64,000 nucleotides of DNA from an uncultured Bradymonadales bacterium (GCA_964415785.1 CAYQBU010000001.1:1152-65151), one strand, 5' to 3'; shown: positions 1-64,000, numbered from the stretch's first letter. The notes: generated by a model not told the origin, from the letters alone. Translations and numbers: made by a program.

Positions 1-1893
1 CAGATCCTGGATCTCGACTCCGAGGGCCTGGAATTGGAAAACGACGCCGGCGAAGTCCTTCAGATTGACGCCGGCGACGACAGTTTCTCCTTCAGTACCG
101 TCTACAGCAAGGGCGAAGACTACGAAGTGACCGTCGCCCAACAGCCGCAGTCACAGGAGTGCTCGGTGACCCGCGCCACCGGCACCTTCGACGAACGAGA
201 CATCACCGATGTGCTCGTCGAATGCGAGACCACCGCCGAATTTCAGGTGGCCATCAACACCGACGCCAGTGACCTGGTGACCGGGGCCGGCGGCAATATT
301 CGCCTCGTCGCCGAGATCACCAACGAGGGGCAGCTCGACGGGGAGCAAGAGGTGACGCTCAACATCGAAGACCGCGAAATTGCCACCGAGTCGATCTCCA
401 TCGATGGTGGCCGTACCAAAGTCGTGACCCTCACCTGGGAGACCACCCTCGACGATGTGGGCGACCATATGGCCACCGTCTCTACGGGCGATGATGCGGA
501 CGAAGCTCAGGTCACGGTCACCGACCTCGATTATTTTGAAGTTCGAATAGATACCGAAGAGAGCATGCTCTCTGTGACCGAGCACGACGACGTGGTGGTC
601 GTGGTAGACGTCGAAAACGTCGGCGCTCAGCCGGGAACCCAGGATATCGAGCTGGCCATCGACGACCACACCGTGGACACCGTTCACTCCCTGGGACTCG
701 ACGATGGAGAGGCGATCACGATTTCTCTTCAGTGGACGCCCCAGGCCGATGACCGAGGTGAATTCAACGTCGAGGTCAAAAGTGATAACGACACCGACAC
801 GGCTACTGCCACCGTCGTCGATGGCGCCTATTTCGACGTCGAGATCGACTTCAGCAACAGCCTCCTCCAGATCGCTCCTGACGACACGGCGGAAGTCCTC
901 GCCCATATCACCAATATCGGCGGCGTCGAAGCCACCCAGGACATCGAATTGACCGTCGACGGCGATGTCGTCGACACCCACCAAGATCTGGCCCTCGATC
1001 CCGAGGACAGCCACACCGTCACCCTTCAATGGGACGGTGACGGCGCCCCATCGGGAAGTGTTGCCGCCCAGGTGGCCTCCGACGATACCTCCTCGAGCTT
1101 CGTGGTCACCGTCCTTGAACCTGCCTTCTACGGCGTCGATATCGACCTCTTCGCCAGTGATCTGGAGGTCATTCAGGGCGACATTGCCTATGGGGCCGCC
1201 AAGATCACCAACTTCGGACAGGTCACGGGAGAGCAAGATGTCCAATTGTCTATCGACGGCGATGTCGTCGACACCGTCCACGACTTCCAAGTCGCTCCCG
1301 GATCGGTGGAAACCGTGATGCTGGAGTGGGACACCACCGACGCCGGTGGAACCTACGACGCCATCATCGCCACCGATGATGACGACGACTCCTTTAGCAT
1401 CTTCGTCGAAGACAATTGTTCGGCCCTCGCCGAGATCGGTGATGAATGCGTCGGTGGCAGCTATTATGCCGGTGACTTCAATGACGTCGCCTACTACACC
1501 ACGGAGACCAGCGCCGGTGGAGGCGCGGGCTTCAAATACGCCCAGGGAAGTAGCGATTCCGGTGCTGAGAGTCAGACCGATGGATGGGGCAACACCGTCA
1601 CCCTCATCAATCAAACGGACTCCGGCGCCCCCTACGAAGCCGCGGAGGCTTGCGCCGACCTCGACGCTCATGGCCACCAGGACTGGTTTTTGCCCGCCAT
1701 CCACGAGCTTGAGGCCACGATTGGCGAACATCGCGACATCCTACCCAACGTCGAAGCCGTCTCCCATTGGTCTTCTACAGGCAACAATCCGCCCAATGAC
1801 CACGTCGCCTACGGACAAAATATGGACACGGGCAGTAGCTTCGGTACCAGTAAGACCTCTGAGAACGCCGTCCGTTGTGTGCGAACGGACTAA
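1..1893 (+). CDS. Secreted repeat protein, 5'-truncated by the window edge: four CARDB-like repeats plus a C-terminal DUF1566/Lcl-like domain
   Basis: Frame 1 is open from nt 1 (QILDLDSEGLELEND...), so the TTG at 34 is probably not the true start. Four tandem ~100-aa units follow the pattern YFxVxID...ITNxGxxxGxQDxxLxIDGxVVDT...TLxW. The C-terminus DWFLPAIHELE...SHWSST resembles DUF1566. Confidence 0.7.
   Translation, partial: QILDLDSEGLELENDAGEVLQIDAGDDSFSFSTVYSKGEDYEVTVAQQPQSQECSVTRATGTFDERDITDVLVECETTAEFQVAINTDASDLVTGAGGNIRLVAEITNEGQLDGEQEVTLNIEDREIATESISIDGGRTKVVTLTWETTLDDVGDHMATVSTGDDADEAQVTVTDLDYFEVRIDTEESMLSVTEHDDVVVVVDVENVGAQPGTQDIELAIDDHTVDTVHSLGLDDGEAITISLQWTPQADDRGEFNVEVKSDNDTDTATATVVDGAYFDVEIDFSNSLLQIAPDDTAEVLAHITNIGGVEATQDIELTVDGDVVDTHQDLALDPEDSHTVTLQWDGDGAPSGSVAAQVASDDTSSSFVVTVLEPAFYGVDIDLFASDLEVIQGDIAYGAAKITNFGQVTGEQDVQLSIDGDVVDTVHDFQVAPGSVETVMLEWDTTDAGGTYDAIIATDDDDDSFSIFVEDNCSALAEIGDECVGGSYYAGDFNDVAYYTTETSAGGGAGFKYAQGSSDSGAESQTDGWGNTVTLINQTDSGAPYEAAEACADLDAHGHQDWFLPAIHELEATIGEHRDILPNVEAVSHWSSTGNNPPNDHVAYGQNMDTGSSFGTSKTSENAVRCVRTD
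238..1413 (+). repeat. Four tandem CARDB-like coding repeats (~100 aa each)
   Basis: Repeat units start at EFQVAINT, YFEVRIDT, YFDVEIDF and FYGVDIDL. Each ends in a D/T-rich strand (TVTD, ATVVDG, VVTVLEP, SIFVED). Confidence 0.6.
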
Positions 1894-1919
1894 GCCTCAT
1901 GGATTGAGCTAGAAAGGCG

Positions 1920-1951
1920 ATGGCGAGCGCTTCTTGGGGGGCGCTCGCCAT
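1920..1951 (+). terminator. Candidate rho-independent terminator
   Basis: ATGGCGAGCGC (1920-1930) pairs with GCGCTCGCCAT (1941-1951) across a 10-nt loop. It is followed by TTCTATTTCT and lies 27 nt after the stop at 1893. Confidence 0.5.
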
Positions 1952-2074
1952 TTCTATTTCTCCACGACGCCATCGACGATTGATGGGCTGGCCCGAAACG
2001 CTCCCACTTGCAACGCCTTGCCCAAATCACCAGAATACAGAGGCCCCGTTGATTGCCCCTGCAAGGACTCCTCG

Positions 2075-3295
2075 ATGCCCTCCTTTTCTCGCTTCACCCT
2101 CCTCTCACTGGCGATCCTCCTCATCGCCCAGATCACGGCCTGCGCCGACCCCAACCCCCCTGCTCAACCCAATAATAATTCGAACAACTCGGATCCCAAT
2201 AATAACAACCCCAATAATAATGACTCCAATGGTCCTTCCCCTGATGCCCTGGACGCCGACGCCTACTTTTCGTTGCCCGGCACCGACGATCCCGATGAAT
2301 CACTCCAGCATCGAATCGTCGACCTCATCGACGACGTGCCCGACGACGCCGAACTCCGCGGTGCCTTCTTCTCCTTTAGCCGGGTGGAAACCGCCGAGGC
2401 CCTGATCGCCGCCCACCAGCGCGGCGTCGATATTCGACTCGTCGTCGGCAATAACAACCGCTTCAGCAGTGGCTCGTATAACGACGCCGTCCAGCTGCTC
2501 ATCGACCAGCTCGGCAACCGCGTTCATATTTGCACCTCAGAGGGCTCGGAAGGCGGCTGCATTGGCTCCAATATCCAGCACAATAAATTTTTGACCATCT
2601 CCGAGATCGGCGACGGCTCCACCGATATCGTCGCCCAAACCTCGGGAAATATCACCAACGCCCAGCCCCAAGATTTCGATAACCTCGTCATCCTTCGCGG
2701 CGACAGCGCCATCTTCCAGGGCTATCGCGACTACTGGTCACACCTCAACGATGAGCAACCCTCCTTCGACCACGCCATCGAAGGCGATGAGCGGACGCAA
2801 GCCTTCTTCTTTCCCGTCGAATTCAGCGTCGGTGACGTCGTGCGCGACCTGGTCGCCGATATCGATTGCGCCGATGGTGGCCACATCTACGTGGCCATGG
2901 CCTTCTTTACCGACGCCCGCAATAGCCTCGCCGAAAACCTCCGCGACCGCCACCGCGAGGGCTGCGATCTCAGCCTCGTCCTCGGCGAAGACAACTCCAT
3001 CGACTCCCCGGGCTCCGACATCACCGATATTCTCTACACCGACGGCATTGAAGTCGCCCTTTTTCCCGACGGTCAGCGCCCCCAGGTCCACTCCAAATAC
3101 ATGCTCTTCGACGGGGTGACCTTCCAGGGCACACCCGATACCCAGGCCGTGATCACCGGATCCCATAACTATAGCTTCTCGGCGCTCTTCAACAACGACG
3201 AGGCCATCCTTAAACTAAAAGACGCCGACCTCACCGACGCCTTTGTCGACAACTTCGAGCACGTCTTTAACGCCGCCAACCCCGTCCACCCCTGA
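2075..3295 (+). CDS. Phospholipase D (HKD) superfamily lipoprotein
   Basis: Two HxK(x)4D-type motifs: IQHNKFLTISEIGDG and VHSKYMLFDG. ATG 2075 gives MPSFSRFTLLSLAILLIAQITAC, a signal peptide with a lipobox Cys, followed by an N/D/P-rich linker. The upstream part of the listed ORF (from 1934) looks non-coding. Confidence 0.8.
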   Translation: MPSFSRFTLLSLAILLIAQITACADPNPPAQPNNNSNNSDPNNNNPNNNDSNGPSPDALDADAYFSLPGTDDPDESLQHRIVDLIDDVPDDAELRGAFFSFSRVETAEALIAAHQRGVDIRLVVGNNNRFSSGSYNDAVQLLIDQLGNRVHICTSEGSEGGCIGSNIQHNKFLTISEIGDGSTDIVAQTSGNITNAQPQDFDNLVILRGDSAIFQGYRDYWSHLNDEQPSFDHAIEGDERTQAFFFPVEFSVGDVVRDLVADIDCADGGHIYVAMAFFTDARNSLAENLRDRHREGCDLSLVLGEDNSIDSPGSDITDILYTDGIEVALFPDGQRPQVHSKYMLFDGVTFQGTPDTQAVITGSHNYSFSALFNNDEAILKLKDADLTDAFVDNFEHVFNAANPVHP

Positions 3296-3310
3296 GAGCA
3301 CACGCGCTGC

Positions 3311-4072
3311 TCAATCCACGACCCACACCACCTGGCCGGCCACCTCTCCGCGCCTCATCTCCGTGCCATAGAGCCGCGACACCACCTCTTCTTGGAGCAC
3401 TTGATCGGGTTCTCCGTCCACCAGCACCACTCCCCGGTGAAGGGCCACCACCCGATCGAAATAGCGGTGCACCAACCCCAGATCGTGGAGTACTGCCACC
3501 GCCGCTTTTTCCCCCTCCACGTGGGCCCTCACCGCTCCCAGGGTGCTCTTTTGATGGCGCATATCGAGGCTCGCCGTCGGCTCGTCGAGTAACCACAGAT
3601 CGCTTCCCCCCACCATCGCCCGCGCCAACAGTACGCGCTGCATCTCCCCTCCGCTCAACCCCGCAATCGAACGCTCCTTGAATGGCCCCATCTCCAGCAC
3701 CTCCAGGGCCCGCTCCGCCTCCTCGATATCCTCTCTGGTTGGCACCAGACGCCGCGACCCGGCGTATAGCCCCATGAGGACGCACTCCAGGACTGTAAAA
3801 CTAAATGACTGGGGCGCCGCCTGGGGCACCACTGCCACCTCTTGAGCCACCTCGCGTCGCGACCAATCTCCCATCCGGCGCCCCTTGAGCCGCACCTCTC
3901 CCCTCTCGGCCTCCAGTACGCCGCTGAGCACCTTCAGCAACGTCGTCTTTCCCGCTCCATTGGGGCCCACGATCGCCACCGCCTCCCCAGGGCCCACCTC
4001 CAGATCGATGCCCTTGAGAACCTCTTCATTGCCATACCCCACTGCAATGGACGATGCCTCTAGCCAACTCAT
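3311..4072 (-). CDS. ABC transporter ATP-binding protein (FecE/BtuD/HmuV-like)
   Basis: Walker A GPNGAGKTT, signature LSGGEMQR and Walker B LWLLDEPTASLD. ATG 4072 lies 1 nt after the permease stop. Confidence 0.9.
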   Translation of the reverse strand: MSWLEASSIAVGYGNEEVLKGIDLEVGPGEAVAIVGPNGAGKTTLLKVLSGVLEAERGEVRLKGRRMGDWSRREVAQEVAVVPQAAPQSFSFTVLECVLMGLYAGSRRLVPTREDIEEAERALEVLEMGPFKERSIAGLSGGEMQRVLLARAMVGGSDLWLLDEPTASLDMRHQKSTLGAVRAHVEGEKAAVAVLHDLGLVHRYFDRVVALHRGVVLVDGEPDQVLQEEVVSRLYGTEMRRGEVAGQVVWVVD

Positions 4073-4073
4073 C

Positions 4074-5120
4074 TCACCACCCCGCATCGCGCTGAAGTGA
4101 GCGCCACAAAAAATAGATAAAAACCGGCGCTCCGATCAGCGACGTGATCACCCCGACGGGCAACACTGTCCCCAGCACCCCGAAGCTTCCCCTGGCCACC
4201 ACGTCGGCGCAGCTCAAAAAAGCGGCTCCCCCGAAGGCACAGGCCGGGATCAGCACCCGGTGGTCCGGCCCCACCACCAGCCGTATCGCATGGGGCACCA
4301 CCAGCCCTACGAATCCAATGATCCCCGAAAAGGCCACCGCCACCGCCACCGCCAGACTGGCCACCACCACCGTCACCAGCCTCACCCGCCCCACCTCGAT
4401 CCCCAGATAGGCCGCGTCCTCTTCGCCCAGTGACAGCGCATTCAAATCCACGGCATGGCGGTAGATCACGGCGATACATACCACCATCACCACCGCCACA
4501 GACGCCATCGTCTGGCCCCCGATCCCCTCCACCGCCAATGCTCCCATTAAATAAAATAGAATTTCCTGAGCCTGACGGGCGGTCACCACACTCTGAATAA
4601 ACATGATCAACGAGGCGGCAAAGGCATTGACGATCACCCCCGTCAACAGCAGCACATAGGTCGACGCCCGCCCCGGCGGCGTCCAGCGCGCCACCCCGAA
4701 GATCACCGCCAGCGCTCCCATCGCTCCCACAAAGGCCCCCACCGGCGTCCCCAGAGCCATACCCAGCCCCGCCGTCCCCAGCACCAGCATCAATGTCCCG
4801 CCCAACGCCGCCCCTCCCGAGATCCCCAGGATATAGGGGTCGGCCAGTGGATTTCTCAGCACCGCCTGAAAAACGGCACCTCCCACGGCCAGCGCCGCCC
4901 CCACCAGACCGGCAAAAACCACCCTCGGCAGCCGCGCCTGCTCCACAATCGACGCTTCTGCGGCCGTCAACTCCCCGCCCAACCACCGCCTGACCAGATC
5001 CCACCCGCCCAGATCGCTACTCCCCACCATTAACCCCATAATCGCGGTAATGACCCACAACCCCAGGGTGATCGCCGCCACCCCCAGGATCTTTTGCTTC
5101 GTCACCACCCGGCGCATCAC
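4074..5120 (-). CDS. FecCD/BtuC-family ABC permease
   Basis: Polytopic, glycine-rich membrane protein typical of iron-chelate/B12 permeases. The start overlaps the upstream stop by 4 nt (ATGA). Confidence 0.9.
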   Translation of the reverse strand: MMRRVVTKQKILGVAAITLGLWVITAIMGLMVGSSDLGGWDLVRRWLGGELTAAEASIVEQARLPRVVFAGLVGAALAVGGAVFQAVLRNPLADPYILGISGGAALGGTLMLVLGTAGLGMALGTPVGAFVGAMGALAVIFGVARWTPPGRASTYVLLLTGVIVNAFAASLIMFIQSVVTARQAQEILFYLMGALAVEGIGGQTMASVAVVMVVCIAVIYRHAVDLNALSLGEEDAAYLGIEVGRVRLVTVVVASLAVAVAVAFSGIIGFVGLVVPHAIRLVVGPDHRVLIPACAFGGAAFLSCADVVARGSFGVLGTVLPVGVITSLIGAPVFIYFLWRSLQRDAGW

Positions 5121-6058
5121 TCTCCCCTTAACTCCGCCGCCACCAGGCCCAGCGCTTCCGGAAGCCGCGGCCCTGGGCGCATCATCAGGGGGTCATCGAT
5201 ATGTACGACCCGTCCCTGACGCACCGCCTCAATCGCCTCATAGCGCTCCCAATAATCCAACGCTCCCTGACCCAACTTTACGTCTACCACCACCTGCGGA
5301 TCGGCGGCGATGATGGCCTCCATATCCAGCACTGGATAGGCTCCCACATCTTGGCCCAATGCATTCTCCATCCCCAACAATTTCAAGATCTCCTCCCCAA
5401 AGGTCCCCGGCCCCGCCGCCACCACCGGGTCTCGATCGTAGACCATCAACGCCCGCTTACCATTGGCGTCCAATACCTTCCGCAACGCCGCCGTCTCCTC
5501 ATCGAGGGCTCGCTCAAAATCCCCCACCAATTCCCCGGCCTTCTCCTCTGCCCCCAACCACGCGCCAATTTGCTCAATCCCCCGCTTGATCTCCTCGATA
5601 TCGTCCATCGATACAAACCCATAGGCCACACCGGCGGAGTCCAGACTTCCCAACATCCGGTGGTCGGCACCATCGACCACCCCCAAAACCACGTCCGGCT
5701 CCTGAGCCAGAATCGCCTCGTAGTCCGGATCCAACATTCCCCCCACCGTAGTGATCAACTCCACCTCACGGGGCCAATCGCAATAGCGCGTCACCCCCAC
5801 CACCTCTTCTCCATAGCCCAGCTCAAAGAGTACCTCCGTGATATTGGGCGCCATCGATACGATGCGATCCACTTCATCGGGCCACTCCTCACTTCGATAG
5901 AGATCTTCGTCTCCCAACTCTTTGGCCAGTTCGTCGCTCTCCTCTTCGACCGATGCCTCCCCATCGGGCTCGACCTCATCATTGCGTTCACAGCCCACTG
6001 CCATCACCAACACCAGGCCCGCAATCGCCAGGCCCAACCACCATCGTTTCACCTTCAT
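5117..6058 (-). CDS. Periplasmic substrate-binding lipoprotein (BtuF/TroA-like, cobalamin or iron-chelate)
   Basis: RIVSMAPNITEVLFELGYGEEVVGVTRYCDWP is the BtuF-type N-lobe motif. MKVKRWWLGLAIAGLVLVMAVGC is a lipoprotein signal peptide. GGAG sits 6 nt before ATG 6058; ATG 6070 is an alternative start. Confidence 0.85.
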   Translation of the reverse strand: MKVKRWWLGLAIAGLVLVMAVGCERNDEVEPDGEASVEEESDELAKELGDEDLYRSEEWPDEVDRIVSMAPNITEVLFELGYGEEVVGVTRYCDWPREVELITTVGGMLDPDYEAILAQEPDVVLGVVDGADHRMLGSLDSAGVAYGFVSMDDIEEIKRGIEQIGAWLGAEEKAGELVGDFERALDEETAALRKVLDANGKRALMVYDRDPVVAAGPGTFGEEILKLLGMENALGQDVGAYPVLDMEAIIAADPQVVVDVKLGQGALDYWERYEAIEAVRQGRVVHIDDPLMMRPGPRLPEALGLVAAELRGE

Positions 6059-6253
6059 CTTTGACTCCATGGCATCATCAACTTCCTATCGCACAGGCAC
6101 CAAGATCGAGTACACCTCATCTGGCCCCCGTTCAACCATCACCCTGACCCACCGCAGGCTGCTCCCCCCTACTCCTTCGGAGTTGGCAAATGCCTCATGC
6201 CCCTTTAAAATACATATACGATTCCTTCCCACTCACCTGCTCGAGGATTGCCA

Positions 6254-7186
6254 ATGGCCAATGACGCTCCGTCAGCCAGCGAGATCGATGCCAAGCTCCA
6301 GCAATTGGAAAAGCGCATCGACACCCTCAAGCGCCGCTACGAGCGCTATTTCCTCGGCATCGATCAAAAGCCACCCCGCAATATGCGCAAGCAGGTGTTT
6401 CGCGAAGTCATGGAGTTGCAAAACACCTATATCTCCAATACCGCCCAGCGCTTCCAGCTTCGCACCCTGGTGCAAAAATTCAACACCAATAAGACCCGCT
6501 GGAACCGCATCCTTCGCCAGATCGAACAGGGCACCTACATCCGCGATCGCAAGCGCGCTGAACGGCGCAAACAAAAACGCCGCCGCGAACGCGAAAAGCA
6601 ACCTCAAGCCAATAAAAACGACCAGGGGGCCATCGAGCTCAACGCCGACGATGACTTCATTGAGGACCTCCAGGAAATCGACATGGAGGAGGTCTTCAAT
6701 TCCCCCAAAGAACCCCAACAACCGGGCCACCCCAACGAGCCTCGACGGGCCAATGAGCCTCGCCCCTCATCCGCCTCTCAACCGACGAGTTCTCCCCCGC
6801 GCTCGAGCGCCGACAGAGAGCGCATCAAGAAGCAGCGCCTCGCCGAAATCCAGCGAAAACTTGGACTCTCCGGCAGCGACGCCAGCCCCTCCAACCCCTC
6901 TTCCTCATCGACCAAAAAATCCTCGCCCTCAACGCCCAATCGGCCCCAGAGACCCCAGAAGCGCCAGGGCCCGTCCAAAAAACATAACAAAGACCGCAAA
7001 CCCCTGACCAAACGCCAGAAAAAGCTCAAGAAGCTTCAGCGAAACCTCAACCGAAAATCCTCCGACAAGAGCGCTCCATCGAAGCGTCAACCCCGGCGTT
7101 CTTCATCCAAGAAGCGCCCCCGCCAAAACTCCTCCGGCCGTCGCGTCGTCCGACGATCTCAGTCTTCTCCCTCCAAAGACGACTGA
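6254..7186 (+). CDS. Hypothetical protein: ~100-aa helical N-domain plus ~200-aa highly basic K/R/S/P tail
   Basis: GAGGA sits 6 nt upstream of ATG 6254. The N-terminus LQQLEKRIDTLKRRYERYFLGIDQKPP... is non-repetitive. The tail is KRAERRKQKRRREREKQ...KKHNKDRKPLTKRQKKLKKLQRNLNRK. Confidence 0.6.
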   Translation: MANDAPSASEIDAKLQQLEKRIDTLKRRYERYFLGIDQKPPRNMRKQVFREVMELQNTYISNTAQRFQLRTLVQKFNTNKTRWNRILRQIEQGTYIRDRKRAERRKQKRRREREKQPQANKNDQGAIELNADDDFIEDLQEIDMEEVFNSPKEPQQPGHPNEPRRANEPRPSSASQPTSSPPRSSADRERIKKQRLAEIQRKLGLSGSDASPSNPSSSSTKKSSPSTPNRPQRPQKRQGPSKKHNKDRKPLTKRQKKLKKLQRNLNRKSSDKSAPSKRQPRRSSSKKRPRQNSSGRRVVRRSQSSPSKDD

Positions 7187-7197
7187 GCAGGTCCCGC

Positions 7198-8724
7198 CTA
7201 CCAATTCGTCGACTCAATCACCTCGCTCGACTTCGCCTTCTTCTGGCGCTGCTTGCGAAATAGCCGCTGCTGCAACTTCTCCACCAGCGGCCTAATAGAA
7301 TCCTCATCGTAGGCCGAGATCGCGATGCCATCGTGGTTATCGGCGATGCCACGCGCCTTGTCGGTATCCATAAGATCCATCTTATTGAACACCAAGAGCT
7401 GTTCCTTATCGCCCAGATCAATTTCGCTCAAAATACGGTTGACGGCCTCGATCTTATCCTCGTAGAGCGGATCCGAGACGTCGACCAGATGCACCAAAAT
7501 ATCGGCCTGGTCCAGCTCCTCGAGCGTCGCCTTAAACGCCGCCACCAGATCCGGCGGCAGGTCATGTATAAACCCCACCGTATCCGTAAAGATCACCTCT
7601 CGGTTTTCGGGAAACCGAAGCCGTCGCGTCGTCGGCTGGAGGGTCGCAAATAACTGGTTTTCACTGCGCACTTCTGACTTCGTCAGTTGATTGAGCAGCG
7701 TCGACTTGCCGGCATTCGTATAGCCCACGATGCTCACCGTCGGGAGCTGATTTTTCACCCGCCGTTTGCGCCGAATCGCCCGCTGTTGGCTCAACTTCTC
7801 GATATCCGCTTCCAACGACCGAATCCGATCCCTGGCCCGCCGCCGATTGATCTCAAGCTTCGTCTCTCCCGGTCCCCGACCACCAATTCCTCCCGCCAGC
7901 CGGCTCATCCCCGTATTTTTCTGGTGAAGCCTCGGCAAATTATACTTGAGCTGCGCCAGCTCCACCTGAATCTTTCCATCTCGTGACTTGGCGTGCTGGG
8001 CAAAAATATCGAGGATCAACTGTGTCCGGTCGATGACTCGCAGGTCCGTCTCATCGGTGATGCTGCGCAACTGGCGCGGCTCCAGATCTTGAGCGAACAC
8101 GATCAACTCCACGTCCAACTGCAAGGCCTTGAGGGTCAATTCCTCGAGTTTTCCTCGACCCATCGCGTACTTGGGATGAGGCCGTGTTCGCCGCTGAACC
8201 ATGGTGTCCACCACATCCACCCCGGCGGTGTCACACAACTCAAGCATCTCCTCGATCTCGACCTCTTCATCTCGACCGGCCAGCGTCGACACGCAGGCCA
8301 ACATCACCGGCTCCTTGCCGGTGGTGACCAATTCGTCGGCCTTGCGCTGAAACTCGCTCTCCAACTCATTGATGAAGAAGGTAAAACTCAGATCGATCTC
8401 CGCCGGATTCGGCGCCTTTTCGATCTCCCACATCTTGTCGTCCGGGTTCTCCGGAATCAGATAGGCATAGGCCACCTGGCCCGGATAGCCCTCTCCATCG
8501 ATCCCCACGGAGATCACCATATCCAATTGCAGCTTCGACAGGTCCGTCAGGTCCTCACTGGTCATCTCCACCTGGCGCCCATCTCCTTTCAGATAGGTGC
8601 GGATCAACCGAATGCCACGAAAGCGGCTCTTGCCGCCCCGTTGCCGGCCGATATCGGGCAAATACACCCGCTTATCATCACCCACCATCACGTGCAGAAT
8701 CTTTCCCTGCCGATCGGCCATCAC
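7198..8724 (-). CDS. hflX: GTPase HflX, long form (minimal coordinates; real start probably upstream, see findings)
   Basis: G1 GYTNAGKST, G3 DTVGF, G4 NKMD. HflX N-domain RVIDRTQLILDIFAQHAKSRDGKIQVELAQLKY. Confidence 0.9.
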   Translation of the reverse strand: MMADRQGKILHVMVGDDKRVYLPDIGRQRGGKSRFRGIRLIRTYLKGDGRQVEMTSEDLTDLSKLQLDMVISVGIDGEGYPGQVAYAYLIPENPDDKMWEIEKAPNPAEIDLSFTFFINELESEFQRKADELVTTGKEPVMLACVSTLAGRDEEVEIEEMLELCDTAGVDVVDTMVQRRTRPHPKYAMGRGKLEELTLKALQLDVELIVFAQDLEPRQLRSITDETDLRVIDRTQLILDIFAQHAKSRDGKIQVELAQLKYNLPRLHQKNTGMSRLAGGIGGRGPGETKLEINRRRARDRIRSLEADIEKLSQQRAIRRKRRVKNQLPTVSIVGYTNAGKSTLLNQLTKSEVRSENQLFATLQPTTRRLRFPENREVIFTDTVGFIHDLPPDLVAAFKATLEELDQADILVHLVDVSDPLYEDKIEAVNRILSEIDLGDKEQLLVFNKMDLMDTDKARGIADNHDGIAISAYDEDSIRPLVEKLQQRLFRKQRQKKAKSSEVIESTNW

Positions 8725-8996
8725 CGCTACGATTCGGTTGAGTTGGTGCGAGATATCCGTGAGATGCCTCGCAAACTCTTGATTGACCGCGTCAAAGCCA
8801 TCGAGGTGCCGCTTGTACAGCTTCTGTAATTTCCGGCGCTCTCGGGACTTCAGGCCGTTTAAGTCTCCATGGATGTCTCGTGCGATAGACGTCTCTCCTT
8901 CGCTTCAATGCCAATTCATTGCGTCTGAGGTTCGCTCCCTGGGAACAACAACTGCCTCTCCACCCAACATTCCTATCCCGGATTATTCATGAGACG

Positions 8997-10781
8997 TCAG
9001 TCACAGCCGAGGTTTTCCATCTGACCTTCCACAGCACCCCGGTTGGAGGGCCCGCTATTGAGATATTGTTGGAAGTGGCTGCAGGCATTGTCGCTATCTT
9101 CCAATCGGGTATAGGCGAGCCCCAAAATTCGATGGCACGGTGTATGCCCGGCACTCAGGGCTTCCTGACAGATCTCGACAGCTCCCTGCGGATCGCCGGC
9201 CATGACAGCCCTGGCAGCCTCGTTATAGCGGTCCTGAGCCTCTTCGGCACTCAACCCACCGGACGGACTCGGCGAGGGGCTCGGGGCTGGCGCCGCCTCC
9301 GCGCTCGCCTGCGCCGCCGCCTCTTCTTCTTCTTGAGCCGCGATCTCTGCCAGCTCCTCTTCTCTCGCCTCGATGGCGTCGAGCAGATCCATCGCCGGCT
9401 CGTAATCGGCAAACAATAATTCGTCGACGTATCCCCGGGCCTCTTCGAATTCTTCGTCGTCAAAAGCCTCTTGTCCCATCGCCAACACCGCCTCGAAGAT
9501 CGACTCGCGAAGCCCCTCGTCCTCCGCCAGGCCATAGAAAATCGAGTGCGATGGAATCGCTGTCAGCGCATCAAAGGCATCCATGATCTCGCCGTCCCCA
9601 AAATGGTCGGCGGCGTCTTCGTAATTGCCTTTATGCGATTGCTCCACGCGAGCCTGGGACACCAGATCGTCGATCTCATCGCGCTGTTCCGGTGTTGGAT
9701 CGAGCTGGTCTCGCATCAAGCGCAGACTTCCAATGGGCTCTCGCAACTGCCCGGCCTCGATTTCTGCCCGTGCCTGATCGATCACCGCCCCAATTTGGTC
9801 GTCCCCATCGCCATCGACGTCGTAATCCTCCGCCAACTCCTCGGCCAGTGCTTCCTCTTGGGCCACCGGCTCATCGGTCTCCGGCTCCTCTTCGTCGCCG
9901 CTCTGAACCATAAAGAATACACCCGCCAGGGCCACCACAATGGCGCCCGCGATCGCCCCCATCAGGCCCAGCTTGACGACGTCCGTGCCCCCTTTGGACT
10001 CCCCACCGACCGTGCTGGCCGCCACCTTCTCCGACTGGGGCGTAAAGACGTAATTTTCTCCCGGTTCCACGAACCGAAATTTCACATGCCCCAGCTCCAC
10101 CACGTCCCCGCGTTGAAGATGGGTTGCTCGATAACTCTCCCCGCTGACCTTGACCCCATTCTTACTATTGAGGTCCACGATCTTATAAGTCGTATTGTCT
10201 TCGCGCACGATCTTGGCGTGCTTACTCGAAATGGAGCGATGATCGATGATGATGTGACAATCTTCCCCGCGCCCGATCACCACTTCCGGCCGATTTAAGG
10301 GAAACTCCTCGCCCGCAAAATTACTCGAGATCACCACCAGCTTCGCCACAAGTGACTGAATCACCTGCGTCTGCTCGCGCTTCGAATCCCCAAAATCGTC
10401 GTCGATATTCTCTGGCTTTTTGGGCTTCTTCGGAGGCTTGCCGGCCTTGCCCGCTTTTCCGGAGCCCGAATCCGACTTCTCGCCCTTTTTCTTCTCCGCC
10501 TTCAGCGTCAATCGATAGTCGCCGATCTCCACCACATCACCGGGTGTCATCGGGGCTCGACCGTCGATCTTCTTTCCGTTTTTCTTGAGCCCGTAGCGCG
10601 CGGCAACGTCTTCAATATAGACGTCTTCGTCGTCGCGCACGATCTTACCGTGGCGCCGAGAGACATTGCGATCCGTCAAACGAATCGTATTCCCCTCTTT
10701 ACGCCCAATGGTGATCTCATCCCGGATGAGCGATACGGCGGTCTTGCCGCCTTCATCATCCTCAATCAGGAGCTTGTACAT
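8997..10781 (-). CDS. Double-FHA-domain membrane protein with C-terminal TPR-like region
   Basis: Two FHA cores: ITIGRKEGNTIRLTDRNVSRRHGKIV and VVIGRGEDCHIIIDHRSISSKHAKIV...LNSKNGVKV. One TM helix (LGLMGAIAGAIVVALAGVFFMV). The acidic periplasmic part ends in a TPR-like motif. Confidence 0.85.
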   Translation of the reverse strand: MYKLLIEDDEGGKTAVSLIRDEITIGRKEGNTIRLTDRNVSRRHGKIVRDDEDVYIEDVAARYGLKKNGKKIDGRAPMTPGDVVEIGDYRLTLKAEKKKGEKSDSGSGKAGKAGKPPKKPKKPENIDDDFGDSKREQTQVIQSLVAKLVVISSNFAGEEFPLNRPEVVIGRGEDCHIIIDHRSISSKHAKIVREDNTTYKIVDLNSKNGVKVSGESYRATHLQRGDVVELGHVKFRFVEPGENYVFTPQSEKVAASTVGGESKGGTDVVKLGLMGAIAGAIVVALAGVFFMVQSGDEEEPETDEPVAQEEALAEELAEDYDVDGDGDDQIGAVIDQARAEIEAGQLREPIGSLRLMRDQLDPTPEQRDEIDDLVSQARVEQSHKGNYEDAADHFGDGEIMDAFDALTAIPSHSIFYGLAEDEGLRESIFEAVLAMGQEAFDDEEFEEARGYVDELLFADYEPAMDLLDAIEAREEELAEIAAQEEEEAAAQASAEAAPAPSPSPSPSGGLSAEEAQDRYNEAARAVMAGDPQGAVEICQEALSAGHTPCHRILGLAYTRLEDSDNACSHFQQYLNSGPSNRGAVEGQMENLGCD

Positions 10782-11060
10782 GCACGCATCCTTCCGGCAA
10801 TAATTGGCCTTCGCCTGACCCGGACTTGGCGCCGGGACTGCCCGCTGCCACTACACTTTCCTACCGGTCCTGTGTCGCATCGCCTCTACTTCCTTGGTGG
10901 CGATTCCTATGCTCCTCTTTCAGCCCCTCTCCAGGAGAAGCTGAACGCTGCCTTGATTCGCCGAGGTTGACCGTCGAAAAGCGCCTGAAAACCATAGTTA
11001 TCACAGCCCCCGGGTTTCTTCAATTTGTCCCACCCCTTTTCCAACACCCAGCTGACACCT

Positions 11061-14000
11061 TTACTCGGCTTCTCCCATCTCCGGTTCTCTTTTCCCCTCT
11101 CGCCATCCCTCCACGCTATTGTAAATCACGGGTATGATCACCAGCGAAATCGCGGCCGATACGAATAGCCCTCCGATCACCGCCCGAGCCAGCGGCGACT
11201 GGGTATCGCCACCCTCGCCCAATCCCAGGGCCACCGGGGTCAACGCCAATATCGTGGTCACCGTGGTCATCAAGATCGGTCGCAAGCGACGTCGCGTGCT
11301 GATCTCCACCGCTTGCCGAACCAACATTCCCCGCTCTCGTCGCATCAAATTGATATAGTCCACCAACACGATCGCGTTATTGACCACGATCCCCGTCAGC
11401 ATGATGCAGCCCATAAAGGACTGGATATTGAAGGTCGTCCCCGTCAATAAAAGCATCAATATCACCCCGATCGCCGCCACCGGGATCGACAACATGATGT
11501 AGAGCGGCTGAATAAAGCTCTCGAATTGGCTGGCCATCACCATATAGACCAGCGCGATCGCCAACAGGATGCCGATGAGCAGTGCTCCAAAGGTCTCGTC
11601 CTGCTCTTCCGTCTCCCCTTTCACCAGCACACTGAATCCATCGGGCACATCCATCTCATCGATCTCTGCGCGCAGATCGGAGGCGATATGGCCTAAGTTT
11701 CGGTCTCCGCTCAAAAAGGCCCGAACATTGACCACCCGACCCTGATTCTCCCTCTCGATGGTCAGTGGCCCCACTTCCTCCTCAATATTGGCCACGTCGC
11801 CCAGCGTTGCCGACCCACCACCGGGCAAAATAATCGGCATATCCATGAGCTGTTCGAGCCCCTCGCGCTCCATACGTGGAAGGCGCACGATCACATCGAA
11901 TTCGTCTCCGTCCGTTCGCAGCACCGTCGATTGGCGTCCCTGAATATAGGTCTGAATCTGACTGCCCACCACCGAGGGCTCGATACCCATGGAGCCCAAC
12001 TTCTCTCGGTCCGGCACCACCTGCAACTCCGCCCCTCCCGTCTCACGGCTCACATTGGTGCTCATCACCCCGTCGACGGACCCCATGATCTCTGAGGCTT
12101 CCTGCGCGAGCCGGTCGGCCGTCTCGATATCGAAGCCCCGCACCTGAATCTCGAGTCGCTCCCCGCCTCCTTGCAACACTCTTAAAATCCACAACCCTCC
12201 CCCGGCCCTCACTCGGACATCGCCCCCGGCCACCAACCCCTCGACCTCGTCATTGAGATCTCGAGCCACCTCGTCGCTGGAGCGATCCCGTTGATTGGCG
12301 GGCACCAATTGCAACGTGATCCGCCCCGACTCCCCTCCCGACGTCGACCAACCCCCGGGCGTACCGACAATCGTCTGCATCAATTCCAGCTCTGGTACCG
12401 CATCGGGGATCACAGCTTCGATCTTTTGGATTGCCTGCTCCGTTCGCTCAATCCGCGTGCCCTCGGGCATCTCCAGATCGATGCGCACCTCGCTCTGATC
12501 GTCTTCCGGCAATAACTCCGTCCCGACCTGGGGCACCAGACTTATCGCTCCCACCAGCAACACCAACGTCACCCCCAATACCGTCCAGGGATGATTCAAG
12601 CACCAATCTGCCAGATTCCCATACACCTGCTCCAGGGCATCCAGAAAGTTGGAGATCACTCCTTTCGCCTCTCCATTGGCGATCTTTTCCGCATTCAAAA
12701 ACCGCGACGCCAGCATCGGGATCAGCGTCAATGCCACCGCCAGCGAGCACACCAGCGCAAAGCTGACCACAAAGGCCATCTGCCCGAAAAATATCGCCGC
12801 AAACCCCGTCAAAAAGATCACCGGCACAAACACCACCAGCGTCGTGATCGTCGATGCCACGATCGCCGTCCCCACCTCCCGCGATCCCTCGACGGCCGCA
12901 AAGATCGAATCCTCCCCCTCCTCTAATTTCCGATAGATATTCTCCAGAATCACAATCGCGTTATCCACCAGCAGCCCCACCCCCAGGGCGACCCCACCGA
13001 AGCTGATCAGGTTCAAGGTGATCCCGAAATAATACATCAGCGTAAAGATACCGATGATCGAGATCGGTATGGCCACTCCCACGATCACCGTCGAGCGCAC
13101 GCTCTGCAAAAAGAAGAGCAAGACCAAAATGGCCAGGATCGCTCCCGCCAGCACCGCCCCCTGCACGTTGGCGATCGAGTCCTCGATATACTCCGAGGTA
13201 TCCGTCACCACCGACAACTGGGCTCGGCCCTCATAATCGCGGTTGATACGCCCGATTTCATCGCGCACCGCTTCTGCCACCTCCACCGTATTGGTGCCCG
13301 ACTGGTTGGTCACCGACAACCGTATCCCTGGCTCGCCGTTGAGCCGCACGATATTCGACGGATCTTCAAAGGTATCCAGCACCTGAGCGACGTCGCGCAG
13401 ATAGATCGGCACCGCCCCCTGGCGCTCACTCTCTCGCATCCCCACGACAATACTCTGCAGGTCCGCCACATCTCCCGACTCCCCCATCACCCGTACCAGA
13501 AGCGACTCGTCAAATTGTTCGATCTGTCCGGCCGGAATATTGCGATTTTCCCGACTCAAGGCCTCGCTGATCTCCGTCGGCGACAGCCCGTAGGCCCGCA
13601 ACCGATCCGTATCCAGGACCACCTGGAACTCCCGAGCCAGTCCTCCCCGAACGTCGACGGAGGCTACCCCTTCGACGCGCTCCAGGCGCGGCTCCAACTG
13701 GCGCTCCGAGAGCTGGCGCAGCTGCGGCTCCGATAGATCTCCCGACAGCGACAACTGCAAGATCGGAAAGCTGTTGATATCAAAGCGAAACACCACCGGA
13801 TCGTCGGCCTCATCTGGCAATTGCCCTTTGACCCGCTCGATCGTCGAACGGACATCGTTCATCGCCGTGTCCAGATTGGTCCCCCAATTAAAGCGCAGCG
13901 ATACCCGGCTTCGCCCCTCCGTCGAGAAGCTATCGATCGTATCGATCCCCTCCACCGTTCCCACCGCTTCTTCGATGGGTCGCGTGATCAGCGTCTCGAT

Positions 14001-14174
14001 CTCCTCCGGGCCCGCTCCCTCATAAGAGGTCGTCACCGACAGGGAGGGAAACTCAATATCGGGCAACAGATCGATCTGCAGCCTCGAAAAGCTCACCACC
14101 CCCAGCAACAACACGGCGACGAAGACCATGGTCGTCATCACTGGACGACCAACCGCTATCTTGGGCAAATTCAT
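11061..14174 (-). CDS. RND efflux pump inner-membrane subunit (AcrB/HAE family)
   Basis: 1037 aa with 12-TM architecture and typical AcrB motifs (SFSRLQIDLLPDIEFP, VVNNAIVLVDYIN). Confidence 0.95.
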   Translation of the reverse strand: MNLPKIAVGRPVMTTMVFVAVLLLGVVSFSRLQIDLLPDIEFPSLSVTTSYEGAGPEEIETLITRPIEEAVGTVEGIDTIDSFSTEGRSRVSLRFNWGTNLDTAMNDVRSTIERVKGQLPDEADDPVVFRFDINSFPILQLSLSGDLSEPQLRQLSERQLEPRLERVEGVASVDVRGGLAREFQVVLDTDRLRAYGLSPTEISEALSRENRNIPAGQIEQFDESLLVRVMGESGDVADLQSIVVGMRESERQGAVPIYLRDVAQVLDTFEDPSNIVRLNGEPGIRLSVTNQSGTNTVEVAEAVRDEIGRINRDYEGRAQLSVVTDTSEYIEDSIANVQGAVLAGAILAILVLLFFLQSVRSTVIVGVAIPISIIGIFTLMYYFGITLNLISFGGVALGVGLLVDNAIVILENIYRKLEEGEDSIFAAVEGSREVGTAIVASTITTLVVFVPVIFLTGFAAIFFGQMAFVVSFALVCSLAVALTLIPMLASRFLNAEKIANGEAKGVISNFLDALEQVYGNLADWCLNHPWTVLGVTLVLLVGAISLVPQVGTELLPEDDQSEVRIDLEMPEGTRIERTEQAIQKIEAVIPDAVPELELMQTIVGTPGGWSTSGGESGRITLQLVPANQRDRSSDEVARDLNDEVEGLVAGGDVRVRAGGGLWILRVLQGGGERLEIQVRGFDIETADRLAQEASEIMGSVDGVMSTNVSRETGGAELQVVPDREKLGSMGIEPSVVGSQIQTYIQGRQSTVLRTDGDEFDVIVRLPRMEREGLEQLMDMPIILPGGGSATLGDVANIEEEVGPLTIERENQGRVVNVRAFLSGDRNLGHIASDLRAEIDEMDVPDGFSVLVKGETEEQDETFGALLIGILLAIALVYMVMASQFESFIQPLYIMLSIPVAAIGVILMLLLTGTTFNIQSFMGCIMLTGIVVNNAIVLVDYINLMRRERGMLVRQAVEISTRRRLRPILMTTVTTILALTPVALGLGEGGDTQSPLARAVIGGLFVSAAISLVIIPVIYNSVEGWREGKREPEMGEAE

Positions 14175-14241
14175 CGCGCACTCCCGGCTTACATCATGGC
14201 TTTTCTTTGACTTGCTTCATTCCGACTGCCTCCACGTCGCG

Positions 14242-15471
14242 TCATTCCACTGGTCCTTCCAGATCCTCACTGATGTCGGGGCCATCGCTGCGATGGACAT
14301 CACGGACCTTGCTTCCTTCTTCCAGGGTCTCATGGCCTCTCAATACAATGCGGTCACCCTCTTTGATCGCGTCGCCGAGAGCGCTCGACTCCCTGCCCCT
14401 CATCTCTACCGATACTTCCACCTTCTCGGCCTCTCCATCGACGACTCGCCAGACGTAGGGCGTCCCGTCCAGATCGTGTTGAATGGCCTGATTCGTCAGC
14501 ACCAGGGCGTCGTCCATACGCCCATGTTCCATGCTCAACCGGGCATACATCCCCGGTCGCAGCGTCCATCCCTCCTCGTCGACCACGGCCACGTCGACCC
14601 TCAAGCTGCGCGTCGCCGAATCCATCATCGGCGCCACCCGATGAATCTCTCCCACCAGGGCCGTGCTATTGAGTGCCCCCACGCGGATCTGGACCGGCGT
14701 CTGGGCATGGACCATCGCCGCCTTTCGCTCAGGCACCTGCACCGCCACGTACAACATATCGTCGTCGACGACGCTAAAAATCGCCTGGCCCGGCTGCACA
14801 TGAGTGCCGCGCTCCACATAGCGATTGCCAATGACTCCGTCGAAGGGCGCGCGAATCTGGGTATTATCCAGGTCGTCGCGCGCCGACGCCAGACGCGCCT
14901 GCGCCTGCTCGATCTGGGCCTCCGCCACCGCCAATTGCTGCTCCGCATTGGCGATCGAGTTTTCCAACTCTTCGATCTCGCGCTCCGAGACCATATCTCT
15001 ATCCCGCAGCGGCTGTTTGCGCCTCAGATCGCTCTCCAGATTGCTCAGATTGACCTCTGCCTCGGCTTTCGTGGCCTGGGAGACCGACACACTGGCCGCC
15101 AACTCCCGCACCGATTGGCGCAGGTTGCGGTCATCGACCCGCCCCAACAACTGGCCTTCGTCCACCGCGTCGCCGATATTGGCCTGCACCTCAAGCAGTC
15201 GCCCCCCCACCTCCGAGGAGACCTCCGTCATCTCCTCCGAGCGGACCTCGCCGGCGTAGTTGCCAGTGACCACAAATTCGTCGCGCTCCGGCGCCACCGT
15301 CTCCACGGTGACCACCGGACCGCCCGAGCCTCCCCCGCCCATCGGTGGCCCTCCGCCGCCCTCTTCTTCGTCTCCTCCGCAGGCCCAAACGGTGATCACG
15401 GCCAATACCGTCATCACCACCAAGCATCCTCTCATCAGCGTCGTCTGTCCCGTCTTCTTCGATATCTTCAT
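14242..15471 (-). CDS. RND efflux periplasmic adaptor (membrane fusion protein, HlyD-like)
   Basis: Lipoprotein-like N-terminus (VWACGG), coiled-coil hairpin and IRAPFDGVIG beta-barrel motif. ATG 15471 overlaps the TolC-like stop by 1 nt (TGATG). Confidence 0.9.
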   Translation of the reverse strand: MKISKKTGQTTLMRGCLVVMTVLAVITVWACGGDEEEGGGGPPMGGGGSGGPVVTVETVAPERDEFVVTGNYAGEVRSEEMTEVSSEVGGRLLEVQANIGDAVDEGQLLGRVDDRNLRQSVRELAASVSVSQATKAEAEVNLSNLESDLRRKQPLRDRDMVSEREIEELENSIANAEQQLAVAEAQIEQAQARLASARDDLDNTQIRAPFDGVIGNRYVERGTHVQPGQAIFSVVDDDMLYVAVQVPERKAAMVHAQTPVQIRVGALNSTALVGEIHRVAPMMDSATRSLRVDVAVVDEEGWTLRPGMYARLSMEHGRMDDALVLTNQAIQHDLDGTPYVWRVVDGEAEKVEVSVEMRGRESSALGDAIKEGDRIVLRGHETLEEGSKVRDVHRSDGPDISEDLEGPVE

Positions 15472-16778
15472 CACGTCTCTTCATCCTCAGCCCGCAAATA
15501 GCGATAGCGGATCTCTGCCAATTGGACCTGCAATTGCCTCTGATTTAGACCCAGCTCCGAATCCAATAACTCCTGAGATGCATCGCGCACCTCCAGGCTC
15601 GACACCAGGCCCGATTCAAATTGAGCCACCACCTGGTCGTAATTCTGTTGGGCGACCTCGATTTGCTCCCGGGCCACCGCCACTGACGCCTCTGCCGATT
15701 CCCACTCGCGAAGCGCCTCCACCAATTCCGCATTCGCTCCTCGAAGATCGCGCTCCAGCTCCAACTCTTGCTGCCTCACCTCCGCCTGAGCCGCGTCTGC
15801 CCTCGCGTAGCGCGCCCCACCATCGTAGAGCTGCCAGGTCGCCGACAGGGTGACCGACCAGTTGAATCGTTCCGGATTAAACTGCGTCGTTCTTCCCAAA
15901 TTGGTATTTAAGCGCAGATCCACCCGTGGTGCCAATGACCACCAGGCCCCCCGGCGCCCCAGCTCCGACGCTTCGATCCCCGATCGCATCGCCCCAAAGT
16001 CATCTCGCTGCTCCGTGACTCCCCGGGCGTCCTCCGGAAAAATCAGGTCGTCGACCTCCACTTGTGTATCCGCCCGAAGTTCTCCATCGGGCTCCTCGGC
16101 CATCAACACCGCCAGACTATCCGCCGCGTTGCCCAGCGTCGCCTCCGCCTCCAGGAGCGCCTGCTCCGCCTCCAGCACATCGACCCGCGCTCGACCGACG
16201 TCCACACTCACCGCCAGCCCCGCTTCTCGCAGCGCCTCCGCCTGATCCAGGTATTGCTCGCGCCAATCCACCGCTGACTCTGCGATCTCTACCTCCTCCT
16301 GCGCCGATGCCAGCGTATAGAACGCCACTTCCGCATCCAGCATCAACAGGTGGCGTTCCCACTCCGCACGCTGCTCCGTCATCTCCAGACTCGCTCCGGC
16401 CTGCCAATAATCAAAATAGGCCGGCGCGTCGAATACCGTCACTCCGACGCCGCCGTTGATCGACCAGTCCAGACTGCGCGAAAACACTTCTCCCTGCTCC
16501 GTTTCCACTTCAAAGGACTGTCGATCCACATTTGCGGACATGTCGGCCTGGGGCAGTAACGACGCCAACGCCTGGCGACGCATCGCCTGGCTCTGCCGGA
16601 TCTGCATCTCCGTGATCTCTCTGGTTTCGTGTTTTTCCGGCACCACCTCCAGCACTTCCTCAAGGCTCACTTCTCGCGGCTGTGCCTCCACCACCGACGG
16701 CATCAACGCCACCACCATGACCACACTCCACGCCCCGAACTGCTTGACTCCTACTTCCATACCATCACTCATTTGCAT
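15471..16778 (-). CDS. TolC-family outer-membrane efflux protein
   Basis: Duplicated TolC helical repeats. Start chosen at MQMSDGMEVGVKQFGAWSVVMVVALMPSVVEAQ (signal peptide). The longer listed ORF (to 17090) overlaps the divergent gene. Confidence 0.85.
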   Translation of the reverse strand: MQMSDGMEVGVKQFGAWSVVMVVALMPSVVEAQPREVSLEEVLEVVPEKHETREITEMQIRQSQAMRRQALASLLPQADMSANVDRQSFEVETEQGEVFSRSLDWSINGGVGVTVFDAPAYFDYWQAGASLEMTEQRAEWERHLLMLDAEVAFYTLASAQEEVEIAESAVDWREQYLDQAEALREAGLAVSVDVGRARVDVLEAEQALLEAEATLGNAADSLAVLMAEEPDGELRADTQVEVDDLIFPEDARGVTEQRDDFGAMRSGIEASELGRRGAWWSLAPRVDLRLNTNLGRTTQFNPERFNWSVTLSATWQLYDGGARYARADAAQAEVRQQELELERDLRGANAELVEALREWESAEASVAVAREQIEVAQQNYDQVVAQFESGLVSSLEVRDASQELLDSELGLNQRQLQVQLAEIRYRYLRAEDEET

Positions 16779-16962
16779 CGGTGTCTTCGAAATCGGCTCG
16801 AGGCGAACAAAAGCACATCCGTGCATTGTTCCACATTTTTTCTCGATCCTTACGTATCGTGCACGACCTAAAACCCACAAGACTCCTTGTCCCACTTTCC
16901 CCATCGCGATACCCTTTGGGCGAAACCATCCCTTATTCCCCGGCCTATTCGCGAGCCCCACT

Positions 16963-18330
16963 ATGACTGCGCGCATCCTGGCCCATGTTAGCTTTGTACT
17001 CGTCCTCTTGTGGACCGCTCCGGCCATGGCTGCTGGCTTCTTTCTCCCCACCCGCGGCGTCGACAGCACGGCCCGCGGCGGTGCCTCCATCGCCCCCCAT
17101 CAAGCCGACCTCGACGCCCTGTGGCATAACCCCGCCGGGCTCACTCAACTCGACGATACACGCATGCTCATCGACCTCGGCGTCGTCCATCTCTCCACCC
17201 GCCATCAGCGCGCCCCCCGACAGATGGACGACGGCTCCACCCGCACCTACGACCCCGTCTACAGCGACGCTCCCCCCCACGCCATCCCCCTAATCCTCAT
17301 CGGCGGCCCCACCTCTCACCCCGATATCCACTGGGCCGCCGGCTTTTATACCCCCTGGGCCGCCGGCAGCCGCTACCCCGAAGATGGCCCTCAGCGCTAC
17401 GTCCTCATCGACAACGGTGGCTCTGCCCTCGGCTACCTTCACGCCGCCATCGGTTGGCAGGTCTCCGACTCCCTCTCCTTTGGCGCCGGCCTCCAGAACT
17501 TCATGGGCCAATTTCGCGTCATCTCCGTCGGCTCCGGCTACTCCGGACTCTTCGGCGACCCCGAAGACGAAGACCTCGACATGCTCGCCGAGGTCAATAT
17601 CTCGAGCTATTTCAGCCCCACCGCCAACCTGGGCGTTAACTATCGCCTCACCGACGCCCTCCAACTCGGCGCCTCCCTTCAACTGCCCCATATCTTCAGC
17701 GATAGCAGCGCCACCATCGACACCCGCATGCCCGACCATCCGGCCTACGACAACGCCGAGACCTCGGGCAATGAAGTCGACGTCTCCATTCCCTTTCCCT
17801 TCTACCTCCGCGGAGGCGCCCGCTTTATCGCCAGCCGCTTCGACGTCGAAGCCGCCCTCGTCTATCAGCACTGGTCCCTCCTCGACGAGGTCACCCTCAC
17901 TCCCGACGAAGTCGAGATCACCGGCGTCCCCGGCATCGGCTCGATGCCCGTCGAATCCTTCGTCGTCCCTCAAGAGATGCAAAATACCATCTCCGCCCAC
18001 CTGGGCACCCAGATCCACTACTCTTCATCGCTGTCATTTCGCGCCGGTTACGTCTTTGAGCGCGGCGCTGTCCCCGACCACCGCCTCAGCGTCTTCGCCC
18101 TCGACCCCACCAAACAGCAATTCACCGCCGGCTTTGGCTACGACTTCGATCGCCTCACCCTTTCCGCGATGGGCGGCGTGATCCTCATGCCCGACCGCGA
18201 GATCACCAACTCCGAGGTCCGACAGGTCAACCCCTCCGACCCCGACGACGACCACAGCCTCGTCGTCGGCAATGGCACCTACGAACAAACCACCTTCCTC
18301 GGCGGCGTCTCCGCCCAGTACAACTTCTAG
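16963..18330 (+). CDS. FadL/OmpP1/TodX-like outer-membrane transport protein
   Basis: Signal peptide MTARILAHVSFVLVLLWTAPAMA. N-terminal motif GFFLPTRGVDSTARGGASIA...LWHNPAGL. Alternating beta-strand pattern with a terminal aromatic (QYNF). Confidence 0.7.
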   Translation: MTARILAHVSFVLVLLWTAPAMAAGFFLPTRGVDSTARGGASIAPHQADLDALWHNPAGLTQLDDTRMLIDLGVVHLSTRHQRAPRQMDDGSTRTYDPVYSDAPPHAIPLILIGGPTSHPDIHWAAGFYTPWAAGSRYPEDGPQRYVLIDNGGSALGYLHAAIGWQVSDSLSFGAGLQNFMGQFRVISVGSGYSGLFGDPEDEDLDMLAEVNISSYFSPTANLGVNYRLTDALQLGASLQLPHIFSDSSATIDTRMPDHPAYDNAETSGNEVDVSIPFPFYLRGGARFIASRFDVEAALVYQHWSLLDEVTLTPDEVEITGVPGIGSMPVESFVVPQEMQNTISAHLGTQIHYSSSLSFRAGYVFERGAVPDHRLSVFALDPTKQQFTAGFGYDFDRLTLSAMGGVILMPDREITNSEVRQVNPSDPDDDHSLVVGNGTYEQTTFLGGVSAQYNF

Positions 18331-18349
18331 ACCGCTAGTTAATATTGGC

Positions 18350-19600
18350 CTATTCGGGGTATTCGAACCCCGTCTTAAGGCGTCCCAACAATAGAATCGC
18401 CTCTGCCCCCTCATCGTAGACCGCAAAATAAAAGGGCCGGTCAAAGGCAATCGCCTCTCCTCTGCGACCCGCCTCCTCCACGTGTTCCGCGCTCTGCCGC
18501 CCCCCTCGCTCTCCGACCTCCAGCGACGCGACGTGGCCCACCGTCGCCACCCTCTCGGGGCTGCGCTCACCAAATCCCGACAGATCGGCCTCATCTCCGA
18601 AGACCTCCACCGCCAACTCCTCCATCACCCCTCCCAATTGATGCTGTTGACGCAGGTCGAACTCCGGCAGGTCCACTTCCCCATCTTCCAGCCTCGACAA
18701 CCCCTCCACGATCGATTGGAACCGCTCCCCATCAAAGCCCTCTCCCCACTCCTCGATCGACATCGTCGCCGACCTCGGTTTCATGGCCACAAGCGAGGTA
18801 TTGGCCCCCTGATAGCCGAAGGCCACCGCCTGGGTGGTGCTATCTCGATAAAAGCGATAGCTCTCGCGCCCCTCCATCATCGGCCATCGATGCTCTGCAT
18901 CGGCGCTCTCCATCGGGCCCCCGCTGGAGCCCGTCGACTCAAACCCATAGCGCCACACCCCACTGATATGCACCGCCTGGGTCAACGCCGCCGTCCCTTC
19001 CTCCCAATCGCCGATCACCTCCAACTCTCCATCGCCCATCACCCGCCCCACCCAGTGATTGATATCCGACTCCTCGTCCACCACGTGCACTCCCCGCCCC
19101 GTATAGCGCCTCAATAACTCCAGATACCCCTCATCGGGCTCGCTCTTTTCATCGACCCACAGGTCATTTCGGTGATCAAAGCGCAGATCCGCTCCCGACT
19201 GCCTCTCCAGGTGCACTCCCTGCTGATTGAGCACCGCCATCACCATCTCCAACTCATCCTCTTCGACACCCCACAACTCTGCTACGGCCGCGCTCGACTG
19301 CCCCTCCGTCGCCGGGATCAGCTGACTGATCCCCATCAACACCGCCTGGGGAGACATCACCACATCGGCGTCGGACTCCTGGCGCACCCCATCAAAGATC
19401 TCGAAACTCAACGCCAGACTTCCCTGGCGAACCCGGTCGCGCCCCTCTTCCTCCAGTGGCATTAACCCCTGACGATCGGCGTCGCCGACCTTTAGTGTTC
19501 CCGGACTCTCCTCGATCCCGCATCCCCCACAACCCGCCACCAGGACGCTCCACAACCCCAGGCCCACTACCCATCCCATCCTCCACCATCGCCGCTTCAT
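18350..19600 (-). CDS. Serpin-family lipoprotein
   Basis: Lipobox (LVAGCGGC). Serpin N-motif VVMSPQAVLMGISQLIPATEGQS. C-terminal signature FDRPFYFAVYDEGAEAILLLGRL. Confidence 0.7.
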   Translation of the reverse strand: MKRRWWRMGWVVGLGLWSVLVAGCGGCGIEESPGTLKVGDADRQGLMPLEEEGRDRVRQGSLALSFEIFDGVRQESDADVVMSPQAVLMGISQLIPATEGQSSAAVAELWGVEEDELEMVMAVLNQQGVHLERQSGADLRFDHRNDLWVDEKSEPDEGYLELLRRYTGRGVHVVDEESDINHWVGRVMGDGELEVIGDWEEGTAALTQAVHISGVWRYGFESTGSSGGPMESADAEHRWPMMEGRESYRFYRDSTTQAVAFGYQGANTSLVAMKPRSATMSIEEWGEGFDGERFQSIVEGLSRLEDGEVDLPEFDLRQQHQLGGVMEELAVEVFGDEADLSGFGERSPERVATVGHVASLEVGERGGRQSAEHVEEAGRRGEAIAFDRPFYFAVYDEGAEAILLLGRLKTGFEYPE

Positions 19601-20139
19601 ATCCGCTCCATCAACGCTTTCGTCATCTCAATATGGCGCTCATTGCCCCGCTGTTGACGCACCTCCAGGGCCTCCTTGAGCGCCTCTCGGGCAGCCTGTG
19701 CATCGCCTGCCGCCGCCAGGCTCCTCCCCCGGACTTCTGCGATCTGATCGGCGTAGACCGCTGCCTTCTCCTCCATCCCGGTACTCAGGCGCTCCAGGCG
19801 CTTGACCGCCTCCTCAACTCGGCTGCCCCCAAGATCGATTTCACTGAGTTGAATTCGGCACACCACCAACGCCCGCGCTCGACCATATTGCTCCCAGATC
19901 GCCATCGCCTCTTCTGTGACCTCCCGGGCGTCCTCAAATCGGCCCACCAGGCGAAGGAAACGGCCGTGGCGCTGCAATTGCCGTCCCAGACGCGTCACCT
20001 TTAGCTCGCTCTGCTCCCGCCGGGCTTCCCCTCTCAAATACTCGATTTCTCGGCGCGAATCCCTGAGCGCCTCCTCCACTTGCCGGGGCACCTTGGCCAC
20101 TTCGCAAAACCTCTCATCGATCTCGATCTCTAAACGCAT
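19597..20139 (-). CDS. Hypothetical helical (TPR-like) protein, translationally coupled to the serpin gene
   Basis: All-helical, R/E-rich 180-aa product. The stop overlaps the serpin start (ATGA at 19597-19600). Confidence 0.5.
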   Translation of the reverse strand: MRLEIEIDERFCEVAKVPRQVEEALRDSRREIEYLRGEARREQSELKVTRLGRQLQRHGRFLRLVGRFEDAREVTEEAMAIWEQYGRARALVVCRIQLSEIDLGGSRVEEAVKRLERLSTGMEEKAAVYADQIAEVRGRSLAAAGDAQAAREALKEALEVRQQRGNERHIEMTKALMERI

Positions 20140-20217
20140 CTTTCGCTCATCCCTGTCTTTGCCCTACCTTGTCTTCATCTTCCATCGGATCTCCCCATCC
20201 AGGACTTCTCTTTCATC

Positions 20218-20970
20218 ATGGCCACCGACCGACGCCAAACTATCACCGTCGACTCCCTGAGCAAGCGATATGGCGATATTCAAGCCGTCGACGACCTCAG
20301 TTTCACCGTCTACGCCGGCCAAATCGTGGGCTTTCTGGGCCCCAACGGCGCCGGCAAAACCACGACCATGAAGATCCTCACCGGTGCCATCGCCGCCTCC
20401 AGTGGCTCGGCCACCGTCGCCGGCCACGACGTCCGCCGCCAGCGCAATGCCGTGCGCCAAAAGATCGGCTACCTCCCCGAAGACGTTCCCCTCTACGACC
20501 AGATGCTGCTCTGGGACTATCTTCGCTTCATCGCCGACCTGCGCCGCATCCCCTCCGAGGAGCGCGAGGCGCGAATCCACGACGTCGCCAAACAGACCGG
20601 CCTTACCCCCATGCTCGGCCGTAGCATCGACGAGCTCTCCAAGGGCTATCGCCAGCGCGTCGGCCTCGCCCAGGCCATCATCCACGACCCCCCGGTGATC
20701 ATTCTCGACGAACCCACCACCGGGCTTGATCCCAACCAGATCGTCGACATCCGTGATGTCATCACCACCATCGGCGAGGAACAAACCGTCATCCTCTCCA
20801 CCCATATCCTCCAGGAAGTCAGCGCCGTCTGCGACCGCATCATCATCATCGACGCCGGCCGCCTGGTCGCCGACGGCACCCTCGACGAGCTCCGCACCCA
20901 GCACCCCCACGACGATCCCTCGCTGGAAGCCATCTTTCGCTACTTCACCACCGAGTATAGCCATGCCTAA
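20218..20970 (+). CDS. ABC-2-type transporter ATP-binding protein (GldA-like)
   Basis: Walker A GPNGAGKTT, signature LSKGYRQR and Walker B IILDEPTTGLD. Confidence 0.9.
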   Translation: MATDRRQTITVDSLSKRYGDIQAVDDLSFTVYAGQIVGFLGPNGAGKTTTMKILTGAIAASSGSATVAGHDVRRQRNAVRQKIGYLPEDVPLYDQMLLWDYLRFIADLRRIPSEEREARIHDVAKQTGLTPMLGRSIDELSKGYRQRVGLAQAIIHDPPVIILDEPTTGLDPNQIVDIRDVITTIGEEQTVILSTHILQEVSAVCDRIIIIDAGRLVADGTLDELRTQHPHDDPSLEAIFRYFTTEYSHA

Positions 20971-21676
20971 TGCCCTCATCATCGCTCGCCGCGAGTTGGG
21001 CGCCTACTTCAACTCCCTGGTCGCCTACGCCGTGGTGATCCTCTTTCTCGTCATCACCGGCGCCCTCTTCTGGCAGACCTACTTCAACGAGGTCAGCCTC
21101 CTGTCGATGCGCGGCTACTTCGATCAGGCTCCCCTGATGCTCGCCTTCTTTGCCCCGGCGCTGACCATGGGCCTCTTCGCCACCGAGGAGCGCAGCGGCA
21201 CCCTTCAGTGGCTCATGACCATGCCCCTGACCTCGCGCGACATCGTCCTCGGCAAATTTCTGGCCGCCATGGCCCTCTTCCTCGTCGTCTTTGCCATGAC
21301 CCTTCCCTATCCCTACACCCTCTCGCTGCTCGGCGAGCTGGACTGGGGCGCCGTGGCCACCGGCTACCTGGGCATGACCCTGCTCGCCGGCACCTACGCC
21401 GCCATCGGACTCATGGCCTCCAGCTTTACCCGTGACCAGGTCGTGGCCATCTTGCTCGCCTTCACCCTCTGTTTTTTTCTCTATCTCATTGACATCCTCA
21501 TCGCCCAGCCCTCCGGCGCCTGGACCCGCACCCTTGAATACGCCTCCACCAATTATCACTTCCAGAACCTGGCCCGCGGTGTCATCGACCTCCAGAGCAT
21601 CATCTACTATGTGTCGCTGACCGCTGCCGCCCTGGTCATCACCACCCTGCGCCTCGAATCCCGACGCTGGAACTAA
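20963..21676 (+). CDS. ABC-2 permease (GldF-like)
   Basis: ATG 20963 overlaps the ATPase stop by 8 nt. MPNALIIARRELGAYFNSLVAY is the typical ABC-2 permease N-terminus, followed by 6 hydrophobic segments. Confidence 0.8.
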   Translation: MPNALIIARRELGAYFNSLVAYAVVILFLVITGALFWQTYFNEVSLLSMRGYFDQAPLMLAFFAPALTMGLFATEERSGTLQWLMTMPLTSRDIVLGKFLAAMALFLVVFAMTLPYPYTLSLLGELDWGAVATGYLGMTLLAGTYAAIGLMASSFTRDQVVAILLAFTLCFFLYLIDILIAQPSGAWTRTLEYASTNYHFQNLARGVIDLQSIIYYVSLTAAALVITTLRLESRRWN

Positions 21677-21687
21677 AGGACCAGTCC

Positions 21688-23499
21688 ATGATGTCCAACT
21701 CCATCTCCTCCATCGTTGGTCGCCACCGGGCTTCCCTTCGCCTCTTTGGCCTCTCCCTGCTCACCATCGCCGTCCTCATCGCCCTCAACTGGGCGGCCAG
21801 CCACTCCTATCTGCGCCTCGACCTGACGGCCAACCAGATCTACACCCTGAGCCCCGTCAGCCAGGACGCTGCCAGCGACCTCGACGAACCGGTCCAAATT
21901 CAAGCCTTTATCTCGCCCAACCTCCCTCCGCCCTACCACCGTCTCCATCAGCAGATCGATGAACTCCTCCAGGAGTACGAAGCCCACAGCCAGGGCCAGA
22001 TCTCCTACGAGATCATCTCCACCGACGACGAGGACCGCCTCACCGAACTCGCCGAAGCGCAGGGCATCTCGCCCATCACGATCGGCCAGGAAACCGACAC
22101 CCAGGCCAGCTACCGCTCCATCTTCGCCGGCATCGCCTTTCATCAGGGCGAGCGCAGCGAGACGATCAACCAGCTTCAAGTCTCCGGCGATCCCAGCCTC
22201 GATAGCTTCGAATACGACGTCACCCGCGCCCTTCTCGGCCTCACTTTTCCCACCCCTCGCAAAGTGGGGCTCATCGCCGGCGCCGGTGGACCGGCCGACA
22301 TCCCCCAATTCGCCTCCTCACTCCAACCGATCATCGAAAATCGCTACGGCCATCTCCTGGAAGTGGAAGCCGTCGACCTCACTGCTCCCAACCTCATCGG
22401 CGCCGACCTCCGCGACTATGAAGCTCTCATCGCCATCAACCTCAGCAACGATCTGGGCACCTCCGCCATCGACGCCCTCGACCAATTCATCGACGAGGGC
22501 GGCAATATTGGCTGGTTCCAGAGCGGCGCCGTCGTCGATCCCGCCGACCAGATGCGATGGGCCCAGGCCCAGCAGCGGGGCGACCCAGAGGCCGCCGCCG
22601 CGCCCCCGATGCGCGAACCCGTGGACACCGACTTTCACCGTTTCCTGGCCAATTTTGGCATTCACCCCGGCAACGACGCCGTCATCCATCGCGACAACGC
22701 CATCGCCTACGGTCCCGTCCCCACCCAGCGCGGTACCGTCCAGGTCGCTCACCCCGCCCTCTTCCCCATCACCGACATCGACCGCGACCTCCCCTTCACC
22801 CGTCATATCTCCCACCTCTTTCTGCCCCTTCCCTCCACCATTGGCGTCAACCACGACAACCTCCCTCCCCAATTTGAATTTCACGACATCCTTCGCACCG
22901 ACCCCGGCTCCACCCGCTTCGAGCCTCCCCCGGGGCGCGCCCTCTACGACGACCTCATCCTCCCCATTCAGGGCGAAGAGCAGGGCGATTTTCGCGTCGG
23001 CGCCGCCCTCCAGGGGCCGGACAACCGCTTCCTCGTCATCGGCAGCGGCGACTTTATGCAACCCTTCCCTGAGGTCGGCTACCAGGGGCAATTGACCTCC
23101 CTGGGCCTCGACTTCTTCGTCGCCTCCATTGAATGGCTCGCCCAGGAACGGGAACTGGCCACCATCCGCGGAAAACAGATGCCCGCCCTCATCACCGACA
23201 TCCCCTCCGCCGCCCGCACCTACATCCAGATCATCAACATCATCCTCGTCCCCGCCTTCTTTTTCGCCATCGGCCTCGTCATGTATGCGCGCCGACTTCG
23301 CCGGCGCCGCGAACTCACCGAGGCCTTCGCTGACTCCGAAAGTAGCTCCGATGAATCCGATGCTACCGAGCCCCCCGACGACGAACAGGCCACTTCCGAA
23401 CACGACGATGCTGATCCCGACGATGAAGATCCCGACGATGCTGAGTCTTCATCGGCCACGAAAACCGACGACAACCCCACCGCCGAGGCCACTTCATGA
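21688..23499 (+). CDS. GldG-like ABC-transporter auxiliary protein with acidic C-terminal tail
   Basis: AAAGGA sits 7 nt before the ATG. N-terminal TM then LDLTANQIYTLSPVS (GldG/ABC_transp_aux style). C-terminal TM, RRLRRRR, then a D/E/S-rich tail. Confidence 0.75.
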   Translation: MMSNSISSIVGRHRASLRLFGLSLLTIAVLIALNWAASHSYLRLDLTANQIYTLSPVSQDAASDLDEPVQIQAFISPNLPPPYHRLHQQIDELLQEYEAHSQGQISYEIISTDDEDRLTELAEAQGISPITIGQETDTQASYRSIFAGIAFHQGERSETINQLQVSGDPSLDSFEYDVTRALLGLTFPTPRKVGLIAGAGGPADIPQFASSLQPIIENRYGHLLEVEAVDLTAPNLIGADLRDYEALIAINLSNDLGTSAIDALDQFIDEGGNIGWFQSGAVVDPADQMRWAQAQQRGDPEAAAAPPMREPVDTDFHRFLANFGIHPGNDAVIHRDNAIAYGPVPTQRGTVQVAHPALFPITDIDRDLPFTRHISHLFLPLPSTIGVNHDNLPPQFEFHDILRTDPGSTRFEPPPGRALYDDLILPIQGEEQGDFRVGAALQGPDNRFLVIGSGDFMQPFPEVGYQGQLTSLGLDFFVASIEWLAQERELATIRGKQMPALITDIPSAARTYIQIINIILVPAFFFAIGLVMYARRLRRRRELTEAFADSESSSDESDATEPPDDEQATSEHDDADPDDEDPDDAESSSATKTDDNPTAEATS

Positions 23500-24191
23500 A
23501 CGCCTTTGATTCCGACCTCTTCGTCATTGCCGGCACGGACACAGAGATAGGCAAGACCACCGTTACCTCCGCGCTCCTTCGCGCCCTCGTCGACCGCGGC
23601 GTCGACGCCCGAGGCATCAAACCCGTGGAATCCGGTACCCGCGACCAGCCCTCTCGCAACCACGAAGACGGGCGCCGCCTGGCTCGCGCTGCCCGACAGG
23701 ACGACCCCGCCGAAGCTTTTCAACGCCTCCAGGCCCCTCTGGCTCCTCCCGTCGCCGCCGCCCGGGAAGGCGTCACCCTCCATCCTCAGCGCTGGATCCA
23801 GCGCATCGACGCCCTCCGCAACGACGCCGATCTCCTCTTCGTCGAGGGCGCCGGCGGCCTCCTCTCTCCCCTCGCTGACGGACTGGACACCCGTGAATTG
23901 GCGCTTAAGCTCTCCGCTCCCGTGATTCTGATAGCGGAAAACGCCCTGGGCACCCTAAATCACACCCGACTGACCCTCGAGGCCCTCGACCACGCTGGAC
24001 TCTCCACCGCCGCCGTCATCTTCAGCGCCCCTCAGTCCCCGGACGACTCCACCGAGTCCAACGCCGATGTTCTTCACCACCACTATCCCGACCTGACGAT
24101 CCTTCAATTTCCCCGCATCGCCGGCATCGATGGCGGCGCCCGCGCCCTCGACGACACCCCACTTATTGACCTTCTCCTACCCTCCTCCTGA
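23496..24191 (+). CDS. bioD: Dethiobiotin synthase
   Basis: P-loop GTDTEIGKTTVTSALL and EGAGGLLSP motif. The start overlaps the upstream stop (ATGA). Confidence 0.9.
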   Translation: MNAFDSDLFVIAGTDTEIGKTTVTSALLRALVDRGVDARGIKPVESGTRDQPSRNHEDGRRLARAARQDDPAEAFQRLQAPLAPPVAAAREGVTLHPQRWIQRIDALRNDADLLFVEGAGGLLSPLADGLDTRELALKLSAPVILIAENALGTLNHTRLTLEALDHAGLSTAAVIFSAPQSPDDSTESNADVLHHHYPDLTILQFPRIAGIDGGARALDDTPLIDLLLPSS

Positions 24192-24194
24192 ACC

Positions 24195-25418
24195 ATGTCC
24201 CTTCCCCACTCCTGGCAAGCCTGGGTTGATCAACGCCTCCAGCGCCGTCACCAGGCCCACCGCCTCCGCCAACTCGACCCCATCGACCCCACGGGACCCG
24301 TCCACATTCGACGCGGCAACTCGGCACAGGAGCGCATCCTCTTTAGCTCCAACGACTACCTCGGCTTCTCCGGCCATCCCCAGATCCTCACCGCCGTCCA
24401 AGACGCCCTTGAGACCTACGGACTCGGCCCCCGCGGCTCTCCCCTGATCTGCGGCTACACCACCCTGCACAACCGCCTGGAGAAGGCCATCGCCACCTGG
24501 AAGGGCACCGAGGCCGCACTGCTCTGCCCCACCGGTTTCGCCGCCAACCTCGCCGTCATGGTCGCCCTCGCCGACGAGCACACCACTATCTTCTCCGACC
24601 GCCTCAACCACGCCTCCATCATCGATGGATGCACCCTCGCCAGGCGCCGTGGGGCCTCCCTCCAGGTCTTTCCCCATGGCGACGTTCAGGCCTTAGATGA
24701 CCTCCTGTCTGACTTGCCCCGGGGTCGACGGGCTCTGGTGATCACCGACTCTGTCTTCAGCATGGACGGCGACCTCGCCCCCCTGCCTGGGCTTAGCCAA
24801 ACCTGCCAACACCACGACGCCCTTCTGGTCATCGACGGGGCTCACGGATCCTTTGTCCACGGCCCCCACGGCGCCGGTCTCGCCGCGGCCTGGCAGATCA
24901 CCGACGCCATAGACCTCCACGTCGGCACGCTCAGCAAGGGCGCCGGGGCCCTCGGCGGATTCATCGCTACCACCGACGCCATGCGTCAGCTCCTCCTCAA
25001 CCTGGGCCGCTCCTACATCTACTCCACCGCCCCGCCCATCCCTGTCGTCGCCGCCGCCCTGGCCGCCATCGAGCTCGTCTCCTCCGACGATGAGCCCCGC
25101 CGCCGCCTCTGGTCCCATATTGACCGCCTCTCCAACGCCCTGGACGTCCCCCTGACCAGTCCCATCATTCCCCTCATCCTTGGCCCCGAAGACCAGGCCC
25201 TTCAGGCCGCAGACCTCCTCGCCCAACGCGGCCTCGACGTCACCGCCATCCGACCTCCCACCGTCCCCACTGGTACATCACGGCTTCGCATCACCCTCTC
25301 TGCCGCCCACCGCACCGCCGACGTCGACCGATTAATCGAGGCCCTGGAAATGTTGGACCACCGCTTCGGCGTTACTGTTCCCGAGCCCCCGACAGCGCCT
25401 CCCCCGCGCTTTCTTTGA
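24195..25418 (+). CDS. bioF: 8-amino-7-oxononanoate synthase
   Basis: SNDYLGFS, DSVFSMDGD, and the PLP-lysine motif GTLSKG. Confidence 0.9.
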   Translation: MSLPHSWQAWVDQRLQRRHQAHRLRQLDPIDPTGPVHIRRGNSAQERILFSSNDYLGFSGHPQILTAVQDALETYGLGPRGSPLICGYTTLHNRLEKAIATWKGTEAALLCPTGFAANLAVMVALADEHTTIFSDRLNHASIIDGCTLARRRGASLQVFPHGDVQALDDLLSDLPRGRRALVITDSVFSMDGDLAPLPGLSQTCQHHDALLVIDGAHGSFVHGPHGAGLAAAWQITDAIDLHVGTLSKGAGALGGFIATTDAMRQLLLNLGRSYIYSTAPPIPVVAAALAAIELVSSDDEPRRRLWSHIDRLSNALDVPLTSPIIPLILGPEDQALQAADLLAQRGLDVTAIRPPTVPTGTSRLRITLSAAHRTADVDRLIEALEMLDHRFGVTVPEPPTAPPPRFL

Positions 25419-25434
25419 TACCGTAGGAGTATCG

Positions 25435-26790
25435 ATGTCCGACGACCACGCCAAGGGCGACAAGCCCGCCTCCCGCACCCGCCGCTTCGCCAGGCTCGCC
25501 GGCATGACGGCCTCCGTCGCCAAGAACTACACCAAAGATCGCGTCTCCTCCCTCTTTCGATCCGACGACGACAACGACGACGCCCGCCAAAAGACCAACG
25601 AGCTAAACGGAGAGCTCATCGCCGAAACCCTGGGCGAACTCAAAGGCGCGGTCATGAAGGTCGGCCAGATGGCCTCCGCAGCCTCCGACTTTCTGCCCGA
25701 GGAGATGGCCAAACCCCTGGAGAAACTCCAGAAAGACGCCCCTCCCATGGACTTCGCCTCCGTCTCCGACCAGATCGAGGCCGAATTGGGCTCCCCTCCC
25801 GAACTTCTCTTCCACGACTTCGACGAACACCCCTTCGCCTCCGCCTCCATCGGCCAGGTCCACCGCGCCGTCACCGACGAAGGCGACGAGGCGATCGTCA
25901 AGGTCCAATATCCCGGCGTCGACGACGCCTGTGACTCCGACCTTCGCCACCTCAAATTCGCCTTCAAGCTCAGCGGTATCGCCCGTCACCACCGCACCGC
26001 CCTCGACGCTCTCTTCGACGAAATCCAGGAGCGCCTCCACGAGGAGCTCGATTACTGCAACGAAGCCGATAACGTCCGACGCTTCCGACAGATGCACAAC
26101 GACCAACCCGACATCATTATCCCCCGCGTCATCGGTCCCCGCAGCGCCCGACGCGTCCTCACCCTCACCTACGAGGGTGGCGACTCACTCGAAACCGCCG
26201 CCGACTACCCCCAGGATACCCGCGATCATATCGGCGAACTCTTCTACCATATGACCCTCTCCCAGCTCTTTGAGCACCGCACCCTCCACGCCGATCCCCA
26301 TCCCGGCAACTTCGCCTTTCGCCCCGACGGCAAACTCGTCCTCTACGACTATGGCTGCGTCAAAAATATCGATCCCGACGTCGCCACCCAATACGCCAAC
26401 CTCATCGCCGCCGGCCTCAACGAGGATTACCAGATCGTGGAGGACAACCTCATCGCCCTCGGCGCTCGCACCCCCAATACGGGCCCCGACGTCCCCCTCG
26501 ACTACTACGCCCGCTGGCGTGAGATCGGCGTCCAGCCTTGCATCGAAGACGACCTCTTCGACTTCGCCACCTCCACCATCCATGAAGACGCCCGCCAGCA
26601 GGTCAGAGCCTCCGTCAAATACTTCAACGCCTTCCGACCTCCCGCCAAGATCCTCTATATCAACCGCACCGTCGGTGGCGTCTACGACCTTCTTCGCACC
26701 CTCCAACCCCGCGTCCCCTGGCGCCAACTCGTCCCGCGCTACGCCTTTCCTGCCTCCGACCTGGAACCCGACCTCTCTTTCTTTCCCTGA
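25435..26790 (+). CDS. ABC1/UbiB-family atypical kinase
   Basis: GGAG sits 6 nt before the ATG. ASASIGQVHRA, IVKVQYPGV and HADPHPGNF motifs. Confidence 0.85.
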   Translation: MSDDHAKGDKPASRTRRFARLAGMTASVAKNYTKDRVSSLFRSDDDNDDARQKTNELNGELIAETLGELKGAVMKVGQMASAASDFLPEEMAKPLEKLQKDAPPMDFASVSDQIEAELGSPPELLFHDFDEHPFASASIGQVHRAVTDEGDEAIVKVQYPGVDDACDSDLRHLKFAFKLSGIARHHRTALDALFDEIQERLHEELDYCNEADNVRRFRQMHNDQPDIIIPRVIGPRSARRVLTLTYEGGDSLETAADYPQDTRDHIGELFYHMTLSQLFEHRTLHADPHPGNFAFRPDGKLVLYDYGCVKNIDPDVATQYANLIAAGLNEDYQIVEDNLIALGARTPNTGPDVPLDYYARWREIGVQPCIEDDLFDFATSTIHEDARQQVRASVKYFNAFRPPAKILYINRTVGGVYDLLRTLQPRVPWRQLVPRYAFPASDLEPDLSFFP

Positions 26791-26851
26791 GCTCTCTCCA
26801 CCCTGAGTTCCATCCAAGGCCCCGATTAATCGTAATCCTCATACAACTCTC

Positions 26852-26879
26852 TTGACTTTTTAAAGCCTCTACGTAGACT
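26852..26879 (+). promoter_or_regulatory. Candidate sigma70-type promoter for the TonB-dependent receptor gene
   Basis: TTGACT (26852-26857), a 16-nt spacer, then TAGACT (26874-26879), about 50 nt upstream of ATG 26929. Confidence 0.3.
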
Positions 26880-26928
26880 TTCTTTAGGTGTGCCTAATGT
26901 TTTATTTTTTCGTCTATGCGGAATTTTC

Positions 26929-29160
26929 ATGCCCTTTCCGAAAATCCCCCAATATATCCTCGCTATTCTGTTTTCATGGGTACCCATGACCGCCTTTGCG
27001 GACACCCTGGATGGCCTCCCCGACGAGGCCGCCGAAGTACTCGACCAACGCGAGGAAAGCGACGACGCCGACGATGCTGATGAGTCCGACGACCCTGACT
27101 CCGTCGAGAACTCAGGCCACCACGTGGCCACCACCTCCAGTCTGGGCAGCCGCACGGAGAGCGACCTCGTCACCCCGGTGACCACCCTCGCCGGGCCCGC
27201 TCTCGATCGCCGCCGCTCCGGCGGCTCCGTCGGCGAAGTCCTCGACGGCGTCCCCGGCATCAGCAACGCCGACTTCGGTCCCGGCGTCGGCCGCCCCTCC
27301 ATCCGCGGCCTCCAGGGCCCGCGCGTCCAAATTCTGGAGGACGGCATGCGCACCTCCGACGTCTCCAAAGAGGGCGTCGACCACATCGTCGCCGGCGACA
27401 CCCTCGGCGCTCACTCCATCGAACTCATTCGCGGCCCCGCCTCCCTTCTCTATGGCTCCGGCGCCACTGGCGGCGTCGTCAACACCGTCACCGGCCGCTT
27501 CGATCCCATCTTCGGTGCTGGGCCCAACGGAACACTTCACACCACCTACTCCCCCAATGGCCATGACCGTCAGGCCCACGCCGAGTTGGAGCTTCCCCTC
27601 CACGACACCCTCGCCCTTCGCCTCCAGACCCAACAGCGGCGAAGCGACGACTTCCAGATCTCCGGCTTTCAGGTCGCCGACGGCGTCGATGACCACCGCG
27701 GACGCGACGGCCAACTGATCAACAGCGACGTCCAGCTCGACACCTACGCGCTCACCGGCGTCTGGAGCGACGAACCGGGCTACGTCGCCGTGGGCTACGA
27801 ATTCTTCGACACCGAATACGGCATACCCGAACCCTTCGACCCCGTCGGCGACCAGTCCGACGAATTTGAGCGCATCTTCGCCGACCACCACCGCCTCGAT
27901 CTGCGCAGCGAATTCTATCGCCCCTTCTCCGGCATCGAAGCCCTGCGCCTCAACGCCGCCTTCACCCAATTCCACCAACGCGAAGACGAACTCGAATTCT
28001 CCCGCGACGACACCTCCCTCCAGGACCAGGTCACGGAGGTCATCTTCGACAAAGACGAACTCGATGCTCGCCTGGAATTGACCCACCTCCCCATCGGCCC
28101 GCTGACCGGCGTCTTCGGCCTCGACCTTAACCGCGACGAATTCGTCGCCGACGACCCCCGCGATGGCCGCGACTTCTTCATCCAACCCGTCACCACCCAA
28201 TCAGCGGGCATCTTCGCCGTCGAGCGCTTGACCTTCGGCGCCACCACCGTCGAATTCGGTGCTCGCATCGACGTCGAGGAATCGCGGCCCGACCCCGTCA
28301 CCGATCCCCAGACCAGGGAACTCGTCGTCGACGGCGAAACCCTCGCCACCTTCGACCCCGATCCCGGACTTCAGCGCTATACCCCTGCCAGTGCCTCCCT
28401 GGGCGCTCGCCACGACTTCACCGACGCCCTCCGAGTTCGCGCCTCCTCCTCTCTCTCCCAGCGCGCCCCCTCATCGGAGCAGCTCTACGCCTTCGGTCGC
28501 CATGGCGCCGCCGGCACCTGGGAGGTCGGCGACCCCGACCTCGACCTCGAGACCTACCTCAACAGTGAGCTCTCCCTCCTCGCCTCCTTCGACGATCTGC
28601 GCTTTGAATTGACCGGTTTTTATAACCGCGTCGACGACTTCATCTACCTTGAGCGCCTCCCCGACGAGGACGGCCAACCTACCGCCATCGAGGGCACAGA
28701 GGTGGTCTTCAACGCCCAGGACGACGTGGACCTTTATGGGCTGGAGGCCACCGCTGGCGTTGAGCTTCAACTGCGCGACATTCGCCTCACCCCCTCGCTG
28801 TGGGCCGATTTTCTGCGCGGCCAACTTCGCGACGGCGACAACCTCCCCGCCATGACCCCGCCTCGCGCCGGCGCCGACCTCGATCTGCTCTACCAATCGC
28901 TCAACCTCCATCTCGCCTACCAACGCGTCTTCTCTCAGGAACGCACCGGCCCCGCCGAATCCTCCACCGACGGCTTTCACCTCCTGGGCGCCGACCTCGA
29001 ATGGACTCCTGCTCGCGCCCAGGGCCAGGCCTCCATCTTTCTGCGCGGCCGAAACCTCCTCAACGAGGCTGGCCGTCGCCACCAATCCTTCTTTAAAGAC
29101 CGCGCTCCCATTCTCGGACGCCAGCTCATCGCCGGCCTGCGCTACCATTTTGGCTCCTGA
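26929..29160 (+). CDS. TonB-dependent outer-membrane receptor
   Basis: Signal peptide MPFPKIPQYILAILFSWVPMTAFA. Plug-domain motifs (GVPGISNADFGPGVGRPSIRGLQGPRVQILEDG; IELIRGPASLLYGSGATGGVVN). Long beta-barrel. GTG 26890 is an alternative start. Confidence 0.85.
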   Translation: MPFPKIPQYILAILFSWVPMTAFADTLDGLPDEAAEVLDQREESDDADDADESDDPDSVENSGHHVATTSSLGSRTESDLVTPVTTLAGPALDRRRSGGSVGEVLDGVPGISNADFGPGVGRPSIRGLQGPRVQILEDGMRTSDVSKEGVDHIVAGDTLGAHSIELIRGPASLLYGSGATGGVVNTVTGRFDPIFGAGPNGTLHTTYSPNGHDRQAHAELELPLHDTLALRLQTQQRRSDDFQISGFQVADGVDDHRGRDGQLINSDVQLDTYALTGVWSDEPGYVAVGYEFFDTEYGIPEPFDPVGDQSDEFERIFADHHRLDLRSEFYRPFSGIEALRLNAAFTQFHQREDELEFSRDDTSLQDQVTEVIFDKDELDARLELTHLPIGPLTGVFGLDLNRDEFVADDPRDGRDFFIQPVTTQSAGIFAVERLTFGATTVEFGARIDVEESRPDPVTDPQTRELVVDGETLATFDPDPGLQRYTPASASLGARHDFTDALRVRASSSLSQRAPSSEQLYAFGRHGAAGTWEVGDPDLDLETYLNSELSLLASFDDLRFELTGFYNRVDDFIYLERLPDEDGQPTAIEGTEVVFNAQDDVDLYGLEATAGVELQLRDIRLTPSLWADFLRGQLRDGDNLPAMTPPRAGADLDLLYQSLNLHLAYQRVFSQERTGPAESSTDGFHLLGADLEWTPARAQGQASIFLRGRNLLNEAGRRHQSFFKDRAPILGRQLIAGLRYHFGS

Positions 29161-29269
29161 CCTTGCCTCTCCTGAACGGCCTCGCTATCTTTGCTTTATC
29201 GTATAAATCAAGTGCGCCGCCCAAAGGCCGTACCAGGGGGCGTCTCCACCTTTAAAACGTAGGAGACCC

Positions 29270-30061
29270 ATGTCTCAGGATAGCTCTGCTTATGCCCATT
29301 CTGACGCCGACGACTTCGCTTTCGATGATGAGGCCTTCGCCTTTTCCGATCTTGGACCTGCTCCCGGGGCTCCAACCTCGGTGGTCGATGCCATCAGTCT
29401 CGTCATCGACCTGACTCGCCGCAGTATTGCTCCCATAGCTACCGTCAGCGGCTCCCTGGCCTTTCTAACCCTTCTCTATGAAAACACCCTCACAGGCCTC
29501 GAGGGCATCGACCCCTCAACCACCCTCATCGCCTCTGCTCTCTTTTCTCTTCCCGTTTCTCTTTTCTTCTGGGCCGTTGGAATCAACCTCATGGACGCTA
29601 TCCAGCGCGGTGGCTCCCAAACCCCTGACTGGAGCCTGGGCCTCAAGAAGTTTCTTCCCCTTCTCCTTTTGTCCCTCATTTGCGTTGTCGCCGTCGGCCT
29701 CGGCGGCCTCTTGCTGATTGTTCCCGGCCTCGTCATCGCCCTCCTGACCTGTGTCTCCGCCCCCGCTCTCGTCCTCGAGCACCGAGGCCCCATCGACGCC
29801 CTCAAGCGCTCTTTTAACCTCGTCCGCCAAAGCGTTCTCTTCACCATTGGTTACGGGATTATCTTCGCGATGGTCACCATCTTCTTGAGCCTTGCTCTCG
29901 GGCTCTTCTTCGGTCTCATCCAGGCCTTCCTTCCCCTGACGATTGCTGGATTCTTTGGCATCGCCGCCCATTTTGTGCTCTACATCATCGGCTTTACCTT
30001 CGGTCTCGCTGGCATCTACGTCCTTTTTCAAGGCCTCCTCGCTCGCGACGCCACCGGCTGA
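29270..30061 (+). CDS. Polytopic membrane protein, paralog 1 of 3 (YciC/DUF975-like layout)
   Basis: AGGAG sits 5 nt before the ATG. Acidic N-terminus, then ~6 TM segments. Shared block IVPGLVIALLTCVSAPALVLEHRGPIDALKRSFNLVRQS. Confidence 0.6.
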   Translation: MSQDSSAYAHSDADDFAFDDEAFAFSDLGPAPGAPTSVVDAISLVIDLTRRSIAPIATVSGSLAFLTLLYENTLTGLEGIDPSTTLIASALFSLPVSLFFWAVGINLMDAIQRGGSQTPDWSLGLKKFLPLLLLSLICVVAVGLGGLLLIVPGLVIALLTCVSAPALVLEHRGPIDALKRSFNLVRQSVLFTIGYGIIFAMVTIFLSLALGLFFGLIQAFLPLTIAGFFGIAAHFVLYIIGFTFGLAGIYVLFQGLLARDATG

Positions 30062-30146
30062 TTCGGTCGCGCCCCCTGACAAGATCGCGACCATCCACTA
30101 TCCTCAGGGGGTATTGCATACTATTTGACCGATTTTTCGTGCCGAG

Positions 30147-31013
30147 GTGTCTATGGATAATAACGACGACTTTTATACTCCCCCGAACTCGGATCTCCAT
30201 GGCGAGCCCTCTTCCGAGCCCCCGCCTTCAGCCTCGATGCCATCGGACTTTTCGGCCCCCAATAACATCAGCGAGCTACTCAGCACGTTTGTCGACTTCT
30301 ATCCCAAACTCTTGGCCCCCCTCATCTCGGTCTCCCTGCCCTTGGGCATCATTTACGCCCTCCAAGAGGGGTTTAATGCCCTCATCGCACCCGACGCTGG
30401 CCTCTTGCTGAGCCTCCTTATCGGCGTCATCACCTTTTTGGCCGGCACCTATTTCTGGTGCGTCGCCGTCCATCAGGTCGATGATATCTTCCGCGGCGGC
30501 GACGGTGAACAAACCCCCTGGGACCGGGGCACCGCCCGCTTCATCCCCATCCTCATTACGCTTTTCATCGTCTTTATCGTCAGCGGGGTTGGGCTCATTA
30601 TGTGCATCATCCCCGGCGTTGTCGCCCTCTTCTTCCTTCTGGTCGCCGAGTTTCCAGTGGTCCTGGAGAATAAAAAACCCATCGACGGTCTAAAGCGCTC
30701 CACGGAACTCATCAAAAACGACCTCGGCTTTACCTTTGGCGCCTATATGCTTCTGGGCTCCGCGGGCATCGTCCTCGCCTTTAGCCTGGCCGCCCTCCTC
30801 ATGCTCATTGGCCAGCCACTGGACGCCGAGAGCCAACAACTCATGATCGCCACCCTCATGGTCCCTCTGATCATCTTCCTCTACCCCGCTGGCATGGCCA
30901 TTAACTACCTGCTCTACCAGGGTCTCCTTGCCCGAGAAGCGGAGCGCCACCATCAAGAGCCGGCCGCCCCTGCCCCGACCCCACACCACGATGATGACCC
31001 ACCTGCCTACTGA
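30147..31013 (+). CDS. Polytopic membrane protein, paralog 2 of 3
   Basis: Same layout as paralog 1. Block IIPGVVALFFLLVAEFPVVLENKKPIDGLKRSTELIKND aligns with paralog 1. Confidence 0.6.
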   Translation: MSMDNNDDFYTPPNSDLHGEPSSEPPPSASMPSDFSAPNNISELLSTFVDFYPKLLAPLISVSLPLGIIYALQEGFNALIAPDAGLLLSLLIGVITFLAGTYFWCVAVHQVDDIFRGGDGEQTPWDRGTARFIPILITLFIVFIVSGVGLIMCIIPGVVALFFLLVAEFPVVLENKKPIDGLKRSTELIKNDLGFTFGAYMLLGSAGIVLAFSLAALLMLIGQPLDAESQQLMIATLMVPLIIFLYPAGMAINYLLYQGLLAREAERHHQEPAAPAPTPHHDDDPPAY

Positions 31014-31088
31014 CCACCTGGGCCATCCCCCGCGACCGGACCTCACTCTTTTCCAGCGAGGTCCGGTCGCCCCCTATCTGGACTGATC

Positions 31089-31898
31089 ATGGCCTTTCCC
31101 GACCCACATCCCGACGCCCCAACGACTCTGGCACAAGCCCCGGGGGCAGCCGTTGAGGCCCTGTTGACTCACCTTCGCCCTCTCCTTTTTTTGGGCCTGC
31201 CCTTTGCCTTCATCGTCACCACGCTGACCTTCTTCGCCGATGAATTCCTCCAGAATCCTCAGCTCCTCTTTACCGCCCCCTCCTCGCCTTCGTCTCTGCT
31301 CTTTATCGGCCTTCAGCTAGCGATCTTGGCCACCTACGCCTTCTTTTGGGCTGCTGGACTATGGACTCTCCACCCCTCTTCGCCCTCCGATGATGCCCCC
31401 TCCGATCCCCTGGAGGCAGCCTTTGATCACTTCTTGCCGACCTTCGGACTCATCGTCCTCGTCGGCCTCATCGCTTGCTCCGGTGTGGTTCTCATCCTCC
31501 TCTTGCGCATGCTCGGTTTATACTCCGCGCTCTCCGGTGTCCTGGCCCTGCTCCTCAACGCCGGTGCCGCCACCATCGCCATCGCCTCCCTCGTTTTTCT
31601 GGCCCCCGCCATCGTCCCCGTTGCCCTGGGCCATACCTCGATCATCGACGGGCTGACCCTGACGGCCACAGCGACCGTCAAATGCATCCACCTCACCCTC
31701 GGGATGCTTCTGTTTGCCATCCTGCCCTACATCATCTTTCTTGCCCTCTCCGTTATCGCCTTCAACGCCTTCGATCTCTCCCTCCTCGACGACTATCAAT
31801 ACCTGCTCTCCGGGTTCCTGGCCGCTCTGCTCTGGCCCTACCTGATCGTTGTCTTTCACACCCTCTACATGGCCCAACTCCACCACCTCCCGGACTAA
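31089..31898 (+). CDS. Polytopic membrane protein, divergent paralog 3 of 3
   Basis: Same length and TM pattern. The weaker block LAPAIVPVALGHTSIIDGLTLTATATVKC sits at the equivalent position. Confidence 0.55.
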   Translation: MAFPDPHPDAPTTLAQAPGAAVEALLTHLRPLLFLGLPFAFIVTTLTFFADEFLQNPQLLFTAPSSPSSLLFIGLQLAILATYAFFWAAGLWTLHPSSPSDDAPSDPLEAAFDHFLPTFGLIVLVGLIACSGVVLILLLRMLGLYSALSGVLALLLNAGAATIAIASLVFLAPAIVPVALGHTSIIDGLTLTATATVKCIHLTLGMLLFAILPYIIFLALSVIAFNAFDLSLLDDYQYLLSGFLAALLWPYLIVVFHTLYMAQLHHLPD

Positions 31899-31901
31899 AC
31901 C

Positions 31902-34202
31902 ATGAGCCGACTCCTTCCCGCCATCTTCGCCATCGCCCTTCTCTTCGCCGCTTGCGGCGTCAACGACGCCACCGTCGACCCCAACACCTCCAATGGCTCC
32001 AACAATGGTGGTGAAAACAACGACGACAATAACAACGGTGACAACAACGGCGACACCAACGGCGACAATAACAACGGTGACAACAACGGCGATGATCCCA
32101 ACCAATGTCAGGCCAACGAAACCTTCTGCGCCACCGGCGATGACCAGGGGCACTGCGTTGACCTCCTGAGCGACCTCGACCACTGCGGCGACTGCAACCA
32201 GCCTTGCCACACTGACATCGATGGTGCGACCGCCTCCTGCCTCACCGGGTCTTGCGACATCCACTGCGATGATGAGCTCCATCGCTGCGGCGATCAATGC
32301 GTCGAACGGCAAAGCGATGCCGACCACTGCGGCGCCTGTGGCAACGCCTGCGAAAGCGACGAGGCCTGCATCGATGGATCCTGCGAACTGGACTGCGGCG
32401 ATGGCCTACAGGTCTGCGACGACCAATGCGTCGACGACGCCTTTTTCAGCGATAGCGCCGATCATTGTGGCCAATGCCAGGACGCCTGCACCGCTGCCCC
32501 CGACAACGCCTCACCGGCTTGCACCGCCGGCTTCTGCGACTTTCAATGCGACGACGGTTATACCGACTGCATGGGCCAATGCGTCAACACCGACGCCGAC
32601 CCCGATTTCTGTGGGAGCTGCACCCAGTCCTGTGGCCCCGACCAGGTCTGTTCCCAGGGCCAATGCGTCGCCGATTGCCCCGATGGTCAGACCCAATGCG
32701 GCGTCTTTTGTATCGACCTGGACACCGACATCAACCATTGCGGGGAATGTGCAAACACCTGCCCCCAGCCCTCCAATGCCAACGTCAATTGCTCCTTTGG
32801 CCAATGCACCTACTCCTGCCAACCCGGATATGCCGACTGCGACCAGGAGTGCGCCGACCTCCTTCGCGATCCCGACCACTGCGGCAACTGCGACCACACC
32901 TGTACCTCCGCTCCCGACAACGCCACCCCCGACTGCCATGAGGGCCTCTGCACTTACGCCTGCGACGTCGGCTACAAACCCTGCGAGCAAACCTGCATCC
33001 CCGACGACCAGATCTGCGACAGTTGCGACCCCGACTTCCCCTTTGACTTTGGTGGCGGCTCCGGCACCTCCGACGAACCCTTCCTCATCTGCTCCATCGA
33101 GCACCTCCAGCAATGGGCCATCACCCCCTCTGCCATGGGCGCCGCCTTCGCATTGAGCGCCGATATCGACCTCAGCAATGCCGGCTATGCTCCCCTGGCC
33201 TCCCCGGCCGCGCCCTTTGAGGGGTCCTTTGACGGCGGCGGCCACACCATCTCCCATCTCACCCTCGACAGCGATGACTCCGACGTCGGGCTCTTCGCCC
33301 GAATTGGCCCCGATGGTCTCGTCGCCAACCTCAACCTCGATCACCTCAGCCTCTCTGGCGACTCCCGCGTCGGCGCTGTCGCCGGCCGCAATGAAGGGAC
33401 TATCGACGCCGTCACCCTCACCAACGCCTCCGTCGACGGCGACATCGAGGTCGGCGGCCTCGTCGGTCGCCACGAGTCCAGTGCCTCCATCACCGCCTCT
33501 TCTGCCCACGTCTCCGTCACTACCAACACCGACCATGCCGGCACCATCGCCGGCAGCAGCCGCGGCCTCGTCGACGACGTCGTGGGCCATGGCGACGTCT
33601 CCGGAGAGCGCTTTATCGGTGGCCTCGTCGGCATCAATAACGACGGCGCTACCCTGACCAATAGCTTCGCGGATGTCGCCGTCACCGCCACGGACAACTT
33701 CGTCGGTGGCCTCGCCGGTGTTCATAGCGACTCCGCCACCCTTGAGACCTCTGGCGCCACCGGCGACGTCTCTTCTCCCAGTGGTCAATCCGTGGGCGGC
33801 CTCGTCGGCCAGAGTCAGGGCCCCATCGCCGACGCCTTTGCCTCCGGTTCCGTCACCGGGGACAACGGCGTCGGCGGCCTCGTCGGCGTTCACCTCTCCG
33901 ACGATACCATCGCTCGGACCTTCGCCGTCGGCCTCGTCAACAGCGACGCCAACGGCGGCGGCCTTATCGGCTTTCGCCAATCCACCGCTGGCAGCACCGA
34001 CCCCGATGACCTTCCCCTGGTCTCCCATTCGTTCTTCGACGACTCCACCACCGACCAATCCTCCAGCGATGGCGGCCAACCGCTGACGACTTCCCAATTC
34101 GCCGACCAAAACTCCTTTCCCACCTGGGATTTTTCCTCCACCTGGTCCCTCGGTGACCTCTCAGGCCACACTCGTCCCCGTCTCCAGGCCCTCGACCTTT
34201 GA
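31902..34202 (+). CDS. Lipoprotein with N/D/G-rich linker, six DxCGxC Cys-rich modules and a GLUG-motif repeat domain
   Basis: Lipobox LLFAAC. Linker at aa 28-67. DHCGDC, DHCGAC, DHCGQC, DFCGSC, NHCGEC and DHCGNC are spaced ~45 aa apart. Repeated GGLVG/GGLAG/GGLIG (GLUG-type) units. Starts 3 nt after the paralog 3 stop. Confidence 0.75.
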   Translation: MSRLLPAIFAIALLFAACGVNDATVDPNTSNGSNNGGENNDDNNNGDNNGDTNGDNNNGDNNGDDPNQCQANETFCATGDDQGHCVDLLSDLDHCGDCNQPCHTDIDGATASCLTGSCDIHCDDELHRCGDQCVERQSDADHCGACGNACESDEACIDGSCELDCGDGLQVCDDQCVDDAFFSDSADHCGQCQDACTAAPDNASPACTAGFCDFQCDDGYTDCMGQCVNTDADPDFCGSCTQSCGPDQVCSQGQCVADCPDGQTQCGVFCIDLDTDINHCGECANTCPQPSNANVNCSFGQCTYSCQPGYADCDQECADLLRDPDHCGNCDHTCTSAPDNATPDCHEGLCTYACDVGYKPCEQTCIPDDQICDSCDPDFPFDFGGGSGTSDEPFLICSIEHLQQWAITPSAMGAAFALSADIDLSNAGYAPLASPAAPFEGSFDGGGHTISHLTLDSDDSDVGLFARIGPDGLVANLNLDHLSLSGDSRVGAVAGRNEGTIDAVTLTNASVDGDIEVGGLVGRHESSASITASSAHVSVTTNTDHAGTIAGSSRGLVDDVVGHGDVSGERFIGGLVGINNDGATLTNSFADVAVTATDNFVGGLAGVHSDSATLETSGATGDVSSPSGQSVGGLVGQSQGPIADAFASGSVTGDNGVGGLVGVHLSDDTIARTFAVGLVNSDANGGGLIGFRQSTAGSTDPDDLPLVSHSFFDDSTTDQSSSDGGQPLTTSQFADQNSFPTWDFSSTWSLGDLSGHTRPRLQALDL
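31983..32102 (+). repeat. Imperfect tandem AAC/AAT/GAC/GGC coding repeat (Asn/Asp/Gly linker)
   Basis: Reiterated GGTGACAACAACGGCGAC-like units encode NNGDNNGDTNGDNNNGDNNGDD. Confidence 0.6.
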
Positions 34203-35945
34203 GAGCTCCCGTCGCACGGCCTTCGCAAACGCCGACGCAAAATCGACCTCTGTTTCACGGGAATCCAAAAACGGGTTCATCACGCACAGTCGAATCAGCG
34301 TCAATTCCTCCACGTCTACCTTCCCACCCCACTGGCCGACGAAGCGATCGCAGAGCGCATCGTACTCCTGCCACCGAAGGGTGGTTCGCGAGACGAAAAA
34401 TGCCCCGTTTTCCTCCGGGGAAAACGCTTCGTAGAGGCGCTGACTTCGGCGGTTGACCACGCTCACCGCCTCGCCTTCCCCGGCCACGCAGAAGGCCAGG
34501 ATATTGGTCGACGGATCGATGGCCCGAACGCCGATGCCCGATTCCTCCAGGGCCTCCTGAACCCGTTTTCGGGCTTGAATGGTCCTCGCCAGGATCCGGC
34601 CGTACCCATCGGCGTCCAACCCGATAGTCTCCGCCGTCAGCCACGTCGCCACCGCTCCCGCCGCCGACCGCGACCCCTCGATGGTCTCCGGGCCTCGATC
34701 CGTGCCCTTCTCAAAGGCCAGGTAGGGCGCATCCACACCTCCCACGAAATAGTCGCGCCCATCGGCCACCACGATCGCCCCCGACGAATAGGGTACATAG
34801 CCCAGCTTGTGGGGATCCATGGTCACCGATTGCGCCCGTCCCATCGCCTCCAGGGCGCTGCACACCCCGGCGCGCATGACGCAATCGGGCGCTCGCCCAC
34901 AGATATTGGCCGCGAAAAATCCTCCATAGGCGGCATCCACATGGTGGTAAATCGACAACCCCTCCTCTTGCTCATAGTGCTCCAACAGGTCTGCGATCCG
35001 ATCCACGGGATCAAACGTCCCCAGCTCCGTCGTCCCCGCCACCGACACCACCATCAGGATGGGCCGCCCCGCATCACGGGCCTCCTCTATGCGTGCTTTC
35101 AGAGCATCGAGGCGCATCCGACCCCGCTCGTCGAGCTCCACGGACCAGAACGCCTCCTTGCCCAGCCCCATCAACTCCACCCCCTTGACCCAGGAATAAT
35201 GCTTGTTGCCCGGCACCAGCACCACGGGACCCCCGTAGCGCTCCTGGAAGACCTCCTCGAACCACCGCGCCATCGCCAGCGGATGATCCGCAACCCCCGC
35301 CGGTAACGTCGGCTCAACCCCCTGGCCACAGAGCTCATCGTAGGCCTCCCACCCCAGGTGGGCCGCCTCTACCATCGACAGCTCCCTGTTGCCCGCCAGA
35401 CGACCATTGGCGCCGGCGATCATCCAGCGCCGAAGCCGCTTCCTGGCACGCACCATCGCCTCGAAATTGGCCACCGTTCCCCCACTTGTGAAATGCCCCT
35501 GGCTTTCCCCCTCGATCCCCAGCATCTGGCCCAGCCGTGCGATCGCCTCGTCCTCCAACTTTACCCCCACCCGCGACGACTCCCCACCGATATTATTGGG
35601 GTTGTGCAGCACCGTGATCAGATGACCCACCATTGCCGGCATCGAGGTCTCCGAGAACATATGGCCGATATAGCGCGGCGAAAACTTCGGCACTTCCCCC
35701 TCGAAGCGCTCCACCACCTCGGCGACTTTTTCCTCAAAGCGCTTTCGCTGCCCCTTAAAGGCCGCCGTCTCCTGATCAGCCCTCGAGATCGCCTCCCCAT
35801 CTTCCGGGTACACGTCGCGGCGCCAATCCACGTACCGGCGCACCACCTCGGCCACCACCTCCCCAAACCAGGACCCATTTTCCGCCTGGGGCCCCAGGAA
35901 AAAACTCTTCAACCCGATCTCTTCTGGCGCACATCCTTTCGACAT
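34161..35945 (-). CDS. Group II pyridoxal-phosphate-dependent decarboxylase (Tyr/Glu/Asp decarboxylase-like)
   Basis: HVDAAYGGF and the SVTMDPHKLGYVPYSSG PLP-lysine motif. Start chosen at ATG 35945 (MSKGCAPEE). The 3' end overlaps the convergent gene by 42 nt. Confidence 0.85.
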   Translation of the reverse strand: MSKGCAPEEIGLKSFFLGPQAENGSWFGEVVAEVVRRYVDWRRDVYPEDGEAISRADQETAAFKGQRKRFEEKVAEVVERFEGEVPKFSPRYIGHMFSETSMPAMVGHLITVLHNPNNIGGESSRVGVKLEDEAIARLGQMLGIEGESQGHFTSGGTVANFEAMVRARKRLRRWMIAGANGRLAGNRELSMVEAAHLGWEAYDELCGQGVEPTLPAGVADHPLAMARWFEEVFQERYGGPVVLVPGNKHYSWVKGVELMGLGKEAFWSVELDERGRMRLDALKARIEEARDAGRPILMVVSVAGTTELGTFDPVDRIADLLEHYEQEEGLSIYHHVDAAYGGFFAANICGRAPDCVMRAGVCSALEAMGRAQSVTMDPHKLGYVPYSSGAIVVADGRDYFVGGVDAPYLAFEKGTDRGPETIEGSRSAAGAVATWLTAETIGLDADGYGRILARTIQARKRVQEALEESGIGVRAIDPSTNILAFCVAGEGEAVSVVNRRSQRLYEAFSPEENGAFFVSRTTLRWQEYDALCDRFVGQWGGKVDVEELTLIRLCVMNPFLDSRETEVDFASAFAKAVRRELSKVEGLETGTSVA

Positions 35946-36076
35946 ATTCTCATTCCTCGATCTAATTGAACCTGTTTCCACCACACCGAACCTGGCTTCT
36001 GCGGCGCACCTTGTGCACCTCCCACATCAACAACGCAAAACCTGCAGACACCATCACGTCCCGAAGAATTCCCAGT

Positions 36077-36121
36077 CCGGCTTCTGCATGAGACGTCTTC
36101 AGCGGCTCATGCAGAAGCCGG
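36077..36121 (-). terminator. Strong hairpin immediately downstream of hemN
   Basis: A perfect 16-bp inverted repeat, CCGGCTTCTGCATGAG / CTCATGCAGAAGCCGG, with a 13-nt loop. It begins 2 nt after the hemN stop. There is no clear U-tract. Confidence 0.45.
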
Positions 36122-36122
36122 G

Positions 36123-37490
36123 CTAAATCGTCTTCGAAAACTTTTGGCGCTCCGGGGCCAGGTGGGCATCAAAGGGCATGCAAATATTTCGCAGCAACAG
36201 ACGTCCCCTGGAGGTCACGTCGATCCCCTGCTCATCGATCTCCACCAACCCGTCCGCTTCCATTGGCGCCAGCGCTTTCAAGCCCTCTTCAAAATAGTGC
36301 TTCACATCGACGCCCAACCGCTCGCTCATCGCCTCAAAATCGACCCGCGCCTCGCACATCAAACTCATGATCCAGGCCCGTCGGCGCCGATCGTCATCGC
36401 TGAGCAAATAGGCCTTATAATTGGGAAAATCCTCCTCGTAGACCGCCTCCTGGTAGGCGTCCAACTCCTTTGGGTTCTGGAGGTACATATCCCCAATCTG
36501 CGAGATCGCCGACATCCCAAAGCCGTAGATATCGACCCCCGCAAGCGTTGAATAGCCCTGGAAGTTTCGCCTCAGCGTCCCTTCCCGATAGGCCCGCGCC
36601 AACTCATTATCCTCCCGGGCATAATGATCCATACCGATATACAGGTAACCCTCATCGGTCAGCCGCTCCACAATATGCTTTTGCATCGCCAGCTTCGCCT
36701 CCGGCCCCGGCAGAGCTTCTCTCTCCAACAGCTTCTGCGCCGGCTTAATCCACGGCACATGGGCGTAGGTATAGATCGCAAACCGGTCCGGCCGAAGCTC
36801 CAGCACCTCGCTCAACGTCCGATCAAAGGATTCCACCGTCTGATGCGGAAGCCCATAGATCAAATCGATATTGAGCGAATCGATCCCCTCCTCCCGAAGC
36901 CACCGCACCACCTTGCGGGTCTGCTCAAAGGGCTGAATGCGATTGACCGCCTTCTGCACCTTCTCATCATTGTCCTGCACCCCCAGCGACGCCCGCGTAA
37001 ACCCCGCATCGCCCAGCGCCTCCACATGTGCTCGACGCAGTCGCCTGGGATCGATCTCGATGCCCACCTCCGCTTCCTCCGACACCTCAAAATAGTCCTC
37101 GATCCACGCCCCCATCCTTCGTATCTGCTCCGGCTCCAAATACGTCGGCGTCCCCCCACCAAAATGAATCTGCACCACCTCTCGACCCTCCCCAATCCAC
37201 CCCGACTTGCGCCGCATCTCCTCGTGCAGCGCCTCCAAATAGGGCTCGCTCTGCGCCGGATTCCTCGTGATCACCTTCGTGCATCCACAATACCAGCACA
37301 GCGTCTGGCAAAACGGGATATGAAAATATAGCGACAGCGGCCCTCCCCCCTCCTGGTTGGCCCGCACCGCCTCCTCCACCTGCTCGCGCCCCACGTCCTC
37401 CCGAAAATTGGGCGCCGTCGGATACGACGTATACCGCGGCCCCGGCACATCATATTTGCGAATCAAATCCAGCTCCACACGCCTCATCAC
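36123..37490 (-). CDS. hemN: Oxygen-independent coproporphyrinogen III oxidase (radical SAM)
   Basis: YFHIPFCQTLCWYCGC (CxxxCxxC). HemN-length product with GGGTPTYL. Confidence 0.95.
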   Translation of the reverse strand: MMRRVELDLIRKYDVPGPRYTSYPTAPNFREDVGREQVEEAVRANQEGGGPLSLYFHIPFCQTLCWYCGCTKVITRNPAQSEPYLEALHEEMRRKSGWIGEGREVVQIHFGGGTPTYLEPEQIRRMGAWIEDYFEVSEEAEVGIEIDPRRLRRAHVEALGDAGFTRASLGVQDNDEKVQKAVNRIQPFEQTRKVVRWLREEGIDSLNIDLIYGLPHQTVESFDRTLSEVLELRPDRFAIYTYAHVPWIKPAQKLLEREALPGPEAKLAMQKHIVERLTDEGYLYIGMDHYAREDNELARAYREGTLRRNFQGYSTLAGVDIYGFGMSAISQIGDMYLQNPKELDAYQEAVYEEDFPNYKAYLLSDDDRRRRAWIMSLMCEARVDFEAMSERLGVDVKHYFEEGLKALAPMEADGLVEIDEQGIDVTSRGRLLLRNICMPFDAHLAPERQKFSKTI

Positions 37491-37861
37491 AACCTCCTGA
37501 CCTTCTGTCCAGACACCTCTTCACCCACCTCCGAAATGCAAATCCCATACCCACCTAATCCACCCTGGGTGCCAAGCCCTTCCAATCCGCCGTTCACGCC
37601 ACACTCGACCCCGCACACCCCATTTTTTTTGGAATTTTTCAGTATTTATTCAAAACACCATCCGTTCCATTGCGCACATCTTCGCCCACCCCTCACCACC
37701 CCCATCGAATTCCAGTCTGATTAAATCTTTTCCATCCTACTAAAACCCTGACCGACCTGGGCGCGCACCTCGGCGTCTTTGGCGTCTGCGCGCTCTGGCG
37801 AGGCCGCGAGTGCTCTGCCACACCATTTCCCCCCGGTCCCATTGGCGGTCGCTCTGAGCGC

Positions 37862-38833
37862 CTATGTTCCTTTATCGCTTGTCGCCACGCACTGATACAT
37901 CACGATCGGGTCATCGGCGCGCTGCCGGTGGCAATCGACCATCTCTTGTTGGCGTAGATCGACCGTTCCGCATGGAAAAATCGCGTGGAGTCGCTTTTGT
38001 AAACGCTCTCGCTGCTGGTCGTAATTTTCGATAAACACCCGCATTTGCTCGGTCACCAGGGCCAGTTGTTTTTTGGTATCTGTGCGAAACCGTGGGCACG
38101 GCCCATTTTCAACGCCTTTGTTGGGTGACTCCCAGATCGGAACTTCACAGACCGCTTCGGCGCCCATGACCTCTTCGCCGCGCTCTCGGCGACAGCGCCG
38201 ATAATACGCCTCCAATTGGCGGATCCATTCGTTGGCCAGCGCCCGCGCCTCCTCGATGGGCATATCCCGAAGAAACGGAGGTGGCTCGACGCGATACTCG
38301 ATTTTGTCGGGACCACCCAACGCGCTGTAGTGGGCCATGGGGCGATGGGCCACCCGGGTCTTTCCCCAATCGTCGGGCAGCAGCATAAACCCGGGCCAAT
38401 CCCGGACCTTGTCGACGAGCCCGGCCTTCACGGGGTTGAGCCAAATATAGAGCAACTCCCACCAGGTCGTCGCCGCCCCCACCAGATCCGTATCCCCGTA
38501 GGCGCTCTCCGTGGGACCGCACCGCTTCCTCTCCCTGGTCCACATCGGCCAGGCCAGGTCGTAGTAGGGCTTGAGGCGCCGCGTCGTCTCGCGAGCCATA
38601 TCGCGCATAAAATGACTGCGATCCCCTCGCACATCACGCGTGCAGATATGGAGGTGGTTGGTCATCGCCATAAACGCCAGCATCTCCTGGCCGCTTAAGG
38701 TCGCCGCCTTTGCCATTTCGTATTCCAACACCCGGTTGGTGTAATCGCCAGGGCGAAGATGAAACTGCCCCTCGTGGCATCGCCGCGTCAGATGGCATAC
38801 CGCTTTGGGTCGATGGCATTTCTGGACCACCAT
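37862..38833 (-). CDS. HUH-Y1 transposase-like protein (IS200/RayT family) with ~150-aa C-terminal extension
   Basis: HUH motif MTNHLHIC. Catalytic-Tyr block LLYIWLNPVKAGLVDKVRDWPG parallels the RayT block YIYINPVKHGWV..DWPFSS. Confidence 0.7.
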   Translation of the reverse strand: MVVQKCHRPKAVCHLTRRCHEGQFHLRPGDYTNRVLEYEMAKAATLSGQEMLAFMAMTNHLHICTRDVRGDRSHFMRDMARETTRRLKPYYDLAWPMWTRERKRCGPTESAYGDTDLVGAATTWWELLYIWLNPVKAGLVDKVRDWPGFMLLPDDWGKTRVAHRPMAHYSALGGPDKIEYRVEPPPFLRDMPIEEARALANEWIRQLEAYYRRCRRERGEEVMGAEAVCEVPIWESPNKGVENGPCPRFRTDTKKQLALVTEQMRVFIENYDQQRERLQKRLHAIFPCGTVDLRQQEMVDCHRQRADDPIVMYQCVATSDKGT

Positions 38834-39030
38834 GATCGCCTCCCCATCGCTTGGTTCACTCCGTTTTTGGACTCCTTTGGACTCCCCTCCGTTATCGCCT
38901 ATGAATCGCCGATCGTTTCGTCGCCGCCTGCCCCTCAGCGATCAGCAAACGTCGACTGCAGCTCCGTAGCCCGGCAGGCCTTCGGACTTTCTATTCCTGC
39001 CCTGTGACGTTGCTCTGTTTTCCCAGACAT

Positions 39031-39759
39031 TCAAATCCAGCCCAATCCCACCACGAAAAAGACGGCCGCCCCCACCAATCCATGGGACACCGTCACCCCC
39101 ACCAGACTGCGCTGGCGCTCGTACATCCAGCCCCAAAAAACCCCGATGGGCACCGTCATCAGAGCAAACCAGAGCGATACGTGCAGATGAAGCACACTGA
39201 AGACCGCCGCCGATCCCAAAATCGCAACCCAACGCCCCTGTGAGCCCCCAACACCGCGCCGGAGTGTGCTCTGAATCACCCCATGGATCACCACCTTTTG
39301 CGCTCCGATCATCGCCAGGTACAGCGCCGCATAGGCCATCGTCCCCGTCCACCCATGCCACTGAATCACCTCCTGCACCGACCATATTTCCTCCCCCGCA
39401 ACCTCCGGCCACCGCACCGTCCCCACCCATTTGATGGCCACGCAGCCCACCACCCAGGGCACCGTCATCACCATTGATTCCCACACATCGCGCTTCCACC
39501 GCCCCCACCGAAACCCAAACGCCTCCGCCCCCCGCCCGCTGCCACGCATCAACCCGATCCCCACCGCCATTCCCGCCACCTGCATGGGCACACTGATCCA
39601 CGCCGTATGCTCTCGCACCACCTCCGGCATCTGCCCCAGAGCGGCCAGCACCACCGCGTAAAGGCTCAACCCCACGGCCAGCGCCAATCCCAACCACCGC
39701 AATTCTCGCCTATCCCGCTCCTCGATGTCGCGCCCAACTCTCATGTCCCCATCATCCAA
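39031..39759 (-). CDS. CPBP/Abi-family-like membrane protein with non-canonical motif residues
   Basis: ~6 TM segments. FSVLH (motif 2, FxxxH) and SHGLVG (motif 3 position) are present. Motif 1 reads AQKVVIHG instead of EExxxRG. Confidence 0.55.
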   Translation of the reverse strand: MDDGDMRVGRDIEERDRRELRWLGLALAVGLSLYAVVLAALGQMPEVVREHTAWISVPMQVAGMAVGIGLMRGSGRGAEAFGFRWGRWKRDVWESMVMTVPWVVGCVAIKWVGTVRWPEVAGEEIWSVQEVIQWHGWTGTMAYAALYLAMIGAQKVVIHGVIQSTLRRGVGGSQGRWVAILGSAAVFSVLHLHVSLWFALMTVPIGVFWGWMYERQRSLVGVTVSHGLVGAAVFFVVGLGWI

Positions 39760-39859
39760 GCCCCGACCCTACTTCGCAACCCCTTGCCAACCGCACTCCC
39801 GTTCCCACACTTTCCCCACCGACCTCGCCCCTTTCGCGTCTCTCAACCCCGTTTTGTCC

Positions 39860-40783
39860 ATGCATTTCCAACGCTTCATCGGCATCGACTGGTCCGGCGC
39901 CGCTACCGCCGACGACCGCGTCAACCTTCGCCTCGTCGAATCGGGCCCCCACCTCTCGACGCCTCGCGCCATCACTCCCCCGGAGTCGTCCCGCGCCAAG
40001 AACTGGACCCGCAACGAGGTCCGACGCTACCTTCTGGACGCCCTTCACCCCCACGCCCCCCGAACGCTCGTGGCCATCGACGCCGCCATCGGCTACCCCA
40101 CCGGCGCCGCCTCCGCCATCTTTGACGCTTCCACCTTCTCCGACCTCGCCGCCACCGTCGCAAAGGGCCTGGCCGCCCATCCCGATCTCCCTTCCTATAT
40201 CGACGCCCTCAACCTCCGCGCCGCCGCCCACCCCACCGGCGTCCCCTTCTTCTACCGCGGAAGCGATCTCCCCGACCGCTCCTGGCACCGCCCCCACCAT
40301 CGTCCCCACAGCTTTTTTACCCACCACGGCATCGCCTACTACCGCCTGGTAGAGACCTTCGTCCCTGAGTCGCTAAGCCCCTTTTACATCGGCCCTGGCC
40401 CCATGGTCGCCTACCACGCCCTGACCGTTCTGCGTCTGATTCACCACCTCTTTGAGGCCCGTCAGCAGAGCACCGTCGACGTCGGCATCTGGCCCCTCGA
40501 CCCCCACTGGTCCAACGCCAAACACCTCATCGCCGAATGCTACCCCTCGGCCCTTCCCCAGCCTCGCACCTCGCCCACCTCCAATAACCCCCACTACCTC
40601 GACGCCCTCACCATCGCCGACTGGCTCCACCACCTCTCCACCGACGACCTCAACGCGTTCCTCCACCTCGACAGCACCGATTCCCCGGCACCACTCCTCG
40701 AGGTCGCCACCAACGAGGGTTGGATCCTCGGCATCCCCCTTCCCCGCTCCCTGCCCTATTACTACGCCTTGAGCACTCGTTGA
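39860..40783 (+). CDS. Hypothetical protein, possibly RNase-H-fold (DUF429-like)
   Basis: Start chosen at ATG 39860 (MHFQRFIGIDWSGA...). Acidic motifs IGIDWSGA, VAIDAAIGYP, AECYPSA and EGWILG. Domain assignment is tentative. Confidence 0.5.
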   Translation: MHFQRFIGIDWSGAATADDRVNLRLVESGPHLSTPRAITPPESSRAKNWTRNEVRRYLLDALHPHAPRTLVAIDAAIGYPTGAASAIFDASTFSDLAATVAKGLAAHPDLPSYIDALNLRAAAHPTGVPFFYRGSDLPDRSWHRPHHRPHSFFTHHGIAYYRLVETFVPESLSPFYIGPGPMVAYHALTVLRLIHHLFEARQQSTVDVGIWPLDPHWSNAKHLIAECYPSALPQPRTSPTSNNPHYLDALTIADWLHHLSTDDLNAFLHLDSTDSPAPLLEVATNEGWILGIPLPRSLPYYYALSTR

Positions 40784-40956
40784 CGGTGCGTCTGACGCGT
40801 CGAGAACGTGCAGGAACGTCGTTGACGCTCGCTCGACGATACCTCCGGCATCGCCTCGTCGCCGCTCTGATCTTCCACGTGTTCGCCAACCACGACCACC
40901 CCAAATCGATCACCCAACCTCCCTATTGAACCGTTGTCCTCGTCGCCCCCCCCGTA

Positions 40957-41112
40957 TTGACAAACTCACTATACCCTCATACCTTATATTCCGTATTTTA
41001 CATATTTTTAATATTTAGCTCCATTTTATCTGGGTTTAACGCACCTGCACCAGGCGATGGCGCATAGCTTAAAAATATCTGCATTAGTGATATTTAAGTA
41101 GAGGAGTACCTT
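40957..41112 (+). promoter_or_regulatory. A+T-rich upstream region of the giant gene with candidate promoter, inverted repeat and strong RBS
   Basis: TTGACA (40957-40962), 17 nt, then TACCTT (40980-40985). Imperfect inverted repeat CTTAAAAATATC (41068-41079) / GATATTTAAG (41089-41098). GAGGAG sits 6 nt before ATG 41113. By hand count there are 48 G+C in 40961-41100. Confidence 0.35.
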
Positions 41113-44100
41113 ATGGACTGGTCGGCCAGACTTTCTTCCGCATTGATTTGCCTGCACAATCAGATGAAACGGCCCATGGCCGCCTTACTGGTCGCCTCCA
41201 TCCTCGCCACCGCGATCCTCGGCATGTCGTCGACGGCCGCCGCTGGCGACACAGCGGTCGGTGAATTCCGGGTCTCCAACTACGCCGGCAATTTCGAAAA
41301 CAACAACTGGTTGTGGCGTGGCTATGCCTTCAGCGTCGCTCGCGAGACCGACGTCACCCATTTGTGGGGAGGCGCCGGTTCCAATTGCCCCCAATTCTTC
41401 GGCGCAATCTTTGACCTGACCTGGGATAACGATACTCCCGGAGATGGAAACTTCACCATCGGTGATGTCCTCACCGAGGTGGAATGGGACACCAATCGCG
41501 ATCCCGGCAACCCCCCTCAGGAAGAACAGGTCGAACTCGACGAAACTCTGACCCTGCAACCGGACCAATACTACTTTATCGGCCAGGGAAGGGGCATTGA
41601 CTTCGGCAGCGGCTGTCACAACGCCACCCAATCCATCGATGTTGAAAACCTCCAGATCGGTAGCCCCATCCTCGAGGAGTGGTATCCCAACGAAGACGCC
41701 GCCTATCAGCCCAGTGGTACCGGCGAGCCCTCAACCGTCGTGGGCACCACGACGTCGAGTACGACCCCCATTCGCGTGCTCATGGGCTTTAGCTACGAAA
41801 CCGACGTCACCGCCGCCGAGGTGGTCACCGGAGGTGCCCTGTCCACCGACCCCGACGAAGCGATCGTCGAAGGTGACCTCATCGAAAGTGGGGCCTTTGA
41901 AGACAGCGACGAAACGACCCTGTATTTCGAGATCAGCGAAGACTTCAATTTTGACGGTGGGACCACAGAATTGGTCCCCGCCAACCCCTTCACCGTGGAA
42001 GGTCCGTCTCAGGATATTCCCTTCTCCACGACCCTCGACGGCCTCGTCGATGGCACGACCTATTATTACCGCGCCGTGGCCATCAACGAGGCCGCCCGCT
42101 CCACCGGCGAAACCGAGAGTTTCGTCCACGACGGAATCAACTTCGCCTCCACCGTCAGCGCTTCCGTTGAGCCCGTGGGCTCCGTCACTCCTAACGACGT
42201 CCCTGTGGACGACGGAGAGACGGCCACCTTCGCCGTCTCTGCGCCTTCGGATCACGTGATCGCTTACGACAATATCGGCGGCGACTGCCCCACCGACGGC
42301 GGCTCCTGGGATGGCGACACCTATACCACCCCCGCCATCAGCGACGACTGCTCCGTCCAATTCAATACCCTGCCAATCGCCGGGCTGGGGCTGACCGCAG
42401 AAATCAGCGACCACGATGATCAGGACGGCACGGGCTCCATTACTCGAGATGACACGATCACTTTCCAGGCCACCGTCGAATACACCGGCGGCGCCAACAT
42501 CGACGATCTGGAAGTGACCAGTTCGCCGACCTTGAACGTGGTCTCCGACGACTGCAGCTCCACCACCCTCAGCACCGGCGACACCTGCCAAGTCACCTAC
42601 GACTACGAGGTGACCTACGCCGATGGCCAATTCGGCATGTACCTCGCCGAATTCCAGGCCTCCTCCGATTTTGCCGAAGACATGGCCACCGACGACAAAC
42701 TGGTGGTCATTGCCACTGACCTGTCCATCTCGGCACCGGCGCTGAGCAACGACGCCACCCCCACGCTCACCGGCACCGCCTCCACTGAAGAGGGCGCCGA
42801 GGTCTACGTCACGGTCATGGACTCCGAAAGCCAGATCCAGACCTCCACGGCCACCGTCGACGAAAATGAAGAATTTGAGACCACCGTCACCGACGACCTC
42901 GCCGAGGGCACCTATTCGGCGGAGGTGAGCTTCGAAAACGATATCGGTCACGTCTACACCGCCTTTGACTTCGGCATCATCGATCAGACCCCTCCCCCCC
43001 TGGCGGTGGAGAGCCCCCAGGGCTACATCAACGATCCCCTCCCCCTGGTCTACGGATTCACCGAGCCCAATGTGGACATGGCCATCGAAACCGACAATCA
43101 GACCATCACCTTCACCGCCGACTCTGCCGGCTATTGGCAATGGCAGCCCTCCGATGAACTCGATGATGGGACCTACTCATGGGATGTCTTCGCCACCGAC
43201 ACCGCTGGCAATACATCCACGGCGTCTGCCGACTTCACGGTCATCACCGAAGATCCCAATGCCGAGATCGACGTGCCCGTCGAGGGCTACGTGACCAACA
43301 ACGCTCAGCTCGAATTCACGGGCACCGCCGACGCCGACACCACCGCCGTGTTGCACATCGACGGCGAGGACGTCTCCACGATGTCCATCGATAGCTCCGA
43401 GAGCTGGTCCTACACCCCCTCCGAAGATCTCGACGATGGGCCGCATCAGGCCTTTATGGTGGTCACCGACCTCGCCGGCAACAGCTACCAGACGCCGACG
43501 CGAAACTTCGAAATCGACACCCAGGCCCCGGCAGGCACCATCGAGTCGCCCGCCGACGGTCTCGTCACCAACGATCCACAGCCCGACATCTATGGCACCG
43601 CTGAAGCGGGCTCCACCGTCGAGGTCTTTCTCGACGGCGACAGCCTCGATGTCGTCACCACCGACAGCAGCGGCTCCTGGTCCGCCCAATTTGGCGACGA
43701 CCTCGACGAAGGGGTCTACGAACTCGACGCCACCGTCGAAGACGAGGCCGGCAACCAGAGCGTCATTGACGCCGTGGAATTCGAAATCGACATCACCGCC
43801 CCCTTCATCGCCATCACAACCCCTGAAGACGGCGCCGTCATGAACTCGACGCCTCCCCAATTCGACGGACAATCCGAAGAAGATGCCCACATCGAGCTTC
43901 GCATCAACGGTGCCTCCATCGACACGGTGACCGCCGATAGCGACGACCTCTGGTCCTACGACTTGGAGGGCGAAATGCCCCTGGGAGACTACGAACTCCG
44001 GGCCACGGCCACCGACGAGGCCGGAAACTCCGCCGAGGCGACCCATGAATTTACGATCGTCGACAGCGTCCTCATCACCTCTCCGGCCGATCAGGACATC

Positions 44101-46731
44101 GTGCGCACCAGCACCCCCACCCTAACCGGTACCGGAGAACCGGGAGACACCATCGACATTGAAGTCGACGGCCAGGTCGTAGGCACCGCGGAAGTCGACG
44201 ACGATGGCTTCTGGTCCTGGACCGCCGACGATGACCTCGACGACGGCGACTACGTCTTCACCGCCCGCGGCGCCGGCGACTCCAGCGACTCCATCGACCT
44301 CGGTATCGACACCGTGACCACCGACCTGATGATCACCGCCCCCGACGATGGCGCCCTCTTGGCCACCCCCACGCCCACCCTCGAGGGCACCGCGCCCGCC
44401 GGCGCTGACGTCACCATCGAAGTCGACGGCGAGGCCTGGCAGACCGTCAGCGCCGACGCCAACGGCCAATGGGAATGGACCACCGACGAACTGGACGACG
44501 GCAACCGCGTGCTGCGCGCCGAAACCTTCAACGAGGCCGGCGACCTGGACCGCGACACCATCACCGTCACCATCGACACAAAACCGCCTCACCTGTCGAT
44601 CTTCACCCCTGACGACGGCGAGGAAGTCGACCTCGGTTGGCAGGTCATCGGAAGCTCCGAGCCCGGCGCCGATATCATGGTCTATATCGACGACCAGGAA
44701 CTGGGCTCCATGACCGTTGAAGCCAACGGAAGCTGGTCGATTCCCGGCGACGACGACCTGGAACCCGGCACCTACGATCTGCGCACCACGTCCACCGACG
44801 AGGCCGGCAATACCAGCGTCGATGAACGTACCTTCGTCGTCGACGCCACCATGGATCGCCTGGAGTCCAGCGTCGCCGGTGGTCCCAGCTGCTCCACCGG
44901 GGGAGCCGGTGGCGGCACCCTCGTCCTGGTGTTGATGGCCCTGCTGCTCCTGGGCCTGCGCCGACGTACGCCAAACTCCCGACGAGTCCTCCAGGGCCTT
45001 GGCGTCGTCTCCCTCGCTGCCCTCACGGCCCTGGCCGTGGCCATTGCCACGCCCAACGTCGCCCACGCCGACGACGCCGAGGGCTTTAACTCCCATCAAT
45101 TCCACCCCATGCCGAACCTGGGCAACAACCTGTTCTCCACCTCGTCGGCCACCGTCGCTCCCCATATGGATTTTACAGCAGCGGCGGCCTTCAACTTTGC
45201 CCGCAACCCACTGACCCTGCGCGACGCCGACGGTGAAAATATCGATACTATTGTGTCCTCCCAGGCCATCAGCCACCTGATGTTCACCATGGGGTTTTTT
45301 AACCACTTCGAACTCGGCGTCGACGTCCCCGTCATCGTCCGCCAAACCGGATCTGCTCTTCCCGGAACCGGTTTCGGAAGCGAACAGCAAAGCTTCGCCG
45401 TCGGCGATATCCGGCTGGTGCCCAAGGCAACGCTCTTCAACACGCGCCACGGCGCCGCGGACAATGGTGTCGCCCTCGCCCTTCTCGTTGACACCCACCT
45501 ACCCACGGGCAACTCCGCCCAATTTCAGGGCGGTAATTTCCGCATCGGTCCTCGCCTGGCCTTTGACGCCGTGGTCGCCGAAGACTTTCTTTTCGCCGCC
45601 AACGTGGGCTATCGATATCAGGAGTCTCAGACCTTTGAAAACGTCGAGATCGACGATCTCCTGGGATGGAACGCTGGCCTGGAATACAGCCTCAACAACG
45701 AGATCCGCCTCACCGGTGAGCTCTTTGGCAATTTCACCCCCGCGGCCGACGACTTCATCGGCGACGAGTCGCATATGGAGTTTATGGCCGGTGCCAAATA
45801 TCACCTCAATAACTTCTTCGTCAGCGCCGGTGCTGGCGCCGGGCTTCTCGAGGGCTATGGCACCCCCACCTGGCGAACCCTGTTGGCCATCGGCCAGACC
45901 TCGGGTACCCGCGTCGACGATGACCTCTATGCCTCCGTGGCGCCCGATGCCGACTCCTGCGCTGACTTTTGTCCGGAACCGGAACCGGACTGCGTCGACG
46001 ACGCCGACTGCACCTCCGTCCCCGAAACTCAATGCCAAGACCGCATCCTAACCCAATATGCCGGGCAGTGCCGCGACGGCTCCTGCCACTACGACGTCAC
46101 CGCATCGCGCTGCGGAGAAAACGAAGTCTGTGGAATCGACGACGATGGCGACGCCGCCTGCGTCTTCCAGGCCCAATGCGACGTCGACGACGACTGCACC
46201 GACGCCCCCAGCCCCACCTGCGAAGCCGATGTCCTCACCGAATACCACGGCCAGTGCACCGACGATCTGTGCAGCTACGATGCCACCGAGACCGCATGCT
46301 CAGACGACGAGATGTGCGGCATCGAAGATGGGGAACCAGCCTGCGTCCACTCCGGCGCCACCCTCGACGAGGAAGAAAGTCAGATCGAGCTGAGCGAATC
46401 CGTCCACTTCGAGTCCGAATCGGCCACCATTGACCCGGACTCCTTCGCTCTCCTCGATCAGGTCGTTCAGATCTTGGAGGACAATCCCCAAATTTTGGCC
46501 ATCGAGATCTCCGGCCATACCGACTCATGGGGCGACCGAGACTTCAATATCAACCTCTCTCAACAGCGCGCCGAGAGCGTCATCCAGTATCTCCAAGAGG
46601 CAGGCATCGATCCCGGCCGACTGTCGGCCGTCGGCCTCGGTCCCGACGAACCGATCGCCGACAACGACACCGAGGAAGGTCGCTCTCAAAACCGCCGCGT
46701 TGAGATCGAAATCACCGACCTCGATCAGTGA
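41113..46731 (+). CDS. 1872-aa envelope protein: signal peptide, unknown N-domain, FN3-like and other beta domains, 8 Ig-like repeats, internal MYXO-CTERM-like tag, second signal-peptide-like segment, beta-barrel-like region, 2 Cys-rich modules, OmpA C-terminal domain
   Basis: Single uninterrupted frame. The N-terminal hydrophobic segment ends in AAAGD. GTTYYYRAVAINEA is FN3-like. Repeats follow the pattern (I/V)DTxAP...DPxPxxxGTAEAGxxV...DGxY...TDxAGN. OmpA_C motifs VHFESESATIDP...ISGHTDSWGDRDFNINLSQQRAESV...NRRVEIEI. Confidence 0.85.
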   Translation: MDWSARLSSALICLHNQMKRPMAALLVASILATAILGMSSTAAAGDTAVGEFRVSNYAGNFENNNWLWRGYAFSVARETDVTHLWGGAGSNCPQFFGAIFDLTWDNDTPGDGNFTIGDVLTEVEWDTNRDPGNPPQEEQVELDETLTLQPDQYYFIGQGRGIDFGSGCHNATQSIDVENLQIGSPILEEWYPNEDAAYQPSGTGEPSTVVGTTTSSTTPIRVLMGFSYETDVTAAEVVTGGALSTDPDEAIVEGDLIESGAFEDSDETTLYFEISEDFNFDGGTTELVPANPFTVEGPSQDIPFSTTLDGLVDGTTYYYRAVAINEAARSTGETESFVHDGINFASTVSASVEPVGSVTPNDVPVDDGETATFAVSAPSDHVIAYDNIGGDCPTDGGSWDGDTYTTPAISDDCSVQFNTLPIAGLGLTAEISDHDDQDGTGSITRDDTITFQATVEYTGGANIDDLEVTSSPTLNVVSDDCSSTTLSTGDTCQVTYDYEVTYADGQFGMYLAEFQASSDFAEDMATDDKLVVIATDLSISAPALSNDATPTLTGTASTEEGAEVYVTVMDSESQIQTSTATVDENEEFETTVTDDLAEGTYSAEVSFENDIGHVYTAFDFGIIDQTPPPLAVESPQGYINDPLPLVYGFTEPNVDMAIETDNQTITFTADSAGYWQWQPSDELDDGTYSWDVFATDTAGNTSTASADFTVITEDPNAEIDVPVEGYVTNNAQLEFTGTADADTTAVLHIDGEDVSTMSIDSSESWSYTPSEDLDDGPHQAFMVVTDLAGNSYQTPTRNFEIDTQAPAGTIESPADGLVTNDPQPDIYGTAEAGSTVEVFLDGDSLDVVTTDSSGSWSAQFGDDLDEGVYELDATVEDEAGNQSVIDAVEFEIDITAPFIAITTPEDGAVMNSTPPQFDGQSEEDAHIELRINGASIDTVTADSDDLWSYDLEGEMPLGDYELRATATDEAGNSAEATHEFTIVDSVLITSPADQDIVRTSTPTLTGTGEPGDTIDIEVDGQVVGTAEVDDDGFWSWTADDDLDDGDYVFTARGAGDSSDSIDLGIDTVTTDLMITAPDDGALLATPTPTLEGTAPAGADVTIEVDGEAWQTVSADANGQWEWTTDELDDGNRVLRAETFNEAGDLDRDTITVTIDTKPPHLSIFTPDDGEEVDLGWQVIGSSEPGADIMVYIDDQELGSMTVEANGSWSIPGDDDLEPGTYDLRTTSTDEAGNTSVDERTFVVDATMDRLESSVAGGPSCSTGGAGGGTLVLVLMALLLLGLRRRTPNSRRVLQGLGVVSLAALTALAVAIATPNVAHADDAEGFNSHQFHPMPNLGNNLFSTSSATVAPHMDFTAAAAFNFARNPLTLRDADGENIDTIVSSQAISHLMFTMGFFNHFELGVDVPVIVRQTGSALPGTGFGSEQQSFAVGDIRLVPKATLFNTRHGAADNGVALALLVDTHLPTGNSAQFQGGNFRIGPRLAFDAVVAEDFLFAANVGYRYQESQTFENVEIDDLLGWNAGLEYSLNNEIRLTGELFGNFTPAADDFIGDESHMEFMAGAKYHLNNFFVSAGAGAGLLEGYGTPTWRTLLAIGQTSGTRVDDDLYASVAPDADSCADFCPEPEPDCVDDADCTSVPETQCQDRILTQYAGQCRDGSCHYDVTASRCGENEVCGIDDDGDAACVFQAQCDVDDDCTDAPSPTCEADVLTEYHGQCTDDLCSYDATETACSDDEMCGIEDGEPACVHSGATLDEEESQIELSESVHFESESATIDPDSFALLDQVVQILEDNPQILAIEISGHTDSWGDRDFNINLSQQRAESVIQYLQEAGIDPGRLSAVGLGPDEPIADNDTEEGRSQNRRVEIEITDLDQ
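42718..44847 (+). repeat. Eight tandem ~85-90-aa bacterial Ig-like repeats (aa 536-1245)
   Basis: Units begin near DLSISAP, IDQTPPP, ITEDPNAEI, IDTQAPAG, IDITAPF, IVDSVLITSP, IDTVTTDLMITAP and IDTKPPH. Each contains a DDG-x-Y/H...TD-x-AGN core. Confidence 0.7.
44872..44967 (+). other. Internal MYXO-CTERM-like tripartite sorting motif (aa 1254-1285)
   Basis: VAGGPSCSTGGAGGGTLVLVLMALLLLGLRRR: a G/S-rich stretch with a single Cys (codon 44890-44892), a hydrophobic helix and an RRR cluster. Confidence 0.6.
44968..45069 (+). other. Internal Sec-signal-peptide-like segment (aa 1286-1319)
   Basis: TPNSRRVLQGLGVVSLAALTALAVAIATPNVAHA followed by DDAEG: a basic n-region, a ~20-aa h-region and an AxA (AHA) cleavage motif. 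Confidence 0.55.
45958..46347 (+). repeat. Two ~57-aa Cys-rich modules between the barrel-like region and the OmpA domain
   Basis: CVDDADCTSVPETQCQDRILTQYAGQCRDGSCHYDVTASRCGENEVCGIDDDGDAACV aligns with CDVDDDCTDAPSPTCEADVLTEYHGQCTDDLCSYDATETACSDDEMCGIEDGEPACV, with identical Cys spacing. Confidence 0.65.
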
Positions 46732-47015
46732 CCGCTCCGAACAGAGGAGCTGCTGGCATATCATCCAGGCGCCGCTAACGCGCCCCGCCCGCATCCCATA
46801 CAAAGTAACCCCTTCTCCCCGGTGGAGCCCATTAAGGGCGCTGTCGGGGAGATTGCTTTGGACCCAGTGGTCGAAGGGCAGCACCAGGAGGCTAATGGCG
46901 ACCGAGCTTATCCCCTGGCTCAGTGGCTTTGCTCTCAAATCACTGTCCCCCACGGGACTCCTTGTTCTAACTCAACGGACTGCTCCCCGGCGACCAGATA
47001 CCACTCTCCAACAAA

Positions 47016-47048
47016 GCAAAGAGCCCACCAAAACGGTGGGCTCTTTGC
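47016..47048. terminator. Bidirectional stem-loop terminator candidate
   Basis: GCAAAGAGCCCACC (47016-47029), loop AAAAC, GGTGGGCTCTTTGC (47035-47048): a 14-bp perfect stem. It lies 32 nt downstream of the minus-strand small ORF stop and 285 nt downstream of the giant gene stop. Flanks are moderately T-rich on both strands. Confidence 0.55.
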
Positions 47049-47080
47049 CTTTGCTTCTCAGCTCAATCGTCTCTGCTCAA

Positions 47081-47251
47081 TCATTCCACATGCGAGAAAT
47101 CACCGGCGGAATTATCAATGATCTGATTTCCCAAATCGGACAGGTCGACAGTCCACTCAAAAATGCCGTTGACGGGAGTACCCCAGCGCACGTACTCGTC
47201 GTCATCTTCATCGACGAGATGAATATCGTAGTGGCCAGAGCTTTCGTTCAA
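47081..47251 (-). CDS. Candidate small acidic protein (56 aa from TTG) or gene remnant; not in the ORF track
   Basis: Hand translation of the minus strand gives (L)NESSGHYDIHLVDEDDDEYVRWGTPVNGIFEWTVDLSDLGNQIIDNSAGDFSHVE-stop. The frame is open from 47338. There is no ATG; the only in-frame candidates are CTG 47257 and TTG 47251. The terminator hairpin follows directly. Confidence 0.3.
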   Translation of the reverse strand: MNESSGHYDIHLVDEDDDEYVRWGTPVNGIFEWTVDLSDLGNQIIDNSAGDFSHVE

Positions 47252-47524
47252 CCACAGCGCCCACGGAGCTGTATTGAACGGACGTGAAAGTCTCCTCCGT
47301 ATTAGTTGAGTCCCGATAATTGTGTAACTTCGGTTCGGTCAGTAGCGCCAAACCGCAAGCTCTCCCCAGATTCTCTTTGTTCGAGACCGCCTTCAATCGG
47401 CGTATCCTCAACCACCCAAGAGTTTTTTTGCCAATCCGCTCCCGAAACAAAAATACCGACGAATCTGTAGAGATCGAGTGCCGTCTCTGATTCACCCCAC
47501 GACGTGAGTCGTGCCTGAGCCGCG

Positions 47525-48196
47525 TCAGGCATCACTCCCGATCTCAAAGTGTGCGCGCACCTCGGACCATAACTGGTCCATCGAGCCCTCCAGGCTGTGA
47601 TCATCATCGACCTCCACCAATCGCACCTGGTCTCGTCCCGTCGCATATTGGCGCGAGGACTCCAGGGGAATCGTCTCGTCGTCGCTGCCGTGGATGATCA
47701 CCGTCGGACAGGGCACTTGCGGATGAGTGGGGTAGTCTCGGGCCTCTTCCACCAGTCTCCAGTGCACAAGACGAGGCAGGTCATCCGGGCCGGGAAGCGC
47801 CAATTCCCCATCGCGCTCCCACTTCGCCATCCCCTCTATTCCCACAAGGTCGGCAAAGCGATCGCCGAGTCCAAAGGCCGGGCACATCAACACCAGGCGG
47901 TCTACTTTGTCGGGACATTTCTGGGCCCAGAGGGCGACCAGATAGGCCCCCATGCTGGAGGCGCTGATGCGCCATCGCCCCTTCCCACCGCCGTGGTTTT
48001 GATCCATGGCATCGATCGCCCCGAGGGCATTTCCGAACGTAATCTCCTCGAACGAGGGTTGATTCAGTTCCGGCAGCGCCAGGTCCACCCCATACTCCCG
48101 AAAGCGCTCCTCGAGAAATCGCCCCTTGGTTGAATTGGCGTCCGACGAAAACCCGTGAATATGGGCGTAGCGAAATTCCTGGTGGCCGTCACTCAT
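47525..48196 (-). CDS. Alpha/beta-fold hydrolase (YqiA-like esterase)
   Basis: HIHGFSSD N-terminal motif, nucleophile elbow ISASSMGAY, and a late IIHGSDDETIP / DDDHSL acid-His region. Confidence 0.8.
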   Translation of the reverse strand: MSDGHQEFRYAHIHGFSSDANSTKGRFLEERFREYGVDLALPELNQPSFEEITFGNALGAIDAMDQNHGGGKGRWRISASSMGAYLVALWAQKCPDKVDRLVLMCPAFGLGDRFADLVGIEGMAKWERDGELALPGPDDLPRLVHWRLVEEARDYPTHPQVPCPTVIIHGSDDETIPLESSRQYATGRDQVRLVEVDDDHSLEGSMDQLWSEVRAHFEIGSDA

Positions 48197-48300
48197 GGGC
48201 TCAACACTCGCATTGGGGGCATAAAATCATTCGGCTCATCCGACGACTCTGTCACCATCGCCGTTTTTCCTTCCACCGATTGCATAGTCCTGCCTTACCC

Positions 48301-50745
48301 TCAACGCTCTTTCTTTACCCCTTTGGCAAACCCCGGCCGCGCTTCGGCCGTCGCCTTGCCCTCGGCAAACGCGATGGGCGCCGACAGGCATTCGTCGGGA
48401 ATCGCAAAGGCATCCACATAGCTCAGTGCTTCCTTGCGCACCGTGGCGCAGAGCTCATTGACCATGTCTCGAATCGCCCGCGCCTTGGCTTGATGGATGT
48501 AGTTATTCTCCAGAAACCAGGCCATATCCTCTTCGATGATCGACATGGCGAACAGGTTTCGCAGAGGAGTCAGGCCCGCCTTGAGCTCCTTGTCATCGCA
48601 TTGGTTTTCGGCCTCCACAAACGACTGGAGTAAGAAACGCTCCACATGGGCATTGGCCAGGGCAACGGCGTGATCCTGACAATCATTAAACGCCAAAAAG
48701 GAATCGATCCCCTTGTCGATACGGTGCTTCAATCGCCGCGCCAGACTCACCAGCAGGTCTTGCTCCCGCGCCTCCAGAATACCGAGCTGAAACTCCGCCT
48801 GACGAAGATGGTCGGGATCCGTATTGCGGGTCACGACCGGGTTAGTCTCCGTGATCGTTCGTTTGGCCTGATCCGTCAGCAGGCGGGCCAAACCAAAGAG
48901 ACTTCCCCCGCTGAGTTCCGTTCGAAAATCGGCAAGGCAAGCCCGCGCGACCTGCTGCATCATCACCACATTCGCCCCCTCAAAGGTGGCGAAGACGTCG
49001 ACGTCCGCTCGAATCTCGGGAAGCCGGTTGATGGTTAAATAACCCTGGCCCCCGCAGCACTCCCGCGCAGTCTGAACGATATCGATGGCCGCCCAGCTGG
49101 AATAGGCCTTCATGCCCGCCGCCAACGCCTCCGTATGGCGCCGATTATCGTCCTCTTCGTCCAGGTAGCGCCCCATGATTTCGTGGAGTCCAAAGGTCAT
49201 GGCGTAACTGGTTGCGATCTGGGGCATCAGGGCGCGCTGGTGCATCCGATAGTCCAAAAGTGGGATCTCCGCCTTGCCCGCCGGACCAAATTGGCGGCGA
49301 TTGGCGCCGTATCGAGTCGCGATGGCCAACGCTACTTTGGAGGCACTGATGCCGGCGGCGCTGATCCCCATTCGGCCGGCCACCAGGGTCCCAAGCATCG
49401 TAAAAAATCGCCGATTCGCGCTCGGAATGCTGCTCTGATAGCACCCCTGGTCGTCAATGCCCCCATGGCGATCGAGGAGGTTTTCCCTGGGGATTCGGAC
49501 GTGGTCAAACCAGATCCGTCCGTTATCCACCCCGTTGAGCCCCATCTTGAGCCCCTGGTCCTCTAACTCCACTCCCTTCTTGGGGTTTCCCTCCTCGTCG
49601 CGAATGGGCACCAAAAAGGCATGCACCCCGTATTGCTCATCGTCGACCACCAACTGGGCATAGACCGTCGCCATTTGCGCATATTGACCGGCGCCGCCGA
49701 TCCACTCCTTTCGGGCCGTGGAGCGCGGTGTGTGAATCACGAACTCATCGCTCTCACTGTCGTAGCGCGCAATCGTCTCCAGATCCCGGACATTGGATCC
49801 GCGACCCATCTCCGTCATTGCATAGCACCCCTGAAGGTCCATCGACGCCAAATCCTTCAGGTAGGCCTTATGGTGCTTCTCAGTACCCAGAAAGCGGATG
49901 CTCCCTCCAAATAGCCCGAACTGCACCCCAAATTTCACCAGCAAACTGAGATCGAAGATCCCCAGGGTCTCAAAGATCGCCAGGAAGGCGTCCAGGTTTT
50001 CCTTGGCCCCGCCCTGGTCTGGAAAACAGCGCTCCCCCAGCCCCTCATCGACCAGCGTCTGGAGCCACTCCACCACCTGCTCTCGATAATCATGGAGCTC
50101 CAGGCCGTAGACGTACTCAAAGGCATCGCTCGCCAATAAATCCCGGACCTCGTTGCGAAGCTCATGATGGGTCCCATCGAGGATCTGGGCCATCTTCTGT
50201 GAATCAAAACCATAGCTTCGCGGCTCCACGTCTGGCGCCGGCAGCGGCCGATCGGCGATGGACTCCCTCAATTGACCGGCTGCCTCCACGCCCACGAGCC
50301 CCAACGAGGCCTCCAGCTCATCGAGAGCTTTTTCGATATCTTCCAGCGGGATTCCGATGCCCTCTTCTTCATCTCGACCATAGTGAGTAGCCATCTCCAG
50401 GCCTACGCCCGCCAGCGACAGCCGCTCGGCCTCCGACAGACGGGCACTTCGCTCCTCGATGGCCTTGAGCAAATACTGCAGCTCCACCGGCGTCGGCGGA
50501 TCCTCGGGATCGAGCCACCGCCCCAGCACCTCCAACGCATCCTCATCCACCCAGGTCAATCGACTGGCCAGCGTCCGCAGCGTCTTGAGCTCGTCGTCGA
50601 CCAACTCCCCATTGGCCCAGGCGATATAAATCACCGGGAGAAGTGGCAACAGACGCCGCTCCTCGAGCAGGGCCCGAAGCTCTCGCAGCTCCTCTCTCTC
50701 AAAGCCCATCGCCGATCCTGTCTTCGGTGCTTGTGTGCTCATCAC
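48301..50745 (-). CDS. Acyl-CoA oxidase/dehydrogenase-family protein with ~200-aa N-terminal extension
   Basis: CYAMTEMGRGSNVRDLETIARYD..EFVIHTP...KEWIGGAG is ACOX-type. A C-terminal acyl-CoA-oxidase-like helical domain is present. The N-terminus IYIAWANGELVDDELKTL is TerB/DjlA-N-like. Confidence 0.8.
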   Translation of the reverse strand: MMSTQAPKTGSAMGFEREELRELRALLEERRLLPLLPVIYIAWANGELVDDELKTLRTLASRLTWVDEDALEVLGRWLDPEDPPTPVELQYLLKAIEERSARLSEAERLSLAGVGLEMATHYGRDEEEGIGIPLEDIEKALDELEASLGLVGVEAAGQLRESIADRPLPAPDVEPRSYGFDSQKMAQILDGTHHELRNEVRDLLASDAFEYVYGLELHDYREQVVEWLQTLVDEGLGERCFPDQGGAKENLDAFLAIFETLGIFDLSLLVKFGVQFGLFGGSIRFLGTEKHHKAYLKDLASMDLQGCYAMTEMGRGSNVRDLETIARYDSESDEFVIHTPRSTARKEWIGGAGQYAQMATVYAQLVVDDEQYGVHAFLVPIRDEEGNPKKGVELEDQGLKMGLNGVDNGRIWFDHVRIPRENLLDRHGGIDDQGCYQSSIPSANRRFFTMLGTLVAGRMGISAAGISASKVALAIATRYGANRRQFGPAGKAEIPLLDYRMHQRALMPQIATSYAMTFGLHEIMGRYLDEEDDNRRHTEALAAGMKAYSSWAAIDIVQTARECCGGQGYLTINRLPEIRADVDVFATFEGANVVMMQQVARACLADFRTELSGGSLFGLARLLTDQAKRTITETNPVVTRNTDPDHLRQAEFQLGILEAREQDLLVSLARRLKHRIDKGIDSFLAFNDCQDHAVALANAHVERFLLQSFVEAENQCDDKELKAGLTPLRNLFAMSIIEEDMAWFLENNYIHQAKARAIRDMVNELCATVRKEALSYVDAFAIPDECLSAPIAFAEGKATAEARPGFAKGVKKER

Positions 50746-51025
50746 TCAATCTCCTCTTGGGCCATCTCCAACCCGACGAATTAGCAGTGGCAATGAGACT
50801 AAACACCGATGCAAAAGCTCAAGTTATTTTAAATCCCCCGCCTCATTGACGGACGACCCATGGCTTGGATCGGCCCTCCGACTGTGGTAACGCCCGCTTA
50901 TCGCACGAGGTTCAAGCCGGTGCCGGGGTGTCGAAATGTGACGCGCCCGTCGCCCGTTTATCCCTCGAATGAAGACGCACCAATTCAGTATATTCACTGC
51001 TTCGCCGACTCAACTTGGAGCAACC

Positions 51026-51781
51026 ATGGGATTTCTCGACTTTCTCTTCGACAAAGAAAAGGCGCGCGAGCGTCGCATCAAAAAACTCAAAAAGACGCTG
51101 ACCAATATGTACGTCCAGGCCGCGGAGCGAAAATATGCCATCGAAGAGCTGCGCTCCATCGGGTCTCCCGATGCCATCCGCACCTTGATGTCCCGCTTTG
51201 AAGAGACGGGCCCCAACCACACCACCGACGCCGATGAGAAACAATTTACCTACTCCGTGCTCGTCGATCTCGGCCGCCGCGGCGAAACCGACGTCGTCGG
51301 CATCATCGCCGACCGGCTCAAAGAGATCGAAGAGAATATCAACTGGCCCCTCAAAGTCCTCACCGACCTCGTCAGCTACGACGATATGGCGGAGTTGATC
51401 ACCGAGTTGCTGGCCGCCGACGATATCGGCTATCGCCGCAATCCGGAGAAAAAGCGCGAGCTCATGCTTCGAGCCGCCGAGTTCCAATCGCCGGAGCTCG
51501 CCGACCAACTGATCCGCTTTTTGGAAGATGATAACGAACCGATCCGATTTCTGGCCGTCGATGCATTGATGGCCCAGGACATCGAAGATCTTCCCCGGGA
51601 ACCCCTCATTGAGCGCCTCCAAACCGAAGAGTCTCTGCGCATTCTTCAAAAGATCGTTGAGATCTGCGCCGAGAACCCGGGCTGGAAAGTGCCCAAAGAG
51701 GACCGCGAGGATCTGGAACCGCTTCTGCCCGATGGGTATGGTATCCACAAGAAAGGCCATATCTATCGCAAGCGCAGCTAA
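51026..51781 (+). CDS. HEAT-repeat-like hypothetical protein
   Basis: GGAG sits 6 nt before ATG 51026. Repeated helical units of the type AIEELRSIGSPDAIRTL / IRFLAVDALMAQ. Confidence 0.6.
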   Translation: MGFLDFLFDKEKARERRIKKLKKTLTNMYVQAAERKYAIEELRSIGSPDAIRTLMSRFEETGPNHTTDADEKQFTYSVLVDLGRRGETDVVGIIADRLKEIEENINWPLKVLTDLVSYDDMAELITELLAADDIGYRRNPEKKRELMLRAAEFQSPELADQLIRFLEDDNEPIRFLAVDALMAQDIEDLPREPLIERLQTEESLRILQKIVEICAENPGWKVPKEDREDLEPLLPDGYGIHKKGHIYRKRS

Positions 51782-51793
51782 AAGGTATCCATT

Positions 51794-52612
51794 TTGGCCA
51801 GGCTTCTTCTCATTGGTGGTCCAGCCCCGACGTGGGCCCAGGAGCTGGAATCTGTCGCCGGCGAGCAACTGGAGCTCCTGGCCTGTCGGTTGCCCTCCGA
51901 GGGGATCCGCCACTTCCAGCAGAGCCCTCCCGACCTGGTGCTCATCGTCGATACCAAAGGCGGCGATCGAGTCCAGGTCCTGGCCCGGGCCCTCCTCGAT
52001 CGTCCTCTGGGAACCCTCGTCCCCATCGCCATCCATGCCCCGGCACCGAACGACAAGGACGCCGCCCGAAAGGCGCTGGGCCTCGCCTGCTGGTTCGATC
52101 CCTCCACCACGGCCCAGGAAGTCCACGCCACCGTCTGTGAACTGCTTCACCTCGACGACGAGGTCGCTCCCCTGGAGCCGGAGCACCAGGACCGGGAGAC
52201 CACATCTTATCTCGATGGCGAGTTGGTCCTGGAGTCCGTGGAGCCCCAGAAGCAACCCTCTTCCGGCAACGCTGATTCGCTGCCAACCCCACCCAGAATC
52301 TCCCCTTCCGCGGCCGCCACTAAAGAACCTCGAGCCGTAGATCGCCAGGAATTGGAGCGCCTACTCAAGGCCGTCCGCCACGACGACTACTACACCATCC
52401 TCGATATCCGCCGGGGAGCCGACAGCCAGCGCATTCGCCAGGCCTACCAGGCGCGTCAGAGCCGCTTTGACCCCCAACAGCTTCCCTTTGAATTGAGTCA
52501 TACCTATCAAGATGAATTGGACGAAATCGCCGATGCCCTCGATGATGCTTACGCCGTGCTCGGCGATCCAGACCTGCGCCGCGACTACCTGGAAGCGATC
52601 CTTCAGCGTTAA
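51794..52612 (+). CDS. Pseudo-receiver domain plus C-terminal J-like domain lacking HPD
   Basis: TTG start. LLLIGGP...PDLVLIVD is receiver-like without the N-terminal acidic pair. C-terminal DYYTILDIRRGADSQRIRQAYQARQSRFDPQQ...AYAVLGDPDLRRDY has a J-domain pattern with FDP replacing HPD. Confidence 0.6.
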   Translation: MARLLLIGGPAPTWAQELESVAGEQLELLACRLPSEGIRHFQQSPPDLVLIVDTKGGDRVQVLARALLDRPLGTLVPIAIHAPAPNDKDAARKALGLACWFDPSTTAQEVHATVCELLHLDDEVAPLEPEHQDRETTSYLDGELVLESVEPQKQPSSGNADSLPTPPRISPSAAATKEPRAVDRQELERLLKAVRHDDYYTILDIRRGADSQRIRQAYQARQSRFDPQQLPFELSHTYQDELDEIADALDDAYAVLGDPDLRRDYLEAILQR

Positions 52613-52663
52613 TTGAACCGCCCTACCCGACCCTCAACCCCCCTCCATCAAACCGAGTCGACC

Positions 52664-53209
52664 ATGGCCATTCGCGACATCGTTCTCTTTCCCGACCCCG
52701 TCCTCCAGACCTGCTGCGAACCCGTCGAGGAGGTCACCGACGACATCCGACAACTCGTCGATGACATGGTGGAGACCATGTACGACGCTCCCGGCATCGG
52801 GCTCGCCGCTCCTCAAATCGGCATCAGCAAGCGCATCACCGTCATCGACACCACCGCCGGCGAAGAGGAGGGCAACCTTCACGTCCTCATCAATCCTAAA
52901 ATCGTGGAGGCCGAGGGGCATATCACCTGGGAGGAGGGCTGCCTGTCCATTCCCGGCGTCTACGAAAAAGTCGACCGCGCCCACCAGGTCACCGTCCGCG
53001 CTCTCGATCGCAATGGCGACCCCTATGAATTGGAGGCCGAAGAGATTCTGGCCGTTGCTATCCAACACGAGATCGACCACCTCGATGGCGTCCTCTTTTT
53101 GGAGCACCTCAGCGGCCTCAAACGCCGCCTGCTGATCAAAAAGTATAAAAAGCACCTCAAAAAGATGGCCCGCGCCGAAGAAGAAAAAGAAGACACCCCA
53201 AAGCTCTAA
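52664..53209 (+). CDS. def: Peptide deformylase
   Basis: GIGLAAPQ, EGCLSIPG and HEIDHL motifs. Start at ATG 52664 (MAIRDIVLFPDPVL). Confidence 0.95.
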   Translation: MAIRDIVLFPDPVLQTCCEPVEEVTDDIRQLVDDMVETMYDAPGIGLAAPQIGISKRITVIDTTAGEEEGNLHVLINPKIVEAEGHITWEEGCLSIPGVYEKVDRAHQVTVRALDRNGDPYELEAEEILAVAIQHEIDHLDGVLFLEHLSGLKRRLLIKKYKKHLKKMARAEEEKEDTPKL

Positions 53210-53248
53210 TCCCTTCAACTCCCCTCCTCTCTACCCCCAGGAGCTTCG

Positions 53249-54259
53249 ATGAGTGACTCCTCCTCGACCCGCCGCCGCCTGCGCATCGTCTATATGGGCA
53301 CCCCCGACTTTGCTGTTCCCGCCCTCAATGCCCTGGCCACCTCCAGCGACGACGTGGTCGGTGTCATTACCCAGCCCGACCGGCGCCGCGGGCGCGGTAA
53401 AAAGCGCCGACCCACGGCCGTCAAAGTCGCCGCCGAGGACGCGGGACTCCCCATATTTCAACCGGAAAACATCAACGACGACCTGGCGCTGGAACACCAC
53501 AAAGATTGGGCCCCCGATGTAGTGGTCGTCGCCGCCTACGGCCAAATCCTATCGCCCAAGGTGCTCAATGTCCCCCCCCACGGGTGCATCAACATTCACG
53601 CCTCGCTTTTGCCCAAATATCGCGGTGCCGCCCCCATCAACTGGGCGATCGCCAATGGAGAGGAGAGCTCGGGCATCACGATCATGGAGATGGAAGAAGG
53701 CCTGGACACCGGTCCCATGCTCCTCAAAAAACGAACCCTCATTGGCCCCCTGGAGACGGCGGGCGAACTCCACGACCGCCTCGCTGAAATGGGCGCCGAG
53801 TTGATCGTCGACGTCATGCGTCTGATCCACCTCGACAGCCTCAACCCGGTAGAGCAAGACGACGCCCAATCGAGCTACGCCCCCATGCTCTCGCGCGACG
53901 ACGGGGCCCTCAACTGGAGTGATAGCGCGGCCTCACTGGCCTTTAAGATTCGCGGGTTTCATCCCTGGCCGGGCACCTTCTCTACCGTTGAACTCGCCAA
54001 TGAGGAGTCTGAACGCATCAAATTCCATCTCGCACGCGCCCTGGATACCGCTTCCAACCAGCCTCCCGGCACTGTCATTCGTGCCGACCGCAAGGCCGGC
54101 GAACTCCACATCGCCACCGGCGAGGGTGTTCTCGAATGTCTCGAACTTCAGGCTCCCGGCCGGCGTGCCATGGACATCGGTGATTTCCTCAACGGCCACA
54201 CCATCAACGAGGGCGACCGCTTCCTTTCGCCCGATGCCGACCGCGGAGATCATCCATGA
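53249..54259 (+). CDS. fmt: Methionyl-tRNA formyltransferase
   Basis: IVYMGTPDFAVP and NIHASLLPKYRGAAPI. Confidence 0.95.
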   Translation: MSDSSSTRRRLRIVYMGTPDFAVPALNALATSSDDVVGVITQPDRRRGRGKKRRPTAVKVAAEDAGLPIFQPENINDDLALEHHKDWAPDVVVVAAYGQILSPKVLNVPPHGCINIHASLLPKYRGAAPINWAIANGEESSGITIMEMEEGLDTGPMLLKKRTLIGPLETAGELHDRLAEMGAELIVDVMRLIHLDSLNPVEQDDAQSSYAPMLSRDDGALNWSDSAASLAFKIRGFHPWPGTFSTVELANEESERIKFHLARALDTASNQPPGTVIRADRKAGELHIATGEGVLECLELQAPGRRAMDIGDFLNGHTINEGDRFLSPDADRGDHP

Positions 54260-55608
54260 GCTGTCCCCGTACCATCGCCACCGACGTGCTCCAGCGCGTC
54301 CTCGACAACGACGCTTTCAGCCACCTCGCCCTCGACCAGGCCCTTCGCCAAAGCGATCTCGACGAGCGCGACCGCGCCCTCTGCACCACCCTGGTCTATG
54401 GCACCCTGACCTGGCTTCGCCGACTCGATGAGGAGCTTCGTCCCCTGGTCAGCCGAGATCTGGAGGGCCTGGATCGCCCGGTCTTGATCTCGCTCCGAAT
54501 GGCGCTCTTCCAGATCCTCTTTCTCGATCGCATCCCTGATCACGCCGCCGTCGATCGCGCCGTCGCCATCAGTAAAAAGCGCTGCGGACGCGGCGCCTCT
54601 GGCTTCACCAACGGCGTCCTTCGAAACTGGCTTCGAAAGCGCCAGGACACGCCCATCTGGGAAGGCATCGATCCCACCAAAGAGCCGACGCGCTACCTGG
54701 CCATCCGCTACTCCTTGCCCGACTGGCTGGCCTCCTACCTCATCGACCAGAGCGGATTGGAGCGCGCCCAAGAGCGCGCGTCCGTCCTCACTGAGCAAGC
54801 TCCGCTGACCTTTCGCATCACCTCGCCAGCCCTCCTGGAGCAACTTGACCACCCTCTCATCTCCACCTCCCAACCGATCGATGGGATGCCTCTGGCTCAC
54901 CACGCCTCGGGCATGAACGAATCCCTCCGAAAGGCCCTCGATGAAGGCGACGCCGTCATCCAGGACCTGGGAAGTCAGCTCATCGGATGTATCGCCGCCA
55001 GCGCTATCGCCAATCGACCCTGCACCGTGTTGGACGCCTGCGCGGGACTCGGTGGCAAAGCCCTTCATCTCGCTCAAGAACTGGGCGACCAGGCGGTCAT
55101 TCACGCCGTCGACCCCCACGAATCGAAACTCAATGAGCTCAAAAAGGCGGCCCAACGCAATGGTTTAGGTGATCAAATCCAGTGCCATGCGACGACCCTG
55201 GGTGACCTCCCCTCCGAGATGGGTCCCCAAGATCTGGTGCTCGTCGACGCTCCCTGCACCGGCCTGGGCGTCATCCGCCGACACCCCGAAACCCGATGGC
55301 GCCGTCAACCCGACGACATCGCCAATCGAGCCCAATTGCAGCGCCAACTCCTCGACGAGGCCGCTCCTTTCGTCGCCCCTGGCGGCCACCTGATGTACAG
55401 TGTGTGCAGCTTCACCGACGAAGAGGGCCCACAGGTCATCGAATATTTCCTCGAGCAGCACCCCGAATTCGAGCGCTCATCGCCCCGCGAAGGACTCCCG
55501 GAGGCCTACTGGAGTGCCATCAATGAGCGCCAGGAGCTTCGCCTGGAGCCGGCGGATTTCGGCTGCGACGCCTTCTTCGGTGCGCTTCTTCAACGAACCG
55601 AGTCCTGA
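54256..55608 (+). CDS. rsmB: 16S rRNA (cytosine-C5)-methyltransferase RsmB/Sun
   Basis: NusB-like N-domain. SAM motif LDACAGLGGK, DAPCTGLGVIRRHPE and YSVCS. The start overlaps the fmt stop by 4 nt. Confidence 0.9.
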   Translation: MSCPRTIATDVLQRVLDNDAFSHLALDQALRQSDLDERDRALCTTLVYGTLTWLRRLDEELRPLVSRDLEGLDRPVLISLRMALFQILFLDRIPDHAAVDRAVAISKKRCGRGASGFTNGVLRNWLRKRQDTPIWEGIDPTKEPTRYLAIRYSLPDWLASYLIDQSGLERAQERASVLTEQAPLTFRITSPALLEQLDHPLISTSQPIDGMPLAHHASGMNESLRKALDEGDAVIQDLGSQLIGCIAASAIANRPCTVLDACAGLGGKALHLAQELGDQAVIHAVDPHESKLNELKKAAQRNGLGDQIQCHATTLGDLPSEMGPQDLVLVDAPCTGLGVIRRHPETRWRRQPDDIANRAQLQRQLLDEAAPFVAPGGHLMYSVCSFTDEEGPQVIEYFLEQHPEFERSSPREGLPEAYWSAINERQELRLEPADFGCDAFFGALLQRTES

Positions 55609-55634
55609 ACCACTCCTTTTTGCGAGTCTTTGCC

Positions 55635-56309
55635 ATGGCAGATCTCCATATTGCTCCTTCAATACTGGCCAGCGATTTTGCCCATCTCGGCGACGAGTGC
55701 CAGAGCGTACTCGACGCCGGCGCCGACTGGCTTCACGTCGACGTGATGGATGGCCACTATGTGCCCAATATCACCATCGGTCTTCCCGTCGTAAAAAGCC
55801 TTCGCCGGGCGCTCCCCGAGGCCTTTCTGGACACTCATTTGATGATCGCAAACCCCGACGAGATGGCCCCGCTTTTTGCCGAGGCCGGCTCCGACCTGGT
55901 CTGCTTTCACCCGGAGGCCAGTGACCATCCCCACCGCACCATTCAGCAGATCAACAACGCCGGCGCTCAGGCCGGCCTGGCCATCAACCCCGGCACCCCG
56001 CTTCACTGGCTGGATCACCTGGCCCAGGACATCGATCTGCTCCTCAACATGAGCGTCTCCCCCGGCTTTGGCGGCCAGAGCTTTATCGACCACACCCTGG
56101 ACAAGCTCATCGAGGCTCGCCAGCGCTTGGACGCCCTCGGCGAAGACGCCCTCATCGAGGTCGATGGTGGCGTCAAACCCACCAACGCCGGCGCCATCCG
56201 CCGCGCGGGCGCCGACGTCCTCGTCGCCGGCAGCGCCATCTTTGGCAGCGACGACTACGCCAGCGCCATCGCCGCCATCCGCGACGCCGCCACCCAGACC
56301 ATCGCATGA
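55635..56309 (+). CDS. rpe: Ribulose-phosphate 3-epimerase
   Basis: IAPSILASDF, HVDVMDGHYVPN and MSVSPGFGGQ. Confidence 0.95.
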   Translation: MADLHIAPSILASDFAHLGDECQSVLDAGADWLHVDVMDGHYVPNITIGLPVVKSLRRALPEAFLDTHLMIANPDEMAPLFAEAGSDLVCFHPEASDHPHRTIQQINNAGAQAGLAINPGTPLHWLDHLAQDIDLLLNMSVSPGFGGQSFIDHTLDKLIEARQRLDALGEDALIEVDGGVKPTNAGAIRRAGADVLVAGSAIFGSDDYASAIAAIRDAATQTIA

Positions 56310-56755
56310 GCGCCGACGACACATTGCTCGCCGTCGATCTGGGCCTCCGCAGCGGCCTCGCCACCTATCATCGCAGTGGCAACCTCATCGATTACCGCTC
56401 CACAAATTTTGGGTCTCGACGGCGACTCAAACAGGCCGTCTATGGCCTCATCAAAGATGCCGGACCTCCTGCCCACCTTATCGTAGAGGGCGATCGCAAC
56501 CTCGGCGCGATCTGGCGCAAGGCCGGCGATAAATTGGGCGCTCAATTCCACGAGGTCAGCCCAAAGACCTGGCGCCAGGCCGTCCTGGAGCCCCATCAGC
56601 GGCGTGACGCCGCCACCGCCAAGGAGGCCGCCGACACCCTGGCTCGCCGAGTCATCGAGATCACCGGCGCCGAGCGCCCCACCTCGCTTCGCCACGACGC
56701 CGCCGAAGCCATCCTGATCGGCTGGTGGGGCCTCCACCACCTGGGCTGGCGCTAG
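56306..56755 (+). CDS. Hypothetical protein, RuvC/RNase-H-fold-like
   Basis: LAVDLGLRSG (N-terminal Asp), IVEGD and RHDAAEAILIGW (C-terminal acidic helix) mimic the RuvC-like catalytic layout. The start overlaps the rpe stop (ATGA). Confidence 0.45.
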   Translation: MSADDTLLAVDLGLRSGLATYHRSGNLIDYRSTNFGSRRRLKQAVYGLIKDAGPPAHLIVEGDRNLGAIWRKAGDKLGAQFHEVSPKTWRQAVLEPHQRRDAATAKEAADTLARRVIEITGAERPTSLRHDAAEAILIGWWGLHHLGWR

Positions 56756-56762
56756 CGACTCG

Positions 56763-57044
56763 CTAACGCCGCACCTCAAATCCCTGGAAACGCTCTCCGT
56801 CCTCCACCGCGCTGCGCTCGACCCGATCGACCCGCGCCGCCGACGAGCCCTGATGCGCCCACTCCACCATCTCCTCGACCTTGTCCTCTGGGCCCTGCAA
56901 CACAGCCTCCACCGACCCATCGCGCCGATTGCGAACCCATCCCCGAACGCCGTGTTTCCTCGCCTGCTTGCGCGTCGTCGCCCGAAAAAACACACCCTGA
57001 ACCCGACCGAACACTTCCAATCTCACCGTCTTTTCATTATCCAT
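56763..57044 (-). CDS. acyP: Acylphosphatase
   Basis: [11 protein letters not shown] and [12 protein letters not shown]. Start chosen at ATG 57044 for the family-typical ~93 aa. Confidence 0.85.
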
Positions 57045-57091
57045 CTCACACGCTCCGTTAGGACACCTTTCCATCGTCACTTAAGATCTCC

Positions 57092-57745
57092 ATGGCTTTC
57101 GACGAACTCATCACCCCCATCGATCTCGAGCGCTGGCCACGGCGCTCCCATTACGAATTCTTTCGCGATTTCGATCAACCCTTCTTCGACGTCTCCAGCC
57201 GCGTCGACCTGACCCCGCTGGTCCAGAGCGACGCCCGAGACGAATTTGGCCTCTTCGCCACCATGATCCACACCGCATTGCGCGCCGCCAACGCCACCGA
57301 GGCGCTGCGCCTGCGCTTTCGAGGCGACCAGGTCTATCGCATCGAGCAAAACCAGGCCTCCTTTACGGTGCTCGGCGACAACGACCTCTTTAACTACGCC
57401 ACCGCCCTCTTTGATGCCGACCTGAGCACCTTCTCCGATCGCATCCGAAAGGCCAGCGCCGACTCCCGGAGCCGTCAACAGCTCTACCTGGAAGACGATC
57501 GCCGCCCCGATCTGGTCTATATCACCTGTCTTCCCTGGCTGGACTTCCAGAGCATCCGCCACCCCATGCCCGGCGATCCCGACGACTGCGCCCCCCGCAT
57601 CGCCTGGGGCAAGATCGGGCCCAACGCCGACGGCCGATTTGAGGCCTCTCTCCAGCTCACCGTCCATCACGCCCTGGCCGACGGGGTCCACGCGGCCACC
57701 TTTTTTCGTGAATTTGAGCAACGAGTCGACGCTTTCAACCCCTAA
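57092..57745 (+). CDS. Chloramphenicol-acetyltransferase-family (CAT type A-like) protein
   Basis: WPRRSHYEFFRDFDQPFF N-terminal motif and the catalytic-His block LTVHHALADGVH. Confidence 0.8.
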   Translation: MAFDELITPIDLERWPRRSHYEFFRDFDQPFFDVSSRVDLTPLVQSDARDEFGLFATMIHTALRAANATEALRLRFRGDQVYRIEQNQASFTVLGDNDLFNYATALFDADLSTFSDRIRKASADSRSRQQLYLEDDRRPDLVYITCLPWLDFQSIRHPMPGDPDDCAPRIAWGKIGPNADGRFEASLQLTVHHALADGVHAATFFREFEQRVDAFNP

Positions 57746-57751
57746 GGCACC

Positions 57752-60289
57752 ATGAATCTCAGTGACGCCTTCGACCAGTCCCTGCCCATTGACCGCTCCC
57801 GCGACGACGTGGAATCGGCCCTGGAGTCCGACGCCCCTCTGGTGGTCACCGCCCCGACGGGCTCCGGCAAATCCACTCGCCTTCCGCTGTGGCTCGCCGA
57901 CCGCGTCTCCGGCACGGTCCTCGTCGTCGAACCGCGACGCGTGGCCTGCCGCTCCCTATCGGGCTACCTGTCGCAAGCTCTGGACGAATCCCCGGGACAG
58001 ACCATCGGCCACCGCGTCCGCTTCGACGATCGCACCGGTGGCGACACCCGCATCATCTTCGCCACCACCGGCGTCGTCCTCCAGATGCTCAGCGACGGCA
58101 CCGACGACTTCGACGCCCTGATCATCGACGAATTCCACGAGCGCGGATGGGAGGTCGACCTGATCACGGCCATCATGCTCGATCTCAAGGCCAGCGGTGA
58201 CTTCAACGCTCCCCTCATCCTCACCAGCGCCACCGTCGATGCTCAGGGCATCGCCGACGATATCGGCGCCCAAAAGGTCATCAGTGAGGGCCGCACCTAT
58301 CCCGTGGATATCACCTACCAGGGAGAGGCCAAGGCCCCGACCTCCGACGACCTCGCGAGCCGCGTTCGCAAGGCCGTAGACAAGGCGCTTAGCGACGACG
58401 ATGGCGATATCCTGGTCTTCCTGCCGGGCAAGGGCGAGATCTCGGACTGCCAATCCACCCTTCGCAGCCTCTCCCAAGACGTGGAGATACTCCCCGTCCA
58501 CGGCCGACTGCCCCCCGGAAAGATGAGCCACGCCCTGCGCGACAAGGCCTCCAGGCGCCGCATTTTCCTGGCCACCAACGTCGCCGAGACCTCCCTGACC
58601 CTTCCCGGCGTCACCACCGTCATCGATAGCGGCCTGGTCCGCATGCGCGTCCACCGCGGCAGCCGCTCCGCCCTCGCCCTGGTCCCCATCGCAAAGGACT
58701 CCGCCGACCAGCGCGCCGGCCGCGCCGGTCGCGTCCGCCCCGGCCAATGCATCCGCCTCTGGAGCCAGCGCTTTAACCCCGACGAGGCCACCCGACCAGC
58801 CATCGAACGCGTCGAATTGGACGACGTCGTCCTCCGCGCCGCCCGTTGTGGACTCCAGGGCCAGCGCTTCGACGACGCCCCCTGGCTGAGCCAACCGCCG
58901 GCCTTCGCCATCGACAAAGCCCGAAAGCGCCTCCGCCGCATGGGCGCCCTCGATGAAGATCACCACCTCACCGAACGGGGCCGGCGCATGGGTGCCCTTC
59001 CCGTCAATGGCGACGAAGCCCGCATCCTCCTCGATCCCCCAGACTCGCTGGCCGCCACCGCCGCCGACCTCGTCGCTCTGCTCCAGATGGGCCGCGATCT
59101 GCTCCTACCCCATCACCATCTGGGTGGCCGCAACAAAGAGACCATCAAACGGGCCCGCACAAAGCTGCTCAAAGGCACCGGCGACGAGGTCACCGTCCAG
59201 TTGCGCTGCCTGCGAGGCGGCGACGCCCATCGCCACGGCCTTCACCGCTCGCGCCTCTCCGAAGCCCGCCGCATCGCCGACAGCCTCCGCGCCCGCCTCA
59301 ACGTCACCCCCACCGACCCCACGGCCGACTCCACCCCCCTTCCGCCCCCCGAAAAGCTCGCCGACTACCTCTTGAAGCGCATTCCAGAATCCGCCTTCGT
59401 CGCCCGCCAGCGGGCCCTGAAATACCGCCATGAAGGTCGTGCCAAGCGAGGGCGCTCCGAGCCCTGGGCCAATGGCGACATCGAGCTCTCCATCTGGCCC
59501 TTCGACCCTCCTGTGATCAGCGATAAGTCGCCTCCCAGAGACCCCGTCGCCGGTCTCATCCTCGACCACTTCTGGCTCGGCGATGGCGGCATCGGTATCC
59601 GCGGCACCGGCCGCCTCCTGCTGCCTTGCTCCTACAACCAGCTTCTGGACGCCGGCATCGGCACCCCCACGGTGACACGCACCAAAGCCGGCACCCGCCA
59701 CGGCCGTCCCTATCTCCGCGGCATCATCGCCTACGAACACGCCGGCGTCACCCTCGATACCCGGGAATCGGACCTGGAAGGCGACGTCCTCCACCAGGCG
59801 GCCGCCGAGGCCATCCTGGAGGGCCGCCTCCTCGACGATGCCGGCGAACGCCTCCTGCAGGACCTCCACCTCTGGGATCTCCTCGCCCGCTGGCCCAAGC
59901 GCGACCGCGACCGCACCTGGCAGCAGGGGCCCGACGCCCCGGAGCCAAAAACCTATCTCGCCGACCGCCTCGCCGAATTGGGCGTCGCCGCCGCCGAAGA
60001 CCTCATGCTCGTCGAAGCCCAGGATCTGCGACCGGACCTGGTCGACCTGTTTGGGATCTACCAATACCAACTCGACGAGCTCTCCGAGGACTTTCCCCGC
60101 GTCTGGACCCACATGGGCAAGCGCTACCAATGCGACGTCAATCCCGCCCGCCGCCGCGTCCTCCTGACTCCTCTGGACAAAAAGACGGCTCGCGCCGATG
60201 ATCCCAAAGAACGCTACATTCCCCGTTTTCGCGGCTTCGACGTGACCTACCAAAACGCCAGCCGGAAGGTCCCCATCCGCCGCCGTTAG
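57752..60289 (+). CDS. hrpB: ATP-dependent DEAH-box helicase HrpB-like
   Basis: APTGSGKST, DEFHER, TNVAETSLTLPGV and QRAGRAGR. Confidence 0.9.
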   Translation: MNLSDAFDQSLPIDRSRDDVESALESDAPLVVTAPTGSGKSTRLPLWLADRVSGTVLVVEPRRVACRSLSGYLSQALDESPGQTIGHRVRFDDRTGGDTRIIFATTGVVLQMLSDGTDDFDALIIDEFHERGWEVDLITAIMLDLKASGDFNAPLILTSATVDAQGIADDIGAQKVISEGRTYPVDITYQGEAKAPTSDDLASRVRKAVDKALSDDDGDILVFLPGKGEISDCQSTLRSLSQDVEILPVHGRLPPGKMSHALRDKASRRRIFLATNVAETSLTLPGVTTVIDSGLVRMRVHRGSRSALALVPIAKDSADQRAGRAGRVRPGQCIRLWSQRFNPDEATRPAIERVELDDVVLRAARCGLQGQRFDDAPWLSQPPAFAIDKARKRLRRMGALDEDHHLTERGRRMGALPVNGDEARILLDPPDSLAATAADLVALLQMGRDLLLPHHHLGGRNKETIKRARTKLLKGTGDEVTVQLRCLRGGDAHRHGLHRSRLSEARRIADSLRARLNVTPTDPTADSTPLPPPEKLADYLLKRIPESAFVARQRALKYRHEGRAKRGRSEPWANGDIELSIWPFDPPVISDKSPPRDPVAGLILDHFWLGDGGIGIRGTGRLLLPCSYNQLLDAGIGTPTVTRTKAGTRHGRPYLRGIIAYEHAGVTLDTRESDLEGDVLHQAAAEAILEGRLLDDAGERLLQDLHLWDLLARWPKRDRDRTWQQGPDAPEPKTYLADRLAELGVAAAEDLMLVEAQDLRPDLVDLFGIYQYQLDELSEDFPRVWTHMGKRYQCDVNPARRRVLLTPLDKKTARADDPKERYIPRFRGFDVTYQNASRKVPIRRR

Positions 60290-60301
60290 CCCCCACTTGC
60301 G

Positions 60302-61846
60302 ATGTCCTCTACTTCCCCCGAACGCCTTCGCGACGAGAACGCCGCCGACTTTATGGGCGCCGGCTTTGCCCGCGAATTGCGCCACGATCGACGCCGTCGG
60401 CTGGCCTACCAATTCTGGTACCACCCGCTGGTGGAGCTGGCGATCTTTGGCCTCGTTTTGCTGTCCATCCTCTTGTTGATCGTCGAGATCGCGGTCACCG
60501 ATGGCACCGCCGCCGGTTGGCTCAACGCCCTGAGTACCCACGTGGATCGCAGCTTCTTTTTCTGGAGCGACATCGTCATCACCTCCATCTTGGCCGCCGA
60601 ATATGGCTCCAAGCTATGGATCACGCCCAAAGGCCGGCGATGGTTCTTTATTCGCCACACCTGGATTGAGCTGCTGTCTCTGCTCCCCATCCTTCGCGTC
60701 TTTCGCCTCTTTCGTATCTTTCGCACGGTTCGACTCTTTCGGCTCATGCGCATCCTGCGCACCTTGCGCCTGCTGAGGGCCTCTAATTTCCTCAGTCACT
60801 TCTTCAAGGGCCTCGGTGAGGGCTTCCCCCGTCAGCGCGGCGGCAACGCCATCATCCTCACCTATTTTATCTCCACCATGCTCTTCGGCACCCTGGGGAT
60901 CACCATCTTTGAACGGGGTGTCGGCTCCGGCATCGACTCCTTTAGCGACGCCCTGTGGTGGGCCGTGGTCACGCTGAGCACCGTCGGCTACGGCGATCTC
61001 GTGCCCCACACCGCGGGAGGTCGCGTCATCGCCGGCATCGTCATGGTCCTGGGCCTTGGCTTCTGGAGCATCATGATCGGCGTCTTCACCACCTCACTGG
61101 TGGAGCGCGCACGCAACAAAGAGACCATGGGCCTCGATATCCTGGGCATTCATGACCACATCGCCGTCCTGGGCTGGAACCCCAATGGGCCTCGCCTCAT
61201 CGCCGATCTGCGCAACACCGTTCCTCACCACCATATCGTCGTGATCACCGATCAGGAGACCCTGGAGATCCCCATCGATGCTCGCCTCCACCACCTGAGA
61301 AAATCGATCGAAAACCCCGACGATTTAGAGCTCGCCCAACTCGACCGCGCTCGCGCCGTCGCCCTGTTATCACCGGATTCCCCGGGCGTCAGCGATGCCG
61401 ACGCCAAGACCCTTTTGCGCACCCTCAAGTTGCGCCGGCGCCACCCCGATCTCCATCTCACCGTCGAGCTGCGCGACGAGGCCCACGCTGCCCACGCCCG
61501 CTCCCTGGGCGCCGACGACGTGATCATCACCCACCGCCATGGAGGCTCCCTGCTCGCCCAAACCCTGAGAACCCCGGCCATCCACCGCGCTTTCGACAAT
61601 ATCTTCGACGTCGCCGCCGGCTCGCGCTTCGCCCTCCTCGCTCCCCATACCACCTGGCTTGGCCAACCTCTCGCCACCGCCATCCCCGATATTATGGCCC
61701 GCACCGGCGCCGCCCCTGTTGGCGTACTCCGCGAGCACCAGGTTCTGGTCTCTCCCGGCGATCTTCTCCTCCAAGCGGACGACCAGATTCTGGTCCTCGA
61801 ACCCGCCTCCGACCTCCTGGAGCCCCTCCATGACCACTCCGCCTGA
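60302..61846 (+). CDS. Voltage-gated-type K+ channel with C-terminal RCK/TrkA-N domain
   Basis: S4-like RVFRLFRIFRTVRLFRLMRILRTLRLLR. Selectivity filter TLSTVGYGD. RCK-type IAVLGWNPNGPRLIADL. Confidence 0.85.
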   Translation: MSSTSPERLRDENAADFMGAGFARELRHDRRRRLAYQFWYHPLVELAIFGLVLLSILLLIVEIAVTDGTAAGWLNALSTHVDRSFFFWSDIVITSILAAEYGSKLWITPKGRRWFFIRHTWIELLSLLPILRVFRLFRIFRTVRLFRLMRILRTLRLLRASNFLSHFFKGLGEGFPRQRGGNAIILTYFISTMLFGTLGITIFERGVGSGIDSFSDALWWAVVTLSTVGYGDLVPHTAGGRVIAGIVMVLGLGFWSIMIGVFTTSLVERARNKETMGLDILGIHDHIAVLGWNPNGPRLIADLRNTVPHHHIVVITDQETLEIPIDARLHHLRKSIENPDDLELAQLDRARAVALLSPDSPGVSDADAKTLLRTLKLRRRHPDLHLTVELRDEAHAAHARSLGADDVIITHRHGGSLLAQTLRTPAIHRAFDNIFDVAAGSRFALLAPHTTWLGQPLATAIPDIMARTGAAPVGVLREHQVLVSPGDLLLQADDQILVLEPASDLLEPLHDHSA

Positions 61847-62549
61847 GCAACCCCCCATCGACATCCTCATCGTGGGGTGGAATCCCAACGGCGCCCGCCT
61901 CCTCACCGATCTTCTCTCCACAGACCCTGAGGCTCGCATCGCCATCCTGTCCTCCGGCCCCATCGAGGCCCCTCTCCCCCCGCTGCCCGACGCCCCCAGG
62001 CTCACCCATCAACTCACCCAACCCCGCCAACCAACCCCTTTCTCCGAGCTACCCATCACCGAGTCCACGGCCGCTGTACTTCTCGCCGACCGCACCCATC
62101 CCGGCTCCGACACCACCCTCGATGCCCGCACTTTTTTGACCGCCATGGCCCTTCGCTCCTCGCACGCCGGGTGCTACATCATCGCCGAATTACTCGACGA
62201 GACCAACCTCTCACTCACCGACGACGTGGGCATCGACCACTGCGTCTTGCCAGAGCATTTTACGGGCGCCATGCTCGCTCAGGTCACCCAGCATCGCGGC
62301 CTTTCTACCTTTTTTGATGACCTCTTCCGGGCTGGATCCGGCGTTCAATTTCGCGAGATCACCTGGGAGGAACTCGACCTTCCACCGCTCTCCGACTCCC
62401 CACGATTTGATGCCCTGGCCTCGCAGGTGATGGATCATACCAACCTCGCCCTCCTCGGGATTCGCCGCGACACTCAACTCTTCTTGCCCCCGGCCCCCAC
62501 CTTACCCATTCACTCTACTGACCATCTGATCGTGGTCGCCCCCCAATAG
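61830..62549 (+). CDS. Stand-alone RCK/TrkA-like domain protein, paralogous to the channel C-terminus
   Basis: ATG 61830 overlaps the channel gene by 17 nt. ILIVGWNPNGARLLTDLL parallels the channel's IAVLGWNPNGPRLIADL. Confidence 0.65.
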   Translation: MTTPPEQPPIDILIVGWNPNGARLLTDLLSTDPEARIAILSSGPIEAPLPPLPDAPRLTHQLTQPRQPTPFSELPITESTAAVLLADRTHPGSDTTLDARTFLTAMALRSSHAGCYIIAELLDETNLSLTDDVGIDHCVLPEHFTGAMLAQVTQHRGLSTFFDDLFRAGSGVQFREITWEELDLPPLSDSPRFDALASQVMDHTNLALLGIRRDTQLFLPPAPTLPIHSTDHLIVVAPQ

Positions 62550-62735
62550 TCCATACTCCCTGCTCTACCCACCGATGTGCCATCTTGTCACATCCCCTCT
62601 GACCCCAACGAAGCAACCCATGTGGCCTATCCATCCCGGGGCATTGTCCAGATCCACGCAAACACCCGAAAACCCTTGGTGATCGCCGGGACCCAAAGAT
62701 TTCTCCTCTCGCCTATTGGCCTCTGGAGCCGAAAC

Positions 62736-62751
62736 TGGTAAGCTTTTTGCA
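62736..62751 (+). promoter_or_regulatory. Candidate sigma54 (-24/-12) promoter
   Basis: TGGTAAGCTTTTTGCA versus the consensus TGGCACG-N4-TTGCW. The GG and GC elements have exact spacing and 10 of 12 defined positions match. It lies ~93 nt upstream of ATG 62844. Confidence 0.35.
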
Positions 62752-62843
62752 CAATATTACCAGCACGACATCAACGCTCCCTCGGGGAGTAGTGACAGAA
62801 CGGATTGAGTTTGCCGCTGACCTCATGCACTCGGACGACACTT

Positions 62844-63950
62844 ATGATGCAATCCATCAGAGACCTTCTCAAACCGGCTCGCCTCTCAGATATGGCTGCG
62901 CTCGGTCTTCTCCGTGGAATCGTCCACCTGCTCGGTGTCAGCACGATCTTTGTCCTATCCGCTGCCTGGGTCCTGCCCGGTGAGACCCGAGCCGCGCTTT
63001 GGTCCGCCTACGACACCGGTGCCCTGGGCATGATCCCGGTGGAAGCCCTTATTCACCTCGGCCTAAGTATCGCGGCCTGGTTGATGCTCTACATCGGTTT
63101 TAGGCTTTTGACCTCCGTGCCCGAGCAAAGCACTCCCCGCCTGGTCAAAGCGCAGGGGACGGTGATCGTGGAGACGATCATCGTGTTGCCCGTTTTGCTT
63201 CTTTTGATCTTTGGACTGCTGCAGTTAATCGTGCTCAATACCGCCGGACTCCTCTCCACGCTGGCCTCCTATAACGCGGCTCGCGTCGTCGCCGTTTGGG
63301 GCCCGGAAGCAGAAATCCAACGCAATGATGTCGACGAATCCCTGGTCGCTGAAAAGGCCCGAGTGGCCGCTGCTGCTGCCGTCGCCCCTGTGGCACCCAG
63401 CGATTACTTCATGAATCTGAGTGGGTGTAACGAAAGTGGCGACACGCTCGAACACTTCATCAATGGACTGGAAATGGACTATGGCGTGGGCATTGGTCCC
63501 ATCTCCTTTGGTCCCGCTGGTCATACCCAATTTCATAATACGGCTCCCATGACGGGCGCCACGGGGAACCTGTCGGTCCCCCGTGGGTTTGACACCTCTG
63601 ATTTTGAGACCCGTGGGCAGCGCAAGATGCACTTCGCCTATTGTGCGATGACGGTCCAACTCTCCAATGCTGCCACCGGCGAACAAGAATGCAGTGGCGA
63701 CCTCTGTGGTGAAGTCGATACTCCCACCGACGACAATGAAGACGCCTCCGGTGCCACCATTGCCTACCAGCAACATATGGCCTTCCCCATCGCCGAGCGT
63801 GTCTTCGGCAGTGGCGGCACCGTCGGCGGGCGCCTGGCTTACTACTCGACGATCACACGCTCCCATACTTTCAACTCCCAAATGGAGCCCAGCGATCAAG
63901 TTCCCGGCGGTATTGGCGGCACCATTCAAAATATCGCCGATTCCCTGTGA
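62844..63950 (+). CDS. TadE/TadG-like pilus-assembly-family protein with an N-terminal membrane extension
   Basis: AQGTVIVETIIVLPVLLLLIFGLLQLIVL is the TadE-like hydrophobic motif. It is preceded by ~110 aa with predicted TM segments. An alternative shorter start is ATG 63084. Confidence 0.55.
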   Translation: MMQSIRDLLKPARLSDMAALGLLRGIVHLLGVSTIFVLSAAWVLPGETRAALWSAYDTGALGMIPVEALIHLGLSIAAWLMLYIGFRLLTSVPEQSTPRLVKAQGTVIVETIIVLPVLLLLIFGLLQLIVLNTAGLLSTLASYNAARVVAVWGPEAEIQRNDVDESLVAEKARVAAAAAVAPVAPSDYFMNLSGCNESGDTLEHFINGLEMDYGVGIGPISFGPAGHTQFHNTAPMTGATGNLSVPRGFDTSDFETRGQRKMHFAYCAMTVQLSNAATGEQECSGDLCGEVDTPTDDNEDASGATIAYQQHMAFPIAERVFGSGGTVGGRLAYYSTITRSHTFNSQMEPSDQVPGGIGGTIQNIADSL

Positions 63951-64000
63951 GCATTTGCGGCCGCTTTCCCCGCCAAGTACTGGACCCCACTTTTTTTGCT

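Follow-up and report, generated by a model that had tools for sequence, protein, structure and literature searches.

The window, a 64-kb stretch of DNA, carries on its plus strand a single ORF of 1872 codons among genes for a PLP decarboxylase, HemN, an acyl-CoA oxidase and similar metabolic functions. Its ATG is preceded by a Shine-Dalgarno-like GAGGAG and, upstream of this, by an AT-rich region (GC down to 0.54 at ~40800-41400). The terminator-like hairpin past the stop codon, a consensus match only, suggests that the gene forms a monocistronic unit. The identical product is present in the protein library (P0086) as the sole member of its own 90%-identity cluster, and searches of the protein library and of loci found no relatives above 50% identity. 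Three strongly hydrophobic segments were located by hydropathy: the N-terminal signal peptide, a helix at aa 1269-1282 within an internal sorting tag, and aa 1295-1313; a fourth, at ~aa 537, is marginal. The ORF was confirmed to be stop-free over 44872..45069, in agreement to the base with the first-pass annotation.

Table 1. Positions of the features in and around the 1872-codon ORF.
Feature	Position	Strand	Evidence
Shine-Dalgarno-like GAGGAG, 6 nt ahead of ATG 41113	41101..41106	+	sequence read
1872-aa ORF running from adhesin through internal MYXO-CTERM tag and internal signal peptide to TraB-like outer-membrane protein	41113..46731	+	direct translation
Sec signal peptide at the N-terminus with h-region MAALLVASILATAILGM; cleavage predicted between AAA and GD	41113..41244	+	hydropathy, -3/-1 rule
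Head: beta-sandwich and fn3-like module	41245..42400 (end approximate)	+	homologues, AF2, fold search
Very acidic stalk of some 8 bacterial Ig-like repeats (Big_13 / Ca_tandemer, Big_6)	42745..44841	+	Pfam, NCBIfam
Internal MYXO-CTERM-like sorting tag, residues 1254-1285, VAGGPSCSTGGAGGGTLVLVLMALLLLGLRRR	44872..44967	+	TIGR03901, TIGR03382
Tag Cys1260 in Gly/Ser-rich signature	codon 44890..44892	+	sequence read
Tag helix T1269-L1282, hydropathy peak 2.73	44917..44958	+	hydropathy
Tag Arg cluster RRR	44959..44967	+	sequence read
Basic loop RRRTPNSRRVLQ, 5 Arg, 0 acidic residues, predicted cytoplasmic turn	44959..44994	+	sequence, fused relatives
h- and c-regions of the internal signal peptide, GLGVVSLAALTALAVAIATPNVAHA; signal peptidase I predicted to cleave at A1319/D1320 (45069/45070)	44995..45069	+	alignment, AxA, AF2
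Mature N-terminus (conserved EGFxxxQFxPMPN motif) and outer-membrane beta-barrel	45070..45900	+	AF2, Foldseek
Two tandem Cys-rich small beta modules, conserved cysteines	45985..46362	+	alignment, AF2
OmpA-like peptidoglycan-binding domain	46408..46695	+	Pfam PF00691 1.2e-20
Terminator-like hairpin, 14-bp stem and T-rich tail, 285 nt past stop	47016..47048	+	consensus match only

Architecture of the two halves

The N-terminal part begins with a signal peptide whose hydropathy peaks at aa 28-33. Residues 1-300 were modelled by AF2 with pLDDT mostly 70-90, and a fold search with the head returned generic beta-sandwich/FN3 matches only. Homologues of the head are borne elsewhere on other surface-anchoring devices, namely an IPTL-CTERM tag and an autotransporter barrel (P0235). 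The stalk matches Big_13 (1e-80, 8 stretches) and Big_6 (8e-34) in Pfam and Ca_tandemer (6.5e-68) in NCBIfam, with a D+E fraction of 0.21. An assignment of the N-terminal part as TraA was rejected because no PA14 domain was matched in the 1872-aa product by Pfam; an unrelated head and Big_13 repeats are present instead, and the Cys-rich repeats of TIGR04201 are not among the best 25 of the 49 NCBIfam families that match the ORF product.

Residues 1254-1285 had been read in the first-pass annotation as a MYXO-CTERM-like sorting tag lying in mid-protein. A 63-aa fragment spanning the tag scored above the cutoffs of both models, with 22.0 bits against 20 for TIGR03901 and 18.7 bits against 15.85 for TIGR03382, placing the tag beyond chance. 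The tripartite layout is likewise as described (GGPSC-STGGAGGG / TLVLVLMALLLLGL / RRR). The extreme C-terminal position is lacking, as 587 residues follow the RRR.

These 587 residues had been described as a complete second envelope protein, a description that the domain content bears out. The NCBIfam TraB model NF033763 is covered nearly end to end (positions 3-497 of 522, E 5e-47). However, the score of 160 bits falls below the cutoff of 700, so the assignment as TraB proper was rejected and the protein is termed TraB-like. Alignment with 21 stand-alone homologues of 560-630 aa also runs end to end, and the cysteine columns of the two Cys-rich modules are invariant or near-invariant. The AF2 model (pLDDT 80.7) consists of a helix, a barrel with strands at residues 69-311 of the C-terminal part (pLDDT mostly 80-96), the two modules with strands at residues 355-400 and 417-461, and the OmpA domain. 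Foldseek matched the barrel best to FapF (5o68, 5o65) and the COG4313 channel (4rl8), with target-normalised TM-scores of 0.56-0.71 and E about 1e-10, and matched the last domain to OmpA/Pal/YfiB C-domains (rmsd 1-3 A for the best); PF13557 gives a weak match in the homologues. FapF and COG4313 barrels differ from the C-terminal part in having neither an OmpA domain nor Cys modules, at a sequence identity of 12-15%, and a transport role for the barrel would be speculation. Like TraB itself, the C-terminal part has a signal peptide, an outer-membrane beta-barrel (predicted as 12-strand-type) and a C-terminal OmpA domain; together with the two Cys modules these make it a full-length but distant TraB relative.

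The junction between the halves

Translation continues from the tag into residues 1286-1319, TPNSRRVLQGLGVVSLAALTALAVAIATPNVAHA, which end at 45069 and are followed by DDAEGF. The proposal that this stretch is an internal signal peptide gains support from the stand-alone homologues, since in all 21 the cleavable N-terminal signal peptide aligns, column by column, with the 34 residues after the RRR, and the conserved mature motif xGF(D/E)LQQFxPMPN begins directly afterwards. The second hydrophobic stretch is a helix in the AF2 model, and the putative A1319/D1320 cut was placed by the -3/-1 rule and homology. The basic loop is predicted to serve both as the Arg tail of the tag and as the n-region of the following signal peptide.

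As had been noted, the in-frame ATG/GTG/TTG codons are restricted to GTG 44929, TTG 44932 and ATG 44935 in the tag helix and one GTG in the second hydrophobic stretch. The three consecutive potential starts (44929..44937) allow that the TraB-like protein arises mainly by internal initiation, with read-through irrelevant or one of two routes. A start within a former tag helix can serve, because the stand-alone gene at locus L021 begins MAVPFPGRRRR..., resembling the tag end of its fused relative L020, and in some fused loci (L027, L034, L080) a GTG follows directly behind the Arg cluster. However, no Shine-Dalgarno stands at a working distance from the cluster, the nearest GGGGAG lying 24-30 nt upstream compared with the 6 nt of the gene's own GAGGAG. 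The fused relatives do not conserve a start codon here, only 3 of 49 having a Met inside the loop, and in the window as in L007, L020, L024, L028, L030, L035 and L053 the interval from the RRR to the second stretch is free of in-frame ATG/GTG/TTG codons. The product of internal initiation would also start with an unusual leader of 45 aa that contains two hydrophobic stretches. This origin, which the first-pass annotation had listed among its alternatives, is therefore considered unlikely.

Fused and unfused relatives

The same in-frame junction recurs in Myxococcia, Polyangia and Bradymonadia, at no fewer than 15 further genomic loci (L007, L010, L011, L014, L015, L020, L022, L024, L026, L027, L028, L030, L034, L035 and L053). 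L014 is the complete chromosome of Corallococcus coralloides, and the others include Pyxidicoccus, Myxococcus eversor, Vitiosangium, Hyalangium, Archangium and MAGs of Bradymonadia and Polyangia. Among the best 150 family representatives, taken from 50%-identity clusters, 49 have the junction. Many fused cases stem from MAGs and automatic gene calls. The order at the junction runs from the Cys tag and its helix through a short Arg loop to a second, AxA-bearing hydrophobic stretch and the TraB-like protein. In the 49 representatives, median values are 8 aa and 4 R+K for the loop, where acidic residues are rare, and 19 aa for the second stretch. AxA occurs in 42/49 fused relatives and in 59/75 stand-alone members, and the hydrophobicity of the internal stretch (2.6) equals that of the N-terminal signal peptides of the stand-alone members (2.55).

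The unfused relatives show the other state of the pair. In these the gene immediately upstream encodes a MYXO-CTERM protein and in most cases overlaps by an ATGA or GTGA stop/start, and the same 4-base overlap joins the ORFs of traAB in Myxococcus xanthus (PMC3325183). Given this overlap, the fused and unfused states could be interconverted by a one-base indel. The closest relatives of the C-terminal part (47% identity) are found in Lujinxingia (Bradymonadales), where the pair is encoded as two genes in the opposite order, for example at L001 10001..11755 and 11846..15745. There, unlike in the window, the barrel gene comes first, 57-91 bp separate the two genes, and the partner, a 1299-aa NIDO/EGF/Big_13 protein, bears an ordinary MYXO-CTERM at its true C-terminus.

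Since a single base separates the usual overlap from a fusion, two genes might have been joined artificially by an indel in sequencing or assembly, or a stop codon lost very recently might have left a non-functional fused product. The contig is probably from a metagenome or draft assembly, the 90%-identity cluster of the protein has a single member, and a single transition each would turn the CGA and the ACG that directly follow the helix into TGA and ATG. However, the recurrence of the same junction at the loci above, one of them a finished chromosome, and in the family representatives makes an assembly artefact unlikely. The second protein has no start codon after the RRR. As the +1 and +2 frames past the RRR are open for 81 and 39 codons, no simple indel places a stop right after the tag or restores the usual stop/start arrangement. 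Base composition is unbroken across the junction, and both halves are apparently intact with the same acidic composition. A sequencing error or fresh accident is consequently judged very unlikely. The suggestion of a recent stop-codon loss or gene fusion thus stands in part, with fusion as the evolutionary origin, old and recurrent rather than a recent accident at this locus.

A precursor cut twice is favoured, on comparison with the relatives and with a published proposal for MXAN_5598 discussed below, because the junction recurs with its basic loop and AxA-bearing second stretch, usually with no start codon. All the structural elements named in the first-pass annotation are borne out. The fusion of adhesin, tag and anchor appears to be a real design, widespread and little described.

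Proposed processing and comparison with known systems

From these elements a topology, two cleavages and a partnership of the two products can be proposed. The N-terminal signal peptide would launch Sec translocation of the acidic head and the Ig-repeat stalk until the tag helix at aa 1269-1282 halts transfer, keeping the five-Arg loop in the cytoplasm. The second hydrophobic stretch would then re-insert as an internal signal sequence and restart translocation of the TraB-like part. Signal peptidase I would cleave after AHA, freeing the TraB-like protein to fold into the outer membrane, where its OmpA domain may bind peptidoglycan. The adhesin would stay held by the two-helix hairpin until its Cys tag is cut by a myxosortase-type CPBP protease, with predicted lipidation, and would then be exported to the surface through type II secretion, as has been described for MYXO-CTERM proteins. 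Two proteins would result in a 1:1 ratio at the same membrane site. No match to the myxosortase MrtX (NF040593) was obtained among the handful of ORFs scanned within the window; a CPBP/Rce1-like ORF (39031..39759, minus strand; PF02517, 42.4 bits) lies 1.35 kb upstream of the 1872-aa ORF, with its EExxxR motif apparently absent.

The second site could instead remain uncut, leaving one chain or a C-terminal fragment with the hairpin as a permanent inner-membrane anchor and both large parts in the periplasm. Cleavage is a prediction for every fused member, plain AxA is missing in 7/49 relatives, and MotB and TssL, whose models likewise gave matches, show that an OmpA domain can work while anchored in the inner membrane. 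However, the second stretch is followed by a confidently predicted, closed outer-membrane-type barrel resembling FapF/COG4313, which could not assemble in the outer membrane while tethered to an inner-membrane hairpin. The sole leader of the homologues is a normal cleavable N-terminal signal peptide, and TraB of M. xanthus has been localised to the outer membrane (PMC6626042). Permanent retention of the barrel is accordingly rated quite improbable. A single precursor probably yields two envelope proteins by cuts within the inner membrane, and the gene is likely to be a genuine fused TraA/TraB-type pair of an adhesin and its outer-membrane partner, with a precursor cut twice.

In the flavivirus C-prM-E and alphavirus E3-E2-6K-E1 precursors, topology is governed, in the manner proposed here, by stop-transfer helices that alternate with internal signal sequences; signal peptidase cleaves behind each of these signal sequences, and individual membrane or lumenal proteins are released. 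Those polyproteins, unlike the present precursor, belong to a eukaryotic ER system without a sorting-tag protease; here the second cut is predicted to fall to a CPBP-type myxosortase at the Cys tag, with products destined for the outer membrane and the surface. Type Va autotransporters also combine a surface passenger and a C-terminal outer-membrane barrel in one polypeptide. This class was rejected, as Pfam found no PF03797 (autotransporter beta-domain) in the 1872-aa product and the barrel resembles FapF/COG4313. Unlike in type Va, a predicted two-helix inner-membrane hairpin stands between passenger and barrel, and the passenger is expected to leave by the MYXO-CTERM/T2SS route and not by way of its own barrel.

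A close parallel is the outer-membrane-exchange adhesin TraA/TraB of M. xanthus (traAB operon), in which the MYXO-CTERM surface receptor TraA is likewise encoded directly before its barrel/OmpA partner TraB, as two separate ORFs rather than one; the translational link is provided in the window by the in-frame continuation. TraB is an outer-membrane protein required for TraA adhesin clusters (PMC6626042). For the window gene this does not imply any part in membrane exchange or kin recognition.

A layout of this kind has been published for MXAN_5598 of M. xanthus, to which one paragraph of an mBio 2025 article (PMC11980579) is given as an atypical ORF with an internal MYXO-CTERM. There it is likened to TraA and TraB combined, its N-terminal part is proposed to be processed in the same manner in which MrtX takes off a tag even with a FLAG epitope behind it, and such internal cases are termed rare; the portions of the article concerned with MXAN_5598 make no mention of a start-less internal signal peptide or a hairpin. 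Both proteins, as far as that account describes MXAN_5598, unite within a single reading frame a large N-terminal adhesin, an internal MYXO-CTERM, a beta-barrel of the outer-membrane type and an OmpA domain, and the window gene would be a further member of a layout already known. It differs from MXAN_5598 in its head domain and in lying among unrelated metabolic genes, outside a cell-division cluster (ftsA/ftsZ). A FtsZ-type C-terminus is encoded just downstream of the fused junction in L014, L022, L027 and L034, which are likely MXAN_5598 orthologues. Identity of the C-terminal part to the Myxococcaceae fused loci is ~26-30%, the window gene belonging to a Bradymonadia-like lineage. Neither the TraA/TraB kinship nor this earlier published case had appeared in the first-pass annotation.

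Structure of the fused gene and its junction

The fused gene is open over 1872 codons and encodes an adhesin, an internal MYXO-CTERM tag, an internal signal peptide and a TraB-like protein. The first-pass annotation had described a sorting tag in mid-protein that was continued in frame by a second signal peptide and a complete OmpA-family protein, and the reading frame was confirmed to be continuous with each element in its reported place. The tag (VAGGPSCSTGGAGGGTLVLVLMALLLLGLRRR) is followed by 34 residues (TPNSRRVLQGLGVVSLAALTALAVAIATPNVAHA) and then by DDAEGFNSHQFHPMPN. A 63-residue fragment around the tag, scored against both MYXO-CTERM models as had been suggested, lay above the curated cutoff of each (TIGR03901, 22.0 versus 20; TIGR03382, 18.7 versus 15.85). 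A hydropathy scan of the whole protein identified three strongly hydrophobic segments, corresponding to the N-terminal signal peptide, the tag helix and the second stretch, with a marginal segment near residue 537. GC content is unbroken across the junction, a promoter and terminator scan found neither there, and the remaining two frames past the Arg cluster of the tag (RRR) are open for 39 and 81 codons. The identical 1872-aa product is present as a single entry in the protein library (P0086), an NCBI record from a contig of 65,446 bp.

Coordinates of features in the window and at loci carrying TraB-like genes
Sequence	Feature	Position	Strand	Description
Window	Membrane protein pair	29270..30061 and 30147..31013	+	Adjacent paralogous multi-pass proteins, sub-threshold DUF7847 matches
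Window	Third membrane ORF	31089..31898		9 segments; no family match
Window	MXAN_6577-like cysteine-rich family	31902..34202	+	766 aa; NF041328, 173 bits (cutoff 100)
Window	Weak REP-associated tyrosine transposase match	37862..38833	-	323 aa; 42.9 bits (cutoff 80)
Window	CPBP/Rce1-like intramembrane protease ORF	39031..39759	-	242 aa; PF02517, 42.4 bits (cutoff 22.4)
Window	AT-rich segment	40980..41100		Directly upstream of fused gene
Window	Fused gene	41113..46731	+	1872 codons
Window	Adhesin head	41245..42400	+	Relatives P0234-P0238 (library entries), 34-49% identity, haloalkaliphilic Gammaproteobacteria (Thioalkalivibrio, Halorhodospira) and metagenomes
Window	MYXO-CTERM tag	44872..44967	+	Residues 1254-1285
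Window	Start-type codons in first helix	44929, 44932, 44935	+	GTG, TTG, ATG
Window	End of 34 residues after tag	45069	+	Last base
L001	Lujinxingia locus	10001..15745		TraB-like gene first, then NIDO/EGF adhesin
L002	Related MAG locus	10001..13261		TraB-like gene first, then NIDO/EGF adhesin
L007	ORF with short N-terminus	6714..8717		Just ~74 residues ahead of complete Cys tag
L020	Fused N-terminus	9920..10100		SVPFLGRRRRSPSALG
L021	Stand-alone N-terminus	~9900..10100		MAVPFPGRRRRALPARS

The adhesin opens with a signal peptide and a head of ~350-400 residues, which are followed by an acidic series of approximately eight Ig-like repeats (Big_13 / Ca_tandemer type). In Thioalkalivibrio, Halorhodospira and metagenomic sequences, proteins with a homologous head terminate in different surface anchors, among them an IPTL-CTERM tag, an autotransporter barrel and helix-plus-basic tails; the head thus occurs on several such devices. 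The AF2 model of the head was mediocre (pLDDT 61), and Foldseek returned generic beta-sandwich/FN3 matches alone, with low TM-scores.

The last 587 residues, termed the C-part, match the NCBIfam TraB model over positions 3-497 of 522 (E 5e-47). Given a score of 160 bits against a cutoff of 700, the C-part is TraB-like, not TraB. TraB partners the MYXO-CTERM receptor TraA; it is an outer-membrane protein required for TraA clustering (PMC6626042). In an AlphaFold model of the C-part built with 22 sequences (pLDDT 80.7), a leader helix precedes a predicted barrel of ~12-14 strands, which is followed by two small Cys-rich modules of beta structure and, last, an OmpA domain. Foldseek matched the barrel to FapF and to the channel COG4313, and the final domain to OmpA/Pal/YfiB domains.

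Recurrence of the junction among TraB-like proteins

Lujinxingia and related MAGs encode the nearest relatives of the C-part, which are at most 47% identical to it, stand alone and have 560-600 residues. Strong matches in a word-indexed search with the C-part were all stand-alone, and fused relatives surfaced only in a genome scan and an exhaustive search of cluster representatives. The N-terminal signal peptides of the stand-alone relatives share alignment columns with window residues 1286-1319, and a conserved mature motif, xGF(D/E)LQQFxPMPN, lies directly after these columns. By this alignment, the stretch that had been read as a second signal peptide is homologous to the N-terminal signal peptides of stand-alone proteins. 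An initial Met is present in 72 of 75 stand-alone representatives and AxA past the hydrophobic core in 59 of the 75, and the peak hydropathy of their signal peptides (2.55) equals that of the internal stretches of fused proteins (2.6).

The genome scan used one genome per species and yielded 80 loci, with the frame extended upstream of each TraB-like match. Beyond the window, 15 loci carried a Cys tag, helix and Arg cluster whose frame runs without a stop into the TraB-like part, including the complete chromosome of Corallococcus coralloides KYC2213 (L014), Corallococcus sp. (L020), Pyxidicoccus (L022), Myxococcus eversor (L027), Vitiosangium (L026), Hyalangium (L028), Archangium (L030) and several MAGs, among them L024, labelled Bradymonadia, and L035, labelled Polyangia. 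The exhaustive search covered 1.84 billion cluster representatives, and the best 150 were examined. Fifty-seven of these 150 were proteins of at least 780 residues, 49 of which contain an internal tag, then a second hydrophobic stretch and 517-812 residues. Among the 49 fused proteins, between 115 and 4040 residues precede the Cys. The inter-helix loop is 3-22 residues long (median 8) and includes a median of 4 Arg/Lys, with acidic residues nearly absent; the median length of the uncharged second stretch is 19 residues. AxA is found in 42 of the 49, and a Met in the loop in just 3. At the DNA level, no ATG, GTG or TTG was found from the Arg cluster to the second stretch in the window or in L007, L020, L024, L028, L030, L035 and L053. 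At several loci the hydrophobic core starts directly after the Arg cluster, so that the basic tail of the tag doubles as the n-region of the signal peptide. On the sequences compared, the fusion is a family trait, and the odd junction of the window is normal for the TraB-like family.

An assembly error or recent accident could leave two proteins joined in this way. This is unlikely given that the junction recurs in other genomes, the second protein is without any start codon and no out-of-frame stop lies nearby. Alternatively, the TraB-like protein may be produced by internal initiation at 44929-44937. The in-frame start-type codons are those listed in the first-pass annotation, three within the first helix and a fourth, a GTG, within the second hydrophobic stretch. 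However, no ribosome-binding sequence is present at a working distance from the three, whereas GAGGAG lies six bases ahead of the gene's own start, and a start codon there is not kept among fused relatives, making this route improbable.

Unfused pairs, MXAN_5598 and the likely origin of the fusion

It had been asked whether relatives encode the two parts as one gene or as two adjacent genes, and both arrangements were found. In addition to the 15 fused loci, at ~16 further loci the tagged gene stops 0-11 codons past the tag, directly before the TraB-like gene. In 9 or 10 of these ~16 unfused loci the two genes share an ATGA or GTGA at the stop and start, and the same four-base overlap is reported for M. 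xanthus traA/traB (PMC3325183). With such an overlap, a one-base indel could interconvert the fused and two-gene states, and the fused genes likely derive from ATGA-coupled gene pairs. Lujinxingia has the same two partners as separate genes, in the order opposite to that of the window and traAB, and its 1299-residue NIDO/EGF/Big_13 protein bears an ordinary C-terminal MYXO-CTERM. At L001 and L002 the adhesin gene follows 57-91 bp on; of the two adhesins, Big_13 repeats and a MYXO-CTERM tail were observed in that of L001 only.

A neighbour-joining tree of C-parts placed fused members in at least six lineages, although the tree is rough, with long branches and without support values, and the number of independent fusions is indicative only. 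The window groups with fused L007 and adjoins the Lujinxingia clade. The N-termini of two stand-alone TraB-like genes, at L007 and at L021 (the latter from the same genus as fused L020), appear to be tag leftovers, and their sequences suggest reversions in which the adhesin part was lost from once-fused genes.

A 2025 mBio article (PMC11980579) calls internal MYXO-CTERM motifs rare in ORFs. There, the M. xanthus ORF MXAN_5598 is described as a large adhesin whose MYXO-CTERM is internal and is followed by an outer-membrane barrel plus OmpA domain, possibly resulting from gene fusion and likened to TraA plus TraB; its N-terminal part is proposed to be processed, and its gene adjoins ftsA and ftsZ. 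An FtsZ-type C-terminal peptide is encoded just downstream in L014, L022, L027 and L034, which are probably MXAN_5598 orthologues. Orthology of the window gene by synteny was considered and rejected, as no fts genes lie nearby. This absence, together with a C-part only 26-30% identical to those of the four loci, marks the window gene as a separate member of the same architectural class. The layout is already in print once, for MXAN_5598, and the window gene adds another case. A literature search found no account of an internal signal peptide lacking a start codon, of the hairpin design or of how often the layout occurs, a search on bacterial internal signal peptide polyproteins returned nothing relevant, and Haft's myxosortase preprint leaves OmpA, TraB and internal tags unmentioned. 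The present analysis adds the identification of the C-part as TraB-like, the extent of the pattern, the conservation of the junction design and a likely route from ATGA-coupled pairs, and it extends the single published remark on MXAN_5598 to a family-wide pattern in three Myxococcota classes with passengers of 115 to 4040 residues.

Proposed processing and genomic surroundings

The comparative evidence supports the model of the first-pass annotation, in which one precursor would be cut twice to yield a surface protein and an OmpA-like anchor. The first signal peptide would begin Sec export of the acidic adhesin until the tag helix acts as a stop-transfer segment, with the Arg cluster staying in the cytoplasm. 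The second hydrophobic stretch would then re-insert and restart export, and cleavage by signal peptidase I after AHA would free the TraB-like protein for outer-membrane assembly. Held until then by the two-helix hairpin, the adhesin would be set free when its Cys tag is processed by a myxosortase-type protease, and would then travel to the cell surface by the type II route. Several steps have backing in the literature: in PMC11980579, the myxosortase MrtX removes the TraA tag even with a FLAG epitope behind it, the conserved tag cysteines are needed for this cleavage, and MYXO-CTERM proteins are T2SS dependent, while TraB is placed in the outer membrane by PMC6626042. A protein that stays uncleaved and permanently anchored by its hairpin is very improbable, conflicting with both the barrel prediction and the homology to normally secreted proteins. 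A closed barrel would be unable to reach the outer membrane while tethered, which argues that the second cut must happen.

The evidence tips slightly in favour of a joint reading that combines common polyproteins, a two-protease split of the hairpin, a dual Arg cluster, repeated origin with reversion and a barrel dock. On this reading, about one third of TraB-like clusters would be made as one chain with a cognate MYXO-CTERM adhesin. Inside the inner membrane, the distal helix would be the substrate of signal peptidase I and the proximal Cys tag that of a myxosortase, and the Arg cluster of the tag would also be the n-region of the internal signal peptide. ATGA-overlapped pairs would have fused on repeated occasions, with some later reversions that left tag remnants behind, and the FapF-like barrel may serve the cis-made adhesin as its dedicated dock or conduit in the outer membrane.

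To our knowledge, envelope proteins are rarely made as polyproteins by bacteria. If the processing is as proposed, a stop-transfer tag combined with an internal signal peptide that has no start codon would represent a biogenesis strategy of its own, resembling that of viral envelope polyproteins, and would deliver two partners to the same spot in a fixed 1:1 ratio. The result bears on the evolution of TraA/TraB-type adhesin and anchor pairs, on myxosortase tolerance of long C-terminal extensions and on genome annotation of C-terminal sorting domains found mid-protein; for the window alone, it mainly explains the odd junction.

A regex scan of the window for further tagged proteins found none. 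The CPBP ORF and the fused gene are divergently oriented, with the former 1.35 kb upstream. It shows weak MrtJ similarity and no MrtX match, and the usual EExxxR is seemingly replaced (..GAQKVVIHGVIQSTLRR..) with FxxxH present. No CPBP counterpart was found near the TraB-like genes of 82 other loci. A role as dedicated sortase was rejected on the MrtX result, the lack of an obvious EExxxR and the lack of a counterpart; the ORF could be a divergent sortase, an inactive relative or unrelated. The transposase-like ORF sits between a HemN-like gene and the CPBP gene. The segment directly ahead of the fused gene is strikingly AT-rich in a genome otherwise of ~60-66% GC and is probably the promoter region of the fused gene; a consensus sigma-70 scan (from 40700) found no match within it. 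Further upstream, the third membrane ORF follows the DUF7847-like pair. The MXAN_6577-like protein also has Stig1 and GLUG motifs; as a secreted protein of Myxococcota type, it supports the window's taxonomic placement.
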